From: an uncultured Victivallis sp.
GTDB taxonomy: Bacteria; Verrucomicrobiota; Lentisphaeria; Victivallales; GWF2-50-93
Reading direction: 5' to 3'
Length of the DNA stretch: 64,000 bases
Assembly (NCBI GenBank): GCA_964600895.1
Contig: CAZRKP010000005.1
Location: forward strand, 118,068 to 182,067
Both the position numbers and the translations under genes were made by a program. The notes under the pieces were generated by a model. The model saw nothing but the letters and a program-made list of their open reading frames with translations, was not told the DNA's origin and did not search any database. This document shows, one piece after another, positions 1 through 64,000 of this stretch. The stretch's first letter is position 1. Every line of letters begins with the position of its first letter.

Positions 1-52
1 GAATGTATTCGGGATTCTTCCTGAACATCGATTTCATCCTGTCGCTCATCAT
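1..52 (-). CDS. 5' end of an unidentified CDS that runs off the left edge
   Basis: GGAGG (complement of 61-66) lies 8 nt upstream of ATGATG (52..47). The frame stays open to position 1. An alternative ATG at 71 is in another frame. The fragment is too short to name. Confidence 0.3.
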   Translation of the reverse strand, partial: MMSDRMKSMFRKNPEYI

Positions 53-77
53 GGATATTTTCCTCCTTCATAAGATT

Positions 78-112
78 TTTTAACCACAGAACACACGAAA
101 CACACAGAATTC
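78..112. repeat. CACAGAA-word repeat element: three ~8-9 bp units preceded by TTTTAACC
   Basis: 'ttttaaccacagaacacacgaaacacacagaattc'. The same architecture occurs at 10531-10563 and, inverted, at 10806-10837. Variants occur at 39646, 40307 and 45781. Confidence 0.7.
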
Positions 113-192
113 TCAATTATGCCAAAGAATTTATCATTAATATTAATATCTTGCGTTCAATAATATATGCAGTATTATTATGAACATGAAAG

Positions 193-316
193 AATGGGTG
201 GATGGATGACAGGATTGATGGATGATTGGGTAGAATATACAAATTAGTTATTGAGATGATTATTAATAGATTTCCTGAGTTTTCAAACCCATCCATCCAA
301 TCATCCATTCATCCAG
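193..316. repeat. GGATG-word arm (193-233) and CATCC-word arm (288-316) in inverted orientation, immediately upstream of an AraC gene
   Basis: The arms are built from GGATG(A/G)NT and CATCC words. A 12-bp perfect complement links 218-229 to 297-308. The arm ends 11 nt before the ATG at 328. Confidence 0.7.
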
Positions 317-327
317 AATAGGCAATT

Positions 328-1188
328 ATGAAACCATCTGCACGGCGCAAATACTACAAGGAGTTCCATGACCTGACGGGATATGGATTCCCGGAAGTGC
401 CTCTTTTCGGTGCATACAAATTCGACAAGGCTATCGAACCACTGCAGATCCACACCCACAGCGCATTCGAGATCTGCTATCTGGTGGAGGGCAGGCAGAA
501 CTACCGTGCGTTCGGACGTGACTACCTTCTCAAAGGCGGAGATCTTTTCATAACCCGTCCTGATGAACCGCACAGCACCGGAAAACAGCCTCAGGAGAAG
601 GGAAGCCTTTTCTGGCTGCATCTAATGGCTCCGAAGAAGAACAGACCGTTCCTCGGACTTCATCCGGCTTTTGGAGCGGATCTTTATGCGGAACTGTCCA
701 CTGTCCAGGAAAAATGTTTCCTGGCATCGGCACAGATACGCGAGCTCTTTGAACGGCTTTATGCCCAACTTTCTGTTCCGGAGACTCCTTCAAGGAAGAT
801 ACTGATGGGGAATATACTTGTCTCACTGATAATGGAGATCTCAAGATGCGGACAGAATCTCCAGCGCAGTGGTGTCGGGAACCTGAACAGGATCATCCAA
901 TTCATGAACGAAAAGGCGGAATCGAGGATAAGCGTCCCTGAAATGGCGAAATTCATGGGTCTTTCGGTGTCGAGGTTCAAGGCGAGGTTCAGGCAGGAGA
1001 CCGGCATGCCTCCGGCAGAATATTTCCTGCGCCTGCGGATCGCAAAGGCCAGGGAGTTCCTTGAATCAGGAATGGGAAATGTCGGCGACGCATCGTTACG
1101 CTACAATTTCTCTTCATCACAACACTTCGCGACCACCTTCAAGCGGTTCACGGGGAAAAGCCCGTCTGAACTTATAAAAGTTGAATGA
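328..1188 (+). CDS. AraC family transcriptional regulator (N-terminal cupin-like sensor, C-terminal AraC HTH)
   Basis: The C-terminus 'MAKFMGLSVSRFKARFRQETGMPPAEYFLRLRIAKAREFL...FSSSQHFATTFKRFTGKSPSE' is a typical AraC double HTH. The N-terminus 'HTHSAFEICYLVEG...GDLFITRPDEPH' is cupin-like. Confidence 0.9.
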   Translation: MKPSARRKYYKEFHDLTGYGFPEVPLFGAYKFDKAIEPLQIHTHSAFEICYLVEGRQNYRAFGRDYLLKGGDLFITRPDEPHSTGKQPQEKGSLFWLHLMAPKKNRPFLGLHPAFGADLYAELSTVQEKCFLASAQIRELFERLYAQLSVPETPSRKILMGNILVSLIMEISRCGQNLQRSGVGNLNRIIQFMNEKAESRISVPEMAKFMGLSVSRFKARFRQETGMPPAEYFLRLRIAKAREFLESGMGNVGDASLRYNFSSSQHFATTFKRFTGKSPSELIKVE

Positions 1189-1213
1189 AAAATACCTTCG
1201 CCTGAAGGAATTT

Positions 1214-3031
1214 TTATTCATACAGTTCGTAGATCACGCATTTGCCGTTTTCCATCACGTATGGCTTGGCGAATTTCCTGAAATCCCTGAAGAAGGTGAA
1301 TTTACCGAGATAGTTGTCGTTGACGGACCCGCCTTCATGCATGATATACCTGATGTTTCTTTTCCTGAGTTCTGCAAGCATTGAAGGTATATCTCCGTCC
1401 TTGAAGAGGAATGAAAGTTCCGGACTCCAGACCGGTATCAGCATAATCCCCCTCTGAGGGTTGGATGACAGGGCTGCATGGAAGAAGGGACTGTCACTGA
1501 TGATCTTTGAATTGTCCGGTAGTGGTTCCACATAGGCGAATATCCTGTTTCCCACGAAATTCATCGGTGCAAAGGCCGCGGTCGTGATATCACCGGAATT
1601 CAAGCGCCATATCGGCATGGGAACGGTAATATCCTGAATGAATGAGATCAGGAAAATTACTCCGAGAATGAAATAAGCAATCTTCTTCTTTGACATCGTC
1701 CAAAGAGAAAAGGCTCCACCGCAGAGGATGGATAGGACGATTATTGCCGGACTGAGCACCCTCACCGAATAGAAGAATCCTCCGTTGGTCTGTCCGACAG
1801 AATATATCCATAGGACGAATATTATTGCGGCGGAAACCACCAGATATCCATATTTCCTGAACAGCAGAACTGATGCGATGATTCCTATTGTTGCCTGTAT
1901 CGGGGCTGTAAAGAGCAGTGAGGTGGCAAGATAATTGAGCTTCATCATCGGATGGTTGGAAAAACCGAAATACTGTTCGTATGCATTAAAGATTCCACAG
2001 CGGACTTCGTTTACCGGGAATAATCCACCTAATGACGAAATGCTGTAGAAGGGGTTGCCACTCAAGATCCATGTGCGGATGTACCACGGAGCCGCAAGAA
2101 CCATGACTGTCAATATATAAACTCCTATCAATTTAGCGTTTTCCTTCCGCCATAGGCAGACCAGGATCCCGCAGACCAGGAACGTGCATCCGTATTCGCG
2201 GGAAAGTGCGCCGAGGGATGTTGCAAATCCCGCGAGGATCATCGACTTGACAGTCCCCTTATCGTTTTCCGTGAGATAGTATATTGTCGCCGCTAGGGAA
2301 AGGGCGGTCAAACCGGTCTCCTGTCCCATGACCACGGAAAAGAAAGCGAGAGTAGACGTTGCCAGGATGATTGCCGCAAATACACCCGCTTGGGCAGAAG
2401 AGAAAAGTTTTTCTGATATCCTGTATGCAAGCCACAGCAGCAGGCAGTATTGAAGTGTGACGAGTAGTCCGGTAAGTATCATTTCCGGTCTGCCATAGGA
2501 CGCATAGAGCCAGTAATAGGAGAATGAGACAAGCGGGGGAATTCCGTCGACATAGAAATAGCTGCTGAAATCTTCTGCGGTCAGTGGCGGATAGAAGCTG
2601 ATGTTGCCGGTCTCGAGGATCTTAAGGGCCAGATGGTTCCATCTGAACTCCGCATCGCAGTAGTTGAACGGCTGGAGCACGCTTCTAAGGAGCATGAGCA
2701 CCGATACCGCAGCCAGCGGGACCAGGAAAGGAAGTTGTTTCGAAATGCCGGAAAAATCAACCTGTACGTTGAATTCTGAGGACTTGGAATCCCTGATCCG
2801 GTAATTCAGGACCAGAAGCACTCCGGACACGGCCACCAATACTGACAAAACCGATGGAAAGCTTATCCTTATGCCGATGACAGCAAGCCAGAAAATGCAC
2901 TGGAAGAGGATGACCGAGGAGATCATGAAGTCCGACAGGATACTGTGCCTGGCTCCGAGTAGCCTGGTGAACAGGAAACCTGTGAGGAAGAATCCTGTTA
3001 TGATTCCCAATGTTAGTAAAATGGCATGCAT
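1214..3031 (-). CDS. Polytopic membrane protein, possibly a GT-C-fold (ArnT/PMT-like) glycosyltransferase
   Basis: More than 10 hydrophobic segments are followed by a soluble C-terminal domain. The longest ORF starts at TTG 3133 and would overlap the divergent gene. ATG 3031 ('MHAILLTLG') avoids that overlap. The function is only a family-level guess. Confidence 0.55.
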   Translation of the reverse strand: MHAILLTLGIITGFFLTGFLFTRLLGARHSILSDFMISSVILFQCIFWLAVIGIRISFPSVLSVLVAVSGVLLVLNYRIRDSKSSEFNVQVDFSGISKQLPFLVPLAAVSVLMLLRSVLQPFNYCDAEFRWNHLALKILETGNISFYPPLTAEDFSSYFYVDGIPPLVSFSYYWLYASYGRPEMILTGLLVTLQYCLLLWLAYRISEKLFSSAQAGVFAAIILATSTLAFFSVVMGQETGLTALSLAATIYYLTENDKGTVKSMILAGFATSLGALSREYGCTFLVCGILVCLWRKENAKLIGVYILTVMVLAAPWYIRTWILSGNPFYSISSLGGLFPVNEVRCGIFNAYEQYFGFSNHPMMKLNYLATSLLFTAPIQATIGIIASVLLFRKYGYLVVSAAIIFVLWIYSVGQTNGGFFYSVRVLSPAIIVLSILCGGAFSLWTMSKKKIAYFILGVIFLISFIQDITVPMPIWRLNSGDITTAAFAPMNFVGNRIFAYVEPLPDNSKIISDSPFFHAALSSNPQRGIMLIPVWSPELSFLFKDGDIPSMLAELRKRNIRYIMHEGGSVNDNYLGKFTFFRDFRKFAKPYVMENGKCVIYELYE

Positions 3032-3078
3032 GCTGTAAATTATTGCCTCGGATAAAGGAAATTTAGGAAAGTTAGCAT

Positions 3079-4008
3079 ATGGTGCCCAAAAGTAAATTTT
3101 TACCGGTTCAAAATTTCCCATTTCCATTAACAACCTGTCTCACGATTCTGCTGTTTACAGGCATTTCACTGCCTTTACTGTTCTCACAGAATGAGAAGCC
3201 TTCCATGAAACAGCCGGAAAATGCCGTAGCAGGGGAAAAGGATGCCAAACCAGTGTATCGTCAGCCTTTTCTCCTGAAACTGAACATGGACAAGAAGCAA
3301 AAGCACGAGCAGAAATTTGACAAGACTCCATATGTGCTGGAAAACTCAATATATATATTTCCTGGGGAATCCTTCGGTGTGAACGTATCGGTGCAAAAGG
3401 ACGAGATATCGATGATCAGCTATCAGAAGGATGTCACCAAGGCCGATATTGAATTTTCCTTCAAGCAGGAGCCTGAAGAGAAAGGCGATTTCATGATGAT
3501 GCTTGCGATCGTGAATAAGCTTAAGAAGACCATATATGTCGACGCATTCATGTCGCTGCCCGGAAAGAAGGATGCGGAGCCTGTGACAATCCTTCCGATT
3601 GAGCCGGGTCAGAGTGGAAATGAGATGTGGCCTCAGCCGATCGTGCAGCTTATCCTGGTCAATCTGAGATTCAGTGAAAAAGCCGCCGTGATAGCCAAGC
3701 CGAAGGAATTGCCGAAGAAGGATCCACCGAAACCCGTCGAACAGAAGGCTGATCCAAAGAAGACCGGAAGGCTGAAGATTGAGAATACGCTTTATGAGGA
3801 CAGGAATGGTGATGGCAGGATTGATTATGAGTCAAAGAATGACAATCCTGGTGGACCAGACGGACTTGTCACATACAAGATCGACGACGACTTTGATGGG
3901 TTCTACGACAGGCAGGTCACAGAAGGCGGCATTGATGGGGGGCATAAGGAAAAGAAGATCCATGTGGAGGTATCACCCATAAAAGGTCTTAAATATCCGA
4001 ACCAGTAA
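3079..4008 (+). CDS. Hypothetical secreted protein
   Basis: N-terminal hydrophobic segment 'LTTCLTILLFTGISLPLLF'. A Lys/Pro-rich linker is followed by the Asp-rich segment 'DRNGDGRIDYESKNDNPGGPDG'. No family was recognised. Confidence 0.6.
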   Translation: MVPKSKFLPVQNFPFPLTTCLTILLFTGISLPLLFSQNEKPSMKQPENAVAGEKDAKPVYRQPFLLKLNMDKKQKHEQKFDKTPYVLENSIYIFPGESFGVNVSVQKDEISMISYQKDVTKADIEFSFKQEPEEKGDFMMMLAIVNKLKKTIYVDAFMSLPGKKDAEPVTILPIEPGQSGNEMWPQPIVQLILVNLRFSEKAAVIAKPKELPKKDPPKPVEQKADPKKTGRLKIENTLYEDRNGDGRIDYESKNDNPGGPDGLVTYKIDDDFDGFYDRQVTEGGIDGGHKEKKIHVEVSPIKGLKYPNQ

Positions 4009-4078
4009 CTTCCTGATTTTTCAAAAAATATTTCCTTTCCATACTTGACTCCGTATAATATTGTATTAATTTAACTGG

Positions 4079-4097
4079 TAACTGGTCTGACCAGTTA
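4079..4097. promoter_or_regulatory. 19-bp perfect palindrome TAACTGGTC-T-GACCAGTTA, a candidate GntR/FadR-type operator
   Basis: Read directly from the sequence. It lies 46 nt upstream of ATG 4143 and 20 nt downstream of a TATAAT at 4054-4059. The TGGTNNNACCA core matches the general GntR-family operator pattern. Confidence 0.45.
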
Positions 4098-4142
4098 TTC
4101 GTATGCAATTTGCTGATAACTAATATTATAGGAGATTTTAAT

Positions 4143-5576
4143 ATGACATTATTTAAAAGTTTATGTTATCCTTTAGGAACTTCAGTGATTGCTGTAGTCT
4201 TTTTTGGAGCAACATCAATAAAAAGTCTTGCCGCCGATGTCTTCATTCTTCCGGAAGGAGCTGGAGCAAAGGACGGATCAAACTGGGAAAATGCCAGGTC
4301 CGGAACACCAGAAGATTTTCAGAACGTTTGGAGCGCATTAGCACCATCAGAAACTCTTTTTGTCGGAAGCGGAACGTATCCGGAAGTTGCAATTTCCGCA
4401 GAAAAGGGAGGAGAGGCGGACAAACCTGTAAAGATCGTCGGTGTTGACCGCGGACAGGGGCTCCCCCTCTTCACCAGCAAGTTCGACAAGGATGCTGCAA
4501 ATCCCGGAAAGACCGGAGCTGTTTTCTTCGAGGCGATGACAGGTGCATCCAATTTTGAACTGAGCAATCTCCATCTGAAAGGATATAACAATGGAATCCT
4601 TTTGAAAGGGCAGAACTCCAATATTAAGATATCAAAGATGAACATTGAGAACTCGCGCGAATGCATCCGGAGCGAAGGTGGCGCAACGGCTGAAAATCTC
4701 GAGAAGGGATCCCATGATGTTGATATCAGCGACTGCAGGTTCATCAACTTCACGAAGCGCGGTATACGCCTGCAGAACGGAAACTACAAGTGGAGGATAG
4801 AACGCTGTTATGCCGACGCCGGTGGCAAGGAATGGGGAACTGAGATATTCCCGATCTGCTACCATGTCATCGGAGATTCGGAAGCACTTGCCAACAGAAA
4901 GACCGGATATAAGCCTGTATTGATTGACCACCACATCGAATTCATAGACTGTGCTGCAATGAACGCCTACTGTGAATCAACCAAGAAAGGATCATCAGGC
5001 GACAAGGCCTACTGGAACGGTGATGGGTTCTGCGTGGAAAATGACTGCCATGACATCTCCTACAACAGATGCGTCTCCATGCACCACACAGACGGCGGAT
5101 GGGATGACAAGTCGGTCGCTCCCGTATATAAGGACTGTGTAGCCATGGACAACAAGCGAAACATCAGGATCCACAAGGGAACCGGTGCAAAAATGATCAA
5201 CTGTCTCACGGGATTCTCATTCAAGCGTGGAGGAAGTGGCCCCGCCTCGGAAATATGGACTGATGGCAGCATTGACGTAATTAACTCCACTATTATCAGC
5301 AATGGTTCCCTTCCTGTGGAGATCATGTATGGAAACTCTCCGGATGCCAAGCTGACATTCAAGGATTCTATATTTGTGATAAAAGGAAATGCTGAACTGC
5401 CAAAGAGCGAGCAGGTCAAACTTGTAGATTCAGTAATCCAAAAGGACGACGATCCTGCAACAGATGTCGGGATCAGCGCCACGAAAGACACTGGATGGAA
5501 AGAACTGGTCAAAACCTATGACAGCTCCAAGTATGGGGATTCAAAGGGATTCAGCAGCACGCGCTGGGGAAAGTAA
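4143..5576 (+). CDS. Secreted right-handed parallel beta-helix repeat protein (pectate-lyase-fold)
   Basis: Signal peptide '[33 protein letters not shown]'. The motif '[13 protein letters not shown]' and the following repetitive N/G/I-rich turns are typical of beta-helix proteins. AGGAG sits 8 nt before ATG 4143. Confidence 0.75.
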
Positions 5577-5578
5577 AA

Positions 5579-6340
5579 ATGGAGATAAAAAGGAAAAACC
5601 CAGATCCAAGATGCAAGATGCTAGTTGCTGGATTTTTCCATCCGGTATCCAGCATCCGGCATCCAGTATCTATCTTTACTCTTATCGAGCTGCTCGTGGT
5701 AATTGCCATCATTGCGATACTCGCAGCCCTGCTCCTGCCGGCCCTCAAACGTGCAAAGGACGTGGCTCAGTGCATAAAATGCCTGGGTAATCTAAGGCAG
5801 ATCGGTGTTGCAGAAAGCCTATATCTTGTCGATAATAGCCCTTATTATCTCCCATGGGAGGTTGACAATGTGAAATGGTTCGAAAACGAATCCTTCAGGG
5901 ACTACATGAACGCTCCGAAGAACAGTTCCGGTTATCAGTATGGAATGATATGCCCTGTATCAAAGGCGGCGATGGTCGCGACCTCCGAGATCGCCAGCAT
6001 GAACGGAAGTTATGGCAAGAACGCCGAGAACAGTAGAAAACCTTCCTACGGAGAATACCAGTCCATATACATTCCTGAGCCCAGGGTGAAAAGCCACGCC
6101 ATACATCCTCTTTACATGGATTCCATGGTTGGAGGACAGACCTCCCTCAATGACCGTTATCAGTATGTCGACGAGGACAATCCGACCGGTTACAACAGGT
6201 ATGGAGTTACGGCATATCGCCATTATAAGAACGCCAACGTGGTATATTTCGACATGCACGCTTCGACCACGCCTAAAAAGCTGGTTGTCGGAGTTGACAC
6301 CAATGATGCAAACCGAATATGGCTCTACTGGTACAAATAA
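5579..6340 (+). CDS. Prepilin-type N-terminal cleavage/methylation domain protein (DUF1559-like)
   Basis: '[29 protein letters not shown]' is the canonical type IV pilin-like N-terminus. The start is uncertain (ATG 5579 or 5618). The leader is encoded by a CATCC-word repeat at 5638-5670. Confidence 0.8.
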
Positions 6341-6369
6341 AATGCTTTATGGAGGTAATTTCAAAATAT

Positions 6370-6457
6370 GAATTCAGGAGCCAGAATCCAGGAGTCAGAA
6401 TTAAATTTGAACTCAAATTAGATTTATTCTGAATCCTGACTACTGAATTCTGACTAC
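6370..6457. repeat. Imperfect inverted repeat of TCAGAAT/CAGGAG words around a small central palindrome
   Basis: 'gaattcaggagccagaatccaggagtcagaatt' (6370-6402) faces 'attctgaatcctgactactgaattctgactac' (6426-6457). The centre is 'aatttgaactcaaatt'. Confidence 0.7.
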
Positions 6458-6511
6458 TTTTGAAATTGGCTCAATGGGTGCTTGGTTAGAAATGAAAGGA
6501 AAATTCATATA

Positions 6512-7519
6512 ATGAAATCGAGATCTGAACATTTTAAGAAAATGCTTTTGAAGCAAAGCTTTACCGTCGGCAAATGCATTCCTTCGGAAAGGCAGCTTGC
6601 TGAAAAATACGGAGTAAGCCGGGCGACGATAGGAAGGGTCATCTCCGAACTCGTGTCCGAAGGACTGCTTGAGCGGAAATGGGGAAAGGGAGTCTTCTAT
6701 CTTGGCAGCCAGCCGAAACACATCTTCGTCCTTTTCCAGGTGAATTCGATGATGCGCTCCGCAAATCCAAACTCCTGGTTCGTACCACTCGACATACTGA
6801 AGGGGATACTTGCGGCGTCAAGGAACAGGATAACTGTCGACCTCTGTGAAACCGCGGATGAGATCCTGAAACTTGCATCGCCCCCGCTACAGGGAGTCAT
6901 CAAGATGGGAGATGACGAAGAACAGCTGAAAAAGATCCCGGAAAATCTTCCTTGCGTGCTGGTGAACTGCCATGAATCTTCCACCCTGCCCTCAGTCCGC
7001 TGCAAGGTGAAGGAAGGAGTGGCGAAAGGGGTGGCATACCTTATTGGCAAAGGCTATTCGAAGATCGCATATATTGGAGGTCCTCTTTCAAACACAAGCC
7101 AGAGGCTGCGTTTCGAAGGATACAGGGATGCCATGATAGGAAAAGGACTTCCTCTCGTCCAGGAAATGATCATTGAATGCTCCTACGGTTCTGATGAGGG
7201 AGAGAAGGCCATGTCCCAGATCCTCGATACAGGGATCAGACCTGATGCGGTGATGTGCGCCGATGATCTCAGGGCCATGGGCGCCTATCAGGCAGTGAAG
7301 AAGGCTGGGCTCAGCGTCCCAAAAGACGTGAAGCTTCTGGGATTCGATGACGTTCCCGACGCAATCAATTTCGAGGTTCCTCTGAGTACGCTCAGATATC
7401 CAAGGTTTGAAATGGGCGAAAAGGCCGTGGAAATGCTGACCGGCATCATCAATGGGAGATCTGATGTGAAGCTTGAGGAAAAACTTGAGATGAAATTGGT
7501 TCTCCGCGAGAGCTGTTAA
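6512..7519 (+). CDS. Transcriptional regulator with a GntR-type winged HTH fused to a LacI/PBP1-like sugar-binding domain
   Basis: N-terminus 'IPSERQLAEKYGVSRATIGRVISELVSEGLLERKWGKGVFY' is a GntR HTH. C-terminus 'AYIGGPLSNTSQRLRFEGYRDAM...VMCADDLRAMGAYQAVKKAGLSVPKDVKLLGFDD' is a LacI-type effector domain. ATG 6512 is preferred over TTG 6482. Confidence 0.85.
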   Translation: MKSRSEHFKKMLLKQSFTVGKCIPSERQLAEKYGVSRATIGRVISELVSEGLLERKWGKGVFYLGSQPKHIFVLFQVNSMMRSANPNSWFVPLDILKGILAASRNRITVDLCETADEILKLASPPLQGVIKMGDDEEQLKKIPENLPCVLVNCHESSTLPSVRCKVKEGVAKGVAYLIGKGYSKIAYIGGPLSNTSQRLRFEGYRDAMIGKGLPLVQEMIIECSYGSDEGEKAMSQILDTGIRPDAVMCADDLRAMGAYQAVKKAGLSVPKDVKLLGFDDVPDAINFEVPLSTLRYPRFEMGEKAVEMLTGIINGRSDVKLEEKLEMKLVLRESC

Positions 7520-7539
7520 TTAAACAAGGAGTGCAAGAT

Positions 7540-8601
7540 ATGAAGAAACTGACTTTAAGCGTAGTCGGAGGAGGTTTTGGAGGAAGACTGAGCATGGACG
7601 GGATCAAGGACTCGTCCATGTTCGAACTGAAGGCAGTGACCGACATCAGGCCTGAGACCTGCAGGGAACTTGAACAGAAGTATCCTGGTATCAGGACATT
7701 CTGCGATCACAGGGAAATGTTCGAGGTTTGTCCTACGGACGTCGTTTGCGTGAGTACATATCCCCCGAGCCATGAACCGATAACCATGGATGCATTGAAG
7801 CTTCCCCTCAAGGGAATACTTGTTGAAAAACCTCTCGGGCACACGGCGGCTTCCGGCCGTGCAATCCTTGAAGCTGTGAGGAAAAAGGGGATTCCCATGG
7901 CCGTCCCACATGGAATGCTTGTGAAAAAAGTTCCGACCGAAGTCATTGAACGCGTCCGCAGGGGTGACATAGGCGAACTCAAGCTCATAGAGATTGAAAA
8001 TGACAAGTGGGACATCATCAACGCCGGAATCCACTGGCTGAACTGGACAGTGAACCTTCTCAACAACGAACCTTTCAAGTATGTGATGGCAAGCATTGAC
8101 GCCGGCACGCGCACATACCGCGACGGCATGCAGGTTGAAACCCTTGCAGTGACCTATGCGGAGACAAAGAGCGGAATACGTGTAGTCATGAATACCGGAG
8201 ACTATGTGACTGTCAACACAAAGGGTCATGGAACTCTCTTCAGGATAGTCGGAATGCTCGGGGTCATTGAGTTCTATGGATGGGAAGACGCTTATTATAT
8301 CTGCAACAGGGAGTTTCCTGACGGCAAGACCATAAAACCCGATGAATTTCCAGTGAAAGGACATCGAGCACATCTCGAGAACATGGCAAAGATGATCGAA
8401 TCCGGAAAGATCAGCTATGCAATACCGGAAAGTTCCCTGACCGCCCTGGAGATCTGCGAGGCAGCATATGTCTCCGGAAAGAACAGGTGCATGGTCACAT
8501 TCCCGTTTGAAAAATTCAAGGTTCCATCCCCGGTCAACTGGGAACCAGGCCAACCTTATTCAGGAAAGGATGGCGGACGAGACGGAAGGAAGCTGGCATA
8601 G
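7540..8601 (+). CDS. Gfo/Idh/MocA family oxidoreductase
   Basis: 'LTLSVVGGGFGGR' Rossmann N-terminus, plus 'LVEKPL'. AGGAG sits 8 nt upstream of ATG 7540. The ORF-track GTG 7531 is less likely. Confidence 0.85.
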   Translation: MKKLTLSVVGGGFGGRLSMDGIKDSSMFELKAVTDIRPETCRELEQKYPGIRTFCDHREMFEVCPTDVVCVSTYPPSHEPITMDALKLPLKGILVEKPLGHTAASGRAILEAVRKKGIPMAVPHGMLVKKVPTEVIERVRRGDIGELKLIEIENDKWDIINAGIHWLNWTVNLLNNEPFKYVMASIDAGTRTYRDGMQVETLAVTYAETKSGIRVVMNTGDYVTVNTKGHGTLFRIVGMLGVIEFYGWEDAYYICNREFPDGKTIKPDEFPVKGHRAHLENMAKMIESGKISYAIPESSLTALEICEAAYVSGKNRCMVTFPFEKFKVPSPVNWEPGQPYSGKDGGRDGRKLA

Positions 8602-8616
8602 GAAGAAATGAAAATA

Positions 8617-8647
8617 GAAGTCAGGACACAGAATTCAGAATAAAGGA
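8617..8647. repeat. Single arm of the TCAGAAT/CAGGA word repeat
   Basis: 'agaagtcaggacacagaattcagaataaagg' lies between the two oxidoreductase genes. Confidence 0.5.
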
Positions 8648-8655
8648 ATTTTCAT

Positions 8656-9732
8656 ATGAACAAAAGAATTGAATTTGGGATTATCGGTGGAGGATGGAGG
8701 GCGGAATTTTTCCTCAGGATAGCGCAGGCGCTTCCCGAAAGGTTCGGAATTACCGCCATGATGGTGCGCAACCCGGAAAAAGGAGCGGTCATAGAATCCA
8801 CCTGGGGAGTGAAGACCTACAGCAATATGGATGAGTTCCTTCAGAAGTCGAAACATTCATTCGTTGTAGTTTCAGTTCCTTCAGACATCGCAGGAAAGAT
8901 CGTAACGGATCTTGCAGGGAAAAAGGTCCCAGTCCTGATGGAAACACCACCAGCCAAGGATCTCAACGGACTTACCACCCTCTTCAATGCTGTCGGTTCA
9001 AGTGCCATGGTCCAGGTGGCGGAACAATACGCCTTCCAGCCCATACATGCGGCCCGTCTCAACTTCATCAGTTCAAAAAGACTTGGTGACATAAGCCAGG
9101 CCCAGGTTTCAGTGACCCATGACTATCACGGCATAAGCCTGATGCGCAGATTCCTGGACATCGGCTTTGAAAACGCCACGATCCGTGGATTTTCCTTCAA
9201 GGCCCCGATAGTCTCAGGTCCCGGGCGCAATGGTCCTCCGGAAAGCGAGAAGATCAACATGTCCGGACATTCCATCGCGTCCTTTGAATTCGACGGGAAA
9301 CTTGGCATATATGATTTTACTTTTGACCAGTATTTCTCATGGATAAGGACGCCGAGGGTGCTGATACGCGGTGAACGGGGAGAGATCAACAACAGCATGA
9401 TCAACTATCTCGAGGAATTCAAATCACCGATCCGTACGGAGTTCATCAGGCAGGAGGCCGGACAGGACGGAAACCTGGAAGGCCATTACCTGAAAGGAAT
9501 CCTGGCCTGTGGTGAATGGTTCTACAGGAATCCATTTGTTCCCGGCAGGCTGTCCGACGACGAAATAGCGATAGCGACCTGTCTTGAGAAGATGAGCCTG
9601 TTCGTGGAAAACAGAATTGACTTCTATAGCCTGGCTGAAGCATGCCAGGATGCTTATCTGGGCATTTTGATGAACAGGGCAATCGCCTCAGGCGAACAGA
9701 TCAGGACTGAAAAGCAGGTCTGGGCTCCTTAA
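8656..9732 (+). CDS. Gfo/Idh/MocA family oxidoreductase (second, divergent copy)
   Basis: 'IEFGIIGGGWRAEFFLRIA' N-terminal dinucleotide-binding motif, plus 'LMETPPA'. Confidence 0.8.
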   Translation: MNKRIEFGIIGGGWRAEFFLRIAQALPERFGITAMMVRNPEKGAVIESTWGVKTYSNMDEFLQKSKHSFVVVSVPSDIAGKIVTDLAGKKVPVLMETPPAKDLNGLTTLFNAVGSSAMVQVAEQYAFQPIHAARLNFISSKRLGDISQAQVSVTHDYHGISLMRRFLDIGFENATIRGFSFKAPIVSGPGRNGPPESEKINMSGHSIASFEFDGKLGIYDFTFDQYFSWIRTPRVLIRGERGEINNSMINYLEEFKSPIRTEFIRQEAGQDGNLEGHYLKGILACGEWFYRNPFVPGRLSDDEIAIATCLEKMSLFVENRIDFYSLAEACQDAYLGILMNRAIASGEQIRTEKQVWAP

Positions 9733-9739
9733 GAAAATA

Positions 9740-9768
9740 AAAAACCCGCCTTTCGGGCGGGTTTTTAA
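9740..9768. terminator. Bidirectional rho-independent terminator
   Basis: 'aaaaacccgcc-tttcg-ggcgggttttt' is an 11-bp stem flanked by an A-run and a T-run. It sits between two convergent genes. Confidence 0.9.
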
Positions 9769-9788
9769 TATCGAAAATAGCAGAGCTA

Positions 9789-10385
9789 TTATCTGGCGTA
9801 GAATTCAACTACTCTCATGATCTCGACGCCTGTGGGATTTTCTTCAAGCAGGGGTTCCCTGACGACCTTCACCTTGCAGTGTTCCCTGTCGACCTCATGA
9901 TATGGCGGAACTTCGCAGTTCGCGTTCTTTGCGATGTTCGCAATTGCGGGATCCTTCTCTACATTGATGCTGATGACCTGTCCAGGACGGAGCCTGTATG
10001 AGGGACGGTCGACGATCTTGCCGTCGACAAGTATATGGCGGTGCACAACAAACTGTTTTGCCGCATGGATAGTCGGAGCGAGTCCGCTACGGTAAACTGC
10101 CGCGTCAAGCCTGAATTCGAGGTTGCGGAGGAGCTTCTGGTCGGTCTGGGTCTTACCGCTCTTCGCATCGACGAATGAGAGGTGGAGCTGTTTCTCGGTG
10201 AGTCCGTAGTAGACCTTCAGCCTCTGCTTCTGCAGGAGGAGTTCCCCGTAGGTTGAGAGTTTCTTCTGTGCGGTCTTTCCGTGCGGTCCGGCCGCGTACG
10301 GCCTTTTCGCACTTGGACACTTGGCTTTCCCCCAGATGCAGACACCCAGGCGGCGGCATAGTTTGTGTTTGGCTCGAGCTTGCAT
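9789..10385 (-). CDS. rpsD: 30S ribosomal protein S4
   Basis: 'KLCRRLGVCIWGK...YGELLLQKQRLKVYYGLTEKQ...LEFRLDAAVYRSGLAPTIHAAKQFVVHRHILVDGKIVDRPSYRLRPG' matches S4 along its full length. Confidence 0.97.
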   Translation of the reverse strand: MQARAKHKLCRRLGVCIWGKAKCPSAKRPYAAGPHGKTAQKKLSTYGELLLQKQRLKVYYGLTEKQLHLSFVDAKSGKTQTDQKLLRNLEFRLDAAVYRSGLAPTIHAAKQFVVHRHILVDGKIVDRPSYRLRPGQVISINVEKDPAIANIAKNANCEVPPYHEVDREHCKVKVVREPLLEENPTGVEIMRVVEFYAR

Positions 10386-10530
10386 GATCTCCTTTGATTG
10401 TTTTGTTTTATGGAAGCAGGTGTCAAGCTGTTTTGGAACCTGTCCTCCACCTTTTTACTCTTCTGCCTTTTATTTGGCAAAGGGGTGAAATTTAGCAGAT
10501 ATTGAAGCTTTATCAACTGCAATATGGATT

Positions 10531-10837
10531 TTTTAACCACAGAACACACAGATTACACAGAAAAATATGATGTTATTACCGTTTAACCACTTAATTGTAA
10601 GATGCTTAGGTGATATAGAAAAACCTTTAATTCTCCAAATGAAAAGATCACCGTATTTAGGTAGCAAAGGAGGAAAAGAAATCATGTAAAGCTATGCCGA
10701 GGGATATGTCACCCCTCTCCTTCTAACCGACAGGCTCTGGAACCGCAGAACCGAATCCGGCAGTGTCCTGCTCAGTCTACGAATATTTTTTTCTTTTTTT
10801 GAATCTTCTGTGTAATCTGTGTGTTCTGTGGTTAAAA
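10531..10837. repeat. 32-bp perfect inverted repeat (10531-10562 / 10806-10837) bracketing a 242-bp non-coding segment
   Basis: 'ttttaaccacagaacacacagattacacagaa' and its exact reverse complement 'ttctgtgtaatctgtgtgttctgtggttaaaa'. Confidence 0.9.
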
Positions 10838-10843
10838 TATCTC

Positions 10844-11491
10844 ATGAATTATTCCCAAAAACTCAAGAAGCTTACCGATAGGGTGCGTAAACGCCTGGAA
10901 TCGGCACCGGGCTGCCATGACTGGGAGCACACTCGCCGCGTCCTGCACAACGCCCGCATGATCGCTTCGGGTGAAAAGAAGGTCAATCTGCATGTGGTCG
11001 AATGCGCTGCGGTCCTGCATGACATTGCCCGTCCTGAAGAACTGAAGAGCAAAGGAAAGCTATGCCATGCTGTAATCGGTTCAGAACTCGCCATAAAGTT
11101 CCTCAGATCCTGCGAATTCCGCAACGAGGAATTCATCAGGAAGGTCTGCACCTGCGTAAAAACACACAGATACCGCGGGGGGCACAGCCCTTTACTTATT
11201 GAAGAAAAGATCGTGTATGACGCGGATAAGCTTGATTCCATTGGAGCGATCGGTGTCGGTCGTGCTTTCCATTTCGCCGGCAGGATCGGGGCGAAGGTCC
11301 ACAACACCGAATCCGAGGCTCTCGGATCAGATTCATACAGTTCGGAAGATTCCGCCTACCGCGAATATCTTGTGAAGCTCCGCCACATCCATGGCAAGAT
11401 GCTGACGAAAACTGGCCGTAAGATAGCAAGGCAGCGTTCCGACTTCATGCACGAGTTCTTTAAACAAATCAACAGAGAAGTCTACGGATAA
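10844..11491 (+). CDS. HD domain-containing metal-dependent phosphohydrolase
   Basis: 'HDWEHTRRVLHNARMI...AAVLHDIARPEE...YDADKLDSIGAIG' carries the H..HD..D signature. The ORF-track extension from 10763 reads through the repeat element, so ATG 10844 is preferred. Confidence 0.85.
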   Translation: MNYSQKLKKLTDRVRKRLESAPGCHDWEHTRRVLHNARMIASGEKKVNLHVVECAAVLHDIARPEELKSKGKLCHAVIGSELAIKFLRSCEFRNEEFIRKVCTCVKTHRYRGGHSPLLIEEKIVYDADKLDSIGAIGVGRAFHFAGRIGAKVHNTESEALGSDSYSSEDSAYREYLVKLRHIHGKMLTKTGRKIARQRSDFMHEFFKQINREVYG

Positions 11492-11570
11492 GATTTTTAT
11501 TGCCAAAATTTTATAATGGACTATTTTTTATAAGTAATCATATAAGAATTATCATTCCAGGGGGTATACA

Positions 11571-12671
11571 ATGGGCAAGGAACTTAGCGCAGGCCTCAAG
11601 CTCAAGGAAAAATACGAGATCGTCAGAAAATATGGAACTGGCAGTCTTGGTGACGACGTATATATAGGAAAACACCTTGAACTGGACCGTGAGATACTGA
11701 TAAGGATACTTCCCGTATCGATGACCTCCGACAAGGAGATCGCCCAGCGTTTCATCCAGGGTGTAAGGCTTACCGCATCACTCCAGCACCCGAACATCCT
11801 TCCAGCCTATGATGCCGGAGAGCAAGAGGATTTTTTCTTCTTTGTCACTGGGTTTGAAAAGGGTTTTTTCCTGAATGAATATCTTGTACAGCGCGGAAAA
11901 CTTGAGGAAAAGGAGGCTGTCAGGATCATAATCGCCCTTTCCGATGCGCTGAAATTCGCCTGGAAGACAAACAGCATAATTCATAGGAACGTATGTCCCG
12001 AAACCATTCTGATCGCCAGGGGCAACCAGCCGATGCTAACTGATTTTGGCATGGCGAAGTCGCAGGCGTCGGCGTCCCAAGGACTCACAATGCCCGGATT
12101 CACGGTCGGAAATCCGAAATATATGAGTCCGGAACAGGTCATGGCTGAGAAGGACATTGATTTCCATGCGGACATGTACTGTCTTGGCCTAGTCTTCTAC
12201 GAGATGCTCGCCGGCCATCCTGCCTTTGACGACAAGTCGGCTGTCGCTCTTATGGAGGCACAAACCAGCAAACAACCGAAGGATCTAAAGACCATAAATC
12301 CTCAAATTTCCGACCGCTGCATAAAAGTCATCAACGGCATGATCGAGAAGGACAAGAAAAAACGCTTCAGTTCCTGGGATGAGCTCATGGGCAAGCTTGA
12401 TGGACTGCTCGAAGATCAGAAGCCTGACGCGCAGATGGACAAGAAGAAGGAAGCTGAAATCAAGAAGAAAGCTTCAGAAGAGGCAGACAAGAAAATCAAG
12501 GACGTCATAAGGATGCTTGCTGCGGAGAAGAAACGCAAAATCAAGCGCAATATAACGATCATATTCATCATCCTGAACCTAATAATCCTTGCCCTGTTCA
12601 TCATGTTCTTAATGAATAAAATGAACAAGCCAGCCCAGAAGGATACGGATGTCCAGGAATTAAAACAATAG
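11571..12671 (+). CDS. Ser/Thr protein kinase-like protein, predicted pseudokinase, with a C-terminal TM anchor
   Basis: The kinase fold is recognisable ('DFGMAK', 'SPEQ', 'DMYCLGLVFYEML'). The catalytic loop reads 'HRNVCPET' instead of HRDxKxxN, and the VAIK lysine position reads 'LIRIL'. C-terminal TM 'ITIIFIILNLIILALFIMFLM'. Confidence 0.8.
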   Translation: MGKELSAGLKLKEKYEIVRKYGTGSLGDDVYIGKHLELDREILIRILPVSMTSDKEIAQRFIQGVRLTASLQHPNILPAYDAGEQEDFFFFVTGFEKGFFLNEYLVQRGKLEEKEAVRIIIALSDALKFAWKTNSIIHRNVCPETILIARGNQPMLTDFGMAKSQASASQGLTMPGFTVGNPKYMSPEQVMAEKDIDFHADMYCLGLVFYEMLAGHPAFDDKSAVALMEAQTSKQPKDLKTINPQISDRCIKVINGMIEKDKKKRFSSWDELMGKLDGLLEDQKPDAQMDKKKEAEIKKKASEEADKKIKDVIRMLAAEKKRKIKRNITIIFIILNLIILALFIMFLMNKMNKPAQKDTDVQELKQ

Positions 12672-12681
12672 CACAGATACT

Positions 12682-16113
<3,432 letters not shown>

Positions 16114-16216
16114 CCCCCCACGCCCTATGTCCTTTTCAAGCGTAGGATGAACTGACTTTTGCTCGCTACCGTTGATAGAATCTTTTTTTCCATAAATATT
16201 ATCCGAAATATTTAGT

Positions 16217-19200
16217 TTACTTTGAACTCCAGCGTTTCCGCCAGTTTTCGGTGCTTTCCTTACGGAGTTCATCAGAGGTCTTGGTCCAATCAAGGGCGGT
16301 GAAAATGGTAAACCCCTCCTTGCCATCGGTCCGCCCGTCAATAACTAATTCCCTCTGATCGGGGGAGAACCTGCCCCATGAAACTTGTCTAATGATGCCA
16401 CTAAACTTCAGAAGTTCATTCTGGGTATTCGGCTCCCAGATTCGGACTGTATGATCATTACTTCCGGAAATAATTCTCTTCCCGTCCGGTGAAAATTCAG
16501 CGAAACAGACAGCCTGTGAATGCATTTTTATTTCCCAGGCACAGGTTCCTGCCTCAATATTCCAAAATCTTATATATCCTGAATAATAGCCTACCAGTAA
16601 ATATTTCCCGTCTGGCGAGAAAGTCACTGACCAAGGGGAATCCATTGCTATGAAAGTCCTGTTCTCTTTCCGGGAAACAAGATCCCAAATGACAATACTG
16701 CTTTGGGGAGGGCATATGGCAATGCACGAGTCGTCTGGACTGAATGCTATCCAATGCGGATTATTCCATTGGATCTTGGATATTTTCAAATCCAAAATTA
16801 TCTGGCCTGAAGCCGCATCCCTTATAAAAGGACCTGCTTTCACATATCGTCCAGTGTTTGAGAATCCAAGATTCATGTCCAGTTTGGTATCCTGCTGCAC
16901 GGACCATATATTCTTCTTTGTCTGAAGATTGTGGAGAACAAGCGTGTTGGCCTTGTCCTTGTCAAACATGAGCATATAGCGACCATCTCTAGAGACGGTT
17001 GAATATCCATATCTGACTCCAGAGGGGCCTATGGAACGCTGTTCAACTGCCTGATTCCATATGCCCTTTGCATAGAAAAATGAATTCTTGCCTTGTAACT
17101 CTGAAATAAAGGCTCTTCCATCATCAAGAAATTCCAAATCCCCCATCATGGAAGGTTTGGAAAAGGGAATAATGACCTTTTGAGGAAGCTGCTGGAACGG
17201 CCAGATCCTGACAGCATATTTCGATTCATTTGCAGCGGTAAGCAGGCTTTTACTGTAGGGAAGAAGGACACACTTCAGTACTTGTTCGGAATGTCCTGTA
17301 AATTTACTGATCATCCTTCCAGTTTTACTTTCCCAGACATGAACCGCCCCTCCTGCATCTCCTGAAAAGATGTAATCTCCTTCCGGCGAATAGGAAATTG
17401 TGGAAATCGCAGCTCCTGTATTTTGAGACATGAGAACAGTCTTTCCTGTTGTCAAATCCAGTTCAACAACACTTCCGTTCCAACAGCCTCCGGCAAGCCT
17501 TGATCCATCCGGTGAAAAAACACTATATTCATGCCATCCTTCGGTGGTCAGTAAAATATCACCCTTCTGCGTGTCATATATTTTTGTTCTGTGCAAATTA
17601 CTACCAACATCTTCAGAAAATGACATTTTTCTCCCGTCAGGTGAGACAATAATGGGGATACTTCCTTCATTAAGCTTGCGAATCTCCTTCCCTTCCCTAA
17701 TATCCCATAAGGCGTGCTCCATCTTCTTTTTATCTGTATCAAGAGAGGCTGAAATCACGGCATGTGAATTATCTTGCATAAAGATGACCTTCTGGAAGGA
17801 ATAGCCTTCTTTATTTTGAGTCCATAAGACACGACTGCTTTCCAAATCAAACAAGGAAATATCACTGTCTCTCGCCATAATTATAGTCTGCCCATCAGGA
17901 GAAATAGAGAGTACAAATGTTGAAGCTGGTTTTGTTAAATATGAAATATCCAGCCGTTTCAACTCCCGTGCCCCTTGTACGTCCCATAGGATCCTTTCTT
18001 TAGCTTTATGAGATCCAGTAATCATCCTTTTCCCATCTGCGCTCACTTTGCAGAGCCAGATCGATTCGACATTGAAAACAGCTTCCTCTCTGGGGCAAAG
18101 CCCCATCAGATATCCCCATTCCCAGTTCCGCAGATATTGAGGACAACTTTCCAAAGTATTCTTGGCCGAAATAATATCTCCCTCGGCTATTTTACGGTCC
18201 GCAAGCTGGATTTTCGCCACATAGGCTTCCCATTCAGCCTTCTTCCTGATTTCTTTTTCACTTTCTTCAGCAGCTTGGGCTTTTTTCATGGAAGCAGAAG
18301 CAACTTTTTCATTGGCAACTGCCTTCCTCCACTGGGCAAGAGAGATTACAAGACCAAGCATTATTGAAAGAAGGACAAGGGCGGCAGCAGTTACAAAACC
18401 CTTGTGCCGTTTCGCCAGAAGCCAGAACTGCTTTATCACGCCTGCCTTTTCTGCGGATGTCGCAAATCCCCCTTGATACGCCTCAATGTCCTTCTGCAAA
18501 GCCTTCACATCCTGATAACGTTCCTCTTTCCTAAGCGACAACGCCTTCAGTGCTACTGACGACAGCGCCGGAGGTATATGCCCTCCGGGCAGATGAGGCA
18601 AGGACAATTTGTGTGACTTCTCATATTTCGTCGGCGGTTCGATCTGCCCCTTCGCCACCTTCATGAGGACTTCGTTGACGCTGGTACCTTCAATCGGAGG
18701 ATGAAGGGTGAGTATCTGGTAGAGGATGGCACCGAGTGCATAGATGTCGGTTCGCTGGTCAATCTCCGATATTCTGCCATACGCCTGTTCCGGAGCCATA
18801 TATAACGGAGTGCCCCTGAGCTGTCCTTCCATGGTCATCGCACCTGATCCGGCAATATTCTCTTCTGTCCTTGCGGATTCTATCTGAGCACTGGTATCTT
18901 CAGCTTCTTCCTCTTTGCTCCCAAGAACCTTCCCAAGACCCCAGTCCATAACAAGCGCCTCTCCGAACTCTCCAACCATGATGTTCTCGGGTTTCAGATC
19001 CCGGTGGACAACTCCTTTTGTATGCGCAAAAGACATGGCTTCGCAGATCTTCAGGAAGATATTGAGAAGACTGTTTAGAGGATATTTCGTGATTAATTCG
19101 GCGTCCCCATCTTTGATTCCCGCCAGAATCTTATCAAGGTTGTCCCCTTTTATGAACTTCATCGTGTAGAAGACGTTGCCAGAAGAATCGACCCCGAGCT

Positions 19201-19582
19201 CATGGACAGGAACGATACTCGGATGCTCCATCTGTCCGGTGATCTGCGCTTCCTCAATAAACCTTAGTATCTGTTCATCGTTGGCCCTTTTCGGATCAAG
19301 TAGCACCTTCATCGCTACGGTACGACGGATATTTAAATCCTTGGCCTGAAGTATCGCTCCCATGCCCCCTGCGGCAACTTTGCTTCCAATGTCGTATTTC
19401 TTTCCGGCTTGATCGACGAGAATTGAAGATGCGGAAGAAGAGGACTTTCCCTTTTCATCAAGGGCAACTCCACCATCAATTCCCTTCTTTTCCAGGAACT
19501 GCGTGATCGTTATCCCGCCGCGCTGGATGTCGGAGTCAAGGGTTGCTTTCAATTCGGAAAGATTATTTTCCCTGTCAGCCAT
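16217..19582 (-). CDS. Ser/Thr protein kinase - TM - coiled coil - WD40 beta-propeller protein (paralogue 2)
   Basis: Same architecture as paralogue 1. The kinase domain is near-identical, including an 89-nt stretch of perfect DNA identity (19113-19201 versus 15713-15801). Confidence 0.9.
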   Translation of the reverse strand: MADRENNLSELKATLDSDIQRGGITITQFLEKKGIDGGVALDEKGKSSSSASSILVDQAGKKYDIGSKVAAGGMGAILQAKDLNIRRTVAMKVLLDPKRANDEQILRFIEEAQITGQMEHPSIVPVHELGVDSSGNVFYTMKFIKGDNLDKILAGIKDGDAELITKYPLNSLLNIFLKICEAMSFAHTKGVVHRDLKPENIMVGEFGEALVMDWGLGKVLGSKEEEAEDTSAQIESARTEENIAGSGAMTMEGQLRGTPLYMAPEQAYGRISEIDQRTDIYALGAILYQILTLHPPIEGTSVNEVLMKVAKGQIEPPTKYEKSHKLSLPHLPGGHIPPALSSVALKALSLRKEERYQDVKALQKDIEAYQGGFATSAEKAGVIKQFWLLAKRHKGFVTAAALVLLSIMLGLVISLAQWRKAVANEKVASASMKKAQAAEESEKEIRKKAEWEAYVAKIQLADRKIAEGDIISAKNTLESCPQYLRNWEWGYLMGLCPREEAVFNVESIWLCKVSADGKRMITGSHKAKERILWDVQGARELKRLDISYLTKPASTFVLSISPDGQTIIMARDSDISLFDLESSRVLWTQNKEGYSFQKVIFMQDNSHAVISASLDTDKKKMEHALWDIREGKEIRKLNEGSIPIIVSPDGRKMSFSEDVGSNLHRTKIYDTQKGDILLTTEGWHEYSVFSPDGSRLAGGCWNGSVVELDLTTGKTVLMSQNTGAAISTISYSPEGDYIFSGDAGGAVHVWESKTGRMISKFTGHSEQVLKCVLLPYSKSLLTAANESKYAVRIWPFQQLPQKVIIPFSKPSMMGDLEFLDDGRAFISELQGKNSFFYAKGIWNQAVEQRSIGPSGVRYGYSTVSRDGRYMLMFDKDKANTLVLHNLQTKKNIWSVQQDTKLDMNLGFSNTGRYVKAGPFIRDAASGQIILDLKISKIQWNNPHWIAFSPDDSCIAICPPQSSIVIWDLVSRKENRTFIAMDSPWSVTFSPDGKYLLVGYYSGYIRFWNIEAGTCAWEIKMHSQAVCFAEFSPDGKRIISGSNDHTVRIWEPNTQNELLKFSGIIRQVSWGRFSPDQRELVIDGRTDGKEGFTIFTALDWTKTSDELRKESTENWRKRWSSK

Positions 19583-19679
19583 ATACCCCCGAAAAATGAT
19601 TAAAGAAGTTGTATATAAATACTTTTCTTACCGCATATAGTCAATAATGACAAAGCAGTAAATTCATGCTGGTATGGAA

Positions 19680-20660
19680 TTATTTTCCTTTTGCAGGCAC
19701 CCAGCTGACATCTTTTACGGTGAACGAGGATTTGTCGTCTTTTTCCTTGGAGATGGAAGGACAGTATACCCAGGTCCTGATGGTTCCGTTCTTAGTGTCA
19801 ATCTCGAAAAGCCTTACAGGATTCGTCTCATTGTCGTGATAGCACTGGATGAATTCGTAAATGGTGTTGCCATTGTCACCCTTGTCGGTCCTGTATCCAT
19901 GCTTCCCGGCGTGGCCGCAGAAGACAAGCTTGACATTTGAATACTTCTTTACGAGGTTGTCAAAGATGAACTGTGGACTGTTGTTGCCATACCCTCCATT
20001 TGTCTTTTCAATCGCTCCTCCCCCATTCAGGAAGGAATGTGTAACAAAGATTATGTTGTGGTTGGGATGATCCTCCACGACTTTCTTCGCCCATTCGACA
20101 GCCTCGGTCCTCGCCCACAGTTCCAGGCTGATCACGAGCCAGTCAAGTCCGCCTGCCTTGAATGTCTGGAACGAGTTTTCTACCTTGGCCTTCTCAAATG
20201 TTCCTCCCAGGTTCTTGAAGCGTTTAACCGGGAAATATGTATTGAAAGTCGAAGTGTTCCTCAGGTTTGTGTTGACATTGCCCGGAGCTGCGCTGCCACC
20301 TTCCTTCGTTGCCGCAGAATCATGGTTCCCAAGCGCAACGGCATATTGGATCCCGGCCTTGTCGAGGATCTCAAATCCCTTGCTGTTCCTTTCATACTGG
20401 GCATGGTCCGGAGTGTCCCAGTTCATCATGTCGCCCACATGCAGGACTATCTTGAGATTAAGCTCCTTCTGGTTGTCGACGAGCCACTGCATGCGGTTCT
20501 TGAGCCTGGTATCCTTGTCGTTTAAGATCTCCTGCTGGGAATCCGGAATGACGGCGATAGTGAATTTATCCTCGGAAAAACAGTTCCATGAATAAAGCAC
20601 TCCTGCCAGCAATCCAAACAGCAGGATTATTTTTCTAAGCATTGCCATAAAAATTCTCAT
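19680..20660 (-). CDS. Secreted calcineurin-like metallophosphoesterase
   Basis: Signal-like N-terminus. 'IAVIPDSQQE', 'LHVGDMMNWD', 'LGNHD' and 'FVTHSF' are the metallophosphatase motifs. The start overlaps the upstream stop (ATGA). Confidence 0.8.
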   Translation of the reverse strand: MRIFMAMLRKIILLFGLLAGVLYSWNCFSEDKFTIAVIPDSQQEILNDKDTRLKNRMQWLVDNQKELNLKIVLHVGDMMNWDTPDHAQYERNSKGFEILDKAGIQYAVALGNHDSAATKEGGSAAPGNVNTNLRNTSTFNTYFPVKRFKNLGGTFEKAKVENSFQTFKAGGLDWLVISLELWARTEAVEWAKKVVEDHPNHNIIFVTHSFLNGGGAIEKTNGGYGNNSPQFIFDNLVKKYSNVKLVFCGHAGKHGYRTDKGDNGNTIYEFIQCYHDNETNPVRLFEIDTKNGTIRTWVYCPSISKEKDDKSSFTVKDVSWVPAKGK

Positions 20661-21841
20661 ATCTGGTACGACTGGTTTCCGGCCGGTATTTCTATGAAGA
20701 ATGTGGTTCCCTCAGATTCATTTGAAGTGAACCATGCCCTTCCCTTGAGATATTTTTCTGTAAGGAGCCTGATGCTATAGGTGCCAAGACCGCGACCAAC
20801 GCCCTTTGAAGAAAAGGAACGGTTGAAGACCTGTCTCTGTACATGTTCAGGCATCATGCCGGGATTGTTGACGCTGAAAATCACATTTGTACCGTTGGAA
20901 CAACATCCAAGCGTGACTTCCTGCCCTGTCTTTATCGCTTCAAGTGCATTCTTGACCATGTTGCCAAGAATCCTGCGGACAATTGTCTTGTCGGAAACAA
21001 CTGGCAAGTCCTTGAAATCCGTGGAGATAACAACCGTTTTACCTTCGTCTCCCTGCTTCCTCCTGTATAGAGAACAAACTTCCTCTGCAACCATGCAAGT
21101 TCTGAATTCCTGTGGGGACAGTTTCAGATCATTGTGTTCGGCGTATGATATCATGCGCTGTGCCTTTATCTCTTCCGTAAGTGCCTCGGTGGAATCCGCA
21201 AAGAGATGCATGAGCTTGTCAATATCCTTCACCCTTCCCATCTTGAACAGCTCCGAGATCTGGTGAAGTTCGTTTGCTATGTTCATCACATCGTGGAAGA
21301 AAATCTTTTCGAGAGCGACCCTCCTCTTTTCGTCGCTGATGCATCTGAGCACATAGGCCACGAAATTCTTTTCACCTATCTGAATAGGTTTCGCCCAAAG
21401 GCGGAAATCCATGGCGTGTCCAGGTGGTTCCCTGAGAAAAAGGAGAACTTCCCTGCGGCCCTCATTGCCTTTCTGGGCATCCATGAATGCATTCGTACCT
21501 GCGCAGAACTGGCACACATCAGAAGTACCGCAACCTCCACTGCTATTGAAGGAGTTCTTGCAACCAAGCAGTTCACCTACGCGCAGCCCATAAGGCTCAG
21601 GCCCGTTGTTCTCCCTCTGGAAGTCAAGGCATGCCTTGTTTGCGAAGACTATCTGCCTCTGGTCATTGAGAACAATGAACATATCGGTGGTCGCATCAAG
21701 AAATTCCTGTATCAAATGGACCTTGGCCTTGTTCACCTTGGATATCTGGGTTTCCAGTTCGTCCAAGGACAGCCTTTCGGCCGGGGCATACTTGCTATTT
21801 TCCTTCACAGGCAGGTCCATTTTTATCTCCTTGAAAATCAT
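20657..21841 (-). CDS. Soluble sensor histidine kinase with a PAS-like domain carrying a C-x9-C-x5-C-x2-C motif
   Basis: No TM segment. 'FIVLNDQRQIVFANKA' is PAS-like. Cys motif 'CKNSFNSSGGCGTSDVCQFC'. H-box-like 'FFHDVMNIANELH'. HATPase_c motifs 'NMVKNALEA...GVGRGLGTYSIRLL'. Confidence 0.8.
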   Translation of the reverse strand: MIFKEIKMDLPVKENSKYAPAERLSLDELETQISKVNKAKVHLIQEFLDATTDMFIVLNDQRQIVFANKACLDFQRENNGPEPYGLRVGELLGCKNSFNSSGGCGTSDVCQFCAGTNAFMDAQKGNEGRREVLLFLREPPGHAMDFRLWAKPIQIGEKNFVAYVLRCISDEKRRVALEKIFFHDVMNIANELHQISELFKMGRVKDIDKLMHLFADSTEALTEEIKAQRMISYAEHNDLKLSPQEFRTCMVAEEVCSLYRRKQGDEGKTVVISTDFKDLPVVSDKTIVRRILGNMVKNALEAIKTGQEVTLGCCSNGTNVIFSVNNPGMMPEHVQRQVFNRSFSSKGVGRGLGTYSIRLLTEKYLKGRAWFTSNESEGTTFFIEIPAGNQSYQI

Positions 21842-21933
21842 AAGGAACTAGAGGTCTTTTCGTTTGAAACTTTGTATTTTAAAACCTCCAATGTATACTG
21901 ATATTATAGGGAATTGAAAAGTCCAGAGGCCCC

Positions 21934-22944
21934 ATGAAATATGACCGTAAAAACTTCACGATGATTGAGATCGTCCTGGCGATATCCGTCATATTCATTC
22001 TTCTCAGCCTTACCTTGCCTGGAATCCAGAAGGCCAAGCTGAAGGCCAAAGCCGTAAGATGGCTTGCCTACAACAATGGACTCAACAGGGATCCTGATCT
22101 GGTATTGAACTACAATTTCCAGAATCCTGATATGAGAATGGACACTCCAATGGGAAATTGCGATGTGGTCATCAATGGCGGAGTGGGTTGCGGATTCGAC
22201 GGATTCAAGCCGGAAAAATATAATGCGGTCATGATGAACGCACCCGAATGGAAAAAATCCGGAAGATGGTTGAGTTTTGACAAGTCAATGTCATTTGACG
22301 GTTTCACAGGATACCTCCAGGTTCCAGGCAATGAAGTCCTGAAGCTGACCCCTGGAAGTTCGGATTTCACCGTGGCGGGATGGGTGAAGTTTGATGTTCT
22401 TGGAGGAATCCAGGTCGTCATCTCAAAATCCCTCTGGCCGAACTACTCGGTCTTCGCGATCTATTCCCTGAACAATTCACTGAATGCGGACATCGGCTCC
22501 ATGACTCTTTCCTATACTGGAAATGACTTCAAGGCCGGGAAGTGGTTCCATTTCGCGCTTGTGGCCGACGGCCCGCAGATCTCCTTTTATGTAAACGGGA
22601 AGATTGCTGATTCCTCAAGCTTTGGGTCCGGTGGCAAGGTTGTAATATCTCATGATCCTGGCAACGGTGATCCTCCACACGTTCTTGTAGTCGGCGCCGC
22701 AGGATGGAATGGACACAAGAACCATCCTGGAGATCAGTTGCTTTCAACGGATCCAAACGCGTATTTCCAGCAGAACTATATTCAGGACATCAAGGATACA
22801 ACCGTTATCATTGGTGCAGCCGGGATGCAGGATGCTGCCCCCAGCTTGTTTTTCAAAGGTGCAATGGATGAGATAATACTCTCAAGAAGAGCCTGGAAGA
22901 AAGATGCGGTAAGTGGTCATTTTGAAATGGGAAATCCTTACTAA
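21934..22944 (+). CDS. Prepilin-type N-terminal domain fused to a LamG/concanavalin-A-like lectin domain
   Basis: 'FTMIEIVLAISVIFILLSLTLPGIQKAK' followed by 'DFTVAGWVKF...GKWFHFALVADGPQISFYVNG...FKGAMDEIILSRRAW', a LamG-like pattern. Confidence 0.75.
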   Translation: MKYDRKNFTMIEIVLAISVIFILLSLTLPGIQKAKLKAKAVRWLAYNNGLNRDPDLVLNYNFQNPDMRMDTPMGNCDVVINGGVGCGFDGFKPEKYNAVMMNAPEWKKSGRWLSFDKSMSFDGFTGYLQVPGNEVLKLTPGSSDFTVAGWVKFDVLGGIQVVISKSLWPNYSVFAIYSLNNSLNADIGSMTLSYTGNDFKAGKWFHFALVADGPQISFYVNGKIADSSSFGSGGKVVISHDPGNGDPPHVLVVGAAGWNGHKNHPGDQLLSTDPNAYFQQNYIQDIKDTTVIIGAAGMQDAAPSLFFKGAMDEIILSRRAWKKDAVSGHFEMGNPY

Positions 22945-22962
22945 GGGGAAAAGGGGTTTACA

Positions 22963-24801
22963 ATGGCAAGGATAATAGCTGCTGACGACAATAAGATAAC
23001 CCAGATGTTCTACGAGAACATTTTGGAATTCCTCGGCCATGAATACAAGATATGTTCAAACGGCGAGGAGGTCATCGAGGAGTTCATAAGGAAACCAGTG
23101 GACCTCCTGATACTTGACTACCAGATGCCCAAGATGGACGGATTTGAGGTCTGCCGCAAACTCAGGGCTTCTGCGGAAGGAATAACTGTCCCTATAATCA
23201 TAGTCTCCGCCATGCAGGATGAGGAGACCATCATGGAGGGACTCGATGCAGGAGCTACCGACTATCTGCTCAAACCGGTCACAGAAGCACATCTGATTGC
23301 AAAGCTCAAGAACTATCTTAATACTTCCTCCCTTCACAGGAAGGATCTGGATCTTGTGAAGAGCCAGACTGTCTTCGCCGGCCATTACAAGATCGAAAAA
23401 CTGCTCGGATATGGCAGCCATTCAGTGGTTTTCCTGGCGAAGGACAGGAAGAACAATGATGCCGATGTCGCCATAAAGCTCCTGCATGAGAATTCAGATA
23501 CCGTGGCAATAGCCCCAACATTCATGGAGACGGCCTCCAGGATGAGGAATTTGAACTCCGAAAACATATTGAAGATACTTGATTCAGGCCAGTATGGGGG
23601 TCGCCTCTATCTGATAATGGAATACGCGAACCAGAAGGATCTCGCTTCACTGCTGAAGACAAGAACCCTCACCGACAGGGAGACGGCTCTTCTGATATCA
23701 AGCATGCTGGAAGCACTGAAGACACTAAAGGAAAACAACCTCGTCCATTTTGACATAAAACCGGAGAACATCCTGATAAAGGACAATCTCTTCAAGCTGG
23801 GCGATTTTGGGATAGTACCATCTGCCAATGCTAAAAGTACGATTTCACTGGACAAGGGGAATGTCTGGACAACGATGTCCTATCTTGCCCCGGAAAATCT
23901 GAATCTCTCCACAGATCAGACATTCTCTCCTGATATAAGATGCGACATCTACAGTCTTGGTGTCACTGCATATGAATCATTTTCCGGAGACAATCCTTTC
24001 GATTCTGACAAGCTCACTGTTTCAATTCACAGGCAGCTGAGCTATGTCCCTCCTCCATTGCATGTCCAGACTCCTGCGATCCTGCGCATACTTTCAGATG
24101 CTATTGAATCAATGCTCAGGAAAAATCCCGAGGAAAGGGCTGAACTCGACCAGCTTCTGCCTGCTTTTGTGGAAATAAACGCCTATCTCGCGACCAAAAA
24201 TCCTGTCTTAGTAGGATATACTACCGGTTCAGAGGCCAAGCCTGAGGAACAGAAACCTGTCGGTAATGCCGGTCCTGCCCAGGAACCATCAAAATCTGAA
24301 CCTGCTGAAGCCAGCGAACCAGTTCTGGAACCGCTGTCCAAAACATATTTCAGGGAGCTTCCCTACAGGGAGGCCTATGATTTCAAATATAAGGCTCTCA
24401 GGCTCATTGCTGCCGTTGCAATTCTGGCAGTAAGCACCTGGCTCAGCCTGACATTATACAAGTTCATGTTGAACAAGATGACCCCTGTAGATGATACTGC
24501 TTCCATATACGCGGTCAAATGCAGGAGTTGCGGACAGTTCCAGGAAATGAACATAACTGACATAAAGAATGCAAAATGCCAGTTCTGCAAAAAGACAGAT
24601 CTTTGCTATATGATGACTTGCGACGACTGCGGAAACGTATTCCCGTTCAGAAATGAATATCCGAAGGATGTAAAGTCAAAGGAAGAAATGATAGAAGCTC
24701 TTCAGCAGATGAACCGCTGTCCATCATGCGGCTCATCGAAGATCGAACCTTCATATACGAATATCAAGATGCTGAAGAAGTTCAAATCCGAAAAGAAGTG
24801 A
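22963..24801 (+). CDS. Response-regulator receiver (REC) - Ser/Thr protein kinase - TM - double zinc-ribbon fusion protein
   Basis: REC: 'IIAADDN...DLLILDYQMPKMDGFEVCRKLR...DYLLKPV'. Kinase: 'VAIKLL', 'HFDIKPENILI', 'GDFGI', 'YLAPE'. TM: 'LIAAVAILAVSTWLSLTLY'. The C-terminus has CxxC pairs ('CRSCG..CQFCKK', 'CDDCG..CPSCGS'). Confidence 0.9.
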   Translation: MARIIAADDNKITQMFYENILEFLGHEYKICSNGEEVIEEFIRKPVDLLILDYQMPKMDGFEVCRKLRASAEGITVPIIIVSAMQDEETIMEGLDAGATDYLLKPVTEAHLIAKLKNYLNTSSLHRKDLDLVKSQTVFAGHYKIEKLLGYGSHSVVFLAKDRKNNDADVAIKLLHENSDTVAIAPTFMETASRMRNLNSENILKILDSGQYGGRLYLIMEYANQKDLASLLKTRTLTDRETALLISSMLEALKTLKENNLVHFDIKPENILIKDNLFKLGDFGIVPSANAKSTISLDKGNVWTTMSYLAPENLNLSTDQTFSPDIRCDIYSLGVTAYESFSGDNPFDSDKLTVSIHRQLSYVPPPLHVQTPAILRILSDAIESMLRKNPEERAELDQLLPAFVEINAYLATKNPVLVGYTTGSEAKPEEQKPVGNAGPAQEPSKSEPAEASEPVLEPLSKTYFRELPYREAYDFKYKALRLIAAVAILAVSTWLSLTLYKFMLNKMTPVDDTASIYAVKCRSCGQFQEMNITDIKNAKCQFCKKTDLCYMMTCDDCGNVFPFRNEYPKDVKSKEEMIEALQQMNRCPSCGSSKIEPSYTNIKMLKKFKSEKK

Positions 24802-24812
24802 TGAAGACTTTC

Positions 24813-25325
24813 TCAGCCGAAGATCCTGTTGATGAATGAAAGGATCCTGGACACCAGGTTCAGTGTAGTTTTCTTACGCTTCCGGATGGATTCCCTATGG
24901 GCAAGGCTCTCCTCCTTCAGCCTTTTCAGTAGTTCCTCAAGTTCAGGAAGCTTGGTGGTAAAAGCATCAAAGACAATGGAATCAATTGTCTTATCCTCAA
25001 CAGTTTCAGCTAAAGAGAGAGCATCTGCCGATGAAAAATAATCCTTCGTGTTGAGGACACGGAGCTGCAGTTCCAAAAATTCGCATGTCTTTTCAAGAGT
25101 ATGTAGGGTTACGTCCTCATGCTCAACTGAAATTTTCCCTTCCTTAAGGCTGTCATGGAACTTGGTGACAATCCTTTCATGTCCTTCTTCCTCTTTCTTG
25201 AGCTTCGACCACAGATCGCGGTTGGCATGGTTCTTTTCTGCAAGCTTGCCGTAGATTTCGGCGGAAAGGGCCTCAACCAGTGCCATTTTCTTCAAGCGTA
25301 TTTCCTGTGTGACAACGCTGGTCAT
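24813..25325 (-). CDS. Hypothetical helical protein (possibly a ferritin-like four-helix bundle)
   Basis: Helical and Glu-rich with one 'EEGH' (ExxH) motif. ATG 25325 lies 4 nt after the FHA gene stop, and GTG 25337 is an alternative. The family assignment is weak. Confidence 0.5.
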   Translation of the reverse strand: MTSVVTQEIRLKKMALVEALSAEIYGKLAEKNHANRDLWSKLKKEEEGHERIVTKFHDSLKEGKISVEHEDVTLHTLEKTCEFLELQLRVLNTKDYFSSADALSLAETVEDKTIDSIVFDAFTTKLPELEELLKRLKEESLAHRESIRKRKKTTLNLVSRILSFINRIFG

Positions 25326-25329
25326 CAGC

Positions 25330-25731
25330 CTAAGCACTCTTTACATAGTTGAATTTAAAGGAACCGGTGCCGATGGGAATCACAGCGTCATCAAAGAGCC
25401 TGTAGGTATCCTTCTCGAATTTCTGTCTGTTCTGGCCTAAAACATGCACTTCGAAGTATTTCTCGGCAGGATGGCATATGAGCTCGAGGTGGTGCCTTGA
25501 AACAAACTTGTCTGTTATTGTGATGTGATTGCCAGATCCCCTTCCTATGGAATACGACAGGGGTAGAAGATCTATTACAGTTCCCTCCTTAATGTTCTCA
25601 AAGGGATCGATGCATACAAGCCTGGCCACTACGAGGTTCTTCTTGCAATTGGGACAGGAAAGTGAATTTCTGCCATTGTCCGCCCCGCAATGGAAACATT
25701 TGAAAGATTCTTCCATCTCCACTTCTCCCAT
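25330..25731 (-). CDS. Zinc-ribbon + FHA domain protein
   Basis: 'CFHCGADNGRNSLSCPNCKK' is a zinc ribbon. 'IGRGSGNHITITDKFVSRHHLEL...' is the FHA GR...SxxH core. Confidence 0.8.
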   Translation of the reverse strand: MGEVEMEESFKCFHCGADNGRNSLSCPNCKKNLVVARLVCIDPFENIKEGTVIDLLPLSYSIGRGSGNHITITDKFVSRHHLELICHPAEKYFEVHVLGQNRQKFEKDTYRLFDDAVIPIGTGSFKFNYVKSA

Positions 25732-25851
25732 TTCTACGAATACTATATCTCTGATTCTAAGATATCGCCAGCTAAAAAATATAGGACTCCTCTTAAAACT
25801 TAGTCAGCTCGCTGCTTTTGACTTTCAGCTTAAACGTCTTATTTTAGAACC

Positions 25852-27549
25852 ATGAAAATGCCATTCCCATCTGTCTCAAGGACAATCATAGTTCTCATGC
25901 TGTTTTTGTCGACCGCCGCTTCGGCAAGGGCAATAAGCTGGGAGTTCTCTGAAGTCTCGCTTTCGATCCGGCCAGACGGCAAGGCGACGGTCGTGTATCA
26001 AGTTGCAATCAATCCCCAGGGCTTCAACCTCCACGGATTCTATTTTGAAGGGTTTACTGGTAAGCCGCATTTCGACATGACACGCTGTTTCGCCCTTGAC
26101 GCGCAGAACAAAAAATATGATCTTTCAATAAAGCCTGTGAGCAGTTCGAAATACGACGTGATCCTCGCAAATGGCGCCGCCATCTCAAACAGCCGGGTGA
26201 TCTACAATCTAACCTATGGCACCGATCTCGCTGAAACCGGCAATCTTGCAGCTACAACATCTTCGGATGGAAAGAATCTCGTGGTCCTCAACTGGGCACC
26301 GGTCCAATGGGAGGATCCTGTCGGACACTATGCCCTGAAGATATACTGGCCAATGGAACTGCCAGACAACAAGGCTCCACGAGAAGAACTCTCGAAGAAA
26401 ATCCTGACTGAACAGTGGATGAACAAGCAATACAAGATGGACTATCGCGCCCAGGAATACAACGGAAAATTCTGGCTGATGCAGCTAATATACTGGGAGA
26501 AAGTGCCTGTCAAGGGGCATTTCCGCATCCAGGAATACGTCGATGCCTCCATCTTCAACCTTCCGGCAAAGAAATCCGCAGACTTGAATACAGGACTCGT
26601 CGAACCTCAGCCGGATGGAGGGAAACAAGTCCAGAATTTTGTACCTCCGACGAATGAACAGAACAACTATGGAGAGAACATAAGGAAATATTCGGTCATT
26701 GCATTGGCTGTGATGGCGGTCATACTGATCATTGCATTCCTGATCATAGTGATCGGAAAACACAACAGCATGCTGAGCGCAGCTGACGGGCTTTCGGATG
26801 TAAGCTGGATAGATCAGGACTGGACTCCTCCGAAAATGATCATCACAACTTTCAGGGAAAAGGGGAAGATCCCGAAGCTTTCAGTTCTTGAAGCCGCCTT
26901 GTTCATCGGTCTTCCAGTCAACCGTATCCTTGGAATAATGCTTGGCAAACTCCAGAACCAGGGGGTGGTAAGTCTCCATGATGACGGTCGCATAGATGTC
27001 CTTGATGCTGGAGCAAACCTCGATCAGTTCGAAACTCTGCTTGTACAGGCTGTAGGTCCGGACAACAGGCTCAATCCCGACAAGATCCGTGGACTGGTGA
27101 ATCTCATGGTAGATGAGATGCGCCGCAAATCCTGGGATGCCGACCCTGAAGCGACCACGGAATTTTACACCAATAAGTTCAGGGAGTCCTTTGAAAAGAA
27201 GCCACAGCCCACTGAACAGGATAAAAATTCCCAGCAGTATTATTATGACAACTATTATCCCTACTGGTTCTACTACTGCCATCATAACCATGACTCATAT
27301 CAAACTGCCAGCAATCAAGTTCCCAAGACCGTTCAGGGCAGTCTTGATTCGATTACTGGAATATCCGGGGACTACAAGAGCTTCATGGACAGCCCGGCCT
27401 GTTACCAGGGATGCTTTGTCCATACCGCATGCCATGATGCTTGTCACTCGGCCTGCCATTCGGCGTGTCATTCAGCATGTCATTCGGCATGCCACTCTGC
27501 GTGCCATTCTGCATGCCATTCAGCCTGTGTCAGCGGAGGTGCACATTGA
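25852..27549 (+). CDS. DUF2207-like single-pass membrane protein with a C-terminal Cys/His-rich (Ala-Cys-His-Ser)n repeat tail
   Basis: Signal peptide 'MKMPFPSVSRTIIVLMLFLSTAASARA'. N-terminal domain 'SLSIRPDGKATVVYQVAINPQGFNLHGFYF'. One TM at about aa 280-303 (26689-26760). 'LSVLEAALFIGLPVNRILGIMLGKLQNQGVV' resembles the DUF2207 post-TM motif. The tail reads 'CYQGCFVHTACHDACHSACHSACHSACHSACHSACHSACHSACVSGGAH'. Confidence 0.85.
   Translation: MKMPFPSVSRTIIVLMLFLSTAASARAISWEFSEVSLSIRPDGKATVVYQVAINPQGFNLHGFYFEGFTGKPHFDMTRCFALDAQNKKYDLSIKPVSSSKYDVILANGAAISNSRVIYNLTYGTDLAETGNLAATTSSDGKNLVVLNWAPVQWEDPVGHYALKIYWPMELPDNKAPREELSKKILTEQWMNKQYKMDYRAQEYNGKFWLMQLIYWEKVPVKGHFRIQEYVDASIFNLPAKKSADLNTGLVEPQPDGGKQVQNFVPPTNEQNNYGENIRKYSVIALAVMAVILIIAFLIIVIGKHNSMLSAADGLSDVSWIDQDWTPPKMIITTFREKGKIPKLSVLEAALFIGLPVNRILGIMLGKLQNQGVVSLHDDGRIDVLDAGANLDQFETLLVQAVGPDNRLNPDKIRGLVNLMVDEMRRKSWDADPEATTEFYTNKFRESFEKKPQPTEQDKNSQQYYYDNYYPYWFYYCHHNHDSYQTASNQVPKTVQGSLDSITGISGDYKSFMDSPACYQGCFVHTACHDACHSACHSACHSACHSACHSACHSACHSACVSGGAH
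27427..27534 (+). repeat. Coding tandem repeat: nine 12-nt units encoding A-C-x-[D/S] (1x ACHD, 7x ACHS, 1x ACVS)
   Basis: I read the codons directly. Every 12-nt unit differs from the others at synonymous positions (Ala gca/gct/gcc/gcg, Cys tgc/tgt, His cat/cac, Ser tcg/tca/tct). Confidence 0.95.
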
Positions 27550-28880
27550 TCGATGCCTGGAAAAACAAGGATGCTTTCTCATGGGTGGACGACTATTTCT
27601 CCCATGTCAGACCTCATTTTGACGTAAGGGAGGAAGACAGTCTCCTGATCATACTTCCTAACCGGGCGATGAAGTTGAACAATACCGGTTTCAAGGTCCT
27701 GAAATTCATGAAGGACGGGGGTTCAATCGATAAACTGGTTGGCAAGATAGGGGAAAATGATGGCCGGCGCAGGGAACTTTTCCATTTCCTCTGCGATTTT
27801 CGCAGCCTCATGACCGGATGTCTTGGCGAAGGCAGGGGGCGCAAGGCGGTTTCCATAGAAAAATATTCTGGTTTATTCAATTCACTTCCGGTGCTTTCGG
27901 AGATCGCCGTCACCTACCGTTGCAACCTGAAATGCAGGTTCTGCTACGCTGCATGCGGATGCCGGCGGAAAGATGAAGATGAACAAGAAATGTCCACCAA
28001 TGAAATCAAACGCGTCCTCGGTACAATCAGAAATGACGCCAAGGTCCCATCGGTCAGTTTTACAGGAGGAGAACCTCTTCTCAGGAATGATCTGGAGGAA
28101 CTTGTCTCTTCAGCAAAGAAAATCGGGCTGAGAGTCAACCTGATAACCAACGGAACGCTTCTTGCAGGAAATGATCGTGCAGGAAGGCTTCAGAAGGCGG
28201 GATTGAATTCGGCACAGGTTTCCCTCGAAGGTCCGAATGCAGAAATCCATGATGAACTTACGGAAGTTGCGGGCTCATTTGAAAAGACGATGGAAGGGAT
28301 ACGCGCCTTGAAGAAATCCGGAATACATGTCCATACGAACACGACCATAAATTCGAAGAATTCCGGCCATCTCGTGGAACTTGTCCGGACCGTATCGGAA
28401 CTCGGGCTGAGTCGGATGTCCATGAACATGGTGATTCCGACCGGCAGCGCAGTCAAATCAAAGCTGCAGGTCTCATACACGGAGATATGGCCAATAATCG
28501 AGCCAGTTCGAAATGAAGCGAGACGGCTCGGAATTGAATTCATGTGGTATTCACCGACCCCCATGTGCATATTCAATCCTCTTGCGGAAGGATTCGGCAA
28601 CAAGAGCTGTGCTGCATGCGACGGACTGCTCAGCATCGCACCGAACGGCGATATACTGCCATGTTCAAGTTATCCAAAATCCGTAGGCAACCTGCTGCGC
28701 CAGCCGTTCCCGGAAGTTTGGAATTCCGCTACCTCCCTTTTCTTCAGGAAAAAGGAATATGCGCCGGGAGAGTGTTCGGGATGCGGCGACTTTTCAGCCT
28801 GTACAGGAGCATGCCCTCTCTACTGGTCCGCCATGGGAACTGCCGAACTCGGTGAAAGGAGGAAGCATGCTGCTGCCTGA
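27546..28880 (+). CDS. Radical SAM / SPASM domain peptide-modifying enzyme with an N-terminal PqqD/RRE-like domain
   Basis: 'YRCNLKCRFCYA' is the CxxxCxxC motif. The SPASM motifs are 'CDGLLSIAPNGDILPC' (CX9GX4C) and 'CSGCGDFSACTGAC' (CX2CX5CX3C). The N-terminus 'LLIILPNRAMKLNNTGFKVLKFMKDGGSIDKLVGKI' is PqqD-like. The likely start is TTG 27546, overlapping the upstream TGA, with GTG 27585 as an alternative. The ORF-track start at 27441 is an out-of-frame reading of the repeat. Confidence 0.9.
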   Translation: MIDAWKNKDAFSWVDDYFSHVRPHFDVREEDSLLIILPNRAMKLNNTGFKVLKFMKDGGSIDKLVGKIGENDGRRRELFHFLCDFRSLMTGCLGEGRGRKAVSIEKYSGLFNSLPVLSEIAVTYRCNLKCRFCYAACGCRRKDEDEQEMSTNEIKRVLGTIRNDAKVPSVSFTGGEPLLRNDLEELVSSAKKIGLRVNLITNGTLLAGNDRAGRLQKAGLNSAQVSLEGPNAEIHDELTEVAGSFEKTMEGIRALKKSGIHVHTNTTINSKNSGHLVELVRTVSELGLSRMSMNMVIPTGSAVKSKLQVSYTEIWPIIEPVRNEARRLGIEFMWYSPTPMCIFNPLAEGFGNKSCAACDGLLSIAPNGDILPCSSYPKSVGNLLRQPFPEVWNSATSLFFRKKEYAPGECSGCGDFSACTGACPLYWSAMGTAELGERRKHAAA

Positions 28881-29868
28881 TCCAAAACGCCGTGGGGAGA
28901 TCCATTTTATCTTCGTGAAATCTATGCCATATACGACCAGGCTTTCCCTGATCGTCATTTTACTTCTAACTGGATTTGGATTGCAGATATTCCTCGGATG
29001 GACTGTAATTGGCGCCATATTCCTCCTTGTTTCATCCATGATGGGGATCGTGAAAGGATATACGAACGTACCGGAGGAGCTTGGTTCAAAGAAGGAATGG
29101 CGCTCGGGCGACAAGCAGCAGCTTGAAAAAATCCTCGAGATATCGGAGAATTCACGAAGATGGGACAGGAGCTTCATCGACATCACATGCCCCCATGGAT
29201 GCTTTACCCTTGCAGCAATCATTGGAGTCTTCTTCCTCTTTTATTTTGTAAGCTCCAGCTGCGGATATACCTGGCTTGCGCTCACAGTGTCCGTGGATGC
29301 CATCGTATTACTGTTTCCGCACTGGGTGACCGGTGTCCGTCGCATCCTGACAAATGCGCCTCTGACAGTGAAGGTTGAAAATCTCCTGCATATATATACC
29401 ATCTGGGAGGCTATCAAGAAGGATGGAGAGAACATGACCGTCCAACTCGAAGTAGTAAAGGGAACAAAAGGAGAGATGCCTGTTGACGCAAAACTGATTT
29501 TGCAGATACCGGCACTCGGTGAGGATTTCTTCGGTGTGCAGACACAGGTGGTCCTCAATAATGTCCAGGGATCTGATTATCCATATCTCTACTGTGTCCT
29601 TGTTGCAAAGGAAAAATTCGAACTTAGGAAAAAACTATCAAAGGTTTCCTCTGAGGCTGAAGAGTCTTCGAAATCCTCTGATTCATTCCTTGTCAGGCTG
29701 ATAAGGACATCTTCCGGAATCTGTACGGAATGGAAGTCCCAGGACGGCATGGATGTACTCGTGATCCGCCAGCAGACGACTCAGCAGACCGGATACCATA
29801 CCGACAGAAATGCCACGGAACGTCTTTTCAGGTTCGCTTTAAGCAAAGCCCGCAACCTTGTCAAGTAG
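28867..29868 (+). CDS. Uncharacterised membrane protein (about 4 TM plus a soluble C-terminal domain), third gene of the radical-SAM operon
   Basis: ATG 28867 overlaps the rSAM stop by 14 nt. Hydrophobic pairs 'LSLIVILLLTGFGLQIFLGWTVIGAIFLLVSSMMGIV' and 'CFTLAAIIGVFFLFYFV...YTWLALTVSVDAIVLLF'. No family was recognised. Confidence 0.7.
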   Translation: MLLPDPKRRGEIHFIFVKSMPYTTRLSLIVILLLTGFGLQIFLGWTVIGAIFLLVSSMMGIVKGYTNVPEELGSKKEWRSGDKQQLEKILEISENSRRWDRSFIDITCPHGCFTLAAIIGVFFLFYFVSSSCGYTWLALTVSVDAIVLLFPHWVTGVRRILTNAPLTVKVENLLHIYTIWEAIKKDGENMTVQLEVVKGTKGEMPVDAKLILQIPALGEDFFGVQTQVVLNNVQGSDYPYLYCVLVAKEKFELRKKLSKVSSEAEESSKSSDSFLVRLIRTSSGICTEWKSQDGMDVLVIRQQTTQQTGYHTDRNATERLFRFALSKARNLVK

Positions 29869-29898
29869 GTAGTTTCTAAAACGCCTGTTTCAATATTC

Positions 29899-30963
29899 TT
29901 ACTTGTATTCCTCGCATGCTTCCTTCATGGCCACAAGGTTCTCCCATGGGACTTCAGGTTCAACCATGTGAGTAGGACCGATAACAATACCGCCCTGCTT
30001 GCCACAGATTTGCAAATTCTTCCGGATAACATCCTTCACCTCGGCAGGTTTTCCAAAAGGAAGCGTGGTCTGCGTGCCTATGGTGCTCCAGAATGACATC
30101 CTTCCGCCGACAAGCTTGTGCACATCCTCGAACTTCATGCATTCCGGCTGCACGGGATTCAGAATGTCAACTCCAACCTCGATCAGATCGTCCAGGAACG
30201 GCAGGACGAATCCGCATGAATGGTAGAACACAAGGATGTCGGGCTTGATGTTACGAGCCTCGGCAATCACCTTTGCCAGCCTCGGCTTGAGCCACTGGCG
30301 CCAGAGCTCCACGCTCATCATCGGGGTCGACTGCATGCCGATGTCATCGCCAAGTTGGACAAGGTCCGTTCCAGCCTTCGCTGCAATACGGATCCTCTCG
30401 CAGGAAAGGTCTGTGATCTTGTCGAGAAGAACGGTGGCCTTCTCATCCTCGCTCAGCATATCGATCATCAGATCTTCCATTGAACGCATGTACCAGGATC
30501 CCTCCCATATCGTGCATGCCATCCCGACCATGGAAGCAAGTCCTTCCTTCCTCAGGTCCTCCACTTTCTTTTTCGCTTCAGGAAGTGCGTCCTTGTGGAA
30601 CGTAGGGAACGGATAATTATTGATCTCTTCGACGGTACGGTCGTCCCCTTTGAGAGGATGGTGCATTCGAGTCATGTGGAAGCATCCCGGCTGGTGTGAA
30701 TGTCCAACTCCGGTATTGCTGAAAGTCGTATCTGGTGGGAGTTCCTCGTGTCGATAGTATCTCTTCCAGTCTTTGAACGCCTGTTCCTCCCTTATCCCTA
30801 ATCCCCTGCACGGTGAACCAAACCATTTGTGATAATCCGTATGTCCGAAACGTTTCTTGAACGCCTCGAGCTGGTCCGGGCAGAACGCATTCGGATCGAT
30901 CGGAACCTTCTCAAATCCCTGCCTTCTCAACGACCTTAGAAGATTTTCGCGTAAAGTTGCCAT
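29899..30963 (-). CDS. Uroporphyrinogen decarboxylase (URO-D) family protein, not in a haem context
   Basis: The length and the motifs 'LGDDIGMQSTPMMS', 'FYHSCG' and 'VDILNPVQP' are typical of the URO-D/MtaA-like TIM-barrel family. Confidence 0.75.
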   Translation of the reverse strand: MATLRENLLRSLRRQGFEKVPIDPNAFCPDQLEAFKKRFGHTDYHKWFGSPCRGLGIREEQAFKDWKRYYRHEELPPDTTFSNTGVGHSHQPGCFHMTRMHHPLKGDDRTVEEINNYPFPTFHKDALPEAKKKVEDLRKEGLASMVGMACTIWEGSWYMRSMEDLMIDMLSEDEKATVLLDKITDLSCERIRIAAKAGTDLVQLGDDIGMQSTPMMSVELWRQWLKPRLAKVIAEARNIKPDILVFYHSCGFVLPFLDDLIEVGVDILNPVQPECMKFEDVHKLVGGRMSFWSTIGTQTTLPFGKPAEVKDVIRKNLQICGKQGGIVIGPTHMVEPEVPWENLVAMKEACEEYK

Positions 30964-31170
30964 ATTCTTACCTCATAAGTATGTCGGTTTTTAAACCGAC
31001 GATTTTGTTGACGGGTTAAAACCCGTCCTACTTTTTTAATCATACATATAAAATATGCCTTTATTCTATATCATGAATAGCAAAATCACCTATTTGCATA
31101 TACTTTTCGTATGGTCTATATTTTGAACCATCAAATCGAAAATCATCAATCAAAAATTAAAAATGCTCCT

Positions 31171-31980
31171 ATGCACAACCAGATGTTTTCACCGGACCGT
31201 ACGACTTCCTCTGGCACACTCAACATAAGGCGTGTCTGGGAGGTGCGAGGTGATCTGGACTATCAGAACGTCTGGAACAAGGGGTATCCTGGAAAAGGCA
31301 GTATCCTTGTCCGGACACTGGCAGGAGAAGGTTTCATCAAGCTGAAAAACGGCAAAAGACTCAAATGCCTCCCGGAAACTTTCGTCAATCTGAATCCGGA
31401 AATGGTCACCGCCTATGGCTGTGTCAGGCCACAATGGTCGTTCTGGTGGATCGAATGCGAGAATCCAAGCTCACTGAAATTTCCTGCGAACATCGCACTG
31501 AATATCAGGCAGGCCAAGGATGAACTGAATTTCCTCACTGAAAGCGTAAGGATGCTGTCGGAGGGCGAAGCCGCTGCGGTGGAAGCCGCAGCATCTATAA
31601 ATCTCCTCCTGCAGAAATGGTATCGGAGCTGGCGAGATGGAGAAAAGACTGCCTGCCATCCAGGAAGACGTGACAGGCTCCGCAACATTCTTACGATAAT
31701 GCAGGCTTCCGCAGAAAATCCCCTGCCGATTGCGACACTCGCAAAAAAAGCCTTCCTCAGCGAAGGAAGGTTCCGGCATGTATTTATGAAGACAACAGGG
31801 ATTTCTCCGAAATCATACTACGACAGCCTCAGACTGAATAGGGCACTGACCTGGCTGAGGGACACCGACATGAAGCTTGCGGATATCGCATCGCGGTTGA
31901 ACTATTCCAGCGCATTCCATTTAAGCCGTGCTTTCAAGAAGCGTTTCGGCAGACCGCCAACGGAATACAGGCCGAAATGA
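31171..31980 (+). CDS. AraC family transcriptional regulator
   Basis: The C-terminus 'LAKKAFLSEGRFRHVFMKTTGISPKSYYDSLRLNRALTWL...SSAFHLSRAFKKRFGRPPTEY' is an AraC HTH. The start is ATG 31171 or ATG 31111. The latter reads through an 'atcaaatcgaaaatcatcaatc' word repeat. Confidence 0.85.
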   Translation: MHNQMFSPDRTTSSGTLNIRRVWEVRGDLDYQNVWNKGYPGKGSILVRTLAGEGFIKLKNGKRLKCLPETFVNLNPEMVTAYGCVRPQWSFWWIECENPSSLKFPANIALNIRQAKDELNFLTESVRMLSEGEAAAVEAAASINLLLQKWYRSWRDGEKTACHPGRRDRLRNILTIMQASAENPLPIATLAKKAFLSEGRFRHVFMKTTGISPKSYYDSLRLNRALTWLRDTDMKLADIASRLNYSSAFHLSRAFKKRFGRPPTEYRPK

Positions 31981-32105
31981 AGAGGTGACGGCGTATCGGC
32001 GTAAGGGAGTAACGGCGTTTGGGCACATCCTCCGTAGTCCTCCATGGAGAACTATGGCGGACAAGTCGGAGAACCTGTTTTGGCAGGTGTATGGAGCTTG
32101 ATATT

Positions 32106-33278
32106 CTATGATGAGGGGGCTTTTCCATCTTCAATAAGGCCTATGTACCCGAAATGTATCGTCATGTCTCCCTTAATGCTTTGCACCTGCGACTTATCAT
32201 AATAAATTACAGAGCACCCTCCTAACTGGACAAGATCCCCGGAAACAAGAATCCTGCGTTCAATCCTTGAACCATTGACATAGGTTCCATTCGCGCTGCT
32301 TTCATCCTTGACTGAGACAGTTGTCCCTTTGAGTTCAAAGGTCGCATGATGGCCCGATACTGTTTCAGAATTTAAGATTACGTCTGAAGACCTGTCCCTT
32401 CCGGCCCTGAGTGTTTTTCCGACGGATACATGGAAGGGATTTCCTTTTTCCGGGATAACAAGCAGGAAAAGTCCTGTCTGTTCGGGAATTGAAACCGACG
32501 ACATCTTTATCCTTATATCATCAATCCTCCTGCTCAGAGCCCTGTTCATTGTATCCTGCACTATCGTTTCCCTGTAGTTTGGAGTGCTATCCACCAGCGA
32601 TTCCAATGCGGATAAGATCACCTTCTCGTTTTTCGTCATCATCGCCAAAGTCTCTTCATCTCCAATGTCCTGGATTATCTGCATAAATTCCTTCTGCACG
32701 ATACCGAGGAAGCGGCTTTTGTGCTGGTAGACTGTTCCCGGTCTGTCAATCCCCAGCCTTTTGCATACTTCATTTACATCCAAGCCTTCAAGGACATAAA
32801 GGCAGAACGATTTATATGTCAGCGAATCAACTTTTCCATATGCTTGCCTGAGAGCCTGGGAGACAACTCCCCTTATCCATATTTCATCATTTTCAGAGTT
32901 GTCGGATACAGCGAGTAAAATATTGTTTTCTACTGCATCTTTTTCATCTGATTCGCCATCTGGAGAGGCAAATAGTTCATTTTCATTCTTCCTGCTTCTT
33001 ATGGTATCAATCACTCGCGCGTAAACTATTTTTTTCAAAAGACCGCGGAAACGACCTTTTTCAGGATGATATTCGAACTCCGGCATTATCCTAAGGAGAC
33101 ATAGCATGGTCTCCTGGAATACGTCATCCAGAAGGGACGGAGGACAGCCCTTGTTCCTTGCCCATCCGGTGATGATGTCCCAGTAAAACTGTGCGAATTC
33201 GGTCCATGCCGTCTCGTCGGCAGGATTTTTGAGCCGCATAAGAAGCGTACAGTGGGTCATTTTATCTGAATACTGCAT
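32106..33278 (-). CDS. Sigma-70 family (ECF-like) RNA polymerase sigma factor fused to a C-terminal FHA domain
   Basis: Region 2-like: 'AWTEFAQFYWDIITGWARNKG...DDVFQETMLCLL'. Region 4-like: 'FCLYVLEGLDVNEVCKRLGIDRPGTVYQHKSRF'. FHA: 'LRAGRDRSSDVILNSETVSGHHATFEL...SSANGTYVNGSRI...GDLVQLG'. Start candidates are TTG 33311, ATG 33278 and ATG 33260. Confidence 0.85.
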   Translation of the reverse strand: MQYSDKMTHCTLLMRLKNPADETAWTEFAQFYWDIITGWARNKGCPPSLLDDVFQETMLCLLRIMPEFEYHPEKGRFRGLLKKIVYARVIDTIRSRKNENELFASPDGESDEKDAVENNILLAVSDNSENDEIWIRGVVSQALRQAYGKVDSLTYKSFCLYVLEGLDVNEVCKRLGIDRPGTVYQHKSRFLGIVQKEFMQIIQDIGDEETLAMMTKNEKVILSALESLVDSTPNYRETIVQDTMNRALSRRIDDIRIKMSSVSIPEQTGLFLLVIPEKGNPFHVSVGKTLRAGRDRSSDVILNSETVSGHHATFELKGTTVSVKDESSANGTYVNGSRIERRILVSGDLVQLGGCSVIYYDKSQVQSIKGDMTIHFGYIGLIEDGKAPSS

Positions 33279-33383
33279 GGATAAAATTATTATAAATAAC
33301 CCTTTTTTCAATATTTATCTAAATTTGAGGCGGTTCATGTTTTCAGGATATTTGGTGTGATTTTAGTCAAAATGCGCCTTCTT

Positions 33384-33770
33384 TCACATTTTTGCCGAAT
33401 TATGATGTTTTTTTGAGGACACTTTATATGAAACATAGCGTGGACCAGGATGCCTGTGGTATTCATCTAAGGCATTTATGTTGGTATGATCAGGGGTCCT
33501 GCTGAAAAAATTAACTTCTTTTGCATGATATTTTGCCAAGGTCTGATCCTGAAGCTTGTTCATTTTAGACTGGGACTGGACCATCAGCCAATTATATGCA
33601 TTTTCCCTTTCCTTTCCGCTAATCTGGCATAGGACTAATCCGTTCTGGGTGGCTACAGGGGCCTCTATGCTGGTATACGAAATCGTCTTGCCGGTATTGA
33701 CAAAGTCCATGTTGGAAGGCTTGGAGATCCCCATATATGCTACTAGAACCAATCCGATTAGACTTTTCAT
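33384..33770 (-). CDS. Small hypothetical secreted protein
   Basis: N-terminal signal-like 'MKSLIGLVLVAYMGIS'. No recognisable family. Confidence 0.5.
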   Translation of the reverse strand: MKSLIGLVLVAYMGISKPSNMDFVNTGKTISYTSIEAPVATQNGLVLCQISGKERENAYNWLMVQSQSKMNKLQDQTLAKYHAKEVNFFSRTPDHTNINALDEYHRHPGPRYVSYKVSSKKHHNSAKM

Positions 33771-34074
33771 TGTATCCTCCTTGTTTTGGCTATCCCGATG
33801 TTTTCTTCTACAGGTGTATTCGGATGCAGATATTATTTCTCACGCATATATGCTGAAAATATTAAATTTTTTTGAGTTTTTCTGAAATTCCATGGTTTTT
33901 CCCAGGGGAAATACATTTTTAGGATGATTTTCATGCAAAAGGCGGAATTGCACACGTAAAAGGGGTACCGGAGTAATGGAGAATCAGAGATTGAATTGAA
34001 TCCAAAAAGATGAAATTTTGCTGATTACAGCTTATAATAAACTTTCATTACTAATAAACTCCAGGAGAGCATAA

Positions 34075-34926
34075 ATGAGTGCATCAAAGACCCCTTCACG
34101 AATAGAGATACCATCGTTCCCGAATGGAAAGAGAATTGCGCTGACCACGAGCTTCGACGATGGTGTTATCCAGGACCGCAAGGTCATCAAGGCGTTCAAC
34201 GAATGGGGGATCAAGGGGACGTTCAACCTCAATTCCGGTAAATTCCTACGGACAGGAAAGACATCAAAGGAAAGTTCAGGACATATTGACGTGTCAGAGG
34301 TTGCGAAACTCTACGAGGGGCATGAAGTGGCTGTCCATACTGTCACCCATCCGCACCTGACAAAGTTAGATCCCACACAGATAGCCCTTGAGATCATCAA
34401 TGATCGAAAGGCTCTTGAAGACCTTGTAGGATATCCAGTGCGTGGAATGGCATATCCATATGGATCATATAACGAGAAGGTAATAAATGTCCTAAGTCAA
34501 TGCGGGATAGTTTATTCACGGACATGTGAAAACAATCCAAACTGCTTCCCACCCAAGGAACCATTGGCCTGGGCATCAACCGCACACATGTTCTGTAAGA
34601 ATCCTCCGGTACCGGATACATTTGAGAAACTATATGGGAATTCCAGATATTCGGGAGTTATCTACATCTGGGGTCATACCTATGAATTTGACCGGGAAGG
34701 GGCAACCTGGGCGGATCTTGACAGGATATTCAAGCCAATGTCAGGAAAGCCAGACATCTGGTATTGCACAAACATCGAGCTGTTCGACTATGAGGCCGCA
34801 AGGAACAGGGTCGTGATATCGGCAAACCTGAAGACGGCATTCAATCCGAGCTCAATACCGGTAAGTGTCAGCGTCGATGGAAAGCTGATGGATCTTCCTC
34901 CGGGAAAGACAGTAAAGCTACAATAA
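34075..34926 (+). CDS. Polysaccharide deacetylase (NodB-homology, CE4-like)
   Basis: 'IALTTSFDDG', 'HEVAVHTVTHPHL' and 'GMAYPYGSY' are the NodB motif series. Confidence 0.8.
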   Translation: MSASKTPSRIEIPSFPNGKRIALTTSFDDGVIQDRKVIKAFNEWGIKGTFNLNSGKFLRTGKTSKESSGHIDVSEVAKLYEGHEVAVHTVTHPHLTKLDPTQIALEIINDRKALEDLVGYPVRGMAYPYGSYNEKVINVLSQCGIVYSRTCENNPNCFPPKEPLAWASTAHMFCKNPPVPDTFEKLYGNSRYSGVIYIWGHTYEFDREGATWADLDRIFKPMSGKPDIWYCTNIELFDYEAARNRVVISANLKTAFNPSSIPVSVSVDGKLMDLPPGKTVKLQ

Positions 34927-34939
34927 TTTGAATAGCAAA

Positions 34940-35003
34940 GGAGGGCGGGTTTTCTTACCCGCCAAATTCTAAATCTAATGGCGGACAGGAATGTCCGCCC
35001 TCC
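34940..35003. terminator. Pair of GC-rich hairpins between convergent genes, with an alternative long-range pairing
   Basis: Hairpin A is 'ggcgggt-tttctt-acccgcc' (34944-34963). Hairpin B is 'ggcggaca-ggaa-tgtccgcc' (34980-34999). The outer 'ggagggcgg' (34940-48) is complementary to 'ccgccctcc' (34995-35003). There is no strong U-run. Confidence 0.5.
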
Positions 35004-35038
35004 GTTACTTGAATATAGAACAGGCAGGCTTGCCTTTT

Positions 35039-35314
35039 TTATTTTATCTTGAAGGCCTTTGCGAGGTCTATTTTTGCCTCGACATCCAAGGCAATGAGAG
35101 TCTTGGTATGTGTGATCCCGTCGATATGATGGGGCATCTTGTCGACCACGATATCAGAAAGCTGTTTGTTGTCCTTCACGCGCACGATGGCGGCCAAGTC
35201 ATATTCACCGGCCACGGTATAGAGCTCCGTAACTCCCTTTATCTTCATCACATTGTCTGTAACCTGTTTGAGCTTAGGGCGCTGCACGTTGATCAGGACA
35301 ATTGCCGTTACCAT
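35039..35314 (-). CDS. Stand-alone Lrp/AsnC-type ligand-binding (RAM) domain protein
   Basis: A 91-aa protein. 'VTAIVLINV...IKGVTELYTVAGEYDLAAIVRVKDNKQLSDIV' matches the AsnC-family effector domain and has no HTH. Confidence 0.75.
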   Translation of the reverse strand: MVTAIVLINVQRPKLKQVTDNVMKIKGVTELYTVAGEYDLAAIVRVKDNKQLSDIVVDKMPHHIDGITHTKTLIALDVEAKIDLAKAFKIK

Positions 35315-35483
35315 AGTCTTCCCTCTCTTTTTCTGTTATATTCTTTTGAAATCAATTTAACCCAAAGCCATTAAGACTCAAAGGATTTTAAGAAAATATT
35401 CAATTTTTCATAAATTGGTTGCACAAGCAGACCAAAGCGTTATATTAACCGGCTCTCTGAAAAAAGCTTTGAAGTTTTAGGGC

Positions 35484-35509
35484 GCCACCGGAAAGGTGGC
35501 AATTTTTTT
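35484..35509 (+). terminator. Stem-loop plus U-run in the rplU 5' leader (attenuator or terminator-like)
   Basis: 'gccacc-ggaaa-ggtggc' followed by 'aattttttt'. It lies 35 nt upstream of the rplU ATG. Confidence 0.5.
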
Positions 35510-35543
35510 ACGGAAAATAAAACATAATCAGGAGATAGAAACA

Positions 35544-35855
35544 ATGTATGCGATAATCGCAGCAGGTGGAAGACAGTACAGGGTCAACAAGAACGACATC
35601 ATCGACGTCGATCTCATGAGCGGAAAAGAAGGTGAAAAAATCACTTTCTCGGAAGTCCTCGCAGCCGGAGAAGGCAAGGACATCAAGCTCGGAAACCCTC
35701 TCGTCAAGGGAGCAAAGGTCTCTGGTGAAATCATCAAGCACTTCCGCGGTCCTAAGCTCATTGCCTTCAAGATCAAGCGCCGCAAGGGATACAGAAAGAC
35801 CAAGGGACACCGTTCCGAGTTGACCAAGGTCAAGATCACCGAGATCGAGGCCTGA
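35544..35855 (+). CDS. rplU: 50S ribosomal protein L21
   Basis: 'MYAIIAAGGRQYRVNKNDIIDVDLM...KHFRGPKLIAFKIKRRKGYRKTKGHR'. AGGAG sits 9 nt upstream of ATG 35544. Confidence 0.95.
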   Translation: MYAIIAAGGRQYRVNKNDIIDVDLMSGKEGEKITFSEVLAAGEGKDIKLGNPLVKGAKVSGEIIKHFRGPKLIAFKIKRRKGYRKTKGHRSELTKVKITEIEA

Positions 35856-35929
35856 GGAATATCGAATTTCGAACGCTGGATTTCGAATGTCGAAGCAATA
35901 ACTATTCCCGACGACAGGAGACTGCTTAA

Positions 35930-36829
35930 ATGAAATACGACAGGAACAAGGCTCTTCTCGAGACGAAAATGGATGGTTTTCCAGAACCCAGGCGCGGAAA
36001 AGTCCGCGACATCTATGATCTCGGGGATTCCCTTCTCTTCGTCGCAACCGACCGCATAAGCGCTTTTGACGTCGTCATGCCCAACGGCATTCCTGACAAA
36101 GGCAGAGTGCTTACCGGACTTTCACTTTTCTGGTTCGATCTGATGAAATGGATGCAGAACCATCTTATCACTGCAGACGTCTCGAAATATCCGGAGAAGC
36201 TCAAGAAATATTCCAATGATCTCAAGGGTCGTTCGATGCTTGTGAAGAAGGCGAAACCCCTCGCCGTAGAATGCATAGTGCGCGGCTACATAACTGGCAG
36301 CGGATGGAAGGACTACCAGAAGACCGGTTCCGTATGCGGCATCCCTCTCCGCCAAGGTTACAGGCAGGCGGAGAAACTTGATGAAGCCCTTTTCACTCCT
36401 TCTACCAAGGCTGAACTCGGTACTCACGACGAGAACATAAGCTTCGAGAAGTCCAAGGAGATAGTCGGTGCGAAGTTCGCACAGCTGGCAAAAGATTATT
36501 CCATAAAGGTCTACAATACCGCCGCAGACTATGCCGCCAAGAAGGGCATCATCCTCGCGGATACAAAGTTCGAGTTCGGCGTACTAGGTGAAGATCTCAT
36601 CCTGATCGACGAAGTGCTCACCCCGGATTCCAGCCGTTTCTGGCCTGCTGACCAGTATAAGGTCGGTGGAAATCCCCCGAGCCTCGACAAGCAGTTCGTC
36701 AGGGACTACCTCGAAAGCCTCAACTGGAGCAAGACTCCCCCTGCTCCGGACCTTCCTGATGACATCGTCTCGAAAACGCATGAGAAGTATCTCGATGCAT
36801 ACAAGAGAATCACTGGCAAGAGCCTGTAG
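35930..36829 (+). CDS. purC: Phosphoribosylaminoimidazole-succinocarboxamide (SAICAR) synthase
   Basis: 'GKVRDIYDLGDSLLFVATDRISAFDVVMPNGIPDKGRVLT...LADTKFEFG...DEVLTPDSSRFW'. Confidence 0.95.
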   Translation: MKYDRNKALLETKMDGFPEPRRGKVRDIYDLGDSLLFVATDRISAFDVVMPNGIPDKGRVLTGLSLFWFDLMKWMQNHLITADVSKYPEKLKKYSNDLKGRSMLVKKAKPLAVECIVRGYITGSGWKDYQKTGSVCGIPLRQGYRQAEKLDEALFTPSTKAELGTHDENISFEKSKEIVGAKFAQLAKDYSIKVYNTAADYAAKKGIILADTKFEFGVLGEDLILIDEVLTPDSSRFWPADQYKVGGNPPSLDKQFVRDYLESLNWSKTPPAPDLPDDIVSKTHEKYLDAYKRITGKSL

Positions 36830-36832
36830 AAC

Positions 36833-36925
36833 GGGAATTCAGAAGTCAGGAGACAGAAGTCAGAAGTAATTTCTATCTGCAGAATCTTAAATTTTCATTA
36901 TGAATTCTGTTTCTTATCTTCAGGC
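36833..36925. repeat. TCAGAAG/CAGGAG word repeat with a partial inverted arm
   Basis: 'gggaattcagaagtcaggagacagaagtcagaagtaat' is followed by 'gaattctgtttcttatcttcagg'. Confidence 0.55.
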
Positions 36926-36977
36926 TTACTAAATTACATTCTAAAAATTATAAATATATATAAAAAGGTGCACCAAG

Positions 36978-38786
36978 ATGATAACAGAATTCACAAAGAA
37001 CAAGAAGCTGCTCTCCTTTGTCGATGAAGCCATCAAGCTCTGCAGGCCCACCCGCGTCCACTGGTGCGATGGTTCCAATGAGGAGTATGATCGCCTCTGT
37101 GAGGAACTTGTAAAGCATGGAACTTTTACAAAGCTTAACGAAAAGCTGCGTCCCGGCTGCTATCTGGCCCGTTCACATGCAAGCGATGTAGCCCGTGTCG
37201 AGGATCGCACATACATATGCTCGACGAAACATGAGGATGCAGGTCCGACGAACAACTGGACGGATCCTGCCGAGATGAAACTGAAGCTCAAGAACATGTT
37301 CAGCGGCTGCATGGAAGGCCGTACGATGTATGTAATCCCCTTCTCAATGGGGCCACTTGACTCACCTATTCACAAGGTTGGGATAGAGATCACGGATTCA
37401 GCATACGTCGTCGTCAACATGAGAATCATGACCCGCATGGGAAAAAAGGTACTTGATGTCCTCGGCGACCGTACGGATTTCATCCCGTGCATGCATTCAG
37501 TCGGCGCTCCTCTCAAGTCCGGACAGAAGGATGTTCCATGGCCATGCGAGCCCGATCCGTCAAAGAAATACATTGTCCACTTCCCTGAGGAGCCTTCCAT
37601 CTGGTCATATGGTTCCGGATACGGTGGAAACGCCCTTCTTGGAAAGAAATGCCTCGCCCTTCGCATAGCATCCTCCATCGCCAGGAAGGAAGGTTGGATG
37701 GCCGAACACATGCTCATACTTTCCCTCACTTCTCCAAAAGGAAAGAAATATTACATCGCTGCCGCATTCCCCAGCGCCTGCGGAAAAACGAATCTTGCGA
37801 TGATGCAGCCTTCCCTTCCTGGGTGGACTGTAAAATGCCTCGGCGACGACATCGCCTGGATGAGGATAGGCAAGGGAGGAAAGCTACATGCTATCAATCC
37901 GGAAACCGGATTCTTCGGGGTAGCACCAGGAACTTCGATGAAGTCAAATCCGAACGCGATGCTTTCAATGACCAAGAATTCCATCTTCACGAACGTCGCG
38001 CTCACACCTGAAGGAGATGTCTGGTGGGAGGATATGGGAGTTCCTGCACCGGCAAAGGCCATTGACTGGGAAGGAAAGGAATGGACTCCGGACTGCGGAC
38101 GCAAGGCCGCACATCCCAACTCGCGTTTCACGGCTCCGGCAGCACAGTGCCCGGTGCTTGATCCAGACTGGGAGAAACCAGAGGGTGTTCCAATCTCCGC
38201 GATACTTGTGGGTGGACGCCGTCCTTCGACGATTCCACTTGTCAACGAAGCTTTCAACTGGGAGCATGGCGTGTTCATGGGTTCCGCCGCCGGTTCCGAA
38301 ACGACAACTGCAGCACTTGGCAAGGCTGGTGTGCTGCGCCGCGATCCATTCGCGATGCTTCCGTTCTGTGGATACCATATGGGCGACTACCTTGCCCACT
38401 GGCTATCCATGGCCAATCGCACCGACCGCGCAAATCTTCCGAAGGTTTATTTCGTGAACTGGTTCAGGAAGACCGCGGACGGCAAATGGCTCTGGCCGGG
38501 ATATGGCGAAAACAGCCGCGTTCTCAAATGGATATGCGACAGGATTGAAGGACTTGTGAAGGCAAATCCGACAGCCATCGGAAATCTCCCGAGATGCGAG
38601 GACTTCGACACCGGCGACCTCCAGATCAGCTGCAACGACATGAAACAGCTACTATCCGTGGATGTTGAGGGTTGGAAGGCAGAGCTCAACGACATCTCGC
38701 AGAACTATGAGAAATTCGGCAGCAAGCTTCCAGAAGCCCTCAAGAAGGAACTTGAGGAATTGAAGTCGAGACTGGAAAAGAACTAA
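36978..38786 (+). CDS. pckG: Phosphoenolpyruvate carboxykinase (GTP)
   Basis: '[22 protein letters not shown]', '[15 protein letters not shown]' and 'GDDIAWM' are GTP-PEPCK signatures. Confidence 0.95.
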
Positions 38787-38893
38787 TTTCCCGACAGGAT
38801 AACTGGATTTATTCGCCTTGGCGAATTAACAGGATGAATTAGATTTTAAATCATGGAAATCCTGTAATCCTGTCTAAATATCTTTAATTACAT

Positions 38894-38920
38894 ATCCCGC
38901 CTTTGCGGCGGGATTTTTTT
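38894..38920 (+). terminator. Rho-independent terminator of pckG
   Basis: 'atcccgcc-tttgc-ggcgggat' followed by a 7-T run. Confidence 0.9.
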
Positions 38921-39120
38921 ACCCAAAATGCCAGGGGCTACGTTGGAAAGGGTCGTTTTACCAGCGTAGCCCCTACATTTTAACCGTCATATTTGAACTC
39001 AGTATGAACTGCCGTCACACAGTCTTCCAACCTGTTGATGACTGCAATCCGGTACTGGGGTATCCCATGATTGCATTTGCCCAAGGTCTTATAAGCAGAA
39101 AGCATGCCAACTTAAGAAAG

Positions 39121-39155
39121 GATGAATGGATGGCTGGATGAATGGGTGATTGGCT
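39121..39155. repeat. Solitary GGATG-word arm
   Basis: 'gatgaatggatggctggatgaatgggtgattgg'. Confidence 0.6.
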
Positions 39156-39194
39156 TAATTAAAAATGAATTCCAAAGCTAACCGCTGCTGTCTA

Positions 39195-39620
39195 TTAAAA
39201 TTTTCTTATATCATCATCATTTGGAGATCCCATCTCGTCGAATTTCCTGTTCGGTCCTGCGGAAATTATCATCGGCCTCCCATCCTTATAATAAATTTTC
39301 ATGGGCGTTCCCCATTTGTCTAAACAGTTTCCGCTTTTATCGAGACTCAATCTATCAATCTCTCCTTTTTCAAAAATCTCTTTTATAATATCCTTATTCC
39401 CACCCTCAGGATACTTTCCTTGTTTCGCCCTGTAATTTTCAATTGCTATTTCTATTTTTGCATTCATAGCAGTTTGTTTTGATGGATGTCTATGAAATAT
39501 AATTTCATTAAAATAAACTAGGAACAAGAATATTAAGATAATCAAAGGAGGCGAATAAAGAAGTATCCTATAAAGTAGATCTTTCTCTTTCATGCTTAAC
39601 CTCTTCGTAGAGAAAGCCAA
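39195..39620 (-). CDS. GspG-like (type II secretion pseudopilin C-terminal domain) protein with a non-canonical N-terminal anchor
   Basis: 'ENYRAKQGKYPEGG...DKWGTPMKIYYKDGRPMIISAGPNRKFDEMGSPNDDDI' resembles the GspG globular domain. The N-terminus 'LLYRILLYSPPLIILIFLFLVYF' lacks the G-FTLIE motif. The start is TTG 39620 or ATG 39593. Confidence 0.55.
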   Translation of the reverse strand: MAFSTKRLSMKEKDLLYRILLYSPPLIILIFLFLVYFNEIIFHRHPSKQTAMNAKIEIAIENYRAKQGKYPEGGNKDIIKEIFEKGEIDRLSLDKSGNCLDKWGTPMKIYYKDGRPMIISAGPNRKFDEMGSPNDDDIRKF

Positions 39621-39645
39621 TACGATTCCACTTTAAATTTCTTAA

Positions 39646-39675
39646 CTCTGTGCCTTTGTGCCTCTGTGGCTGGCT
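39646..39675. repeat. CACAGAG-word repeat (GC-richer variant)
   Basis: 'ctctgtgcctttgtgcctctgtggctgg' is the reverse complement of 'ccagccacagaggcacaaaggcacagag'. It abuts the hisB stop. Confidence 0.6.
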
Positions 39676-39678
39676 ATC

Positions 39679-40275
39679 TTACAGCAAACCCTTTGTCGAG
39701 AGGACGCCGGAGATGCGGCTGTCGTATGACACCGCCTGGTCCAATGCTTTTGCAAACGCCTTGAACACGGCTTCAAAGGCGTGGTGTGCCTCTTCACCTT
39801 TCATGAGGTTTATGTGGAGATTCATTCCGGCCTTGACAGACAATGCCTGGAAGAACTCGTGGAATAGACGTGTGTCGATGTCCTTCACCTTCGCGGCTGG
39901 AGGAACAAGATCATAGACAAGATACGGCCTGCCGGAAAGATCGAGCGAGACCATCGCAAGCGCTTCGTCCATGGGAAGAATGCACCAGCCATAGCGGCGG
40001 ATACCTTTTTTGTCGCCTGCTGCCTTCGCGATCGCGTCACCCAGGACAATTCCAAGATCCTCTATGGTATGGTGGCAGTCTATCTGCAGGTCACCTTTTG
40101 CGCTGATGTCCAGATCGAACAGACCGTGCTTCGCGAAGAGCTCGAGCATGTGGTTGAGGAAAGGAATTCCTGTGGAGATGGAACTTTTCCCGTTGCCATC
40201 AAGATTAATCTCAACGGTGATGTTTGTCTCCTTCGTCTTCCTGACAATCTTCGCTGTACGCTTAGCATTTTTCAT
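39679..40275 (-). CDS. hisB: Imidazoleglycerol-phosphate dehydratase
   Basis: 'RKTKETNITVEINLDG...GIPFLNHMLELFAKHGLFDL...GDLQIDCHHTIEDLGIVLG...NLHINLMKGEEAHHAFEAVFKAFAKAL'. ATG 40275 gives the canonical length. Confidence 0.93.
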   Translation of the reverse strand: MKNAKRTAKIVRKTKETNITVEINLDGNGKSSISTGIPFLNHMLELFAKHGLFDLDISAKGDLQIDCHHTIEDLGIVLGDAIAKAAGDKKGIRRYGWCILPMDEALAMVSLDLSGRPYLVYDLVPPAAKVKDIDTRLFHEFFQALSVKAGMNLHINLMKGEEAHHAFEAVFKAFAKALDQAVSYDSRISGVLSTKGLL

Positions 40276-40301
40276 ATGACAACCACAATTATTTTTGTCC
40301 A

Positions 40302-41168
40302 TTAATATAAACCACGAATCACACGAATTACACGGAAGTTCAAATATTTTTTTTCTTTCATGAGGGAATCCTTCCCGTTCCTGTATTCGATCGGTGTGCA
40401 TCCGGTGATCTTCTTGAAGACGGTGCTGAAATAATTACCATTCCTGAATCCGCACATTCCAGCTATCTCCGAAATGGTCAATTCCTTATGGAGCCTCAGG
40501 AAGGTTTTCGCCTCATGCGCCCGTTTCCCATTCAGGAGGATCCGGAAAGTCTTGCCGGTAGTGCTGTGTATCCGTCCACTGAGATAATTTGGATTCACAC
40601 CCATTAGCGCCGCAAGATCCAGGAGGGAAACATCCTTGGCATATTTCTGGTCGATGAATGAATTGCACTGGGAGATGAAGTCCGAATCCTTGCGGTGTTT
40701 GAACAACTCCGGCTGTTCGAACGCCAGCAGCTCCAGTTCTGTCCTTATGAACTGGGAAGTAAATGACGCCCAACTGCGAAGCTCATTTTTCTTCATTGTC
40801 TCCACAGAACTTGCAACGGCTGTTCCACCTTTTACTTTTCCCTCTTCACGGATATGTCCAAGATATATTACTGCAGCAAGTTTCCCGGCATACATCACTG
40901 GCTGTGCAAGTTCCCAGACCCCGAACGGGCACACACCGCAGAATGATCTTCCCTTCTGCGAGATCAAGATGCTTCTTTTCTTGTTTTTCTGGCATGCCTT
41001 GAAATCTGAACCAAGTTTCATCTGCCTGCAGAAATCTCCGGAATGGATATGCTGGTCCGGATCCAGCTTCAGCCTGTCGGCAGTAAGGAAAGCCGGATGC
41101 AAGGTCTCGATGTTGACCACCGTCCCTGTCTTCCTTGCAATATACCTGAGTAATTTTGATAGCCTCAT
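40302..41168 (-). CDS. AraC family transcriptional regulator with an N-terminal PocR-like sensory domain
   Basis: The N-terminus 'FCRQM...CQKNKK...SFCGVCPFGVWELAQPVMYAGKLAAVIYLG' is PocR-like. The C-terminus 'LAALMGVNPNYLSGRIHSTTGKTF...EIAGMCGFRNGNYFSTVFKKITGCTPIEYR' is an AraC HTH. Confidence 0.8.
   Translation of the reverse strand: MRLSKLLRYIARKTGTVVNIETLHPAFLTADRLKLDPDQHIHSGDFCRQMKLGSDFKACQKNKKRSILISQKGRSFCGVCPFGVWELAQPVMYAGKLAAVIYLGHIREEGKVKGGTAVASSVETMKKNELRSWASFTSQFIRTELELLAFEQPELFKHRKDSDFISQCNSFIDQKYAKDVSLLDLAALMGVNPNYLSGRIHSTTGKTFRILLNGKRAHEAKTFLRLHKELTISEIAGMCGFRNGNYFSTVFKKITGCTPIEYRNGKDSLMKEKKYLNFRVIRVIRGLY
40307..40341. repeat. CACGAAT-word repeat (variant of the CACAGAA family)
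   Basis: 'ataaaccacgaatcacacgaattacacggaagttc'. It lies 32 nt upstream of the hisB ATG and forms the last codons of the upstream AraC ORF ('RVIRVIRGLY'). Confidence 0.6.
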
Positions 41169-41271
41169 ACGTTAAAACCTGAGATATTTAGAGACTTTTA
41201 CTGATATATTTAGATTTAAACATGATATACTTATATTATTGTTTCTTTTAAAATCAAAGGAGGAAATAGAT

Positions 41272-42576
41272 ATGAAGACTTATATGGAACCTTCAAAGAA
41301 CATCCCTGTTGTTGATGAAGTTGATGTGCTGGTCGCTGGTGGAGGCCCGGCCGGAATAGGTGCTGCGCTTGCGGCCGCACGCACCGGAGCCAAAACGCTT
41401 CTCATCGAGACGCAGAACTGTCTCGGTGGAATGGCAACTTCAGGAATGATGTCCCACTTCACAGGTTCCAAGGATTCTCCTCTATTCAAGGAAATAAGCG
41501 ACCGTTGCAGAAAAATGAAATGGTTCTGCGAAGATCTTGATGCTGTCGGGCCAAATACCATCAACCATGAAAAGTTGAAGTTGGTACTCTTCGATATGAT
41601 GGATGATGCCGGCGCCAAATACCAGCTCCATACCATGGTATCAGACGTGATAATGGAAGGAGATATGGTAAAAGGAGTGATAACTGAAAGCAAGTCAGGA
41701 CGTGAAGCGATCATGGCGAAGGTCGTTGTCGACTGCACCGGTGACGGAGATGTCGCATTCAAGGCCGGAGCTGCATTCATCAAGGGGCGAGAAAAGGACG
41801 GCAAGATGCAGCCGGTCACCCTCATGTTCAAGATAGGCGGGGTTGATCGCAGCCGCGCAGTATACCCCGGATCATTTGAAACTCTCGTAGAAACTCCAAA
41901 GGGCGAACTGCAGGCGTTGGCGCGCAATATCCTCCCTGCTCCCGCAGGACATGTGCTCCTGTATAAGTCGACAATTCCTGACCAGGTTGTCGTCAATATG
42001 ACAAACCTCACAGGTATCGACGGTTCGGACATCCGAGATCTGACAAAGGCCGAAACAATCTGCCAGCGCCAGATCCCCGAGATAATAAAATTCCTCCACG
42101 ATTATGTTCCAGGCTATGAAAAATGCTATCTGATAGCCGCTGCTTCAAATGTAGGTGTCAGGGAAACCCGTCATTTCAAGGGACTTTACACCATAAATGA
42201 AAACGACATTGTCGAGGCCAAGGTCTTCGACGACTGGATTGCCACGAGGAACTTCTTCAACTTCGACATTCATAATATCGAAGGTTCCGGCCTCGACGCC
42301 AACGGCGCCCAGCACAAGTTTAAGGCCCGCGGAGATTATACAATTCCATATCGTTGCTGTGTTCCGGAGAAGATTGATGGTCTCCTTTTTTCCGGACGCA
42401 ATATTTCAGGCACGCACAAGGCCCATTCAAATTTCAGGGTGATGTCCATCTGTCTGAACATAGGCCATGGTACAGGCGTCGCCGCAGCACTCGCGGCGAA
42501 AAAGAACATCCAGCCGCGCAAGGTCGATGTCAAGGAAATCCAGGAAATCCTCAAGAAACAAGGAATGCAGGTGTGA
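41272..42576 (+). CDS. FAD-dependent oxidoreductase
   Basis: 'VDVLVAGGGPAGIGAALAAARTGAKTLLIE...CLGGMATSG'. AGGAGG sits upstream of ATG 41272. Confidence 0.8.
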   Translation: MKTYMEPSKNIPVVDEVDVLVAGGGPAGIGAALAAARTGAKTLLIETQNCLGGMATSGMMSHFTGSKDSPLFKEISDRCRKMKWFCEDLDAVGPNTINHEKLKLVLFDMMDDAGAKYQLHTMVSDVIMEGDMVKGVITESKSGREAIMAKVVVDCTGDGDVAFKAGAAFIKGREKDGKMQPVTLMFKIGGVDRSRAVYPGSFETLVETPKGELQALARNILPAPAGHVLLYKSTIPDQVVVNMTNLTGIDGSDIRDLTKAETICQRQIPEIIKFLHDYVPGYEKCYLIAAASNVGVRETRHFKGLYTINENDIVEAKVFDDWIATRNFFNFDIHNIEGSGLDANGAQHKFKARGDYTIPYRCCVPEKIDGLLFSGRNISGTHKAHSNFRVMSICLNIGHGTGVAAALAAKKNIQPRKVDVKEIQEILKKQGMQV

Positions 42577-42627
42577 AAGCTAATATCTTATTGATTCAAA
42601 ACTGAGTCAGATTATCATACAGGCACT

Positions 42628-43824
42628 ATGAATTCAAAATCAGGATCGTCGGTAAAACTCTCGTTTGCTGGTGACATAATGTGCATAGGCAGACAGCTTG
42701 AAGCCTGCACTGTCGGGAGAGTTCATGATTTCACCCCGTTGTTTGCTGATGCAAAAGAACTTTTTTCCTGCAGCGACTATGTTGTCGGGAATTTTGAAAC
42801 TCCCGTCGCAGGTGAATCGTTCGGCTATACTTCTGAACGCTACTGTTTCAATAATCCTGAAGCCTTTGCGGAAACGGTACGCAACGCCGGATTCAATCTT
42901 GTATCAACTGCCAACAACCATTGCATGGACCGGAATGTTTCAGGTCTCTTCGCCACCCTTGACACATTGGACCATGTCTGTCTTGATCATATAGGGACAT
43001 ACAGGAGCCGTGAGGAGCGGGACAGATGCTTCATACGGGAAATAAATGGCATAAAGATCGGATTTCTGGCATATACCTATGGTACAAATGCCTTTGCGCA
43101 CCACATGTATCTTGAAGACAACCAGTTGTTTGCCGTAAATCTCTTCCAACCTCAGGAATGCAGGCCCGGTTCAATTCACCTCCTGGATCCCGTGGATCGG
43201 ATCGCCCAGCAGGTAGAAGATCTCTACCGCCCGGACAATCCAGTATTTCAAAAGGAGATCAGTCCATATCATGATCAGCTCAGAAGGGATCTTCGCACAC
43301 TCAGGGAAAATGGTGCCGAGTTCATTGTCCTGATCATGCACAGCGGCGGTCAATACAATAAAATGCCCGACCCGTATACTCTCAAACTGGTCGATATGAT
43401 ATTTGAGATGGGCGGTATAGACGCCATAATAGGGCATCACCCACACATAATACTTCCTTGCATGATGAAAAAGAATATTCCAGTCGCATATTCCATCGGC
43501 AATTTCATCGGGATGCCGAACACGGCACCGGACTGGGCAGCCGACTATGTCGATTATTCCGTGGTTGCGCATCTGCATCTGCAGAAGGGCAGCCCAGGAA
43601 AGATGCTGGATAAATTGACATTTTCCATAACAAAGTCAATACTACGTCCCAATGACGTAGCCTCAGTGATGCCCTTATGGAAATTGATCCGTGAGGCCTC
43701 CAATCCGGAACTCAGATCCAAGCTGCTGGATGACAACTGCAGAATGGTGAACCTGTTCCGTAATTCCTCCGACAGTGAAATCCCCCTTTGCGAGGAATAT
43801 GAATTTCAGCTGTATCCGTCATAA
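42628..43824 (+). CDS. CapA family protein (PGA_cap metallophosphatase-like)
   Basis: 'LSFAGDIMC', 'GNFETPV', 'STANNHCMD' and 'HSGGQY...GHHPH' are CapA-type motifs. Confidence 0.8.
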   Translation: MNSKSGSSVKLSFAGDIMCIGRQLEACTVGRVHDFTPLFADAKELFSCSDYVVGNFETPVAGESFGYTSERYCFNNPEAFAETVRNAGFNLVSTANNHCMDRNVSGLFATLDTLDHVCLDHIGTYRSREERDRCFIREINGIKIGFLAYTYGTNAFAHHMYLEDNQLFAVNLFQPQECRPGSIHLLDPVDRIAQQVEDLYRPDNPVFQKEISPYHDQLRRDLRTLRENGAEFIVLIMHSGGQYNKMPDPYTLKLVDMIFEMGGIDAIIGHHPHIILPCMMKKNIPVAYSIGNFIGMPNTAPDWAADYVDYSVVAHLHLQKGSPGKMLDKLTFSITKSILRPNDVASVMPLWKLIREASNPELRSKLLDDNCRMVNLFRNSSDSEIPLCEEYEFQLYPS

Positions 43825-43848
43825 TTCACAGAAAAGCCTGTAGGCAGA

Positions 43849-44319
43849 TCAGGCACGGAGGAAGAATGCCATGACGCTTGCGACATAGAATGATAGTCCT
43901 ATCACAAGAAAAACTATCTCCGCCACGTAAAAGCGCGTCTTCCGGTTCCTATAGGTGATAATTTCGGTCAGAGTTTCAAGTGGTGTTGCGGCTTTGAACT
44001 GCGTTGTCCAGCGGATGCCCAGCGTGCCGATAAGAGTAAGTATCATCGCAATTAGGACCAGCAGGATGCCGGCCGTCATGCTGTACCGGCTGAATGCACT
44101 GCTTTCGGCGATCTTCGGTCCGGAAAATCCCGTAATGGTGAGTGCGACCGTGCCTAGGGTAAGCAAAAGCTGGCTCCGGCCCTGGATAACGCCGAACTGT
44201 CCGTTCAGGAGATCAAGGCATCTTGTCATATCACCGGAATATATCCGAAGAAGCTCAGTAGCCTCTTCCGTTGCGGAGAACTGCTTGCCGGCATTTGCTG
44301 ATTCAGTTTTCGATTCCAT
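43849..44319 (-). CDS. Hypothetical membrane protein (3-4 TM)
   Basis: Hydrophobic segments 'LLLTLGTVALTITGF', 'MTAGILLVLIAMILTLIGTL' and 'FYVAEIVFLVIGLSFYVASVMAFF'. No family was recognised. Confidence 0.55.
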   Translation of the reverse strand: MESKTESANAGKQFSATEEATELLRIYSGDMTRCLDLLNGQFGVIQGRSQLLLTLGTVALTITGFSGPKIAESSAFSRYSMTAGILLVLIAMILTLIGTLGIRWTTQFKAATPLETLTEIITYRNRKTRFYVAEIVFLVIGLSFYVASVMAFFLRA

Positions 44320-44330
44320 AAGCTTTTACT

Positions 44331-45695
44331 TTACTGCTTGATATGCACTTTGACCATACGAGAATAAAGGGAATAGAAAGTAGCCTTGTTACGCGCGTCC
44401 GGCCATACAATACGGAAACTTCCATCGGAAGCCACATCTCCATAAACCTGATCCTGTCCCGGTGTCCGGGGCTGTCTGGGATTTTTTGGTTCAGTGGACG
44501 TCTCCTTCGATACTCTGGCAGGAGCGGTGAACGTATTACCGCCATCGGCTGAGGCTGTAAAGTATATGTCGAACTCATTGTTTCCTTCCTTCATGCTGTA
44601 ATACTGGACACCTACGACTCCATCTGCATTCACCATTACACTTGAAGAACCCGCTCCCCATCCGGATGGAGTTGAAGGAACAATTGCGCGTGGTTTGCTC
44701 CAGTTCATCCCGGCATCGTCTGATGTCGTTAGCATGAGATCTGCAGGTTTTCCCGGACGGCTCTGGGAATATGTCAGGTATACTCTCTGCCCCTTGCCCC
44801 ATTTTCCCGCCGCAAAACCGCCAAGACAGCTGGCATCTCCCGCACCGGCATCGTTTCCAATAGAATTCTTGCTGGCTATCTTGACCGGATTTCCAAATGT
44901 CTCACCACCATCTGTCGATCGAAGACAATAGATGTCCTTAAGACTGCCGGCATAGCCTCCTTTGGCATCGGCCAGCATCGTGTGAGATGTCATCATTGGT
45001 ATCAGCAGGGTCCCATCGGAGAGGATTACAGGGGCGAACACAAATCCCGTCTGTAACTTGCCGATGCCGGTTGGTTTCCATATGGAAATTCCCGGCTTGA
45101 GTTCAGGCGTCGCAACTTCGTATCCCGCAAGTGGAATGCTCAGCGACTTGAAGTTCGCACCTCCATCACGCGAACGTTCCAGTCCGAGTCCTCCTCCTGA
45201 GAACGGTCTTCCGGCGACATATATTGATCCCTTGAACGGGCTTTTCTCATTCCTGTCGCAGACAATGTGCGGATGATCTACGGCAACACTGAGGGACTTC
45301 TTGTCCTCCCAGGTCGCTCCGCCATCCTTTGAGCGCCGGTAACCGAGCTTATTGGACGCTGATTTATCTATGAAGGACCAATGCGCGGTTCCAGAAAGAT
45401 CGTATGCAACATCCGGATCCCCGCTTGCAGGCTGCTGTAGCATATTCCAGGTGGCACCTCCGTCGGCAGTATGAAACAGGATCGTCTCCTTTTCCGAATT
45501 GTTCTGTTTTGCGGTAATGCAGAACTCGAGAGGTTTCGAAGGATTGCAGCGCAGATCGGACTGGTAAAGGTTGCTGCCGGGTTTCCCAACTACGATCTCC
45601 TCGGACATAGTTATTTCCAGCTTGTCACCGGCAACACAGGCGAAGGTTCCGAGGAAACAGATAAGAAATAAAGCTGACAGGAATTTTGATTTCAT
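44331..45695 (-). CDS. BNR/Asp-box repeat protein (sialidase-like beta-propeller), lipoprotein-type signal
   Basis: Six SxDxGxTW-type boxes: 'TADGGATWN', 'SKDGGATWE', 'SRDGGANF', 'STDGGETF', 'SDDAGMNWS', 'SADGGNTF'. ATG 45695 gives the signal 'MKSKFLSALFLICFLGTFAC'. Confidence 0.8.
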   Translation of the reverse strand: MKSKFLSALFLICFLGTFACVAGDKLEITMSEEIVVGKPGSNLYQSDLRCNPSKPLEFCITAKQNNSEKETILFHTADGGATWNMLQQPASGDPDVAYDLSGTAHWSFIDKSASNKLGYRRSKDGGATWEDKKSLSVAVDHPHIVCDRNEKSPFKGSIYVAGRPFSGGGLGLERSRDGGANFKSLSIPLAGYEVATPELKPGISIWKPTGIGKLQTGFVFAPVILSDGTLLIPMMTSHTMLADAKGGYAGSLKDIYCLRSTDGGETFGNPVKIASKNSIGNDAGAGDASCLGGFAAGKWGKGQRVYLTYSQSRPGKPADLMLTTSDDAGMNWSKPRAIVPSTPSGWGAGSSSVMVNADGVVGVQYYSMKEGNNEFDIYFTASADGGNTFTAPARVSKETSTEPKNPRQPRTPGQDQVYGDVASDGSFRIVWPDARNKATFYSLYSRMVKVHIKQ

Positions 45696-45780
45696 GGTTG
45701 AGGTAAGATAGTCCGGATTAACAGGTGAATCAAGGCGTTCGGTACGCTTCATAACTTTTAGTTATTTTCAAAATAAATAA

Positions 45781-45809
45781 CTTTGTGCCTTAGTGTCTCT
45801 GTGGTTAGA
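45781..45809. repeat. CACAGAG-word repeat (GC-richer variant)
   Basis: 'ctttgtgccttagtgtctctgtggttaga' overlaps the purB stop codon and lies 29 nt upstream of the longest BNR ORF start. Confidence 0.6.
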
Positions 45810-47259
45810 CTGAAATGCTGCTCTTCTTCTTTTCGCCTTCGGCGAGGACGGCCTTATATTTCTTGAGGACCGGAGCAACCTCGTCTTTCAGGAAATCGTC
45901 CACCTGTTCCGGAGCGCGGCCGACGAATTTCCTCGGATCCATGATCTTGTCGATGTTCTTTGCGATCTTCGCAAAAAGCTTGTCTTTCTTGATGCGTTCA
46001 AGGAGATCGTTTGATTCTCCCAGTTCCTTGACCCTTCTTCCGGCCGCCATCGAATGCGTGCGGATCGCCTCGTGGAGTTCCTGTCGGTCCCCGCCGGCCT
46101 TCACTGCGGCCATGAGGATGTTTTCGGTGGCCATGAAGGGGAGTTCGCTCCTGACGCGGTTCTCGATGATCTTCGGCCAGACCTGTATCCCTTCTGCGAC
46201 ATTCGCAAGAACGGAGAGGATGATGTCTGTAGCGAGGAACGATTCTCCCAGGACTATCCTGCGGTTGGCAGAGTCATCAAGCGTCCTTTCGAACCACTGG
46301 CTGGCATGAGTGTTTGCGGGATTCGCAGTAAGGGAGATGACGTATCTCGCAAGCGAGCAAACCCTCTCGCAGCGCATCGGGTTGCGCTTGTACGCCATCG
46401 CGCTGGAACCGACCTGTTTTGACTCGAATGGCTCCTCAATTTCCTTCAGGTTCGCAAGCAGACGCAGGTCTCCGGCAAACTTGTAGGCTGTCTGGGCGAT
46501 TCCAGAAAGAACGGATATCACATAATAGTCGACTTTTCTCGTATATGTCTGTCCGCTGACCGGTATTGATTTTTCAAAACCCATTTCCTTGGTGACCAGT
46601 TCATTGAGCTTTCTGACCTTGGCGTGGTCGCCATTGAAAAGCTCAAGGAAACTGGCCTGTGTACCGGTAGTTCCTTTTACTCCCCTGAATGGAAGATGTT
46701 CAAGCTCATATTCGAGGCGCTCCAGATCGAGGAGCATGTCCTGGATGTAGAGTGTAAATCTTTTTCCGACTGTCGTTAGCTGGGCCGGCTGGTAGTGCGT
46801 GAACCCGAGGGTCGGCATGTCCTTGTACTGTTCAGCGATCTTTGCGAACTTCGCAATAGCCACCAGCAGGGCACGGCGGATGAGTTTCAGGCCGTCGCGC
46901 ATCTGGATGAGTTCAGTATTGTCAGTGACATAACAGCTTGTAGCTCCAAGGTGTATGATGGGTTTCGCCTTGGGACAGAGTTCCCCGAAGACGTGGATGT
47001 GGCTCATCACGTCGTGGCGTAGTTCCTTTTCCTTGGCGGTGGCGGCTTCGAAATCAATGTCGTCGAGATGGGCTGCCATCTGTTTGAGCTGCTCATCAGT
47101 TATGTCGAGTCCGAGCTTTTTTTCGTTCTTTGCGAGTACAAACCAGAGACGGCGCCAGGTGGAATGTTTTTTCTGGGCTGACCAGTTATAGCTCATTTCC
47201 TTGCTGGCATAGCGTGAAGTTAATGGATTTTCATAGATTTGGCAGTTCACCTTTTTCAC
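45805..47259 (-). CDS. purB: Adenylosuccinate lyase
   Basis: '[19 protein letters not shown]', '[12 protein letters not shown]' and '[15 protein letters not shown]' are fumarate-lyase/ADSL signatures. Confidence 0.95.
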
Positions 47260-47363
47260 CCATAAATTTGATCAAATAAGTTGCAGGTTCAGTTAAAAAC
47301 AATAGATTATGGTTTGATTTTCCAATAATCCCTGTAAGTTATTCTTCAGGTAACAAATTCATA

Positions 47364-47750
47364 ATGATTGACAAGGACACAAAACAAAATAGCCTTTACG
47401 GCGTGATAATCAAGGTTGAGAACATCGATGTATGCAGGTCTTTTTACAGGGATGTTCTCGAACTTGGAGCACCGGTGATAGACAGCAATTTCTGGATTGA
47501 ATTCAAGCTCCAGGACGAGGTCTCACTTGTGCTTGAACAGGCCGCCGAAGGTGAAAAGCTTCCGCCCGGCCGCGACAGGATATCGTGGCTCTACCGCATC
47601 GAGGACATCGACGGCATGCTCGCAAAGCTGAAGGAGCACGGACACCAGCCGCACGCCGAGGATGAACGGCTTGGCTACAAGGTCTACCAGTTCCTGGATC
47701 CCGAAGGCAACCCCTTCTACCTCTACTCGGCCAAGGAAGACAAGAAATAA
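47364..47750 (+). CDS. VOC (glyoxalase/bleomycin-resistance) family protein
   Basis: 'IIKVENIDVCRSFYRDVLEL...FLDPEGNPFYLY'. Confidence 0.75.
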   Translation: MIDKDTKQNSLYGVIIKVENIDVCRSFYRDVLELGAPVIDSNFWIEFKLQDEVSLVLEQAAEGEKLPPGRDRISWLYRIEDIDGMLAKLKEHGHQPHAEDERLGYKVYQFLDPEGNPFYLYSAKEDKK

Positions 47751-47789
47751 AATTTTTCAGGCGAAAAATTTTATAAACTTTAGGACTCT

Positions 47790-48398
47790 ATGATATCCAT
47801 CATTGATTACGGCATGGGCAACCTTTCGAGCGTATACAAGGCGCTTAAGAAGCTTGGAGCCGATGTATCCATAACCGACAAGGTTCAGGAAATCAGAAAT
47901 TCAGAGGCACTTATCCTGCCGGGTGTCGGACATTTCGGCGATGGAATGAAGAATCTTAAGTCTTCCGGGATGTTCGAGATAATCAAGGAAGGGATTTCCT
48001 CCGGAAAGCCTTTCCTGGGGATTTGCCTGGGAATGCAGCTGCTGATGGATGAGAGCGAAGAAGCTCCGGGAGTTGCAGGGCTTGGTATTTTCAAGGGCAA
48101 GGTCGTCAAATTCCCGAAAAGCTCACTGAAAGTACCTCACATGGGATGGAATGACATTTCTGTAGTAAGGAAAAACCCTACTCTAAAAGGAATCCCGGAC
48201 AATACTTTTTTCTATTTTGTCCACTCCTACTATGTAAAACCAAAAAACGCCGATGTGATAGCTGCTACATGCACTTATGGAGTTGATTTCGCTGCCTGCC
48301 TGGGGAAAGACAATATCTTCGCCACCCAGTTCCACCCGGAAAAAAGCCAGGAAGCTGGCCTTCTGATATTGGAAAACTGGATTCACGGACTACAGTAA
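47790..48398 (+). CDS. hisH: Imidazole glycerol phosphate synthase, glutamine amidotransferase subunit
   Basis: 'ISIIDYGMGNLSSVYKAL...LILPGVGHFG...GKPFLGICLGMQLL...PHMGWN...FYFVHSY...QFHPEKS'. Confidence 0.95.
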   Translation: MISIIDYGMGNLSSVYKALKKLGADVSITDKVQEIRNSEALILPGVGHFGDGMKNLKSSGMFEIIKEGISSGKPFLGICLGMQLLMDESEEAPGVAGLGIFKGKVVKFPKSSLKVPHMGWNDISVVRKNPTLKGIPDNTFFYFVHSYYVKPKNADVIAATCTYGVDFAACLGKDNIFATQFHPEKSQEAGLLILENWIHGLQ

Positions 48399-48419
48399 GG
48401 CAGACACACTGGGGGATTT

Positions 48420-49175
48420 ATGACAGACATTAAAGATAGGACCTTGTTCACGGTTTTTCCTGCCATCGACATAAAGGATGGCAAATGCGTCAGGCTGATC
48501 CAGGGAAACTACGATAAGCAGATCACATACTCGGACAGCCCTTCATCACAGGCCGCACTTTGGGAAAAACAGGGAGCTCGTTTCCTGCACATTGTGGATC
48601 TTGACGGTGCCAAGCAAGGCCGTCCAATTAACCTCAAGACAGTCGAATCCATAACGAAGGCCATAAAGATCCCCTGTCAGCTCGGTGGTGGTATCAGGAC
48701 CATAGAAGATGCCGAACTCGCTTTCAATGCAGGCGTTGAAAGGATCATCATTGGCACGGCGGCCTGCGAAAATCCCGAGTTCGTTGAGGATCTGATCCTA
48801 AAATTTACTCATGAAAAAATAGTTATCGGCATCGACGCCAAGAATGGCAAAGCTTCAATCAGGGCCTGGATGAAGGACACCAACCTGAAAGCCACTGATC
48901 TTGCCGCGGAATTCGCAAAGAAGGGCGTCAACAGGTTTATCTATACTGACATTGCGACCGACGGAATGCTTTCCGGACCAAATTTTTCCGCGATAAGCGA
49001 ATTCAGCGATGCAGTTCCCGGCGCTAAGGTGATCGCTTCCGGAGGAGTCGCTTCGGCAAATGATGTAATCAAACTTCTCAATCTTGCAAAGAAGAACATC
49101 GAGGGAGTGATCGTCGGGAAGGCCCTCTACGACGGAAAACTTGTTCTCTCGGATCTGATGAAGCTCTTCAGATAA
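48420..49175 (+). CDS. hisA: 1-(5-phosphoribosyl)-5-[(5-phosphoribosylamino)methylideneamino]imidazole-4-carboxamide isomerase
   Basis: 'VFPAIDIKDGKCVRLIQGNY...LHIVDLDGAKQG...QLGGGIRT...IIGTAA...YTDIATDGMLSGPN...ASGGV'. Confidence 0.93.
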   Translation: MTDIKDRTLFTVFPAIDIKDGKCVRLIQGNYDKQITYSDSPSSQAALWEKQGARFLHIVDLDGAKQGRPINLKTVESITKAIKIPCQLGGGIRTIEDAELAFNAGVERIIIGTAACENPEFVEDLILKFTHEKIVIGIDAKNGKASIRAWMKDTNLKATDLAAEFAKKGVNRFIYTDIATDGMLSGPNFSAISEFSDAVPGAKVIASGGVASANDVIKLLNLAKKNIEGVIVGKALYDGKLVLSDLMKLFR

Positions 49176-49182
49176 CGGATTC

Positions 49183-50031
49183 TTAACCTGCTTTCAGCCA
49201 TCTCTTCAGGAATGCAAGCATCTCATCGTTCATTCCGTCATACCATGCCCCATGATCACCGTTCTCAATATAATGGACCTTATGCTCAACATTGTTCTTC
49301 TTCAACGAACCCTCCAGCGATCTGCTGTGCTGGACAGGAACCGTCGTATCAGCTGTACCGTGAATTATGAAGACTGGCGGACTGTCCTTGGAGACATAGG
49401 TGACAGGAGAGACGACTTCCATCTGTTCTTTTGTGAGAATTCCCCAGGGACTTCCTTCCTTTTCCTTCCCGTCATATTTGTGACCGAGGAACAGATAGAC
49501 CAGTTCGTGTGCCTCATGCCGTATTTTCTCCATAAGAAAGAAATCGGCCGGGCCCGCCCGATCAACTATGGCACGGACTTTTGTTGAAATCCTCCTTATG
49601 GGATCCTTTGATTCCGGATCCGCCTGGTCGGGATGCAGCCCCACCCATAGGGAAAGATGCCCTCCGGCGGAATGTCCTTCCAGTGCAATCCTGTCGGGAT
49701 CGATGTTCCATTCCTTTGCCTTGCTCTTCACGAACTGCAGGGCATAGGTGCAGTCATCCACCTGTGCCGGATAGATTGCTTCGGTTGTGAGCCTGTAGTC
49801 GATGGTCACCCAGGAAATACCTTCATTCATGAACTTCACCAGCAGGGGATGGGCGTTGTTCTTGCTCCCTAACTTCCATCCGCCACCATGTATGGTAATG
49901 ACGACCGGTGACGGTTTTTCCGCATCCGCAATTACAGCATCCAGGCATATCTCCCTTCCATTAATACTTCTGTATGGCACGTCAAACAAAAACTTCGCAT
50001 TTCGCATGTTCTTCTGCATTGTCATCTCCAA
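49183..50031 (-). CDS. Alpha/beta hydrolase (esterase/lipase-type)
   Basis: 'VVITIHGGGWKLGS' forms the oxyanion hole. 'LEGHSAGGHL' is the nucleophile elbow GxSxG. Confidence 0.8.
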   Translation of the reverse strand: MEMTMQKNMRNAKFLFDVPYRSINGREICLDAVIADAEKPSPVVITIHGGGWKLGSKNNAHPLLVKFMNEGISWVTIDYRLTTEAIYPAQVDDCTYALQFVKSKAKEWNIDPDRIALEGHSAGGHLSLWVGLHPDQADPESKDPIRRISTKVRAIVDRAGPADFFLMEKIRHEAHELVYLFLGHKYDGKEKEGSPWGILTKEQMEVVSPVTYVSKDSPPVFIIHGTADTTVPVQHSRSLEGSLKKNNVEHKVHYIENGDHGAWYDGMNDEMLAFLKRWLKAG

Positions 50032-50043
50032 TTTAGGGAACCT

Positions 50044-51690
50044 CTATTTCAAGAATTCCGGAACGTTATCGCCATATGTCATTATCACGGAAGCTCCATA
50101 GTGGCTGTAACGGGGAAGTTTTTCAAGTTTTGCCTTTGAGACATCCGGGACCTGCCAGAAGGAACGCAGTTCCTCCGGAGCCCCTTTCACGCTGACGTAT
50201 GATGCGTTGCTTATTGTTATTGTACCATGGCCGCTGCCGAATGGCGCGACGACGCCAATCGCCGAAATCTTCACTGGATCCAGGGGCAGCTGCTTAAGCT
50301 GCATCTCCTTGCATTCCCCCTGCCCGTACACGCATATGAAATCGGCAAAAGGTATGACTGCCGATGACCATTCTCCTGCCGGCAGATATCTGCGTGCGGA
50401 ATAAAATCCGAACGAACCTGCCTGCCGTATGTCAGCCACATTGATGCTTTTTGCCTTGTCGTTCGTCAGCAGATAATCGTATTTCGCTCCGGGTCCCTTG
50501 TATCCGCTGTCCTTGAACGCCTGCTTTAACTCGTCGGTGGCTTCGATGTCATGCCATGGGAAATCACTTCCCTTCGGAGAGACAAAAACTATGAAATCGA
50601 CCGCATGGGCTTTTTTGCCATCGAATTGAAAGTCATAGATAGTTTTTGTGACAGCGGGATAATTAGGTTTCAAACCAAATTTAAATGCGTTGGACTTTCC
50701 ATCACCGTTTGTCTTGAACGTGATTATCTGCCCTTCCTCCGCCCACGTGCATTCCGCTTTCAACGCCTTTCCTCCATTAATTCCGTCGACAATGCTGTAT
50801 CGCGGCGCCGGATATAGCGTCCCTTCCTCCTGTATGAAAGGGGAGGCCTTCTTCATATAATCGGCGATAGGACGTGCTTCATCTGTCTTGCGGCGATATC
50901 CGAATTCAAACGGCTTGGATATGGAATATCCGTGCGCCACTGAGAACACCTTGCCCAGATCTTCATCCTTCTGAAACGACACTATGTTGGCAATTTCCTT
51001 TTCACCAGAACTGTCAAACTTTGGAAAACTCCTGCCTTCCCCTTTTGCAACAAGTTCGACATTGTCAATGAACAGTTCCGTTTCAACTTCGGGCCGCAGT
51101 TTTCCAGATATCGAAATCAAATACAGATATACCGGCTCCTGCACCCAGCGGGTATAATACACGACGGGCAGTTCAGCCGTAAAGTTCGCCCTTCTGAAGT
51201 TGCGCACGAGAGGATGGTTTAACGATATTTCTATTGTCTGCCAGGCATCCCCTTTCGCTTCAACCATCTTGGGATCGCAGAATACGTCCGAATTGCCCAT
51301 CTGGCTGACAGGGCCTCCGACCGAGATGATCGCCCTTCCGGAAAGGACTTTCACTTTCATGCGGATGGCATCGGCTTCCGGAGGTAGATAAGGACAGGAC
51401 AATGTCATCACCGAGACGTTATCCAGCTGTCTTTCCTGTTTTCCATCCCATCCCTTCCATTTCCAGTCGAAGTCCTTCGGTATTGTGATGCGAAGACATG
51501 ATTTCCCCATGTCTGTCTTGTCGGAAAGCTCCATCTTTATAGCCGTAGGCTGATTTGTCCTTATATTTCCGCCCATTGATTCGAAGTCCTGCAGGACCTT
51601 TATGACCTTCCCTTCATCTGCCACGATACGGGAAGGTGCGGCAGCCAGCAATAACAGACCCATTGCGCAATTTATGAATGTCCTTTTCAT
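50044..51690 (-). CDS. Hypothetical secreted protein
   Basis: Signal peptide 'MKRTFINCAMGLLLLAAAPSRIVA'. It is beta-rich and no family was recognised. Confidence 0.6.
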   Translation of the reverse strand: MKRTFINCAMGLLLLAAAPSRIVADEGKVIKVLQDFESMGGNIRTNQPTAIKMELSDKTDMGKSCLRITIPKDFDWKWKGWDGKQERQLDNVSVMTLSCPYLPPEADAIRMKVKVLSGRAIISVGGPVSQMGNSDVFCDPKMVEAKGDAWQTIEISLNHPLVRNFRRANFTAELPVVYYTRWVQEPVYLYLISISGKLRPEVETELFIDNVELVAKGEGRSFPKFDSSGEKEIANIVSFQKDEDLGKVFSVAHGYSISKPFEFGYRRKTDEARPIADYMKKASPFIQEEGTLYPAPRYSIVDGINGGKALKAECTWAEEGQIITFKTNGDGKSNAFKFGLKPNYPAVTKTIYDFQFDGKKAHAVDFIVFVSPKGSDFPWHDIEATDELKQAFKDSGYKGPGAKYDYLLTNDKAKSINVADIRQAGSFGFYSARRYLPAGEWSSAVIPFADFICVYGQGECKEMQLKQLPLDPVKISAIGVVAPFGSGHGTITISNASYVSVKGAPEELRSFWQVPDVSKAKLEKLPRYSHYGASVIMTYGDNVPEFLK

Positions 51691-51749
51691 AGTAAACTCC
51701 CTCTTCTTATCTCTTATTATGTCTTATTATACATTGTTCAAAACATATT

Positions 51750-52559
51750 TCAAGCCCTGCGTCCACGATAAAACGTAGGAGGTTTCCCGGTACGCTCCTT
51801 GAACTGCTTGCTGAAGGCGTAGACGTTCGGATACCCGAGTATCTCCGCGATCTGGCTGATATTGCGGGTGGACGACTGCAGGAGCCCCCGCGCGGCCTCG
51901 AGCCGGCAGTTGATGACATATTCACCGGGTGTCATGCCCTTGTGCCGTCTGAAGACGCGGATGAAATGATCCACGCACATAGATGCCTTGGACGCAAGCT
52001 GCGGGATACGGAACTTATGCCCGGGATTCTCACGGATGTTCCGGCAGATCTGCCCGATCATCTCCTCATGCTCAAGATCAATTCCCTGCAGTGTCTTGAG
52101 ACGCTGGTCCTGATGATCAACCTCGTTCAATGCTGCCTGCAGCCATTCTATCGTGCGTTTCCCGTTAGGATCCGACTGGAAAGACTCTATCAGGCGGTCC
52201 ATGAGAGATTCGAAGAATGATGTCTCGGTCAGCATACGATGCCTTTGCGGGATTCGCACTTTTTCAGGCGATATCCTCCTGCCTCTGACATCAAAGTAGT
52301 CATAGCAGCACCATGAAACGACAACAGGATCTTCCTTTACGGATGTACCCATGTGCTCCTCCCAGGATCGGAGGAGGAAGCATTCTCCGCGGTTCAATTC
52401 AAACTGCCCTTCCGGTGTCTTGAGGAACCCTTTACCTTCTGCCACATACCAGAGATTATAACCGAGACGGATGTCTCCGGACTGCAGCCGGCTGTCCCAG
52501 AACCAGTTCGGTCCGCAGTAGGTCTTGTGCGCCGTCCGGATGATGATGTGGGAGTTCAT
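51750..52559 (-). CDS. AraC family transcriptional regulator
   Basis: The C-terminus 'LASKASMCVDHFIRVFRRHKGMTPGEYVINCRLEAARGLL...NVYAFSKQFKERTGKPPTFY'. ATG 52559 is preferred because the ORF-track extension to 52634 reads through the CATCC-word arm. Confidence 0.85.
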   Translation of the reverse strand: MNSHIIIRTAHKTYCGPNWFWDSRLQSGDIRLGYNLWYVAEGKGFLKTPEGQFELNRGECFLLRSWEEHMGTSVKEDPVVVSWCCYDYFDVRGRRISPEKVRIPQRHRMLTETSFFESLMDRLIESFQSDPNGKRTIEWLQAALNEVDHQDQRLKTLQGIDLEHEEMIGQICRNIRENPGHKFRIPQLASKASMCVDHFIRVFRRHKGMTPGEYVINCRLEAARGLLQSSTRNISQIAEILGYPNVYAFSKQFKERTGKPPTFYRGRRA

Positions 52560-52566
52560 AAGTACC

Positions 52567-52727
52567 TTGGATGACTGGATGAAAGGATGATTGGATGGGT
52601 GGGCAAGTTGGAATTTAGATTTGCGAAAACACAAATCCTGCTTAGGAGGACTACTACAAGCTTGACAATCATTTGATTTCCTTTTCCAAACCCATTCATC
52701 CGTTCATCCAACCATCCATTCACCCAT
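52567..52727. repeat. GGATG-word arm (52567-52607) and CATCC-word arm (52691-52727), the second copy of the structure seen at 193-316
   Basis: 'ttggatgactggatgaaaggatgattggatgggtggg' ... 'cccattcatccgttcatccaaccatccattcacccat'. The arm abuts the AraC start at 52559. Confidence 0.7.
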
Positions 52728-52858
52728 TTTTATCTAAGTCGATATTTTATATCATTTTATCGAAAAAGGAAATACTAATTCCAATATTTACCAGTAGTGT
52801 TGCAGCTGTTTACTTGATTAATCATATCGTAATCTGATAAATTATTTAGGAGTTGCCG

Positions 52859-53926
52859 ATGAAACCAATGACCACCTTCGAGCGTATGAAATGCATGTAT
52901 GAGCACCGGGATGCGGATTGCGTCCCCGTCACAGATTCACCATGGGGCGCGACAGTCCAGCGCTGGCACAGGGAAGGAATGCCGGAGAAGGTAGGCTATG
53001 ATGAATTCTTCGGTCTAGACAAGTTTGCACATATCGGAGCCGACAACAGCCCGCGTTATCCAGCAAAGGTCATCGAGGAGAACGAGGAATACGTCATCCG
53101 TACAACTGCCTGGGGACAGACCATCAAGGACTGGAAGAGCCATGGCGGTGTTCCGGAATTCCTGGACTGCAAGATCATCACCCCGGATGCCTGGAAGGAG
53201 GCCAAGGAGAGGATGACACCATCCCGTGACCGCATCGACTGGGAAAATCTCAAGAAGAATTATCCAAAATGGAGGAAGGATGGTTGCTGGATCAGGGCGG
53301 GATTCTGGTTCGGATTCGATGTCACACATTCATGGATGACCGGTACAGAGACGCTTCTTATGGCGATGGTCACCGAGCCTGAATGGGTGATGGACATGTT
53401 CAAACATCAGCTGGAAGTCGACATCGCCCTTTTTGAAATGGTATGGGATGCCGGTTACAAGTTCGACGCCATCCGCTGGCCCGATGACATGGGATACAAG
53501 TTCAAGCAGTTCTTCTCGGTTGACACATACCGTGAAATCCTGAAGCCTTATCACAAACGCGCCATTGAATGGGCTCACGCAAAAGGGATCAAGGCGGAAC
53601 TTCATTCATGCGGCGACATACGCCCACTTGTGCCGGAACTTGTAGGAATGGGTCTCGATTCATTGAATCCCCTTGAGGTCAAGGCCGGGATGGATCCAAT
53701 TGCAATCAAGGAGGAGTATGGTGGCAAGCTTGTCTTGCACGGAGGACTTAATGCCCTTCTCTACAATGAACCGGAAAAGCTTTGGACCGAAATGCACCGC
53801 GTAATACCGCTCCTGAAGAAGAACGGAGGATTCGTGATCAGCAGCGACCATTCCGTACCAGACTGCGTATCGCTGGAAATGTTCCGCGAATTCGTCAGGC
53901 TTTCACGCGAACTCGGGAAATATTGA
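52859..53926 (+). CDS. Uroporphyrinogen decarboxylase (URO-D) family protein (second copy)
   Basis: 'WPDDMGYKFKQFFS', 'LHSCGD' and 'LDSLNPLEVKAGMD'. AGGAG sits 6 nt upstream of ATG 52859. Confidence 0.75.
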   Translation: MKPMTTFERMKCMYEHRDADCVPVTDSPWGATVQRWHREGMPEKVGYDEFFGLDKFAHIGADNSPRYPAKVIEENEEYVIRTTAWGQTIKDWKSHGGVPEFLDCKIITPDAWKEAKERMTPSRDRIDWENLKKNYPKWRKDGCWIRAGFWFGFDVTHSWMTGTETLLMAMVTEPEWVMDMFKHQLEVDIALFEMVWDAGYKFDAIRWPDDMGYKFKQFFSVDTYREILKPYHKRAIEWAHAKGIKAELHSCGDIRPLVPELVGMGLDSLNPLEVKAGMDPIAIKEEYGGKLVLHGGLNALLYNEPEKLWTEMHRVIPLLKKNGGFVISSDHSVPDCVSLEMFREFVRLSRELGKY

Positions 53927-53933
53927 TTTTCTG

Positions 53934-55046
53934 TCACCCCTTTATTCCGGTCGTGGAAATTCCTTCGATGAAGGCCTTCTGAGTGAAGAGGAACAGCACG
54001 ATTACTGGTGTGACGACAAGAAGGCTTGCCGCCATGAGATAGTTCCATTCCGTTCCTCCGTGCTGACTCTGGAAGAACTGGAGTCCGAGCGCAAGGGTGA
54101 AGTCCTCCTGGTTCGTCAGGAAGAGTAATGGTCCGAGGAAGTCGTTCCAGGTGCCCATGAACTGGAAGAGCGCGACTACGAGCAACGCCGGTTTCGACAT
54201 TGGAAGGATTATCCTCATGAATATCTGGAATTCGCTGCAGCCATCTATCCTTGCAGCTTCGGAAAGGGACTGGGGAATCGTCAGGAAGAACTGCCTCAGA
54301 AGAAAGACATTGAATGCTCCTGCGAAGAACGATCCTATCCATAGCGGATGAGGCGTACCTACAAGTCCGAATGTCCTGTAGAGGCAATACAGCGGAACCA
54401 TGATCACCGGGAAGGGAATCATCATTGTTGCGAGAGCCAGGAGGAAAATCTTGTCGCGTCCCTTCCACTGGATCCTTGCAAAGCCGTAGGCGGCGAACGC
54501 ACTTGATATCACTGTGCCGATGACGGTGAAGAAGCACAGGATAAGAGTATTCTTCGTATACATCCAGAAGCATTTCATCGCATGGATCGCCCCCTTGAAG
54601 TTGCTCCAGCGGAAGCACAGCGTACGTTCGATGCTTTTCACCGGAACAAAATACTGTTCGGATATGTTTTCTTTGCCGGTGATCTTTTCCAGAGTGACGG
54701 CCGACCAGAGATTTGCCTTATCAGCCTGGATTTCCCTGATCACCTTGTATTTCCCCTGCTGTTTTTCAAGTTTTGCCTGAGGGACTATCTGAGCTTCAGT
54801 GGAACCTTCGGGCAGAATCGCAACAGATGGTTCTTCTATCCTGACCTTTGGAACTATGGCTGTCCTTTTCCCTTCTATATCCGTGAAATACCTGTATGGC
54901 AGCCATGTTGGGGGCATGCTCATCGTCTGATCAATCGGCTTTAGCGCCGTGGAGATCATCCAGATGAGCGGGGTACTGAAGATGATGGATCCTATCACAA
55001 GGAGGAGGAACACAATCATTTTTCCGAATGTATTAAGTTTTATCAT
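53934..55046 (-). CDS. Carbohydrate ABC transporter permease (MalG-like)
   Basis: Six TM segments with the EAA-loop region 'SLSEAARIDGCSEFQIFMRIILPMSKPAL'. A long periplasmic insertion follows TM1. Confidence 0.85.
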   Translation of the reverse strand: MIKLNTFGKMIVFLLLVIGSIIFSTPLIWMISTALKPIDQTMSMPPTWLPYRYFTDIEGKRTAIVPKVRIEEPSVAILPEGSTEAQIVPQAKLEKQQGKYKVIREIQADKANLWSAVTLEKITGKENISEQYFVPVKSIERTLCFRWSNFKGAIHAMKCFWMYTKNTLILCFFTVIGTVISSAFAAYGFARIQWKGRDKIFLLALATMMIPFPVIMVPLYCLYRTFGLVGTPHPLWIGSFFAGAFNVFLLRQFFLTIPQSLSEAARIDGCSEFQIFMRIILPMSKPALLVVALFQFMGTWNDFLGPLLFLTNQEDFTLALGLQFFQSQHGGTEWNYLMAASLLVVTPVIVLFLFTQKAFIEGISTTGIKG

Positions 55047-55133
55047 TTAAATCCTTTTTCAGACTCCTGTATCAATATCCAAGTGTTTGATCTAATTCAT
55101 CATTCGATATTTCTTGTTCGATATTGGATATTC

Positions 55134-56021
55134 TTACTCCCCGTAATGGATGTGTTTGCGGCTCATGACCGTCGCCAGATATGTCAGCCCGAGGATTATC
55201 AGGAAAAGTATCCACGCCATCGCGCAGGCATATCCCATCTGGTTGTATGTAAATGCATTTTCATATAGATAAACCGCATAGAAGAGCGCTGAACGGTTGG
55301 GACCGCCTGTTCCTGCACCAAACATGATGTATGGCTGGGCAAAGACCTGAAGGCATCCGATAATTCCCATTACAAGGTTGAAATATATTACCGGAGATAT
55401 CGAGGGAATTGTTATATGCCAGACTTTCCTGAGGAATCCGGCACCGTCGATCTCAGCCGACTCGTAAAGCTGAATCGGTACTTCCTGCAGGGCGGCAAGA
55501 TATATCACGACAGAATGCCCTATGCCCCATATCACCGTCAGAACAAGAGCAGGTTTGGTATAATGCTCGTTCGTCAGCCATTCCGGCCCCGGAAGCCCGG
55601 CAAGATTCAGGAAATAATTGAGAAGACCGAACTTGCCGTTGTAGATCCACAGCCATATCATCGAGGTCGCAACTGCCGGAACAAGCGAAGGAAGGAAGAA
55701 TATCGTCCTGAATATCGGTCGTCCGCTGATAGGCATGTTCAGCAGTATCGCCACACAGATCGATGATATAAGTCCGAGCGGAATCGCGAAGAACGCAAAG
55801 GTCAGAGTGTTATAAAGCGCTTTCCAGAATACTGTGTCCTGAATCATGTCCGTATAGTTTGCAGTCCCTATGAACACCGGCTTTGAGAGCACGTCGTAGT
55901 CACAGAAGGAATAGAATAACGAGGCTCCCACAGTGTATACGGTGAACACCATGAACCCGATTATCCACGGGCTCACGAAGAGCAGTCCCATCTTCAGATT
56001 GTATTTCTCACCACGCGTCAT
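55134..56021 (-). CDS. Carbohydrate ABC transporter permease (MalF-like)
   Basis: 'LYESAEIDGAGFLRKVWHITIPSISPVI' is the EAA motif. The protein has multiple TM segments. Confidence 0.85.
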   Translation of the reverse strand: MTRGEKYNLKMGLLFVSPWIIGFMVFTVYTVGASLFYSFCDYDVLSKPVFIGTANYTDMIQDTVFWKALYNTLTFAFFAIPLGLISSICVAILLNMPISGRPIFRTIFFLPSLVPAVATSMIWLWIYNGKFGLLNYFLNLAGLPGPEWLTNEHYTKPALVLTVIWGIGHSVVIYLAALQEVPIQLYESAEIDGAGFLRKVWHITIPSISPVIYFNLVMGIIGCLQVFAQPYIMFGAGTGGPNRSALFYAVYLYENAFTYNQMGYACAMAWILFLIILGLTYLATVMSRKHIHYGE

Positions 56022-57489
56022 TTTCCTGCTTCCACTCCTTCATCCTGTCATCCTTTATCATGTCCCATCTCTTGAGTATCTTGTCCAATTTCCACTGTGT
56101 CCTTTCCCTGGCGTTCTTCAACGCCTCCTCAGGGCTGAGGACATCTGTAAAGGCCTGGTCATATGCCACTGAAAGTTCAGTGTTGTATTCGTTCCATACC
56201 GGCATTTTCGGGATCGTCCTGACGCCGGGGCTCTTTGCAAGATCGATGAACACCTGTATGTATTTGTTCGGATGGTCCTTCACGAAATCAGGACTTACTT
56301 CCGCGAGGGGGCTGAATTTCCTCTGCCCCATGTTGAGTTTCTCCATCGGCCCCCTGCTGTTCACATAGCTCATGAACTCGAACGCCTCCTTTGCATGTCT
56401 CGCACCCTTCGGTATCACCAGCACATCGCATTCCGCGATGGAGACAAACGGATTCTTCGGGTTCTCGCCAAGACTGGGGAACGGAGCGGCAGCCCATTCG
56501 ACCTGGGGGGCATATTTCTCTATGAAGTTGAACATCCAGACTCCCTGCAACACCATCGCCACTTTCTCGGAAAGAAATGGATTCTGGGGTGATGAGAAGT
56601 TTCCAAAGGACGCACCGAAGTTCCTCAGGTTCTGGATACCGTATTTTTCTCCGAAGCTCTTGAACCACTTCAGTGCTTCAATACCTTCCTTGCTGTCGGC
56701 AGTGATCTTTCTCTCCCCATCCCAGAGTTCTCCATCGAACCAGTAGCACCACATCGAATTCCACCAGCCGGGTTCCGTGGGGGTGTAACCGAGTTGGACA
56801 ATGTCAAAGTTTTTCTGCTTCTTTTCCTCATCCGTCAGTTCGCAATAACGGACTTTCACCACCTCTGAACCCCTCTTGAGTGAAACGATTGTGAGCTTTT
56901 CGTTCATCTCATCAAGTTCTGCACGGCTCTTCGGAGGTTTGTCGGGATCCAGTCCGGCATCCCTGAAAAGTCTTTTGTTCCAGTGGAGCGCTACGGTCGC
57001 CGGCGTCGAAGGCAGAGCCCACATGAATCCCTTGCGCTCGCAGAGGTCCCAGAATACGGGAATATAGTCCTTTCTCGAGATGCCTTTCTTCTCAAGCATC
57101 TTATTCAGCGGAGTAAGCGCTCCCTTTTCCGCGAAGACGTTCACGTTCTGCACCCAGACACCGGCAATGTCGGGAGGAGTTCCTCCGGCGGTGGCAAGAA
57201 GGAGTTTCTGGTCGATCGTGCTGACGGTCAGCAGCTTCACGAAGATCTTGTTCTGGGACTTGTTGAAGTCATCAATGACAGCCACCAGGGCATCGCGTTC
57301 GAATCCGGTCCATTTCTCCCAGTAGTTTACTATTATTCGGCCGTCGGGAGTTCTCTCGTCCTTTACTGCCGTCTTGGTGACGAGGAAGAAGAGAGCGGAG
57401 ACAATTCCGATGATCAGGACGGCCATGAAGATGATCGGCTCGAATCGTGAAAAGCTCTCAAGATTTTTACTGTTGTCGTCGGACATCAA
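56008..57489 (-). CDS. ABC transporter extracellular solute-binding protein (sugar family), N-terminal membrane anchor
   Basis: It overlaps the downstream permease by 14 nt. Anchor 'IIFMAVLIIGIVSALFFLV'. The Trp-rich SBP-like body is about 490 aa. Confidence 0.75.
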   Translation of the reverse strand: MMSDDNSKNLESFSRFEPIIFMAVLIIGIVSALFFLVTKTAVKDERTPDGRIIVNYWEKWTGFERDALVAVIDDFNKSQNKIFVKLLTVSTIDQKLLLATAGGTPPDIAGVWVQNVNVFAEKGALTPLNKMLEKKGISRKDYIPVFWDLCERKGFMWALPSTPATVALHWNKRLFRDAGLDPDKPPKSRAELDEMNEKLTIVSLKRGSEVVKVRYCELTDEEKKQKNFDIVQLGYTPTEPGWWNSMWCYWFDGELWDGERKITADSKEGIEALKWFKSFGEKYGIQNLRNFGASFGNFSSPQNPFLSEKVAMVLQGVWMFNFIEKYAPQVEWAAAPFPSLGENPKNPFVSIAECDVLVIPKGARHAKEAFEFMSYVNSRGPMEKLNMGQRKFSPLAEVSPDFVKDHPNKYIQVFIDLAKSPGVRTIPKMPVWNEYNTELSVAYDQAFTDVLSPEEALKNARERTQWKLDKILKRWDMIKDDRMKEWKQENDAW

Positions 57490-57559
57490 AATTCCCCTTG
57501 GCCACTAATCTAATATTTCTTCCTACCCATTCAAGCTTTCCATTTTACTTCAATGTCAT

Positions 57560-59380
57560 TCACTCGAACCTGATGTCGTCCAGATAGAACGTGATCGGCT
57601 TGCCCTGTCCGCCGAAGAACATCGTGAATCCGGTCTTGATCCTGCGAAGATCGCAGCCATCAAGTGAAATCGTATATTCCTTCCATTCCTTCTCAAGCAC
57701 CAGGTCTCCGGTCTCCTTCTTGGCTGTATCAAAATATTTCTTCTCCCTGCCGATCATGCCGAAACCGAACTTGACCTTTTCTCCGCCTTCCTTGCCGCGC
57801 GCCCAGAACTTGAAGTTCTTCGCACCGGTGAGATCATAGCCGCCCGGCTTCTCTCCGCCCCAGTCGTTCGCTGGCGACTGCCAGGCAAGACCGCACCAGT
57901 CTCCGTTCGCGGAGTATGCGACCTCTATGCAGTTCGGCGCGGAGTGCGGATTGTCAGTGCATTCCATGTTGTGCTTCAGCGCCTTGAAATTTCCCATCAA
58001 CCCGGAGGGGATATATGGAAGCTTGGTCTGCGGCGTCGTATTGTCGAAAACAAACAGCGGCAGCTCTGCCTTCTGTCCGGGTTCACCTACAGCAGTTCCC
58101 TGCTTCGTAACGAAAAGCGAGGTGTATGCGATTGAAAGGTTCGGATAGCTGTCCTGGCAGTATGCGTATACCTTGTAGAGCCCATCATCCTTTGGAGCCT
58201 GTATCGAGTAGGAACCGTTCTCATTCTTCTTCGAATTGAGAGGCTTGATGGCGTCCCGGTCTTCCCTGGAGCCCCTTTCCCTGCAATTGTAGTTGAAGCT
58301 GATCTTGAGGTCCTTGTCCTCCTTGTCGGAAACTTTCAGTACCACAGGCACCCAGTCTTCAGGCTTCACAACGCTGTTGGGGATTGAGAATTCCGAGATA
58401 TCAGGACATGCGTCCGGAGCCTTCTGTCCGGTATATATTTCACGGATTGCCCAGTAATATGGACGATATGCTTCACCCATCTTGAAGTTGAGCCATACGC
58501 CGCCATGATTGGTGCTCCTCCCGAAATTAAAGATGAAAGCTCCAAGGCATTCCTTGTTGGCTTTGATCAATTTCGGATATCCCTGAAGGATCGTATCAAC
58601 CTTCTCCTTCTCGCTAGGTTCGATCTTAAGTCCGTTGCTGTCCTTTGGCGCATCCCATTCGCCACGAGGACCGAACTCCGTCAGGACATACGGTTTTTCG
58701 ACGCCATTCTTCTTCAGCTCATCCGGGAGCGCGCCTGCTCCCCAGCCATAGGTGTTTACTCCGTAGACATCAAGCGATGGGGTATACTGCTTCCAGAATT
58801 TCCACTCAATTGTCCATGCGCCGGCTGAGAAGATAGGGTGGTTGGGATCAACCTTCTTTATCTCGCCGCATATCTTCTCAAGAAGCTTGGCATACGCTAC
58901 CTTCTCCTCCTCAGGCCCGATGTTCAGGATGACCTCGTTTCCTACGCACCATCCCAGTATCGCCTTGTGATCCTTGAACTTGTTCACCCATTTGATAGCT
59001 TCTGCGAACATCTTCTCCTTGCCAGTCTCATCCTTCACGTAATTGAAATTGTCGTCCCCCTCTGCTCCGGATCGGCCATGTCTCATCCAGATTCCAAGCA
59101 ATACCTTGATGTTGTATTTCGCCGCAGTATCGAGAAGAAGCTGTGTGTCGTTTCCGCAACCCCAGTTCCTGATGGCGTTGACCCCCATGTTCTGAAGCTC
59201 CTTGAAGCTTGCATCAACCGTATCCTCCTTTATCGGCACACCGAAAGTGACGCCTTTGAGCTCAAAAGGTTTTCCATCCACGGAGAGTCCGAATTTCCCG
59301 TCAGCAGACTTTTCTATCTTCACCTGTGCGGAAGAGGAAAGAATCATCAAGCAAGAAAGAATGGAGATTAAGATTTTCAT
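57560..59380 (-). CDS. Secreted clan GH-A (beta/alpha)8 glycoside hydrolase with a C-terminal CBM-like beta-sandwich; the context suggests a beta-1,3-glucanase
   Basis: Signal peptide. 'GVNAIRNWG'. 'GWCVGNEV' is the acid/base NE motif and 'VLTEFG' is the nucleophile E. The C-terminus is 'YSANGDWCGLAWQSP...FKFWARG'. The exact GH family (for example GH158, GH5 or GH17) cannot be assigned by eye. Confidence 0.7.
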   Translation of the reverse strand: MKILISILSCLMILSSSAQVKIEKSADGKFGLSVDGKPFELKGVTFGVPIKEDTVDASFKELQNMGVNAIRNWGCGNDTQLLLDTAAKYNIKVLLGIWMRHGRSGAEGDDNFNYVKDETGKEKMFAEAIKWVNKFKDHKAILGWCVGNEVILNIGPEEEKVAYAKLLEKICGEIKKVDPNHPIFSAGAWTIEWKFWKQYTPSLDVYGVNTYGWGAGALPDELKKNGVEKPYVLTEFGPRGEWDAPKDSNGLKIEPSEKEKVDTILQGYPKLIKANKECLGAFIFNFGRSTNHGGVWLNFKMGEAYRPYYWAIREIYTGQKAPDACPDISEFSIPNSVVKPEDWVPVVLKVSDKEDKDLKISFNYNCRERGSREDRDAIKPLNSKKNENGSYSIQAPKDDGLYKVYAYCQDSYPNLSIAYTSLFVTKQGTAVGEPGQKAELPLFVFDNTTPQTKLPYIPSGLMGNFKALKHNMECTDNPHSAPNCIEVAYSANGDWCGLAWQSPANDWGGEKPGGYDLTGAKNFKFWARGKEGGEKVKFGFGMIGREKKYFDTAKKETGDLVLEKEWKEYTISLDGCDLRRIKTGFTMFFGGQGKPITFYLDDIRFE

Positions 59381-59441
59381 ATGTCTTCCTTTTTGTATTT
59401 ATGGAGCGCAAGTAATTCTCTGGCAAGATGTCGGCGCTCCA

Positions 59442-62400
59442 TTATTTTATGTAAAAATCTATCCTTCTGAATTTCCCATCCCTGATCATTTCAGCCACCG
59501 GCGAAGGGGCCACGGCCCTCTTGATCTTCACGGGTTTTCCGTACCCGGTCAATACCATTTCCGTAATCATATCCGGTCCAAAGACATCCTTGCCCGATAA
59601 ATTATGGTAGGCAAGAAGGATTCCATCAAGACATCTGGCGTAGAATGAGCCTTCTTCAATTTCAATCTCTTTCTCAACCCCATCGATGAAGATCCACCCT
59701 TTATCCTTCTTTCCCGTGAAAATCCATTTCGGCAGCACCGGAGAAACACAGAAGACAAGTTTCCCATCCCCATCAAGCCTGAAGGGTTTTTCTCCAAGAG
59801 CCATTATGAGCAGCATATTGTAGAACTCGGATGTAGATCCGCTGAGCCTGGCAACAAAGCCGCTTCCATGAACCGACCTGTCGGGATTTGCGGAACTCGC
59901 AATGAAGGAGCTGTTCTCAAAAATGCTCCTGCCATATGTCCCGGGGTCCATGAATGGCACAAGAGCATTCTGCACGTCACGGAAGAATTCCCTGTAGAGG
60001 CCTTTACGAAGGAGTTCAAGGAGATATTTGTATTCCATGTGCAGGAAGACCGACTCGTTCTCCAGCCAGCCGGGAGTGAACGCGCGTATCCTTCCGATCT
60101 CCAGCGGATACTTTTCAAGCGAGGCGTTGACCTTGTACATCCCGAGCTTTTCATCGAAGAGCTGGGAATTCCGTACTGACTTGTATAGCAAAGCGCCCTT
60201 TTCCACAGTATCCGAATCCTTCATTCCGTGCACCTGCCCCTCCAGGAACGGAGGGAGTTGCACCTGCCTGAATTTCCTGACGACAATCCCTTTTTCAACT
60301 TTTTCACCATCTGCGCTTCTGAATTCAACAATGTCGTATTTCTCCGGGATGTTGATGAAATAAGTGCTGTAGAGGCCGGTCTTCATGTTGAACGACTTCG
60401 AAATTCCCTTCTCCGCCTTCAATATGCAGAGCTCCGAGAAAAGCAGGATCTCATTTTTAGTGACATCCTTCTCCTGTCCCTTTACCCCGAACTTGGTCTC
60501 CTCCCTGAACTTCTCCCTGGCCGAACTTGCGTAGTCCCAGCACTCGTGATTGCTGAATTCACCGGATTCCAAGTTCTTCTCAAGCGCCTTGCTTACTGCA
60601 TTGAAGAATTTGGAAGCCTCAACTGGAATGCATATGGAGTCATCATCGTCCCTCAGGACCCCGGCATACCTCTTGATGCTCTCGGCAAGACGCTTTATTT
60701 CGAAAGTCTCGGAAATGCATGATCCGAACATTGCAGGAAGCCCGTTGATGGCATCGTTCCAGCTCGGTTTCCCCGCTTCCATCTCAACACCGACGCCGCT
60801 GGCGTCGATGGATGACACCTTGTTGATGAGAAGGATGAGAAGTTTTCCCAAAAGGGTTGTCCGGTATATCACACCCTTCCCATTCTGTGTCCGGACCTTG
60901 TTGGGATCTATCTTCCTCGAACGGATCATCTTGTCCTTAGCAAAAATCCTGACCAGAGAATTCAGCTGCGACGGGTTTGTTCCATTGTAAAGGACATATT
61001 TCCGTGATCTGGGCTGGACGAAGTAGCAGTCATCGTAGAAAGTCAATGTCATCTCAAGCATCAGTTCCCTGATCCTGTCGGGGAACATGCTTTCATAGCT
61101 GTCTATCAGGTCGAGATTGTAGAACCAGTGGTCGATCCAGTATCCTTCCCCGTGTGAAGCCTCACCGTTCTTCTCGGAACGAAGAAGTATCTCGGAGACA
61201 AAATCCTCGAGAGGCATCTTGAGCCTGATCTTCCTTGATTTCAGGAAGTCTATCAACGTATATGGTATGAACTTTTTCCTGAAGAATCCGTATAGCATCT
61301 GCGGATTATCGGTCTTCTCTCGGAGAAATCTCCTGTTGTCACCGGATGACTCGAACCTGTATGAGACCCCTTTCACAACAAGCGGATTGTAACCGTCAAG
61401 CTGTATGAGGCTGAGAAAATATTCTATGTTGGACTCCAGGACGTCCGGATTGCAGAAGACATCGTTGCGCCTGTTCTGGTTGATGTCACGGTATCCTCCG
61501 TTGCCCTGAGAATAGAAGGTCGGCATGATCAGGAACGAATTGTAGTCCCTTTCCGGATCCCCGTGTTTCCTGGAGTAGACATGTATGACGTCCCTCTTCT
61601 CCCCTTTTGCTGATCTGATCGATACCGGAAGCCCGCCACGCAGGACGTTGTCGATGAAGTTCTGCCCGCAATACGAGTCGAATGCCGGGGACGACGATTT
61701 TACGAAGCACTTGTCGGCGATGTCAAGGATTATCCTCCTGTTGTCTTCGCGGGAAGATGTGACGAATTCCGGAGAGCTGATCCTGCCAAGCATGCTGTTC
61801 AAGACTGAAAGATTCTCTGAATTTCCGAATATAGAAAATACTGTTCTTGACATGCCGGATCCGAGTGTGAAATTCGAGATCCCCATCGCGCATGGCGTCC
61901 TGTTCACGAACATGAGCGGATCGGAGGACTGGGTCCTGCCATCCGCGAAAATCTCAGGATGCCGGAAACCCGTATCCATTCCGAATACAGCCTGGGGATT
62001 GATGACCGGCAGACACATCCTCGTCCTGCCTTTATCCTCCGTGAAGTGGAGGAAGAAATTGCCTCTGTCGATCTTCACGACATCCGGCTTGTCATCGTTC
62101 ATGGCCTGAATGTGTAAGAACGGTGCGTTCCTCTCCAGATTCTCGGCGAACGCCCAGGCTTCAATTGTGCGGCTCATGTTCTTCAGGAAATTCTCAAGCA
62201 TTCCGAAACAATTTATGTTGGGTAGTCCGTCAAGCATCTCTACGACCGCGGGATCCCTGCCGGTATTCGTGAGCGTGACTATCCTTGCGAACATCGCACA
62301 TGGCTGTCCGGGAACCGTGAAATATGAAATCCTTATGTCAAAACCCGTGGTTGCATCAGTCTCTTCAATCTCGATCTCGTATGGACGGATCTTCATCAGG

Positions 62401-62723
62401 GTTTCAGCCTGTTCAGAAGAGAAGAACTCCTTGAAACCCGATTCCTCCCCCCTTTTCCAGTTTAAGAATGTCCTGAATCCGCGCGTAGCAGTTAGATTAT
62501 ATGCCTTGTTGGCGGCATGGAACTCGAGGATTGCTCCATCCTTGCTTTCAATCCCGAAACTGCTTATGCACTGGCCCCGGTTGGTGTAGAAGGCCCACAT
62601 CGGAATACCGTCGAGTCCTGCTATTCCCGGAAGGAAACTGGAAAACGGCTTTGCCCTGGCAAAATTCCTGATGCAGAAAGTGAACCTTTCATCAGGAATG
62701 AAATATTCCGGGCTGTTGCTCAT
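59442..62723 (-). CDS. Large (1093 aa) cytoplasmic glycoside phosphorylase/hydrolase-like protein (GH94/GH149/GH161-like candidate)
   Basis: No signal peptide. Its size, the internal 'GNGGYRDINQNRRND' motif and its position next to a GH81 gene and an oligosaccharide ABC importer fit a beta-1,3-glucan phosphorylase. This is unverified. Confidence 0.45.
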   Translation of the reverse strand: MSNSPEYFIPDERFTFCIRNFARAKPFSSFLPGIAGLDGIPMWAFYTNRGQCISSFGIESKDGAILEFHAANKAYNLTATRGFRTFLNWKRGEESGFKEFFSSEQAETLMKIRPYEIEIEETDATTGFDIRISYFTVPGQPCAMFARIVTLTNTGRDPAVVEMLDGLPNINCFGMLENFLKNMSRTIEAWAFAENLERNAPFLHIQAMNDDKPDVVKIDRGNFFLHFTEDKGRTRMCLPVINPQAVFGMDTGFRHPEIFADGRTQSSDPLMFVNRTPCAMGISNFTLGSGMSRTVFSIFGNSENLSVLNSMLGRISSPEFVTSSREDNRRIILDIADKCFVKSSSPAFDSYCGQNFIDNVLRGGLPVSIRSAKGEKRDVIHVYSRKHGDPERDYNSFLIMPTFYSQGNGGYRDINQNRRNDVFCNPDVLESNIEYFLSLIQLDGYNPLVVKGVSYRFESSGDNRRFLREKTDNPQMLYGFFRKKFIPYTLIDFLKSRKIRLKMPLEDFVSEILLRSEKNGEASHGEGYWIDHWFYNLDLIDSYESMFPDRIRELMLEMTLTFYDDCYFVQPRSRKYVLYNGTNPSQLNSLVRIFAKDKMIRSRKIDPNKVRTQNGKGVIYRTTLLGKLLILLINKVSSIDASGVGVEMEAGKPSWNDAINGLPAMFGSCISETFEIKRLAESIKRYAGVLRDDDDSICIPVEASKFFNAVSKALEKNLESGEFSNHECWDYASSAREKFREETKFGVKGQEKDVTKNEILLFSELCILKAEKGISKSFNMKTGLYSTYFINIPEKYDIVEFRSADGEKVEKGIVVRKFRQVQLPPFLEGQVHGMKDSDTVEKGALLYKSVRNSQLFDEKLGMYKVNASLEKYPLEIGRIRAFTPGWLENESVFLHMEYKYLLELLRKGLYREFFRDVQNALVPFMDPGTYGRSIFENSSFIASSANPDRSVHGSGFVARLSGSTSEFYNMLLIMALGEKPFRLDGDGKLVFCVSPVLPKWIFTGKKDKGWIFIDGVEKEIEIEEGSFYARCLDGILLAYHNLSGKDVFGPDMITEMVLTGYGKPVKIKRAVAPSPVAEMIRDGKFRRIDFYIK

Positions 62724-62745
62724 AATAGTTTCTCCAATCCGATGA

Positions 62746-64000
62746 CTATTTTACTTCGTTCCTGGAAAGGATTCCAGCGGGGGCTGTAACACTTCCAATC
62801 CTTTTCCCGTCCTTGAAAACGCCAACCGCGGCATCCTTGGAATCCGGATTATAGATCACGGCGGTATACCTTCCTTTTGCATCGCGGAACACGGTGCTGG
62901 ATGGAACCGATGTATTGCAGTTCCAGGCTATCTGTCCAAGCGACTGAAGGCTGTGCGTATAATAATATGTAAGTGTCGCCCGGCCGAACTGGCCAAGCTT
63001 GTCGTTTGCCGTATATGCCTCATCAAGTACTTTTGCAGCACGGGCAGGATCACCGAACATGGCATATCCGACCGCGATGTTTCCCCAGTCGTCGCCAAGT
63101 TTAGTGAAAGGGACAGGCGTCCCCTTGCCCTGCACCTTCAGCATGTTGTCCACCTGCCAGGTCGCGAATGCGGGATCTTTTCCAAGATATTGCAGGGAGG
63201 TCCACATCGGCAACCACTGGATTCCGTAGACATGTATCGCCTCACCGCTGAACCAGGTCCAGTATCCAATATCGCGGTCCCGGAGAACGCTGACGATCGT
63301 ATGCTTGTTCTTGTAGTTAGGCGAGTAGTTAGAAGCTTCGGGCCCGATCTTCCAGGAATAATAATCGTTCCAATATTCGGCGATTGCCTCAGCCTCTATC
63401 GCCCATCCCATCGCTCCGGCAGCAACCATGTCCTCGTCCTTCAGCATGACTCCCAGCAGGAACAAGCCTGTCCATCCCCCCATCGATTCAGAAGAAGATT
63501 CCTGGTTGTTGCCGTCATTGAAGTTCGATCCTCCTCCAGCATAACAATGTCCGTTCCAGGGATCGAAGCAGCGCATCCAGGGAAAATCCTTGTCTTTCCG
63601 GTCCCAGTTTGCATACTGCTTTGCGACCAGCTTCAGCATCGGTCCGTAATCCAAGCCCCACTGAGGATCCTCCATTGCAAGTAGTGCTCCAGCTAACGTA
63701 AAATATCCATAATGGAAATGGTTGTCTGTGAAACCTCCGGACCCATAACTTGTCTTGAATCCCACCAGACCGCTCCATGGTGGAGGATATTTTGCGAAGA
63801 AGTGGGCGTTCTCGCCGGGAGTGTATGTAAGCCAGTCTGTCAGGCAGGTCTTTGTCATTTCATGTAACTTGTCGGCTTCAGGAAGCTTCAGCTGGCGCGC
63901 CATGGCCATAGTCTCTGCCATGACAAGAAAATCCTTCGCTCCCCAGTAGGTATCGTCACCATATTTCTTGCCGTTTTTCTCAGCTGTCCATTTCTGTATG
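62746..64000 (-). CDS. GH81 endo-beta-1,3-glucanase (C-terminal part; the gene continues beyond the right edge)
   Basis: 'GGFTDNHFHYGYF' and 'GNNQESSSESMGGW' are the GH81 signature blocks. The frame is open from 63921 to 64000 ('...IQKWTAEKNGKKYGDDTYWGAKDFLVMAETMAMA'). Confidence 0.85.
   Translation of the reverse strand, partial: IQKWTAEKNGKKYGDDTYWGAKDFLVMAETMAMARQLKLPEADKLHEMTKTCLTDWLTYTPGENAHFFAKYPPPWSGLVGFKTSYGSGGFTDNHFHYGYFTLAGALLAMEDPQWGLDYGPMLKLVAKQYANWDRKDKDFPWMRCFDPWNGHCYAGGGSNFNDGNNQESSSESMGGWTGLFLLGVMLKDEDMVAAGAMGWAIEAEAIAEYWNDYYSWKIGPEASNYSPNYKNKHTIVSVLRDRDIGYWTWFSGEAIHVYGIQWLPMWTSLQYLGKDPAFATWQVDNMLKVQGKGTPVPFTKLGDDWGNIAVGYAMFGDPARAAKVLDEAYTANDKLGQFGRATLTYYYTHSLQSLGQIAWNCNTSVPSSTVFRDAKGRYTAVIYNPDSKDAAVGVFKDGKRIGSVTAPAGILSRNEVK

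Follow-up and report, generated by a model that had tools for sequence, protein, structure and literature searches.

Between the divergent genes for ribosomal protein S4 (rpsD) and an HD-domain phosphohydrolase, the 64,000-nt stretch of Lentisphaerota DNA analysed here (hereafter the window) carries a long inverted repeat around a short segment. Repeats of this kind flank invertible promoters and also bound miniature inverted-repeat elements (MITEs), and a first-pass annotation made from the sequence had raised both possibilities. We asked whether the segment inverts and so controls its neighbours, whether the unit is a mobile element, or whether the two arms have another origin and function. 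Loci in other genomes are designated by L numbers and proteins by P numbers.

Architecture of the inverted repeat

The two arms are exact reverse complements over 32 nt (10531–10562 and 10806–10837), precisely where the first-pass annotation had placed them, and extending them outward gives 36-nt arms with a single mismatch (35 of 36 positions matching; Table 1). The inter-arm distance is 243 nt, not the 242 bp given earlier, and the whole arm–spacer–arm unit measures 315 nt. On the right, the perfect arm ends 6 nt before the ATG of the HD gene, as had been described, and the extended arm ends 2 nt before it. A 30-mer from the arm matches twice in the window and not once in 100 dinucleotide-preserving shuffles. 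Each arm consists of a TTAACC "head", written GAT[T/A]TTTTAACC, followed by three 9-nt units of the CACAGAA type arranged head to tail. Because the heads point away from each other, we refer to the arrangement as head-out. If transcribed, the 315-nt unit is predicted to form an RNA stem of 32–36 bp (dG −102 kcal/mol, z = −7.7); both putative arm promoters, however, aim away from the unit.

Table 1. Features of the rpsD–HD region, other repeat copies in the window, and arm-bracketed GxxExxY units at loci elsewhere.
Feature	Position	Strand	Description
Left arm	10527–10562	+	Head GATTTTTTAACC, then units ACCACAGAA, CACACAGAT and TACACAGAA, in that order; head points left, towards rpsD
Spacer	10563–10805		243 nt, single-copy; no credible ORF, no sigma70-like site
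Right arm	10806–10841	−	Reverse complement of the left arm; head points right, towards the HD gene
−10-like box	10833–10838	+	TAAAAT inside the right-arm head, 5 nt before the HD ATG; read from the sequence
HD-domain phosphohydrolase gene	10844–11491	+	215 aa; PF01966; homologues of equal length
rpsD (ribosomal protein S4)	9789–10385	−	198 aa; PF00163, PF01479
rpsD sigma70-type promoter	10489–10516	−	TTGATA-16 nt-TG-c-TAAATT; 10 nt outside the left arm; from promoter scan and conservation
Third copy, arm subfamily	74–109	+	4 differences from the arms; head points left
Fourth copy, CACGAA word type	40304–40337	−	TTCCGTGTAATTCGTGTGATTCGTGGTTTATATT; about 30 nt upstream of a hisB-like gene (ATG 40274)
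Degenerate fifth copy	45783–45808	+	TTTGTGCCTTAGTGTCTCTGTGGTTAG; adjoins an adenylosuccinate-lyase-like ORF
GxxExxY units	L098:6419–7039; L102:5232–5675; L136:24–625; L145:458–1074; L155:427–1121		Arms on both sides

The spacer had been described as non-coding, and its lack of a credible ORF agrees with this. It contains a lone arm head (TTTAACCAC, 10582–10590), an SD-like AAAGGAGG followed by ATG-TAA, a "start-stop" (10666–10689), and a T tract (10786–10800) that adjoins the right arm and pairs with a spacer purine tract in the RNA fold. Rfam returned nothing for the arms, the spacer or hairpin-type relatives (window at the gathering threshold; 20 related loci), and, for the region at a permissive E-value, matches at chance level only. 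There are no genes for tRNA or tmRNA.

In the window as a whole, the repeat occurs in four full copies and one degenerate copy. A two-unit regular expression recovers the window copies, for which shuffles predict 0.4 matches. The related half-site noted earlier at 78–112 is real and corresponds to the third copy, whereas the fourth and the degenerate fifth copy had been overlooked. Downstream of the third copy's head, on the minus strand, AAGGAGG (68–62) and ATGATG (52–47) make a short leader with a Shine–Dalgarno (SD) sequence. At the fourth copy, an AraC-like ORF (40302–41168) continues for about 24 codons past its HTH domain, through the arm, and stops in the arm head. At the degenerate copy, the stop codon of the adenylosuccinate-lyase-like ORF (45805–47259, minus strand) is the TTA of the head (45805–45807).

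The start of the HD gene at 10844 is backed by about 120 homologues of 212–220 aa with approximately 100% coverage. The wider window is an unusually dense eukaryote-like signalling neighbourhood. It encodes, in the regions 12682–19582 and 22963–24801, two very large Ser/Thr-kinase proteins with WD40 beta-propeller domains (1219 and 1121 aa), a further kinase adjoining the HD gene and a response-regulator–kinase fusion; FHA-domain proteins follow at 25330–25731 and 32106–33311.

Orientation of the segment

An inverton at this locus would flip the 243-nt segment by site-specific or homologous recombination and thereby switch the expression of rpsD, the HD gene or both. Several properties are compatible with such a switch: (i) perfect inverted repeats of 32–36 nt around 243 nt have the appropriate geometry. 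(ii) The window pair is the sole perfect one (31 of 31 positions) among 65 distinct head-out pairs, for which the median is 23 of 31, as would be expected if recombination homogenised the arms. (iii) The spacer is asymmetric, with its T tract beside the right arm. (iv) A Logan contig breaks within the arm, although an assembler with k = 31 would break there regardless.

The available assemblies argue against inversion. The same rpsD protein is found in seven of them (five ENA samples, one JGI metagenome and one Logan run). In six, the whole 458-nt intergenic region is 100% identical to the window and in one orientation; the seventh, the Logan contig, ends inside the arm, as expected for an inverted repeat longer than k. 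A single orientation is thus seen across assemblies from at least three sources, assemblies being records of the majority orientation only. Pfam gave no recombinase, integrase or transposase domain for any of the window's 52 ORFs (110 aa or longer; 64 kb), which bears out the earlier remark that no recombinase gene is nearby; an enzyme encoded at a distance could still act in trans. A simple promoter scan of 10300–10900 called three sigma70-like sites, none of them in the spacer; the −10-like boxes sit in the arm heads, where inversion would leave them unmoved. The same arms also occur singly and in tandem, both in the window and across about 15 phyla. At L132 the arms of the orthologous pair are unlike each other, and the spacer there has its T-rich end beside the right arms as in the window, judging from a weak spacer alignment.

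Of the proposed invertible promoter, then, the repeat geometry survives, whereas a second orientation at the level of assemblies, a recombinase gene and a promoter-like site in the spacer were all absent. The fallback offered with it, that the arms are two promoter-proximal repeat copies, is close to the evidence of one orientation in assemblies and a single-copy interior. Nothing indicates inversion, and the reading is kept alive by the unusual perfection of the window arms; an inverton is very improbable, and the pair is better described as fixed, outward-facing dispersed repeats than as a flip-flop switch.

Nor does rpsD appear to depend on the left arm, since it has its own sigma70-type promoter outside the arm, conserved in L111, L112, L113 and L132 and kept even where a relative lacks the arm. 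Across five species, the rpsD-proximal 135 nt or so (10386–10520) are well conserved and the rest of the intergenic region far less. This block contains two sigma70-like sites, TTGATA-16-TGcTAAATT (10516–10489) and TTGACA-18-AACAAT (10426–10397). It could include an S4 autoregulatory leader; as a structured RNA, the rpsD leader gives a weak consensus fold with one covarying pair and has no Rfam match.

History of the arm pair at orthologous loci

HD orthologues of 81–91% identity were traced to their contigs, and the heads of nine orthologous loci, the window included, were compared. The divergent rpsD–HD arrangement is kept in L111, L112, L113 and L132, with intergenic regions of 248, 145, 202 and 282 nt, respectively, against 458 nt in the window. 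Beyond the rpsD-proximal block these regions are unalignable, except for the left arm of L132 and the HD-proximal arm heads. The presence of arms varies among these loci, which represent different species and not strains: L112 has none, L111 lacks the left arm, and L132 has both. The seven close strains do not differ from one another. In L132, whose HD protein is 86% identical, the left arm (GGAATTTTCAACCACGGAACACGCAGATTACACAGAA) is identical at 33 of 37 positions and has the same position and flank; it is followed by a 37-nt spacer and then two tandem right arms.

An arm head, comprising GTGGT and an A/T-rich box, lies upstream of the HD ATG in eight of the nine orthologues, the exception being L112. 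The window has GTGGTTAAAATATCTC-ATG; L108, L131 and L134 have GTGGTGATATATT-N6-8-ATG; near variants are CTGGTGATATATT-N7-ATG in L111 and GATGATATATT-N9-ATG in L113; L133 has GTGGTAATATATATCTT-ATG and L132 GTGGTGACAAAATCTT-ATG. A different upstream neighbour does not entail loss of the head: L108, with restriction-modification genes there, and L131, with a peptidase gene, both retain it. Species differ in the word type of the HD-proximal arm (CACAGA, CACGGA or CACGA), and all units of an arm switch together; this suggests that arms were replaced, or converted by other family members, and did not drift by point mutation.

Because L132 shares the left arm and eight of the nine orthologues have the HD-proximal head, the pair appears, from these comparisons, to predate the split from the L132 lineage and to be old and static. 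The ends of the window spacer align weakly with the 37-nt spacer of L132, and on this alignment about 200 nt are extra in the window lineage. The spacer may thus have grown by that amount to its 243 nt, with the arms later made identical, probably by gene conversion or by replacement from another copy.

The alternative to an old pair with an expanded spacer is a single recent event, the insertion of one 315-nt MITE at the HD start codon. The arms are indeed perfect; excision of 10527–10843 leaves CTTTATCAACTGCAAT-ATG-AATTATTCC, matching the arm-free L112 (TTTATCAAACTGAAATT-ATG-AAATAT); and an ATG stands on each side of the unit (10524–10526 and 10844–10846, with a 2-nt offset), a possible 3-nt duplication. 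However, the L132 left arm, although it matches in position and flank, has TAG in place of this ATG, so that the flanking "duplication" is not conserved, and no consistent target-site duplication was found in the other family pairs or GxxExxY cassettes examined. HD orthologues, moreover, already bore an arm at that position. The interior has no second copy in the window, in the 155 loci examined or in the metagenome contigs matching the arm, a set of 10 contigs from a scan for the exact 30-mer in a collection that is not exhaustive, the known two-arm contig L003 being absent from it. We consider this single insertion unlikely.

The more general description of the unit as MITE-like holds for its ends and fails for its body. 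Terminal inverted repeats enclose a short, non-coding unit of 315 nt without a credible ORF, and the arms act as terminal inverted repeats of a dispersed family, with 66 head-out against 8 head-in pairs. In place of several full-length copies with a conserved interior, however, the arms alone are repeated, the 243-nt interior is single-copy in everything searched, and there is no convincing target-site duplication. The two arms are copies of a short dispersed repeat, whose head-out pairs resemble the ends of small, mostly empty MITE- or REPIN-like elements.

Possible promoter or operator role of the arms

The first-pass annotation had suggested that TAAAAT at 10833–10838 serves as a −10 box for a leaderless or near-leaderless HD mRNA, and comparison of the nine orthologous loci lends support to this idea. 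In the promoter layout of leaderless mRNAs, a −10 box lies about 5–9 nt before the ATG, there is no SD sequence, and transcription starts at the A of the ATG. All nine HD orthologues have an ATG start and no SD; in the window, the earlier observation that the gene lacks an SD is borne out, with no GGAGG-like sequence between TAAAAT and the ATG at 10844. A −10-like box lies 5–9 nt before the ATG in most of the eight arm-bearing orthologues, the distance in L132 being only 3 nt. The boxes of the orthologues read TGaTATATT or TAATAT and mostly stand 6–9 nt before the ATG, and several are extended (TG-n-TATATT). The A/T-rich head of the right arm may therefore act as the −10 box and give rise to a leaderless HD mRNA. 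The right arm, lacking a −35 match, is not called by the promoter scan. On these alignments, we lean slightly towards a promoter role of the right arm, as a local co-option of the repeat.

Similar arrangements occur elsewhere. Among Lentisphaerota loci, 20 of 68 arm heads have, 5–34 nt further on, the start ATG of an ORF of 80 aa or more, in some cases with an SD between the two; such an SD, as at 74–109, fits a transcription start just beyond the head. Across phyla, ATGs of this kind are found on the head side of 22 of 103 arms and on the tail side of 6 of 103. Over the whole family, however, gene ends (106) are faced by arm heads no less often than gene starts (78), and promoter activity is therefore not the general role of the family. 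Arm heads can also supply stop codons (40302–40337 and 45783–45808).

These observations also bear on a different regulatory reading, in which the three direct 9-nt repeats form an operator bound by a multimeric protein that co-regulates the divergent rpsD and HD genes together with other genes bearing the motif. In its favour, different Lentisphaerota species have the exact 30-mer at sites that are not orthologous; core promoter elements adjoin the arms at rpsD, the HD gene, the gene at the window start and the hisB-like gene; and, from one orthologue to another, all three units of an arm change in concert (CACAGAA, CACGGAA, CACGAA). On the other hand, arms face gene ends as often as starts and overlap stop codons, and they form short hairpin-like pairs and large arrays and bracket GxxExxY genes, all of which points to a selfish repeat and not a regulon. 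Several word types are present within one genome, and no candidate regulator was identified. An operator is accordingly quite unlikely.

Our overall explanation, which we regard as probable, is an old, static pair of dispersed repeats whose right arm would act as the HD promoter and whose spacer does not invert. The arm identity of 31 of 31 positions counts against it, because the same would be seen at a site of active recombination or after a very recent insertion.

A dispersed repeat family across phyla

The 17-mer TTAACCACAGAACACAC is present in more than 100 genome stretches from about 15 phyla among the matches listed, with several occurrences in single genomes. The phyla and groups among these matches include Lentisphaerota, Planctomycetota (Pirellula), Verrucomicrobiota (Lacunisphaera), Kiritimatiellia, Desulfobacterota, Bacteroidota, Gammaproteobacteria and Chloroflexota, among others, and isolate genomes are represented by Desulfobacter vibrioformis DSM 8776, D. 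latus and Pedobacter kyonggii. The family consensus is TTAACC-AC-[AG]GA-ACACAC-[AG]GAA-NACAC-[AG]GAA, each copy having a TTAACC head and then two or three units of 9 nt with the pattern C[AG]C-[AG][AG]A-NNN. Word variants include CACAGAA, CACGGAA, CACGAAT, CACTGAT and CGCAGAT, of which several may coexist in one genome. In this Lentisphaerota genome the density is approximately one copy per 13–16 kb, and different Lentisphaerota species share the exact 30-mer at non-orthologous sites.

Across the roughly 300 sites in the loci examined, adjacent copies are arranged head-out in 66 cases, in tandem in 63 and head-in in 8, and the head-out excess is the signature of terminal inverted repeats. Head-out spacers are mostly 8–150 nt long, with a tail at 152, 203, 301, 302, 396 and 535 nt, so that the 243-nt spacer of the window is long and not unique. 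Compact palindromes of 75–140 nt, built of arms with a varying number of units, occur in Desulfobacter and Pirellula. A contig of a Verrucomicrobiota metagenome-assembled genome (MAG; L085:4560–6060) has more than 25 arms of three word types (CACGAAT, CACAGAA and CACTGAT), arranged as periodic arrays of about 140 nt and as inverted clusters on either side of a small gene pair, resembling the BIMEs of E. coli. One arm pair of Desulfobacter latus has a HEARO (IscB omega-RNA) element some 700 nt away (L087:4610–4829), probably by coincidence.

The family appears to be undescribed in Rfam and the searchable literature. Searches with 13- and 14-mers of the arm returned unrelated eukaryotic primer and siRNA sequences only, and a keyword search on MITEs in PVC bacteria was uninformative. 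When ORFs within 1.5 kb of arms were clustered at about 100 loci, no recurrent cross-phylum flanking gene stood out. We also considered known motifs: likenesses to DnaA, Pho and LexA boxes and to ECF promoters were dropped in view of the 9-nt period, the high copy number and the hairpin and array forms. A phage origin was set aside as well, because four of five matches of the 17-mer in viral contigs are chance occurrences inside a conserved phage gene; the fifth is a real family copy.

Arm pairs and GxxExxY cassettes

Head-out arms bracket GxxExxY genes (121–131 aa; TIGR04256, PF13366/PDDEXK_3, PD-(D/E)XK fold) at all five loci examined, which come from different phyla. The first two cases were found inside wide head-out pairs, one in a Lacunisphaera MAG (396-nt spacer) and one in a Lentisphaeria MAG (573-nt spacer). 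Three further GxxExxY genes (the P0179, P0224 and P0201 loci) were picked by protein homology alone, and all three have head-out arms within about 50–150 nt on both sides; the P0224 locus is inserted so as to separate a PUFA-synthase gene from the gene next to it, and P0201 is a locus of Pirellula sp. SH-Sr6A. The cassettes measure about 440–700 bp. GxxExxY proteins with 74–93% identity are found in Kiritimatiellia, Zetaproteobacteria, Methylomonas, Leptospiraceae, Bacteroidota, Spirochaetota, Desulfobacterota and Planctomycetota. Such near-identity in unrelated phyla agrees with the description of the GxxExxY family as of "function unknown, multiple transfers" (PMC3424549), which is all that the GxxExxY/PF13366 literature states.

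These observations suggest a small selfish cassette with arm pairs as its ends, and with empty pairs and solo arms as its derivatives. The window element itself contains no GxxExxY gene or remnant; neither tblastn nor a profile HMM of 120 homologues run against six-frame translations detected a decayed copy in the 243-nt spacer. A bolder version is tentative, and we think it rather doubtful as a whole: the arms would end undescribed mobile cassettes that cross phyla, the GxxExxY (PDDEXK_3) unit being the autonomous form and elements of the window type being debris that Lentisphaerota have co-opted as portable promoters, often leaderless or with a short leader. Such cassettes would move without target-site duplication, for example by nuclease-triggered copying between arm pairs.

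Implications

For the locus itself, a candidate phase-variation switch is removed and replaced by an ordinary mechanism, a putative repeat-borne promoter for a leaderless HD gene beside rpsD. The locus is ordinary, and the repeat family, with its tandem 9-nt units, head-out arrangement, cross-phylum distribution and GxxExxY linkage, is the more interesting lead. If the link between arms and GxxExxY genes holds, it would provide a first functional context for these abundant, horizontally transferred proteins, and it would identify the arms as a common cause of contig breaks and spurious small ORFs in metagenomes.

The family is likely to be a general source of annotation and assembly artefacts, as in Logan contigs, which break at arms with k = 31. 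Gene callers run ORFs through arms, as in the window (10763–11491) and in P0003 (L133:108–881), and this read-through yields artefactual N-terminal peptides such as FFRVFRVFRG (FRVFRVFRG-like, as in P0003) and LCNLCVLW.

Comparison with known systems

The fimS switch of E. coli, hin of Salmonella and the Mpi-type invertons of Bacteroides resemble the window pair in having inverted repeats around a 200–400-bp non-coding segment beside a gene start. Unlike them, the window pair has neither an invertase nor an internal promoter-like site and is observed in one orientation, and its repeat sequence recurs in distant phyla and also as single and tandem copies. A second point of reference is offered by homing-endonuclease-like, small selfish nuclease-gene cassettes: arms bracket GxxExxY genes, and near-identical GxxExxY proteins occur in unrelated phyla, whereas the window element is gene-free and any action of GxxExxY proteins on the arms is putative.

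Correia (NEMIS) elements of Neisseria are MITEs that create promoters, and their A/T-rich ends can provide an outward-facing −10 box. The present repeats are similarly short and non-coding, with terminal inverted repeats and many intergenic copies, often directly upstream of genes. They differ in that the Correia terminal repeat is a unique 26-nt sequence, whereas the arms consist of three tandem 9-nt units; in that no TA or other target-site duplication was seen; in their non-conserved interiors and their distribution over many phyla; and in that the candidate autonomous form has a PD-(D/E)XK gene and not a DDE transposase.

REP, REPIN and BIME elements, which are mobilised by RAYT (TnpA-REP) transposases, offer another parallel. 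They, too, are extragenic, high-copy sequences of 30–40 nt that occur as singlets, short-spaced inverted doublets and mosaic clusters (compare the L085 array) and are frequent beside gene ends; they lack target-site duplications, of which the arm pairs examined show no consistent example. No RAYT or Y1 (PF01797) gene is present in the window, and no RAYT was identified among the ORF clusters that recur beside arms at about 100 loci, the clusters having been compared without a Pfam scan. A REP is an imperfect palindrome with a 5′ GTAG, whereas the arms are built of direct units, have neither self-complementarity nor GTAG and cannot fold on themselves. Finally, REP sequences are species-specific, whereas the 17-mer of the present family recurs across phyla.

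Follow-up and report, generated by a model that had tools for sequence, protein, structure and literature searches.

A receiver–Hanks kinase fusion and its pseudopilin-like LamG partner: a candidate signalling cassette of the Lentisphaerota

The stretch of DNA analysed here, of 64 kb and hereafter called the window, encodes, in the region from 10.7 to 33.3 kb, four membrane Hanks kinases, one histidine kinase, two FHA proteins, an HD protein and a metallophosphoesterase; the features under study are collected in Table 1. One of them is a two-gene unit in which a pseudopilin-like protein with a LamG domain is followed, after 18 nt, by a protein that joins a receiver to a Hanks-type Ser/Thr kinase (REC-STK); the other three membrane Hanks kinases lie at 13 kb or less from the latter. 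The histidine kinase (HK394) is divergent from REC-STK and 1.1 kb apart, and these two genes encode the sole histidine kinase and the sole receiver of the window. A PP2C phosphatase was not identified among the annotated ORFs of at least 150 aa in the window. A scan for promoters and terminators from 19500 to 26100 gave 9 and 6 sites versus 7.8 and 6.0 expected, promoter-like matches in the 92-nt region upstream of the LamG gene were not more frequent than in shuffled sequences, and a search for repeats from 20600 to 26000 found only short matches at chance level.

Table 1. Features of the locus, with positions in the window and the evidence for each.
Feature	Position	Strand	Evidence
HK394, soluble 4-Cys PAS-like histidine kinase, 394 aa	20657..21841	-	Pfam HATPase_c, 50.3 bits (cut-off 26.4)
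Divergent intergenic region, 92 nt, HK operon versus LamG/REC-STK cassette	21842..21933		coordinates
Pseudopilin-like LamG protein, 336 aa	21934..22944	+	Pfam Laminin_G_3, 46.6 bits; prepilin-type N-terminus
REC-STK, REC-Hanks kinase-TM-double zinc ribbon protein, 612 aa	22963..24801	+	Pfam Response_reg and Pkinase
REC domain of REC-STK, aa 4-115	22972..23307	+	Pfam Response_reg, 89.3 bits (cut-off 30.2)
PknB-like kinase domain of REC-STK, aa 142-399	23386..24159	+	Pfam Pkinase, 145.9 bits (cut-off 31.7)
Single TM helix of REC-STK, aa ~474-506	24382..24480	+	hydropathy and AF2 helix
C-terminal double zinc-ribbon-like domain of REC-STK	24502..24750	+	invariant Cys columns; weak Zn_ribbon_8 match (Pfam)
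170/174-aa protein, no family assigned	24813..25325/25337	-	ORF, co-directional with ZnFHA
ZnFHA, zinc-ribbon and FHA protein, 128/133 aa	25330..25716/25731	-	Pfam FHA, 31.3 bits (cut-off 20.7)
Sigma-FHA fusion	32106..33311	-	TIGR02937, 46.8 bits (cut-off 42.9); Sigma70_r2, 25.4 bits (cut-off 24); FHA, 61.8 bits

The receiver and the kinase domain of REC-STK had been correctly recognised and placed by the initial annotation of this DNA, but the transmembrane helix and the C-terminal CxxC region were overlooked, and the phospho-acceptor in the motif LILDYQMP, given as D54, is D52. In an alignment of 31 homologues, D52, S82, K104 and P105 are invariant and the acidic pair D8/D9 is conserved, D8 being nearly invariant. 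The receiver holds every phospho-acceptor residue, and it is predicted to accept a phosphoryl group from a histidine kinase or an Hpt protein. Likewise, the kinase domain has the catalytic residues K172, H262-F-D264, K266, N269, D281-F-G283 and P310-E311, with D264 replaced by Asn in 2 of the 31 homologues. The catalytic loop reads H-F-D in this protein and H-[FL]-D throughout the family; the kinase is therefore non-RD and probably independent of phosphorylation of the activation loop. The best solved folds for this domain are those of PknB, PknA and StkP (Foldseek against PknB, E 6e-20, TMt 0.75-0.84), and PleD is the best solved match to the receiver. A search of the PDB with the kinase returned kinase domains only, and none of the solved chains among the top fold matches spans both the receiver and the kinase. 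The AF2 model of the protein has a mean pLDDT of 81.7, with values above 90 in the receiver, of 78-91 in the zinc-ribbon domain and below 50 in a disordered linker, rich in Ser, Thr, Pro and Glu (residues 416-473), that precedes the transmembrane helix. Hydropathy peaks at residues 481-503, within the helix of the model, and if this helix is real, the zinc-ribbon domain, with four CxxC pairs that are invariant across the family (C520/523, C539/542, C553/556 and C586/589), is predicted to be extracytoplasmic. Such a location is unusual for Zn-Cys4 modules, a point that counts against the cassette reading presented below. More than 100 full-length homologues of REC-STK were found, with identities of 30-65%, and where named they belong to the Lentisphaerae/Victivallales.

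The product of the gene that precedes REC-STK shows the features of a class-III (prepilin-type) signal, i.e., Phe at +1, Glu at +5 and a hydrophobic helix (residues 10-28). F8, T9 and E12 of its FTMIE motif are invariant in nine orthologues, the juxtamembrane motif RW..YN...N...N.NF is also invariant, and the homologues of two loci (L092 and L093) match N_methyl weakly. The canonical Gly at -1 is missing from eight of the nine orthologues; it is present only in that of L092, and the others have N, N, K, S, F, Y, C or F. A LamG homologue is encoded immediately upstream of 23 of the 31 REC-STK copies and adjacent on the downstream side of 4 more, with short gaps across loci that range from some tens to about 140 nt. 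This clustering exceeds chance, and the LamG gene is the most strongly conserved partner of REC-STK, a role that the initial annotation had missed.

The comparison set comprises 28 related loci with these 31 copies, all apparently from Lentisphaerota/Victivallales. A scan of metagenome contigs with a family-specific segment proved productive. A scan of genome contigs with the full-length alignment was dropped for the study of synteny, as generic motifs (AGANDYLxKP and SDIYSLGVT) drove its matches, and its 80 hits were kinases and receivers of other phyla, unrelated to the family. The nearest relatives of the window are L085 and L086, with kinases 64-65% identical to REC-STK. In 11 of the 21 loci with downstream sequence (L089, L090, L092, L093, L102, L104 and L106-L110), REC, REC-Hpt, Hpt or hybrid histidine kinase genes follow directly on the same strand, and these sister loci encode HisKA-HATPase-REC-Hpt hybrids, REC-Hpt proteins and stand-alone Hpt proteins immediately after the kinase. 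From these relay genes, a His-Asp input to the REC-STK family is well supported, with the phosphoryl group presumably flowing towards the receiver. Neither an Hpt protein nor a hybrid histidine kinase is encoded in the window. In a neighbour-joining tree, the kinases of the window, L086 and L087 form one clade, whose LamG proteins have in common an insertion of about 45 aa; these are the loci that carry ZnFHA.

ZnFHA has a CxxC-x10-CxxC segment, followed by an FHA domain with G63-R64, S78, H81 and N101, residues of the phosphothreonine pocket assigned by motif and not by structure. G63-R64, S78-R-H-H81 and N101 are kept in the orthologues of L086 and L087, which are 69% and 36% identical, respectively, and only four clusters of homologues appeared in a word-indexed search of 5.8 billion proteins. 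Convergence of ZnFHA with REC-STK, announced by the initial annotation, holds as to orientation but is not direct, since the gene for the 170/174-aa protein lies between them, directly after ZnFHA and in the same direction. This protein had no Pfam or NCBIfam match at E<=0.01, showed a weak match to Rubrerythrin (E 0.069), and is similar to a 154-aa protein whose gene immediately precedes that for LamG in L087 (pairwise E 2e-7). It is possibly a ferritin/rubrerythrin-like helical bundle with an ExxH motif, and it may be an accessory part. The convergent arrangement of ZnFHA is seen only in the window's own clade, in all three observable loci, and its clustering with REC-STK there exceeds chance, on a conservation that spans these three loci only. 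ZnFHA is probably a true clade-specific partner of the kinase. In L087 it comes after FtsK, with both on one strand, and may therefore be part of a different unit in that locus. Given the other kinases nearby, the conserved adjacency of ZnFHA is all that assigns an FHA reader to REC-STK. Any one of the four membrane Hanks kinases that lie within 13 kb might be the one served by ZnFHA. In L091 and L103, small ORFs that follow the kinase gene were considered as diverged FHA genes and turned out not to be homologous.

From the domain content, catalytic residues and conservation patterns of the cassette, we infer a direction of phosphoryl flow, a gating of the kinase and a docking of the FHA protein, and we lean towards a functional unit that would be a Lentisphaerota-specific LamG/REC-STK cassette rather than a chain of five genes. 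According to this proposal, the LamG protein would be held in the inner membrane by its prepilin-type helix and expose a LamG/ConA-like domain to the periplasm, and REC-STK would be a response regulator with a Hanks-type Ser/Thr kinase as output, a one-helix membrane tether and a terminal double zinc ribbon. Phosphorylation of D52 would switch the attached kinase. In most members, the phosphoryl group would arrive through a multistep His-Asp-His-Asp relay (hybrid histidine kinase, Hpt and additional receiver) encoded immediately downstream; in the clade of the window, the relay is not encoded in cis, and the small ZnFHA, encoded convergently instead, would most likely dock on phosphothreonines that the kinase generates, such as those of the disordered Ser/Thr-rich juxtamembrane linker, and act as an adaptor or substrate of REC-STK. 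An alternative that appears unlikely is that only LamG and REC-STK form a unit, with HK394, ZnFHA, the other three Hanks kinases and the sigma-FHA gene as independent members of a variable signalling island. The abundance of signalling genes around REC-STK, flanking genes that differ in every related locus, and promoter, terminator and repeat scans that do not rise above shuffled sequences agree with this idea; nevertheless, ZnFHA has stayed convergent in loci whose kinases are 64% and 41% identical and whose other neighbours have all been replaced, a pattern not easily explained unless the two genes are functionally linked.

Two further readings give the kinase an input of its own. By analogy with PilS and PilA, the transmembrane helix and the zinc ribbon could monitor the pool or the ligand state of the LamG protein, with the receiver integrating the His-Asp relay and the phosphothreonine being read by ZnFHA and possibly by sigma-FHA. 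This two-input arrangement, which if true would constitute a hard-wired bridge from two-component to Ser/Thr/FHA signalling, seems quite improbable at present, and an interaction between the LamG protein and REC-STK is pure conjecture. Slightly more doubtful still is a reverse flow, where the kinase would be the sensor, through its extracytoplasmic zinc ribbon and LamG, and the receiver would modulate the neighbouring relay, either as a sink for phosphate or as a docking module, or the kinase would phosphorylate the relay on Ser/Thr. The receptor-like topology (one transmembrane helix and a conserved Cys-rich C-terminus) and the conserved periplasmic partner do suggest an input to the kinase itself, and response regulators of other bacteria are phosphorylated on Ser/Thr by Hanks kinases; however, a receiver N-terminal to an enzyme domain, joined by a short helical linker, is the standard layout in which the receiver controls the output, and the phospho-acceptor residues are all intact.

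The cassette proposal leaves the histidine kinase of the window aside. HK394 has the H-box FFHD with an invariant H183, invariant N and G boxes (N294, N298 and GRGLGTY) and, in its family, invariant C94, C104, C110 and C113; it contains no hydrophobic segment and is therefore soluble, as originally described. No HisKA-family match was obtained in Pfam at E<=0.01, and the FFHDxxN form of the H-box together with HATPase_c_5 suggests a divergent DHp type. The family is huge and consists of soluble 4-Cys PAS histidine kinases that are usually orphan, as are the relatives in L095 and L097. A homologue of HK394 is absent from all 28 related loci, where its profile matches only the generic catalytic domains of hybrid histidine kinases. 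That HK394 could be a diverged copy of the hybrid kinases of the sister loci was rejected, because only the catalytic half is matched (model positions ~170-380) and the 4-Cys sensor domain is never covered. Moreover, HK394 shares its transcription unit with the gene for a secreted metallophosphoesterase (overlap of 4 nt) and not with the LamG/REC-STK cassette, and in L085 and L086 a Hanks kinase holds its divergent upstream position. HK394 is thus a phosphodonor candidate by position only, and a tentative one; of the earlier idea that it gates the kinase through the receiver, the His-Asp input survives in general but not the part given to this particular histidine kinase.

The same comparison bears on the supposed targets. 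ZnFHA is separated by 120 nt (135 nt if the alternative ATG, at 25716, is the start) from the next gene on the + strand, the spacing originally reported for a divergent radical-SAM operon; the first gene of that operon encodes a 565-aa Cys/His-repeat membrane protein and not a radical-SAM enzyme. The sigma-FHA fusion noted 7 kb away is present, with its sigma and FHA models above cut-off. By the sigma-70 region 2/ECF model it is an ECF-type sigma factor fused to FHA, and the fusion family to which it belongs is genuine and conserved, counting about 55 full-length 50%-identity representatives at E<1e-30; the term FHA is absent from the main text of the paper that reclassified the ECF factors. 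Homologues of the 565-aa, radical-SAM, 369-aa and sigma-FHA proteins were found in none of the 28 related loci, so no evidence ties the kinase output to them. The co-occurrence across genomes that the initial annotation wished to see checked therefore extends to LamG and, in one clade, to ZnFHA, and not to HK394, the radical-SAM cassette or sigma-FHA; its FHA reading of the kinase output is retained for the convergent ZnFHA, and its control of the radical-SAM operon is not supported. The complete chain, from HK394 to the receiver, to phosphothreonine made by the kinase, to ZnFHA and sigma-FHA and finally to the radical-SAM cassette, is very unlikely, since the uniqueness and divergent placement of HK394 and REC-STK in the window, the region common to ZnFHA and the 565-aa/radical-SAM cassette and the conserved nature of sigma-FHA are outweighed by the missing homologues, by the Hanks kinase in the place of HK394, by the co-transcription of the latter with the metallophosphoesterase and by the FHA gene of L087, which abuts FtsK and not the radical-SAM cassette. 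This correction keeps a speculative regulatory link from spreading.

Cross-talk between two-component systems and Hanks kinases is usually inferred from promiscuous phosphorylation. REC-STK fuses both signalling systems in one polypeptide, and the operons of the sister loci add a complete phosphorelay; it is a clean system to learn how phosphorylation of an Asp switches a eukaryote-like kinase, a question that gains weight from the non-RD catalytic loop and the probable lack of the usual control through the activation loop. The conserved pseudopilin-like partner offers a hint as to what at least one of the pilin-like LamG proteins of Lentisphaerota may do, in a family for which our literature search found no proposed function. 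The search also found no description of REC-Hanks kinase fusions, Lentisphaerae pseudopilins or sigma-FHA fusions, and to our knowledge no REC-Hanks kinase fusion has been characterised.

Among known systems, PleD (REC-REC-GGDEF), CheB (REC-methylesterase) and RsbY (REC-PP2C) resemble REC-STK in that an N-terminal CheY-like receiver with an intact Asp pocket precedes an enzyme that it presumably switches; in REC-STK the output is instead a Hanks-type Ser/Thr kinase, followed by a transmembrane helix and a zinc-ribbon domain. The Hpt relays of the sister loci recall those of ArcB, TorS, the BarA-type hybrids and Rcs, but the terminal receiver would drive a Ser/Thr kinase and not a DNA-binding domain. 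The cyanobacterial HstK family also combines Hanks-type and two-component signalling in one polypeptide, although there the Hanks kinase is fused to a histidine kinase transmitter and here to a receiver. PilS is a polytopic histidine kinase that senses the pilin PilA within the membrane, and the cassette likewise encodes a class-III pilin-like protein with a membrane kinase; in contrast, REC-STK is a single-pass Hanks kinase, and its pilin-like partner bears a LamG domain and mostly lacks the Gly at -1. In the EcfP/PknT pair, an ECF sigma factor is controlled by a Ser/Thr kinase (cited in PMC7826278). [quoted passage not shown] Finally, mycobacterial PknB with GarA, FhaA and FipA/FhaB offers, like the window, a single-pass PknB-like kinase and a small FHA reader, and the solved structure that best matches the kinase of REC-STK is that of the PknB kinase domain bound to GarA (6i2p); unlike PknB, REC-STK is non-RD, carries a receiver and has zinc ribbons in place of the PASTA repeats, and unlike the mycobacterial readers, ZnFHA has an N-terminal zinc ribbon.

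The genes of the window were mapped from an ORF listing together with Pfam and NCBIfam scans, which bore out the domain calls of the initial annotation (table below). The stop of the histidine kinase gene overlaps the start of the phosphoesterase gene by 4 nt, and the remaining genes are metabolic and transport genes.

Gene map of the region around the LamG/REC-kinase cassette
Feature	Position	Strand	Basis
Membrane Hanks kinase, 366 aa	11571-12671	+	ORF, Pfam/NCBIfam
Giant Hanks kinase-TM-WD40 protein	12682-16341	-	ORF, Pfam/NCBIfam
Giant Hanks kinase-TM-WD40 protein	16217-19582	-	ORF, Pfam/NCBIfam
Calcineurin-like phosphoesterase, secreted	19680-20660	-	ORF, Pfam/NCBIfam
Histidine kinase HK394	20657-21841	-	ORF, Pfam/NCBIfam
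Prepilin-type N-terminus + Laminin_G_3 (LamG)	21934-22944	+	ORF, Pfam/NCBIfam
REC + Pkinase (REC-kinase)	22963-24801	+	ORF, Pfam/NCBIfam
170-aa gene, no family match	24813-25325/25337	-	ORF, Pfam/NCBIfam
Zinc ribbon + FHA (ZnFHA)	25330-25716/25731	-	ORF, Pfam/NCBIfam
565-aa membrane protein, C-terminal (ACHS)n repeat	25852-27549	+	ORF listing
Radical SAM/SPASM enzyme	27441/27513-28880	+	ORF, Pfam/NCBIfam
333/369-aa membrane protein, then URO-D, AraC	3' of radical SAM enzyme
ECF-type sigma + FHA (sigma-FHA)	32106-33311	-	ORF, Pfam/NCBIfam

Next to the cassette, and within 13 kb, there are three additional membrane Hanks kinases, all single-pass proteins (11571-19582). Two of them are paralogous giants (1121 and 1219 aa) whose WD40 beta-propellers are extracytoplasmic and whose ORFs as called overlap by about 125 nt. 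The window also carries two URO-D-like (uroporphyrinogen decarboxylase family) genes, at 29899-30963(-) and 52853-53926(+), each adjoined by a gene for an AraC-type regulator (31111-31980 and 51750-52634, respectively).

The conserved unit of this region is the pair formed by the LamG pseudopilin and the REC-kinase. The comparison, a check that the initial annotation had called for, covered 28 distinct related loci, nine from exact look-ups (homologues of 36-65% identity) and 19 new ones that a family-specific motif retrieved in a metagenome scan; the twentieth locus of that scan, L100, duplicated L089 and was left out. The loci were scored by tblastn and with profiles built for this analysis, and Pfam was run on the downstream genes. 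Of 31 kinase gene copies, 23 directly follow a same-strand LamG homologue, with a gap that ranges from tens of nucleotides to about 140 nt; both tandem copies of L092, and in L104 and L107 the second copy, are among these 23. In four further copies LamG is immediately downstream, and L115 is the only locus without LamG within 10 kb. The initial annotation correctly recognised a two-gene unit with a REC-Ser/Thr-kinase fusion as its second gene, but it missed the transmembrane helix and the C-terminal CxxC domain of the kinase and gave no identity to the first gene, which encodes the pilin-like LamG protein. Several genomes (L092, L104 and L107, and also L106 and L112) carry tandem duplicates of the pair or, at the least, of the kinase gene, which indicates that the cassette expands as one unit. 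The LamG proteins retain Phe+1 and Glu+5 of the prepilin signal (window 21934-22050; orthologue alignment), Gly-1 is substituted in eight of nine orthologues, and a juxtamembrane motif, RW..YN...N...N.NF, is invariant. Processing by a canonical prepilin peptidase may be absent. LamG and the C-terminal domain of the kinase are both predicted to be extracytoplasmic, which would allow a co-sensor relationship.

The kinase family comprises more than 100 full-length homologues, and the named ones are labelled Lentisphaerae, Lentisphaerota or Victivallales. In an alignment of 31 homologues (29-66% identity), D52, S82 and K104-P105 of the receiver are invariant and D8 nearly so; the phospho-acceptor in 'LILDYQMP', previously numbered D54, is in fact D52. 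The kinase domain has invariant K172, H262, K266, N269, D281-F-G283 and P310-E311, and a nearly invariant D264 (Asn in two of 31). The four CxxC pairs keep all eight cysteines, C523 nearly invariant and the other seven invariant. The catalytic loop, H-[F/L]-D, is that of a non-RD kinase, and non-RD kinases, as distinguished from RD kinases, are typically independent of activation-loop phosphorylation. Because of this loop the REC-kinase is probably independent of such phosphorylation too, a character that would fit regulation through the fused receiver. The AF2 model is confident (mean pLDDT 81.7), with REC and kinase domains near 90 or above, a disordered linker (416-473), a helix (474-506) and a beta-rich C-terminal domain with pLDDT 78-91. 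The closest solved folds are the kinase domains of PknA, StkP and PknB, the last also in complex with the FHA protein GarA; among the top fold matches no single solved chain covered both REC and kinase. The REC-kinase, HK394 and ZnFHA all look functional as individual proteins.

In 11 of the 21 loci with downstream sequence (L089, L090, L092, L093, L102, L104 and L106-L110), the next same-strand genes encode REC, REC-Hpt, Hpt or PAS-HisKA-HATPase-REC-Hpt hybrid kinases, gene sets that amount to a complete multistep phosphorelay. On the most likely mechanism, the kinase is best read as a response regulator with Ser/Thr phosphorylation as its output, and in the ancestral state it would have been the terminus of a cis-encoded phosphorelay.

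The FHA gene beside the kinase does have the opposite orientation, as first described, but the 170-aa gene intervenes between the two. Among the 28 loci, ZnFHA homologues were found only in L086 (kinase 64%, FHA 69% identical) and L087 (kinase 41%, FHA 36%), where they are likewise convergent to the kinase gene and all other flanking genes are unlike those of the window; of the circuit initially proposed, this gene is co-conserved with the kinase within one clade. The kinases of L086, L087 and the window form one clade in an NJ tree, and their LamG partners have in common an insertion of about 45 aa. The ZnFHA family is very small (four clusters by word-indexed search), and the phosphothreonine-pocket residues G-R, S-x-x-H and N are retained in all three orthologues. 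In this clade ZnFHA would have become the linked partner of the kinase, probably docking on its phosphothreonines as adaptor or substrate. PknB docks FHA partners, and on this analogy docking may take place at the disordered juxtamembrane linker, which is rich in Ser/Thr/Pro/Glu. In L087, at 7004-9673(-), an FtsK/SpoIIIE gene precedes a co-oriented ZnFHA gene by 15 nt, a gene order that hints at a possible tie of this FHA protein to cell division or DNA translocation. The 170-aa gene, which follows ZnFHA in the window and is presumably co-transcribed with it, is weakly similar (pairwise E 2e-7) to a gene just 5' of LamG in L087, 3621-4085(+); its product is small and helical, with a faint rubrerythrin-like signal and an ExxH motif common to the L087 homologue, and may be a further accessory.

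The initial annotation proposed a specific five-gene circuit, from HK394 through the REC-kinase to ZnFHA and sigma-FHA and possibly to control of the radical-SAM operon, which is mostly not supported. HK394 has invariant H183 (in 'FFHD') and N and G boxes, no hydrophobic segment, and a PAS-like sensor with invariant C94, C104, C110 and C113. Its family, soluble kinases of about 380 aa, is very large (2682 matches in several phyla, the best only 38-45% identical); members are usually orphans, and some are fused to REC or REC-Hpt. None of the 28 related loci has an HK394 homologue, and no dedicated partner was seen beside its relatives in the two contexts inspected, so the adjacency is atypical for both families; in the closest relatives, L085 and L086, a Hanks kinase gene like that at 11571-12671 takes the divergent upstream position. 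On the other side, the 64 kb contain no histidine kinase other than HK394 and no REC other than that of the fusion (Pfam scans included), and in the window's clade REC is intact with no relay encoded in cis; because of this, HK394 is a plausible phosphodonor to the REC-kinase, though less likely than not to be the actual one. The sensor motif of the HK394 family, C-x9-C-x5-C-x2-C ('GGCGTTxFCxxCGA'), is invariant across phyla and suggests a metal or Fe-S/redox sensor; a fifth, near-invariant family cysteine is replaced by V132 in the window.

Nor is there support for a link of the kinase to the radical-SAM cassette or to sigma-FHA, neither of which is co-located with it in any other locus: homologues of the 565-aa protein, the radical SAM enzyme, the 369-aa protein and sigma-FHA were absent from all 28. 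Promoter, terminator and repeat scans covering the 120-nt divergent region gave no feature there above chance. The 565-aa protein has a signal peptide, a transmembrane segment at aa 283-301, the C-terminus HDACHS(ACHS)x7ACVSGGAH and no Pfam or NCBIfam match; its gene is overlapped by the radical SAM/SPASM gene and a multi-TM protein gene comes next, the three extending on the plus strand to 29868. From this arrangement the enzyme looks like a maturase that modifies a large membrane protein at its Cys/His-repeat tail, and not a small peptide. Sigma-FHA, with its FHA domain C-terminal and a 128-aa ORF upstream, 33384-33770(-), nevertheless represents a genuine family of fusions that is conserved, with about 55 full-length relatives (340-400 aa; E<1e-30, 50% clustering, HMMER against 1.84 billion representatives). 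The 2021 paper that reclassified ECF factors does not use the term 'FHA' in its main text. Sigma-FHA could be a sigma factor regulated by docking on phosphothreonine.

All parts of the cassette are of known kinds. A search of the literature and of solved structures did not find their combination described, namely a receiver, a non-RD Hanks kinase, a transmembrane helix and a double zinc ribbon in one protein, invariantly paired with a pilin-like LamG gene and wired either to a phosphorelay or else to a dedicated FHA protein. The cassette is a good experimental entry to the coupling of His-Asp to Ser/Thr phosphorylation.

Follow-up and report, generated by a model that had tools for sequence, protein, structure and literature searches.

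A three-gene cassette linking a membrane protein with an (ACHS)n tail to a maturase-type radical SAM enzyme: a candidate undescribed tail modification

RESULTS

Organization of the locus

We analyzed a cassette of three genes in the window, by which we mean the whole 64,000-nucleotide stretch of DNA. A check of the sequence found the three genes, the overlaps between them, and a tail with 11 Cys residues to be real and located as in a preliminary description of this DNA. The features are as follows.

25852 to 27549, forward strand: gene 1, a 565-amino-acid bitopic membrane protein with an (ACHS)n tail (open reading frame)
25852 to 25932, forward strand: signal-peptide-like N terminus of gene 1, residues 1 to 27 (...AASARA/IS; sequence, and AF2 helix at residues 7 to 23)
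25933 to 26556, forward strand: beta-sandwich ectodomain, predicted to be periplasmic and distantly related to the N-terminal domain of DUF2207 (AF2 strands at residues 27 to 231, pLDDT 70 to 87)
26689 to 26775, forward strand: single transmembrane (TM) helix, residues 280 to 308 (AF2)
26785 to 27207, forward strand: conserved domain, predicted cytoplasmic, residues 312 to 452 (alignments; AF2 pLDDT 75 to 89)
27370 to 27426, forward strand: semiconserved motif ahead of the repeats, residues 507 to 525 (DYKSFMDSPACYQGCFVHT; alignments)
27427 to 27534, forward strand: repeat array ACHD-(ACHS)7-ACVS, residues 526 to 561, the candidate substrate (sequence)
27535 to 27539, forward strand: Shine-Dalgarno sequence GGAGG for gene 2, 6 nt before TTG 27546 (sequence)
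27546 to 28880, forward strand: gene 2, a radical SAM/SPASM enzyme of 444 amino acids from TTG 27546
27582 to 27845, forward strand: N-terminal PqqD-like (RRE-type) domain of gene 2, residues 13 to 100 (Pfam matches of orthologues and PDB profile matches)
27921 to 27944, forward strand: radical SAM cluster motif CNLKCRFC, C126/C130/C133 (invariant alignment columns)
28566 to 28817, forward strand: SPASM region with eight invariant Cys (Pfam SPASM, 1e-9; invariant columns)
28867 to 29868, forward strand: gene 3, a 333-amino-acid protein (open reading frame from ATG 28867)

The operon structure proposed earlier is borne out by the gene boundaries: the TTG start of gene 2 overlaps the gene 1 stop (TGA, 27547 to 27549), and the ATG of gene 3 lies 14 nt into the end of gene 2 (stop, 28878 to 28880). 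The Shine-Dalgarno sequence of gene 2 sits inside the Gly-Gly codons at the end of the gene 1 tail, and, judging from this placement and the stop/start overlap, gene 2 appears to be translationally coupled to gene 1. The gene caller of the source assembly also gives gene 1 a length of 565 amino acids, and it starts gene 2 in the same frame at ATG 27513, for a product of 455 amino acids. The window operon leaves no room for a small precursor open reading frame.

Gene 1 and its repeat tail

The hydrophobic N terminus of gene 1 is kept across its homologues, and the ectodomain resembles the N-terminal domain of M1 aminopeptidases (Foldseek, E 1e-6). The earlier label "DUF2207-like" holds solely at the family level and for the ectodomain, with 18 of 39 gene 1 homologues matching the DUF2207 N-terminal domain (best 7e-6), but not for the window protein itself, which has no Pfam match at an E value of <0.1; no curated family in NCBIfam or Pfam was matched by gene 1. 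The region C-terminal of the TM helix comprises ∼255 amino acids (AF2 and sequence). A signal peptide, one TM helix, and an R-K-H immediately past that helix in the family consensus, which fits the positive-inside rule, together predict a cytoplasmic tail, as had been proposed. The conserved domain at residues 312 to 452 carries W..DW.PPK...FRK.GK, a winged-helix-like core, and QxKxWDCDLEATKxYY, and no relatives of it were found in PDB or Pfam. Conservation across phyla extends to the ectodomain, the TM helix, and the cytoplasmic domain, an argument for the entire protein being the functional product.

The protein ends in ...CYQGCFVHTACHD(ACHS)7ACVSGGAH, with 11 Cys among the last 49 residues, and AF2 confidence over this tail is low (pLDDT 30 to 40). 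In the DNA, a period-12 array was detected at 27448 to 27521 (TRF), and the nine 12-nt units, no two of which are identical, share a mean of 67% nucleotide identity and use synonymous codons. Across the family, the tail takes the form (A-C-H-[S/D/G])2-11 followed by A-C-V-S close to the C terminus; most proteins of the homologue set seeded with gene 3 have 7 to 10 units, and distant clades retain 2 to 4. The tail is near-invariant, whereas the remainder of the gene 1 protein has ∼33% identity. Because the nine units all differ in DNA and the same tail was found again in >120 independent loci, it is not a product of chance; by these comparisons, it is evidently under purifying selection at the protein level. 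Just ahead of the repeats, the pattern [YF]xxFxxSxxC[YFH]xG.[FY] is kept across phyla and is a candidate recognition sequence for the RRE of the radical SAM enzyme. No conserved cleavage motif (such as GG or GA) was found upstream of the repeats in the homologue tails, and a literature search returned no paper containing the ACHx repeat.

Gene 2 and gene 3

The gene 2 product matches Radical_SAM (3.9e-31) and SPASM (1e-9) in Pfam. C126, C130, and C133 form the CxxxCxxC motif, which is followed by invariant C137 and C139, and the C-terminal half has eight further invariant Cys (C341, C355, C358, C373, C410, C413, C419, and C423); the SPASM domain is full, with two extra iron-sulfur cluster sites. 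The motif and the complete SPASM set described earlier were thus recovered by profile matches and by invariant Cys columns. For the "PqqD-like N terminus," the picture was mixed: the window protein has no Pfam PqqD match, but two matches fell below the threshold in orthologues (2.4e-4 and 5e-4), and three of the five best matches of the N-terminal profile in PDB were PqqD-type RREs (TfuB1, PqqD, and PqqC/D), at top-hit E values of 0.16 to 1.4. This N terminus is probably a PqqD-like, peptide-binding RRE.

The closest sequence relatives of gene 2 in PDB are SkfB (1e-28) and PqqE (1e-24), with SuiB (1.8e-16), CteB (3.8e-15), and anSME (7.6e-15) further away. Together with the Radical_SAM and SPASM domains, these maturase relatives agree with the peptide-maturase architecture first suggested. 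It is important to note that the best NCBIfam scores belong to the tetrapyrrole-modifying AhbD and NirJ2 (162 and 148 bits), with peptide maturases slightly lower (≤133 bits), and that gene 2 passes no curated family or equivalog cutoff there; therefore, the sequence does not firmly place gene 2 among peptide enzymes.

In the AF2 model of gene 3 (pLDDT 86.9), TM hairpins occupy residues 22 to 59 and 109 to 154, giving four TM helices as noted before, and residues 164 to 332 form a beta-rich, cytoplasmic C-terminal domain; all soluble parts are predicted to lie on the cytoplasmic side. Gene 3 matched no Pfam or NCBIfam family, no Pfam domain was found in 113 gene 3 homologues, and the fold had no PDB match below an E value of 0.1. 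In one protein (P0362), which has no adjoining radical SAM gene, an ectodomain and TM helix of the gene 1 type are fused to an entire gene-3-type module (hhalign probability 97%, E 9e-11); in another (P0383), gene 1 is joined to the C-terminal domain of gene 3. We count these fusions in support of a putative gene 1-gene 3 complex.

Distribution of the cassette

A scan of 185,579 species genomes seeded with gene 3 recovered 61 species-level genomes (loci) from at least 12 phylum-level groups, including Clostridia, Elusimicrobia, and Omnitrophota, and every locus with enough upstream DNA had homologues of genes 1 and 2. A second scan, seeded with the radical SAM enzyme, gave 80 metagenome loci. 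Where at least 400 nt of upstream sequence was available (n = 67), a gene 1 homologue lay directly upstream in 66, the single exception being a 2.4-kb contig fragment (L103), and all 66 homologues carried at least three ACHx repeats. Gene 3 was present at 60 of 62 loci (missing from L090 and L091). Seven loci (L055, L057, and L060 to L064) have the order gene 1-gene 3-gene 2 with the gene set intact. Co-occurrence of the tail protein with the radical SAM enzyme is strict. Orthologues of the enzyme lacking synteny with Cys-repeat proteins had been named as the observation that would count against the original reading; 66 of 67 were syntenic, and the 61 genomes of the gene 3 scan agree.

Clustering of open reading frames around the cassettes yielded no fourth conserved component. 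In a Pfam census of 148 immediate neighbors from 113 nonredundant cassettes, the only recurrent neighbor was NifU (11 occurrences, lineage restricted), and no protease or transporter domain was found in the three proteins or their conserved neighbors. The three genes form a module that is complete in itself and has spread to many genomic contexts.

DISCUSSION

Proposed function and alternatives

The pairing of a peptide-maturase-type radical SAM enzyme with a Cys-tailed membrane protein points to an undescribed modification of a cytoplasmic tail. We consider it reasonably probable that gene 2 modifies the tail of gene 1, likely by thioether cross-links, in complex with gene 3; we infer the tail as substrate, the chemistry, and the complex. 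Gene 2 would be a cytoplasmic maturase with a PqqD-like recognition domain, a CxxxCxxC core, and two auxiliary Fe-S clusters in its SPASM domain. It may dock on the semiconserved motif just before the repeats and then modify the units sequentially. Each ACHx unit would most likely receive one thioether cross-link from Cys sulfur to carbon, as in sactipeptides or ranthipeptides. The modified product would remain part of the membrane protein, and gene 3 would act as a membrane partner of gene 1, with its soluble parts facing the cytoplasm.

Every unit holds a Cys-His pair, and Cys/His-rich tails can bind metals, so the tail might instead be an unmodified metal- or Fe-S-binding element (a sensor, store, or scaffold); the radical SAM enzyme would then either act on a substrate encoded outside the cassette or need the tail just for scaffolding or cluster donation. 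The genomic surroundings lend this some weight: NifU and NifS directly follow gene 3 in 11 to 13 Elusimicrobia-type loci, and some relatives have redox or Fe-S genes beside them, namely, Rrf2, ferredoxin, and Hcp for L149 and rubrerythrin, desulfoferrodoxin, and OsmC for L147; moreover, the best NCBIfam matches of the enzyme are not peptide enzymes. However, the NifU association is restricted to one lineage, the tail co-occurs strictly with an enzyme bearing a PqqD-like N terminus, and the four-residue register is extremely conserved, including the nonligand Ala and the terminal ACVS. In simple metal-binding tails, conservation is usually compositional, not positional. We regard an unmodified tail as unlikely, and covalent modification and metal binding are mutually compatible. 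It is quite improbable, in our judgment, that the cassette is a classical RiPP system with a giant "leader," in which gene 1 is an anchored precursor whose tail is modified, cut, and released or exported and gene 3 serves processing or export. The RRE-radical SAM-SPASM architecture, the small CXXX- and ACGX-repeat target peptides known as predicted radical SAM substrates, and a gene 3 membrane protein without an annotated family would all suit such a system, but the absence of protease and transporter domains, of any Pfam, NCBIfam, or PDB family match for gene 3, and of a conserved cleavage motif speaks against it, as does the conservation of the nontail domains of gene 1 across phyla.

Each pair of units also forms CX3CH (CHSACH), which could be read as a variant c-type heme motif to which an AhbD/NirJ-related enzyme attaches heme or a tetrapyrrole in the cytoplasm. 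AhbD, NirJ2, and NirJ are the best NCBIfam matches, and a distant relative (P0348) has (CDSCHSS)3, a canonical CXXCH. Yet the score is far under the family cutoff (162 versus 500 bits), the PqqD-like domain suggests a peptide rather than a tetrapyrrole, a variant tail (ACHSACVHD in P0349) breaks CX3CH in alternate units, and one heme for every 8 residues would demand extreme steric crowding. Known attachment of heme c in bacteria takes place in the periplasm, but the predicted location of the tail is the cytoplasm; the hosts also include Clostridia, Elusimicrobia, and Omnitrophota, groups in which many members lack heme synthesis. Heme attachment is therefore very improbable. The period-12 array, and the low-complexity tails that often end DUF2207-type proteins, might suggest a functionless repeat born of replication slippage beside its neighbors by coincidence. 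This reading is refuted by units that are nowhere identical and differ synonymously, by a peptide repeat kept in at least 12 phyla within a narrow copy-number range, and by synteny at 66 of 67 loci.

Relation to known systems

The statement that this is not a recognized system stands: genes 1 and 3 fit no Pfam or NCBIfam family, gene 2 stays under the cutoffs, and no literature match was found. DUF2207 proteins (PF09972) share with gene 1 the signal peptide, beta-sandwich ectodomain, and TM helix, but gene 1 has one TM helix rather than several, no DUF2207 C-terminal region was detected in it, and its tail consists of Cys/His tetrapeptide repeats; DUF2207 tails are Gly rich. Ranthipeptide and sactipeptide synthases (PapB, CteB, SkfB, and SuiB types) resemble gene 2 in having an RRE, CxxxCxxC, and auxiliary clusters, and PapB acts iteratively on the repeated Cys motifs of freyrasin (six CX3D units). 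Unlike those systems, the cassette has no short leader-core precursor gene, protease, or exporter, its candidate substrate stays within a membrane protein, and ACHx offers no fixed-position Asp/Asn/Thr acceptor save the Ser/Asp/Gly at the fourth position. With QhpD/QhpC and the anSMEs, which modify proteins and not exported peptides, the cassette would share a SPASM enzyme acting on Cys of a protein that stays the functional product. Those enzymes modify one to three sites in soluble or periplasmic enzyme subunits, in contrast to a tandem array of 7 to 10 sites on the predicted cytoplasmic tail of a membrane protein, and the anSME target motif (C/S-x-P/A-x-R) does not occur here.

The CXXX system (TIGR04117) likewise places a C-terminal Cys array with fixed four-residue spacing beside a radical SAM/SPASM gene, and TIGR04117 is the only NCBIfam model touched by the tail (10.9 bits versus a cutoff of 50; E 0.37). 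That protein has ∼98 amino acids, whereas the repeat here ends a 565-amino-acid membrane protein with an ectodomain and TM helix, its unit is strictly A-C-H-x ending in ACVS, and gene 3 adds a third conserved gene. To our knowledge, the CXXX-repeat maturase system is predicted and has no experimental characterization. In the ACGX system (TIGR04340), an Ala-Cys-x-x tetrapeptide repeat is the presumed target of a SPASM-type radical SAM enzyme, but gene 2 scores 89.6 bits against that model's cutoff of 400, His replaces the Gly of the repeat, and the substrate in the ACGX system is a small peptide rather than a membrane protein. The NCBIfam "Cys-Xaa-Xaa-Xaa repeat radical SAM target protein" family and the "ACGX system" radical SAM family provide a precedent for this substrate logic.

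Operon structure in the window

The three genes of the cassette lie as the preliminary description had placed them. Gene 1, which encodes the membrane protein with the (ACHS)n tail, occupies 25852-27549 on the forward strand and has a product of 565 aa with 11 Cys in its last 49 residues, ending in CYQGCFVHTACHD(ACHS)7ACVSGGAH. Gene 2, which encodes the radical SAM (rSAM)/SPASM enzyme, can start at TTG 27546, overlapping the TGA stop of gene 1, and the ATG of gene 3 (28867), which encodes a protein with four transmembrane (TM) helices, lies 14 nt ahead of the end of gene 2; both overlaps had been claimed and both are there. A GGAGG Shine-Dalgarno for gene 2 stands 6 nt before TTG 27546 and is built from the Gly-Gly codons at the end of the tail (..VSGGAH), so conservation of "SGG" in the peptide could partly reflect translational coupling. 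The source assembly's gene calls use an alternative in-frame ATG at 27513, inside the repeat array, giving a 455-aa enzyme; the choice of start affects none of the other results.

The window belongs to a metagenomic contig of 184.8 kb; among genomes, Lentisphaerae bacterium GWF2_49_21 is its nearest relative (protein identity, 73-85%). Upstream, the operon is flanked by a divergently oriented FHA gene; downstream, a URO-D-family gene converges on it. No small precursor ORF was found in the operon, and a promoter and terminator scan gave counts no better than those in shuffled sequence. Four regulatory genes lie near the cassette and are not conserved with it:

21934-22944: protein with a prepilin-type N-terminus and LamG
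22963-24801: hybrid of receiver, Ser/Thr kinase, TM segment, and C-terminal zinc ribbon
25330-25731, minus strand: small zinc-ribbon and FHA protein
32106-33311, minus strand: fusion of sigma-70 region 2 and FHA

Distribution and synteny of the cassette

A gene 3 profile was scanned against one genome per species, covering 185,579 species, and identified 61 loci, all in MAGs; every host found is uncultivated. The loci belonged to Lentisphaerae/Victivallaceae, Planctomycetota, Verrucomicrobia, Hydrogenedentota, an FCB-group bacterium, Nitrospiraceae, Omnitrophota, Elusimicrobia, Bacillota/Clostridia, Armatimonadota, Firestonebacteria, Acidobacteriota, and Myxococcota. Homologues of genes 1 and 2 were present at every locus with enough flanking DNA. 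The usual order was gene 1-gene 2-gene 3, with gene 1-gene 3-gene 2 in Acidobacteriota, Myxococcota, and related loci (L055, L057, and L060-L064).

The rSAM profile, used independently to scan metagenomes, identified 80 loci, at which rSAM identity was 48-85%. The preliminary description had held that rSAM orthologues apart from Cys-repeat proteins would speak against its proposal; a gene 1 homologue was found at 66 of the 67 loci with at least 400 nt of upstream sequence, and all 66 homologues contain at least three ACHx units. The one exception (L103, on a 2.4-kb contig) has an rSAM orthologue of 54% identity with an amidohydrolase-like gene upstream instead of gene 1. Gene 3 was present at 60 of the 62 rSAM-seeded loci with at least 700 nt downstream, the exceptions being L090 and L091, with no gene 3 within the downstream sequence at hand. 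A divergent clade missed by BLAST still has gene 3 (L003; hhalign probability, 99.5%).

We clustered all flanking ORFs and found no fourth conserved gene. In a Pfam census of 148 immediate neighbours of 113 non-redundant cassettes, the sole recurrent neighbour was NifU (11 of 148), always at Elusimicrobia-type loci. It lies ∼100 nt downstream of gene 3 on the same strand (L031, L034, L035, L042, L043, L045, L047, L048, L050, L053, L054, L056, and L059); at these loci NifS follows NifU in most cases, and 11 of them encode a ∼190-aa small membrane protein ahead of gene 1. NifU/NifS, ABC-ATPase-like genes, and the small membrane protein are lineage-specific neighbours. The cassette is therefore a three-gene module that is complete in itself and occurs in many genomic settings.

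At L149 (OW818698.1, an 8.2-Mb chromosome, 2207-7342), the cassette adjoins divergent genes for an Rrf2 regulator, a ferredoxin, and a hybrid-cluster protein. Gene 1 of this locus is called as a 489-aa protein with a separate 129-aa ORF upstream, and its N-terminus may be split or frameshifted.

The repeat tail

Across loci, the C-terminal tail of gene 1 consists of (A/V)-C-H-(S>D,G) units followed by A-C-V-S-(G/S)-G-(x)-H at the C terminus, with R instead in Clostridia. Unit totals were 310 for ACHS, 56 for ACHD, 53 for ACHG, and 16 for VCHD, and proteins of the gene-3-seeded homologue set mostly carried 7-10 units (mode, 7-8). Outside the tail, identity among gene 1 proteins was only ∼33%. 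The nine units in the window are all distinct in DNA (mean identity, 67%) and draw on four codons for Ala, two for Cys, two for His, and four for Ser; it is the peptide, and not the repeat in the DNA, that selection acts on. The notion that the tail is meaningless low complexity was refuted.

When 1.84 billion representative proteins were searched in full with HMMER, 269 relatives were recovered, 62 of them at an E value of ≤1e-30. Distant relatives have shorter or variant tails, such as ...ASACHSACHSACVSGGAH, ...ACYSACHNACVSGGAR, (ACHSACVHD)n...ACVSKF, and ...(CDSCHSS)3CDSSCVSDV. The most constant tail elements were the Cys spacing, the Cys-His pair, and the CVS near the end. A semi-conserved motif, [YF]xxFxxSxxC[YFH]xG.[FY], sits before the repeats and would be a natural candidate docking site for the recognition domain of gene 2.

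The variant tails of P0348, P0349, and P0368, which are distant gene 1 relatives, include (ACHSACVHD)n...ACVSKF, ...ACACHSACHDACVSSCAGSF, and, as a match to canonical CXXCH, a (CDSCHSS)3 block; all of them keep a CVS near the end. At L055, L057, and L060-L064, tails are pure (ACHS)9-11 and do not contain the CY.G.F motif.

Four apparently tail-less relatives were rejected as counter-examples. P0253 runs past the end of its contig. The GC-rich P0263, P0282, and P0352 have LPQRLPLGLPQ... in the C-terminal region, which is the ACHS repeat read in another frame and points to assembly or gene-calling frameshifts in these tails.

Anatomy of the gene 1 protein

An AlphaFold2 (AF2) model of gene 1, built on an 8-sequence alignment (mean pLDDT, 63.8), has an N-terminal hydrophobic helix (7-23) with an AxA-type ...ASARA, a beta-sandwich (27-231; pLDDT, 70-87), a low-confidence linker, a single TM helix (280-308), and a confident helical, winged-helix-like domain at ∼340-450; the tail is modeled at low confidence and is uninformative. 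By Foldseek, the ectodomain is similar to the beta-sandwich at the N-terminus of M1 aminopeptidases (E value, 1e-6). The label "DUF2207-like" in the preliminary description is borne out only in part, for the family and its ectodomain: 18 of 39 homologues match the N-terminal DUF2207 model (PF09972; best, 7.3e-6), and the window protein has no match (E < 0.1).

In the family consensus, R-K-H directly follows the TM helix. Together with the signal peptide, this predicts that the C-terminal 255 residues, tail included, are cytoplasmic. The predicted cytoplasmic domain had no relatives in a profile search of the PDB or a scan of Pfam.

Features of the gene 2 enzyme

The CxxxCxxC core and SPASM region attributed to gene 2 were both recovered. 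The core matches Pfam Radical_SAM at 3.9e-31 with C126, C130, and C133 invariant, and the SPASM region matches its Pfam model at 1e-9 and has eight invariant Cys at residues 341-423, where two auxiliary clusters need 7-8. The PqqD-like N-terminus fared less evenly. The first 100 residues follow the beta-beta-beta-helix pattern of PqqD, and the Pfam PqqD scores of orthologues (20.8-21.8 bits; E values, 2.4e-4 and 5e-4) fall just short of the gathering cut-off, 23.4; the window protein itself has no Pfam match. When the N-terminal profile was compared to the PDB, TfuB1 (0.16), PqqD (0.39), and PqqC/D (1.4) were three of the best five matches and aligned in register. Gene 2 probably carries a PqqD-like RiPP recognition element (RRE).

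Gene 2 reached no equivalog cut-off in NCBIfam. Its best scores were 162.4 bits for AhbD, 147.7 for NirJ2, 133 for GeoRSP, 130 for WgkB, 121.4 for NirJ, and 113 for PqqE, those for AhbD and NirJ being below the curated cut-off of 500 bits; for the ACGX-system rSAM (TIGR04340) it scored 89.6 bits (cut-off, 400). Matches of the family profile in the PDB were SkfB (1e-28), PqqE (1e-24), BlsE, GDGT-MAS, SuiB, CteB, and anSME. Against the PADLOC defence models, gene 2 showed only generic viperin-type rSAM similarity and genes 1 and 3 had no match.

Further Cys are conserved in gene 2. C137 and C139 (CRFCYAACGC; window 27954-27962) are extra invariant residues directly past the rSAM motif, and C92, which lies in GCLGEG where the PqqD-like domain ends, is nearly invariant.

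Gene 3 and its fusions to gene 1

The AF2 model of gene 3 (pLDDT, 86.9) has TM hairpins at 22-59 and 109-154 and a beta-rich C-terminal domain. Its soluble parts all lie on the K/R-rich side of the model and are presumed to be cytoplasmic. Gene 3 matched no Pfam or NCBIfam family and no PDB fold below an E value of 0.1; genes 1 and 3 are both unannotated families.

Two fusion proteins join the two families in one chain. P0362 (622 aa; L147:4491-6359) combines a gene-1-type ectodomain and TM helix with an entire gene-3-type module (hhalign probability, 97%; E value, 9e-11). In P0383, residues 1-383 of gene 1 are joined to the gene 3 C-terminal domain (probability, 97.6%), although assembly could have made P0383 a chimera. 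Such fusions hint that the products of genes 1 and 3 act together as a single membrane unit. No rSAM gene lies beside the P0362 fusion in L147, so the pairing of ectodomain and gene 3 can occur without the pair of tail and rSAM. Divergently upstream of P0362 in L147 are genes for rubrerythrin (two copies), desulfoferrodoxin, and OsmC.

A candidate maturation system for a membrane protein

The best-supported reading of the evidence, all of which is computational, is that gene 2 modifies the predicted cytoplasmic tail of gene 1. Gene 2 has a peptide-maturase architecture, shows translational coupling to its presumed substrate, and is almost never found without it; the presumed substrate segment is the most conserved part of gene 1; and curated libraries include predicted rSAM systems that target Cys tetrapeptide repeats (TIGR04117 and ACGX). 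SPASM enzymes form sactipeptides and ranthipeptides such as freyrasin (six CX3D units), and they include QhpD. By analogy with known SPASM enzymes, the most likely chemistry would be one Cys-derived thioether per ACHx unit. The product would remain attached to the gene 1 membrane protein, given that no protease or exporter accompanies the cassette and that the whole membrane protein is conserved.

Like the sactipeptide- and ranthipeptide-type RRE-rSAM-SPASM maturases, gene 2 combines a CxxxCxxC core with a C-terminal SPASM region; unlike them, the cassette has no adjacent short leader-core precursor, and what gene 2 would modify is the tail of a membrane protein of 565 aa. The tail resembles the CXXX-repeat target of TIGR04117 in having C-terminal Cys-x-x-x tandem repeats adjoining an rSAM gene, but it scores only 10.9 bits (E value, 0.37; cut-off, 50 bits). 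The cassette appears to work like an RRE-rSAM-SPASM maturase on a Cys-repeat target but is a member of no curated family, since it fails every HMM cut-off tested and the short precursor is missing. Literature queries for DUF2207 with radical SAM, the CXXX repeat, ACGX, and rSAM/SPASM/membrane returned nothing relevant, and no paper in the library searched contains the repeat or the gene combination.

Other readings of the tail carry less weight. The tail could be an unmodified metal-binding or Fe-S-binding element, for which the constant Cys-His pairs would be suited; we regard this as unlikely, while giving it some weight. If instead the cassette were a classical RiPP, gene 1 would be a giant leader from which the tail is released, which fits the maturase architecture of gene 2; the lack of a protease or exporter and the conservation of the entire membrane protein make this improbable. 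Cytoplasmic haem attachment is unlikely to the point of being nearly dismissible: the CX3CH pattern is present, but a tail that follows the single TM of a signal-peptide protein is predicted to be cytoplasmic, contrary to what a c-type cytochrome calls for, and no cytochrome c maturation genes occur among the conserved neighbours.

Modification of the tail by gene 2 may also be taken further. Rather speculatively, and with small odds in our estimate, the cassette might build a protein-derived cofactor on an integral membrane protein, the rSAM making a rigid cross-linked or cofactor-bearing (Cys-His)n array that, with gene 3, couples the periplasmic ectodomain to cytoplasmic redox or signalling. 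Such an array would be, for example, a Cys-His-derived cross-link ladder binding a chain of metal ions, or haem-like groups held via CX3CH/CXXCH-like motifs. Were this true, it would represent a new class in which RiPP-type maturation gives a tethered cofactor and not a secreted peptide.

Radical SAM/SPASM maturases that carry a recognition domain have known targets among small exported peptides and in a few soluble enzymes. In this cassette, the same enzyme logic is tied to a membrane protein of 560 aa, at its predicted cytoplasmic tail, and to a second membrane protein that matches nothing in the libraries available; over a dozen phyla, the tie is essentially invariant. Modification of the tail, if it occurs, would bring integral membrane proteins within the range of RiPP-type chemistry, open two unannotated protein families to experiment, and give enzymology a defined iterative substrate: 7-10 identical ACHx units, with a docking motif and an ACVS end that are both conserved. 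The cassette is of interest for its breadth, for the unusual context of its substrate, and because it can be tested directly.

Recovery of gene 1 relatives

A word-index protein search with gene 1 returned 7 matches, each of which was a fragment or had either alternating ACHD/ACHS repeats or a degenerate tail. We rejected the resulting impression of a very rare family as an artefact, because the exact gene 1 sequence is absent from the searched collection and the loci scans show the family to be widespread. The collection (15 billion proteins) does contain the products of genes 2 and 3 of the same contig, and gene 1 is called in the assembly. Perfect-repeat proteins seem to be missing from the protein index, which may be why the gene 1 family was overlooked. 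Compared with the 7 relatives found by protein similarity, DNA-level scans found >120; the practical lesson is that the protein index appears to under-represent proteins like gene 1.

Follow-up and report, generated by a model that had tools for sequence, protein, structure and literature searches.

The window, i.e. the whole stretch of 64,000 nucleotides that was analysed, harbors a compact cassette of three genes on the forward strand. The first of these (25852–27549, stop included) is an open reading frame for a 565-residue membrane protein that ends in a Cys/His-rich repeat; a genome scan found related proteins in no fewer than 553 GTDB species genomes. Its N-terminus is hydrophobic, as in all orthologues, and likely constitutes a signal peptide (25852–25932, approximately residues 1–27, ...AASARA) with a putative cleavage site at its end; AF2 models residues 8–24 as a helix. 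The adjoining extracytoplasmic β-sandwich (25933–26544, residues 28–231; AF2 pLDDT ~75–89) resembles the N-terminal β-sandwich of M1 aminopeptidases/LTA4H in Foldseek (E ~1e-6). In 13 of 30 relatives it is matched by the N-terminal domain of PF09972 (DUF2207; best 5.7e-6), while a Pfam and NCBIfam scan of the window protein itself gave no match. Then follow a single transmembrane helix (26695–26787, approximately residues 282–312; Kyte–Doolittle peak 3.55, AF2 helix 282–312) and a conserved winged-helix-like domain (26884–27201, residues 345–450; AF2 pLDDT 80–91). One strong hydrophobic segment is present in 71 of 83 orthologues, and the winged-helix-like domain is the module most widely common to distant relatives, e.g. 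P0110, P0114 and P0133. Judging from the signal peptide and the one transmembrane helix, this domain and the tail would lie in the cytoplasm; the positive-inside count around the helix is near-equal (2.58 vs 3.02 K+R) and favors no clear side. The AF2 model, based on an alignment of nine sequences, has an overall pLDDT of 67 and leaves the tail unresolved (below 40).

The repeat is preceded by a conserved segment with two extra cysteines, Y508-x-x-F-x-x-S-x-A-C-x-x-G-C-x-x-H-T (27373–27426), in which Y508, F511, A516, C517 and C521 are invariant in A1, and S514 and C517 nearly invariant in A2. The tail itself reads ACHD-(ACHS)x7-ACVS-GGAH (27427–27546, residues 526–565; 27427–27549 with the stop codon) in the frame of ORF 25852–27549. 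Its first five units are encoded by gca tgc cat gat, gct tgt cac tcg, gcc tgc cat tcg, gcg tgt cat tca and gca tgt cat tcg, and the remaining five by gca tgc cac tct, gcg tgc cat tct, gca tgc cat tca, gcc tgt gtc agc and gga ggt gca cat, followed by tga. All Ser codons of the ACHS units are of the TCN type. Nine Cys and nine His are thus packed into 40 residues with a strict spacing of four; the same stretch can also be parsed as nine H-x-A-C units from H524 to C559. Tandem Repeats Finder assigns a period of 12 with 82% matches, and a scan of all six frames retrieved the array as the sole run of at least four Cxxx units in the window. The repeat itself is far beyond chance.

The TGA stop of the tail protein gene overlaps the TTG start of the second gene (TTGA), which encodes a radical SAM/SPASM enzyme (27546–28880; PF04055 at 3.9e-31, PF13186 at 1e-9); in locus L005, the equivalent TTG was picked by the gene caller. 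Its N-terminal region (27576–27890, residues ~11–115) is assigned to a PqqD-like RRE, a peptide recognition domain that is conserved across the family: PF05402 (PqqD) is matched by 17 of 29 N-terminal extensions (best E 1.8e-5). The window copy alone has no Pfam match, and a PDB profile search with the N-terminal extension placed TfuB1 (E 0.22) and PqqD (E 0.67) within the top four. The radical SAM cluster motif CX3CX2C (C126, C130 and C133; 27921–27944) is invariant in 76 of 76 orthologues. The same holds for seven of the eight SPASM cysteines (C341, C355, C358, C373, C410, C413, C419 and C423; 28566–28814, PF13186), with C358 occurring in 69 of 76; conservation of this kind would fit two auxiliary clusters. 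With the CX3CX2C motif, the full SPASM Cys set and an RRE that is seen in the family and falls below detection in the window copy, the enzyme has the make-up of an RRE-dependent radical SAM/SPASM peptide maturase. Of the Pfam and NCBIfam models, it is matched just by the generic domain models Radical_SAM, SPASM and Fer4_12, and no family reaches its curated cut-off in the NCBIfam scan. An upstream extension of this reading frame, the +1-frame ORF 27441–28880 that traverses the repeat and continues into the radical SAM gene, was considered and rejected as coding sequence, because orthologues align only from about residues 1–13 counted from TTG 27546 and the synonymous sites of the tail are saturated.

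The third gene (28867–29868) encodes a membrane protein of ~333 residues; the longest ORF starts at 28759, and the alignment with most orthologues begins at the residue that 28867 encodes. Hydrophobic helices occupy its N-terminal half (three pass the hydropathy threshold), followed by a conserved soluble C-terminal domain, and the conserved motifs are G.Q.Q...N.VQG...PY.YCV and RQ.T....GY.T. Searches against Pfam, NCBIfam and the PDB found no relative, and AF2 modelling from the single sequence gave a pLDDT of 51.5. For all three cassette proteins, the scores stay below the curated cut-offs of every specific family in Pfam and NCBIfam.

Conservation of the tail and of the gene cassette

The extent of the family was established by the genome scan and by an exhaustive HMMER search, which gave 631 cluster representatives of the tail protein at E ≤ 1e-3; word-indexed protein searches returned just eight homologues, even with a 30-sequence profile. 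Lineages with the tail include Lentisphaerota, Planctomycetota, Elusimicrobiota, Omnitrophota, Hydrogenedentota, Armatimonadota and Clostridia, among others. The best 80 genome matches are all metagenome-assembled genomes, which may be the reason why the system is unstudied.

An earlier note on this DNA had taken the repeat for a functional peptide motif rather than low-complexity noise and had suggested aligning orthologous tails and counting their repeat units. In the 86 sequences examined, which come from more than 15 phyla, the tail is intact and conserved nearly residue for residue without exception, none lacking it or carrying a degenerate version, although overall protein identity is only ~35%. 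The 84 non-duplicate loci that were tabulated contain 8–10 contiguous units, and the wider family 3 to 12 or more. In these 84 loci, A, C and H hardly vary at all beyond the first unit, while the fourth position is occupied by S, D, G, N or T. The array is capped on both sides: its first unit is usually ACHD, and it ends with ACVSGGx[H/R]. Three positions upstream of a tail Cys (i-3), His is found in 84% of cases, and the last tail Cys is always followed by Val. The proposed functional motif is supported by this conservation; what the note had missed is the genomic context, namely a gene for a PqqD/RRE-containing radical SAM/SPASM maturase whose start overlaps the stop codon of the tail protein.

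In one lineage (L005, L086 and L087), an in-frame TGA is located exactly at a Cys position of the array, with intact units downstream and in identical form in three assemblies. The tail of P0006, a candidate for a degenerate version, was rejected as such, since it shows an in-frame TGA at a Cys codon and then an intact array. Judging from its position, this TGA possibly specifies selenocysteine; a SECIS check in this lineage gave no significant hairpin (z = 0.47).

Among 15 ORFs of the window that were traced across 85 loci, only three are conserved: the tail protein (85/85), the radical SAM enzyme directly downstream (83/85) and the third protein directly after it (77/85). In L069, the single locus that lacks the radical SAM gene, the tail gene is immediately followed by a scaffold gap of 100 N. 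The flanks are not conserved, and no further widespread partner emerged when all flanking ORFs were clustered. In nine Elusimicrobia loci, the cassette is adjoined by NifU.

Selection on the array and its synonymous sites

That the seven ACHS units are seven distinct 12-mers differing at third codon positions only was borne out by re-reading the sequence. From this pattern, an old repeat under purifying selection on the peptide had been deduced, with a dN/dS-type analysis within the repeat as a means to check it. Comparison of the window with its four closest relatives strongly supports this idea: for the tail, pN is 0–0.024 at a pS of 0.64–1.0, while the gene body has a pN of 0.14–0.34 at equal pS. 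The tail also differs from a microsatellite-like slippage repeat, for which near-identical DNA units and length polymorphism in close relatives would be typical: the units of the window all differ, pS is saturated, and 8–10 units are found over 84 loci from many phyla.

It had further been suggested that the synonymous diversity itself is selected and prevents replication slippage or unequal recombination. Within the window, a hint in this direction is that no two units are identical and that the longest exact internal repeat of the array, 9 nt, is marginally short compared to a simulated mean of 13.5 (P = 0.07). Yet, that all units differ is unremarkable by itself, because seven distinct units arise in 73% of simulations (P = 0.73) in which synonymous codons are picked at random according to the codon usage of the window. 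The family as a whole even shows the opposite tendency. In statistics that ignore phylogeny and take the codon background from every long ORF of a locus, the 84 non-duplicate loci show 80 identical unit pairs vs 25.7 ± 5 expected from random synonymous choice, 4226 same-codon pairs between units vs 3871 ± 63, and summed longest exact repeats of 1419 vs 1110 ± 31. Units are therefore slightly more alike than chance predicts. In addition, the number of units does vary between lineages, and pS of the tail equals that of the gene body, as is expected under neutral drift. Selection against slippage or recombination is hence very unlikely, and the synonymous 'scrambling' is saturated neutral drift under very strong amino-acid constraint. 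The array provides a clean example that such drift suffices for this appearance and that special selection is unneeded.

An origin of the tail as a functionless, recent low-complexity or slippage expansion, or its conservation for the sake of a nucleotide-level element (an overlapping frame or an RNA structure), has next to no credibility. The abovementioned +1-frame ORF that crosses the repeat would be in favor of the latter. However, the synonymous sites are saturated and the amino acids invariant across phyla, and therefore a recent expansion and a constraint by a second frame or RNA structure are both excluded. In line with this, the alignment of radical SAM orthologues starts only near TTG 27546, and an Rfam search of the window matched no family.

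The tail as a candidate substrate of the radical SAM/SPASM enzyme

Rather than a junk repeat, the tail is probably a target of the adjoining enzyme. In this DUF2207-like membrane protein with its single transmembrane pass, the (ACHx)n tail forms a constant C-terminal module under strong selection. We consider it more plausible than any alternative, with a probability of roughly 0.6, that this module serves as the substrate region of the downstream, translationally coupled radical SAM/SPASM enzyme. This is supported by the retention of the tail in 86/86 sequences, the three-gene synteny, the TTGA coupling and the combination of RRE and SPASM domain in the enzyme. It also agrees with a weak resemblance of the tail to TIGR04117, a 'Cys-Xaa-Xaa-Xaa repeat radical SAM target protein', and with the residue pattern around the tail cysteines (mostly His at i-3, invariably Val after the last one).

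The enzyme most likely modifies the tail, perhaps, by analogy with related enzymes, via Cys thioether cross-links. Its N-terminal PqqD-like RRE may dock onto the conserved Y-x-x-F-x-x-S... segment just upstream of the array, which would then be a possible recognition or leader-like element. Then, the enzyme, equipped with the invariant CX3CX2C motif and the SPASM cysteines, could abstract a hydrogen in every four-residue unit, and the resulting carbon could be joined to the sulfur of a neighbouring Cys. Conceivably, His(i) and Cys(i+3) are paired, in analogy to Asn20–Cys23 in NxxcA. Over 8–10 units, a ladder made up of small thioether rings would result, which would remain on the membrane protein at its cytoplasmic side. 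The product might be a Cys/His metal-binding element, or a docking element for the third, membrane-embedded cassette protein.

Some observations do not sit easily with the tail being a substrate. The window copy of the N-terminal extension itself lacks a PqqD match, the AF2 confidence of the tail (pLDDT <40) and the near-equal K+R counts around the transmembrane helix give no help in placing it, and a Cys/His array could form a metal site without any modification. Moreover, a classical RiPP would comprise a short precursor with a cleavable leader as well as a protease or exporter, while the candidate substrate here is a 565-residue membrane protein, and neither a protease nor a transporter is among the three conserved genes. 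Lastly, the best NCBIfam scores of the enzyme are to tetrapyrrole enzymes and not to known thioether synthases: AhbD with 162 bits (cut-off 500) and NirJ2 with 148, all far below the cut-offs.

These similarities could suggest that overlapping C-x-x-x-C-H motifs bind tetrapyrroles covalently and that these, once bound, are the substrate of an AhbD/NirJ-like radical SAM enzyme. CX3CH is a variant haem-c motif, which the CHSACH of the tail would fit. Nevertheless, this scenario is extremely improbable. Apart from the low scores, the enzyme carries a peptide-recognition domain, which AhbD and NirJ are not known to have, and a site every 4–8 residues is sterically implausible for haem. As to a c-type cytochrome, haem-c attachment is extracytoplasmic, while the tail, given the signal peptide and single transmembrane helix, is presumably cytoplasmic, and the conserved cassette lacks cytochrome-c maturation genes.

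The tail might instead be an unmodified Cys/His module for Zn, Ni, Cu, Fe or an Fe-S cluster, with the enzyme acting elsewhere or using the tail as a cluster or metal donor. The dense, evenly spaced Cys and His residues, the free variation at position 4 next to invariant potential ligands, the TGA (possibly selenocysteine) at a Cys position in one lineage and the neighbouring NifU would all fit such a module. However, a pure ligand array does not need the Ala at position 1, which is as invariant as Cys and His, the partner enzyme has a PqqD/RRE peptide-recognition domain and is translationally coupled to the tail protein, and the NifU linkage is limited to one clade. An unmodified module is thus rather unlikely. 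A metal site and an enzymatically modified tail are partly compatible, as cross-linking could create such a site.

Taking the substrate reading further, the system may represent an undescribed protein modification, in which the His-x-Ala-Cys array that forms the cytoplasmic end of a membrane protein is rewired, in repeated rounds, by a dedicated RRE-radical SAM/SPASM enzyme. The outcome would be a cofactor-like ladder, held together by covalent cross-links and possibly carrying metal or selenium, that works with a membrane partner; the 553 or more species genomes concerned belong mostly to uncultivated anaerobes and span more than 15 phyla. We put forward this extended proposal tentatively, at somewhat less than even odds. 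The three-gene system is compact, and either a cross-link chemistry or a protein-derived metal site of a new kind could come to light from it.

Comparison with known systems

It is mainly in short secreted peptides that Cys-rich repeats are known as targets of radical SAM/SPASM enzymes, and the same logic is apparently applied here to the tail of a large membrane protein. Literature searches with the motif strings and the CXXX repeat found no description of the system, and no paper combining DUF2207 and radical SAM was found. DUF2207 (PF09972) proteins share with the tail protein the N-terminal signal, the extracytoplasmic β-sandwich and a transmembrane helix followed by a C-terminal region; ordinary members are not known to have a Cys/His array or a radical SAM partner. 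Short-period repeat targets also occur in the ACGX (TIGR04340) and His-Xaa-Ser (Hxs) systems, both of the Haft-type radical SAM/SPASM kind, with A-C-G-X at a period of four in the former and H-x-S arrays that end a larger protein in the latter. The present enzyme scores only 89.6 vs a cut-off of 400 (TIGR04340) and 97.5 vs 500 (HxsC4), with similarly low values for GeoRSP (133/400) and PqqE (113/381), and the ACGX and HxsA models gave no match to the tail at E ≤ 10.

The sole curated family touched by the tail is TIGR04117 ('Syntroph_Cxxx'), which NCBIfam names a radical SAM target protein. Common to both is a C-terminal array with Cys at each fourth residue, located next to a radical SAM/SPASM gene in the present system. 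With 10.1 bits (E 0.67) for the window tail and 17–19 bits for the best relatives vs a cut-off of 50, the tail is not a member, though 3 of 30 tail protein members are matched at E ≤ 0.01. Furthermore, the TIGR04117 profile has 98 positions and its members are presumably small, whereas here the array ends a 565-residue DUF2207-like membrane protein, and only the present tail family has the ACH/HxAC signature and the ACVSGGxH cap.

Precedents for the suggested chemistry come from the ranthipeptides/SCIFFs (freyrasin PapA/PapB, CteA/CteB and NxxcA/NxxcB), where RRE-containing radical SAM/SPASM enzymes likewise act on Cys-rich, often repeated motifs. Such enzymes install Cys thioethers, for instance six repeated Cys-Asp Cβ thioethers in freyrasin, and in NxxcA Cys23 is linked to Asn20, three positions upstream (PMC8326336), the very distance that separates most tail cysteines from a His. 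In contrast, ranthipeptide substrates are short leader–core peptides, the Asp or Ser at position 4 of the present tail is not conserved, and the enzyme stays below the NCBIfam maturase cut-offs (StsB 102 vs 625, WgkB 130 vs 650). For a modified protein that is retained, QhpD offers a model, a SPASM radical SAM enzyme that forms several Cys thioethers in a protein that stays a functional subunit instead of being released as a natural product (PMC8326336). The likeness noted here is one of function. QhpC is a small soluble subunit without a repeat array, and the QhpD/QhpC cassette has a different content.

The array and the selection acting on it

The membrane protein ORF at 25852-27549 (+, 565 aa) is in frame with 27427-27549, and this C-terminal tail translates into ACHD, seven ACHS units, ACVS, GGAH and a stop codon. 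Re-reading the window showed that the earlier note had described the repeat accurately in sequence and frame, with seven distinct 12-mers that differ at third codon positions alone. The serine codons of the ACHS units are all TCN, Tandem Repeats Finder assigns a period of 12 with 82% matches, and the array is the only run of at least four Cxxx units in all frames of the window. That all units differ is unsurprising on its own, since 73% of simulated arrays, with codons drawn from the window's own usage, had seven distinct units. The longest exact repeat inside the array has 9 nt, where the simulations average 13.5, a marginal difference (P=0.07).

The family of the tail protein is badly under-reported by word-indexed searching, which returned 8 relatives among 5.8 billion proteins even with a 30-sequence profile. 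By a degenerate pattern applied to one genome per GTDB species, at least 553 genomes were found to encode a relative, and exhaustive HMMER over 1.84 billion cluster representatives gave 631 at E<=1e-3. The 80 retained loci derive from metagenome-assembled genomes without exception and span Lentisphaerae, Kiritimatiellae, Verrucomicrobia, Planctomycetota, Sumerlaeota, Hydrogenedentota, Armatimonadota, Elusimicrobia, Nitrospirae, Aminicenantes, Omnitrophota, WOR-3, Fermentibacteria and Clostridia, with one locus from a bin labelled Bathyarchaeia.

Aligning orthologous tails, a check suggested in the earlier note, revealed the tail in all 86 sequences (85 loci and the window), while whole-protein identity among relatives is merely ~35%. 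Across the 84 non-duplicate loci, each tail comprises 8-10 contiguous units, the first mostly ACHD, and from unit 2 onward Ala, Cys and His hardly ever change, four Val-for-Ala replacements at one position and one in-frame TGA being the sole exceptions. The fourth residue varies among S, D, G, N and T. Every array closes with ACVS, after which comes GGx[H/R] or SGH. Across the broader family, tails contain as few as 3 units in some members and 12 or more in others, and variants with ACVHD inserts exist, with the cap retained.

Nei-Gojobori counts between the window and its four closest relatives yield a pS of 0.65-0.82 and a pN of 0.14-0.34 for the gene body, compared with 0.64-1.00 and 0-0.024 for the tail. 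Amino-acid change is thus at least ~10-fold rarer in the tail, and its synonymous sites drift at the saturated rate of the body. Even against L006 (Lentisphaerae bacterium GWF2_49_21), whose tail protein is 76% identical to that of the window, the positional match between units is gone at the DNA level (mean identity 10.0/12 on the diagonal, 9.83 off it). Saturated pS, near-zero pN and lost unit correspondence together support an ancient array whose peptide is kept by purifying selection, and the main inference of the earlier note was right. Given the saturation, constraint from the +1-frame ORF (27441-28880), from antisense ORFs or from an RNA element is likewise excluded; an Rfam search of the window gave no match.

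A secondary idea of that note, that the synonymous scrambling was selected against slippage or recombination, found no support. When codons were simulated from the long ORFs of each genome for the 84 non-duplicate loci, same-codon pairs (4226 observed, 3871 +/- 63 simulated), identical 12-nt unit pairs (80, 25.7 +/- 5) and summed longest exact repeats (1419, 1110 +/- 31) all showed units within tails to be more alike, not less, than random synonymous choice gives.

One protein relative, P0006, initially resembled an orthologue with a degenerate tail; this reading was dropped, as its in-frame TGA falls exactly at a Cys position (A-TGA-H-D) and the array beyond is intact. Within the third unit of the tail, this TGA stands in place of the Cys codon (L005:1667-1669; L086:4615-4617; L087:3655-3657). 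Three independent metagenome assemblies carry the identical sequence, in which the TGA is followed by five intact ACHS units, an ACVSGDAH cap and the usual TTGA junction. It could represent selenocysteine or a recent nonsense mutation; a SECIS hairpin search at the TGA gave no convincing candidate (z=0.47).

Tail protein and adjacent radical SAM enzyme

The layout of the tail protein was derived from hydropathy and an AF2 model built from a 9-sequence alignment (mean pLDDT 67). An N-terminal signal peptide precedes a beta-sandwich (aa 28-231), a single TM helix (aa 282-312) and a confidently modelled winged-helix-like domain (aa 345-450), whereas for the tail AF2 gives a helix of pLDDT < 40. 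In a Foldseek search the beta-sandwich matched the N-terminal domain of M1 aminopeptidases (E about 1e-6), and 13 of 30 relatives match DUF2207. Since a signal peptide and one TM helix imply it in this model, we infer a cytoplasmic C-terminus; the positive-inside count around the helix favours neither side clearly. A Tyr/Trp/His-rich stretch of low AF2 confidence, YYYDNYYPYWFYYCHHNHD (27238-27294, aa 463-481), separates the winged-helix-like domain from the tail, and orthologues likewise carry an aromatic-rich, poorly alignable segment at this position. Some distant relatives (P0043, P0110, P0114, P0133) have variant architectures in which the winged-helix-like module is kept together with a Cys/His tail: the ectodomain is duplicated in P0043 (843 aa), P0133 has additional TM helices, and some tails are altered by ACVHD inserts or, in P0114, a CDSSCDSCHSS extension.

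Of greatest interest is the maturase context, which begins just beyond the repeat on which the earlier note had focused. A radical SAM/SPASM protein of 444 aa starts at TTG 27546, overlapping the TGA of the tail protein gene (TTGA), and a gene caller picked the equivalent TTG in L005. Its ORF stays open upstream through the repeat in the +1 frame (27441-27549; TTG 27441, ATGs 27477, 27489 and 27513); orthologue alignments and saturated synonymous sites mark this Phe/Pro/Met-rich extension as spurious and noncoding. The enzyme falls below every curated NCBIfam cut-off (highest scores: AhbD 162/500, NirJ2 148/500, GeoRSP 133/400, WgkB 130/650, ACGX-system family 90/400). All 76 orthologues compared share its CX3CX2C motif and seven of the eight SPASM cysteines without exception. 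The N-terminal extension of roughly 110 aa is conserved as well; Pfam PqqD is matched by 17 of 29 such extensions (best E 1.8e-5), and a profile search of the PDB places the lasso-peptide RRE TfuB1 and PqqD within the top four matches. Because of these matches, the enzyme is predicted to be a maturase recognising a peptide or protein.

A candidate substrate and its proposed chemistry

The evidence best supports the tail as the substrate region of the adjacent radical SAM enzyme. The PqqD-like recognition domain (RRE) may bind a conserved Y-x-x-F-x-x-S segment that precedes the array, and the enzyme would then work iteratively along the units. By analogy, Cys thioether cross-links would most likely be formed, since characterised RRE-SPASM enzymes, such as sactisynthases and ranthisynthases, make such links (PMC8326336). 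Freyrasin contains six repeated Cys-Asp links, NxxcA has a link from Cys23 back to Asn20, three positions earlier, and QhpD has a protein subunit as its substrate (PMC8326336). As a structural lead, the array could equally be read as (H-x-A-C)n: position i-3 of a tail Cys is His in 84%, 46 of 83 tails, including that of the window (FVHT-AC), have an additional His at the same distance ahead of the first array Cys, and the residue after the last Cys is always Val, never His.

The main rival, an unmodified Cys/His metal site, is compatible with a tail that is also a substrate. Haem binding through CX3CH motifs is unlikely, given the RRE on the enzyme, how closely the motifs follow one another and the topology inferred for the protein.

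Among curated families, the tail touches only TIGR04117, 'Cys-Xaa-Xaa-Xaa repeat radical SAM target protein', and scores of 10-19 bits against a cut-off of 50 indicate resemblance rather than membership. The cassette appears to follow the logic of Haft-type radical SAM/SPASM target systems and of ranthipeptide pathways. Three features set it apart: its target would be the tail of a large membrane protein, it includes no protease or exporter, and all three cassette proteins lie outside curated families, save for generic radical SAM, SPASM and Fer4_12 models. A literature search retrieved no paper with the motif strings and none linking DUF2207 to radical SAM.

Third gene and genomic neighbourhood

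The third gene likely starts at ATG 28867, with a 14-nt overlap with the radical SAM gene, and encodes about 333 aa. Its product has hydrophobic helices in the N-terminal half (three segments above the hydropathy threshold) and a conserved, soluble C-terminal domain, with no relative in Pfam, NCBIfam or the PDB. The longest ORF starts at 28759, ~120 nt over the radical SAM 3' end (28759-28880), and tblastn similarity enters this overlap in the PVC group, Hydrogenedentota and a few other loci, some of which (e.g. L012) have no start codon there. This similarity probably reflects SPASM codon conservation read in another frame.

Only three of 15 tested window ORFs are conserved, namely those for the tail protein (85/85 loci), the radical SAM enzyme (83/85) and the third protein (77/85); contig ends and a 100-N scaffold gap in L069 account for the shortfalls. 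Clustering of flanking ORFs across loci revealed clade-specific extras only. Directly upstream of the tail protein gene, 17 loci carry a conserved ~130-aa ORF (e.g. L016:4664-5053, L069:5565-5957) that has no Pfam match and is absent from the window, and other clades have different small membrane ORFs upstream (L019:863-1420, L086:2384-3004). Nine Elusimicrobia loci of one clade (L019:5545-6411 and 8 others) encode NifU directly downstream of the cassette, full-length with NifU_N, BFD-like [2Fe-2S] and NifU domains, which could point to Fe-S supply or mere clade synteny.

In the window, two divergent genes (24813-25731, -) lie upstream of the tail protein gene, neither of them conserved beside the cassette in other loci. 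One encodes 133 aa with an FHA domain (PF00498, 2.8e-7) and N-terminal Cys pairs (CxxC...CxxC) that look like a zinc ribbon, the other 174 aa without a family match. At 29899-30963 (-), a URO-D family protein resembles MtaA/CmuA methylcobamide methyltransferases, with scores far below their cut-offs, and is 92% identical to its counterpart in L006. Synteny between the L006 locus and the window extends to both flanks of the cassette, with flanking genes 84-92% identical.
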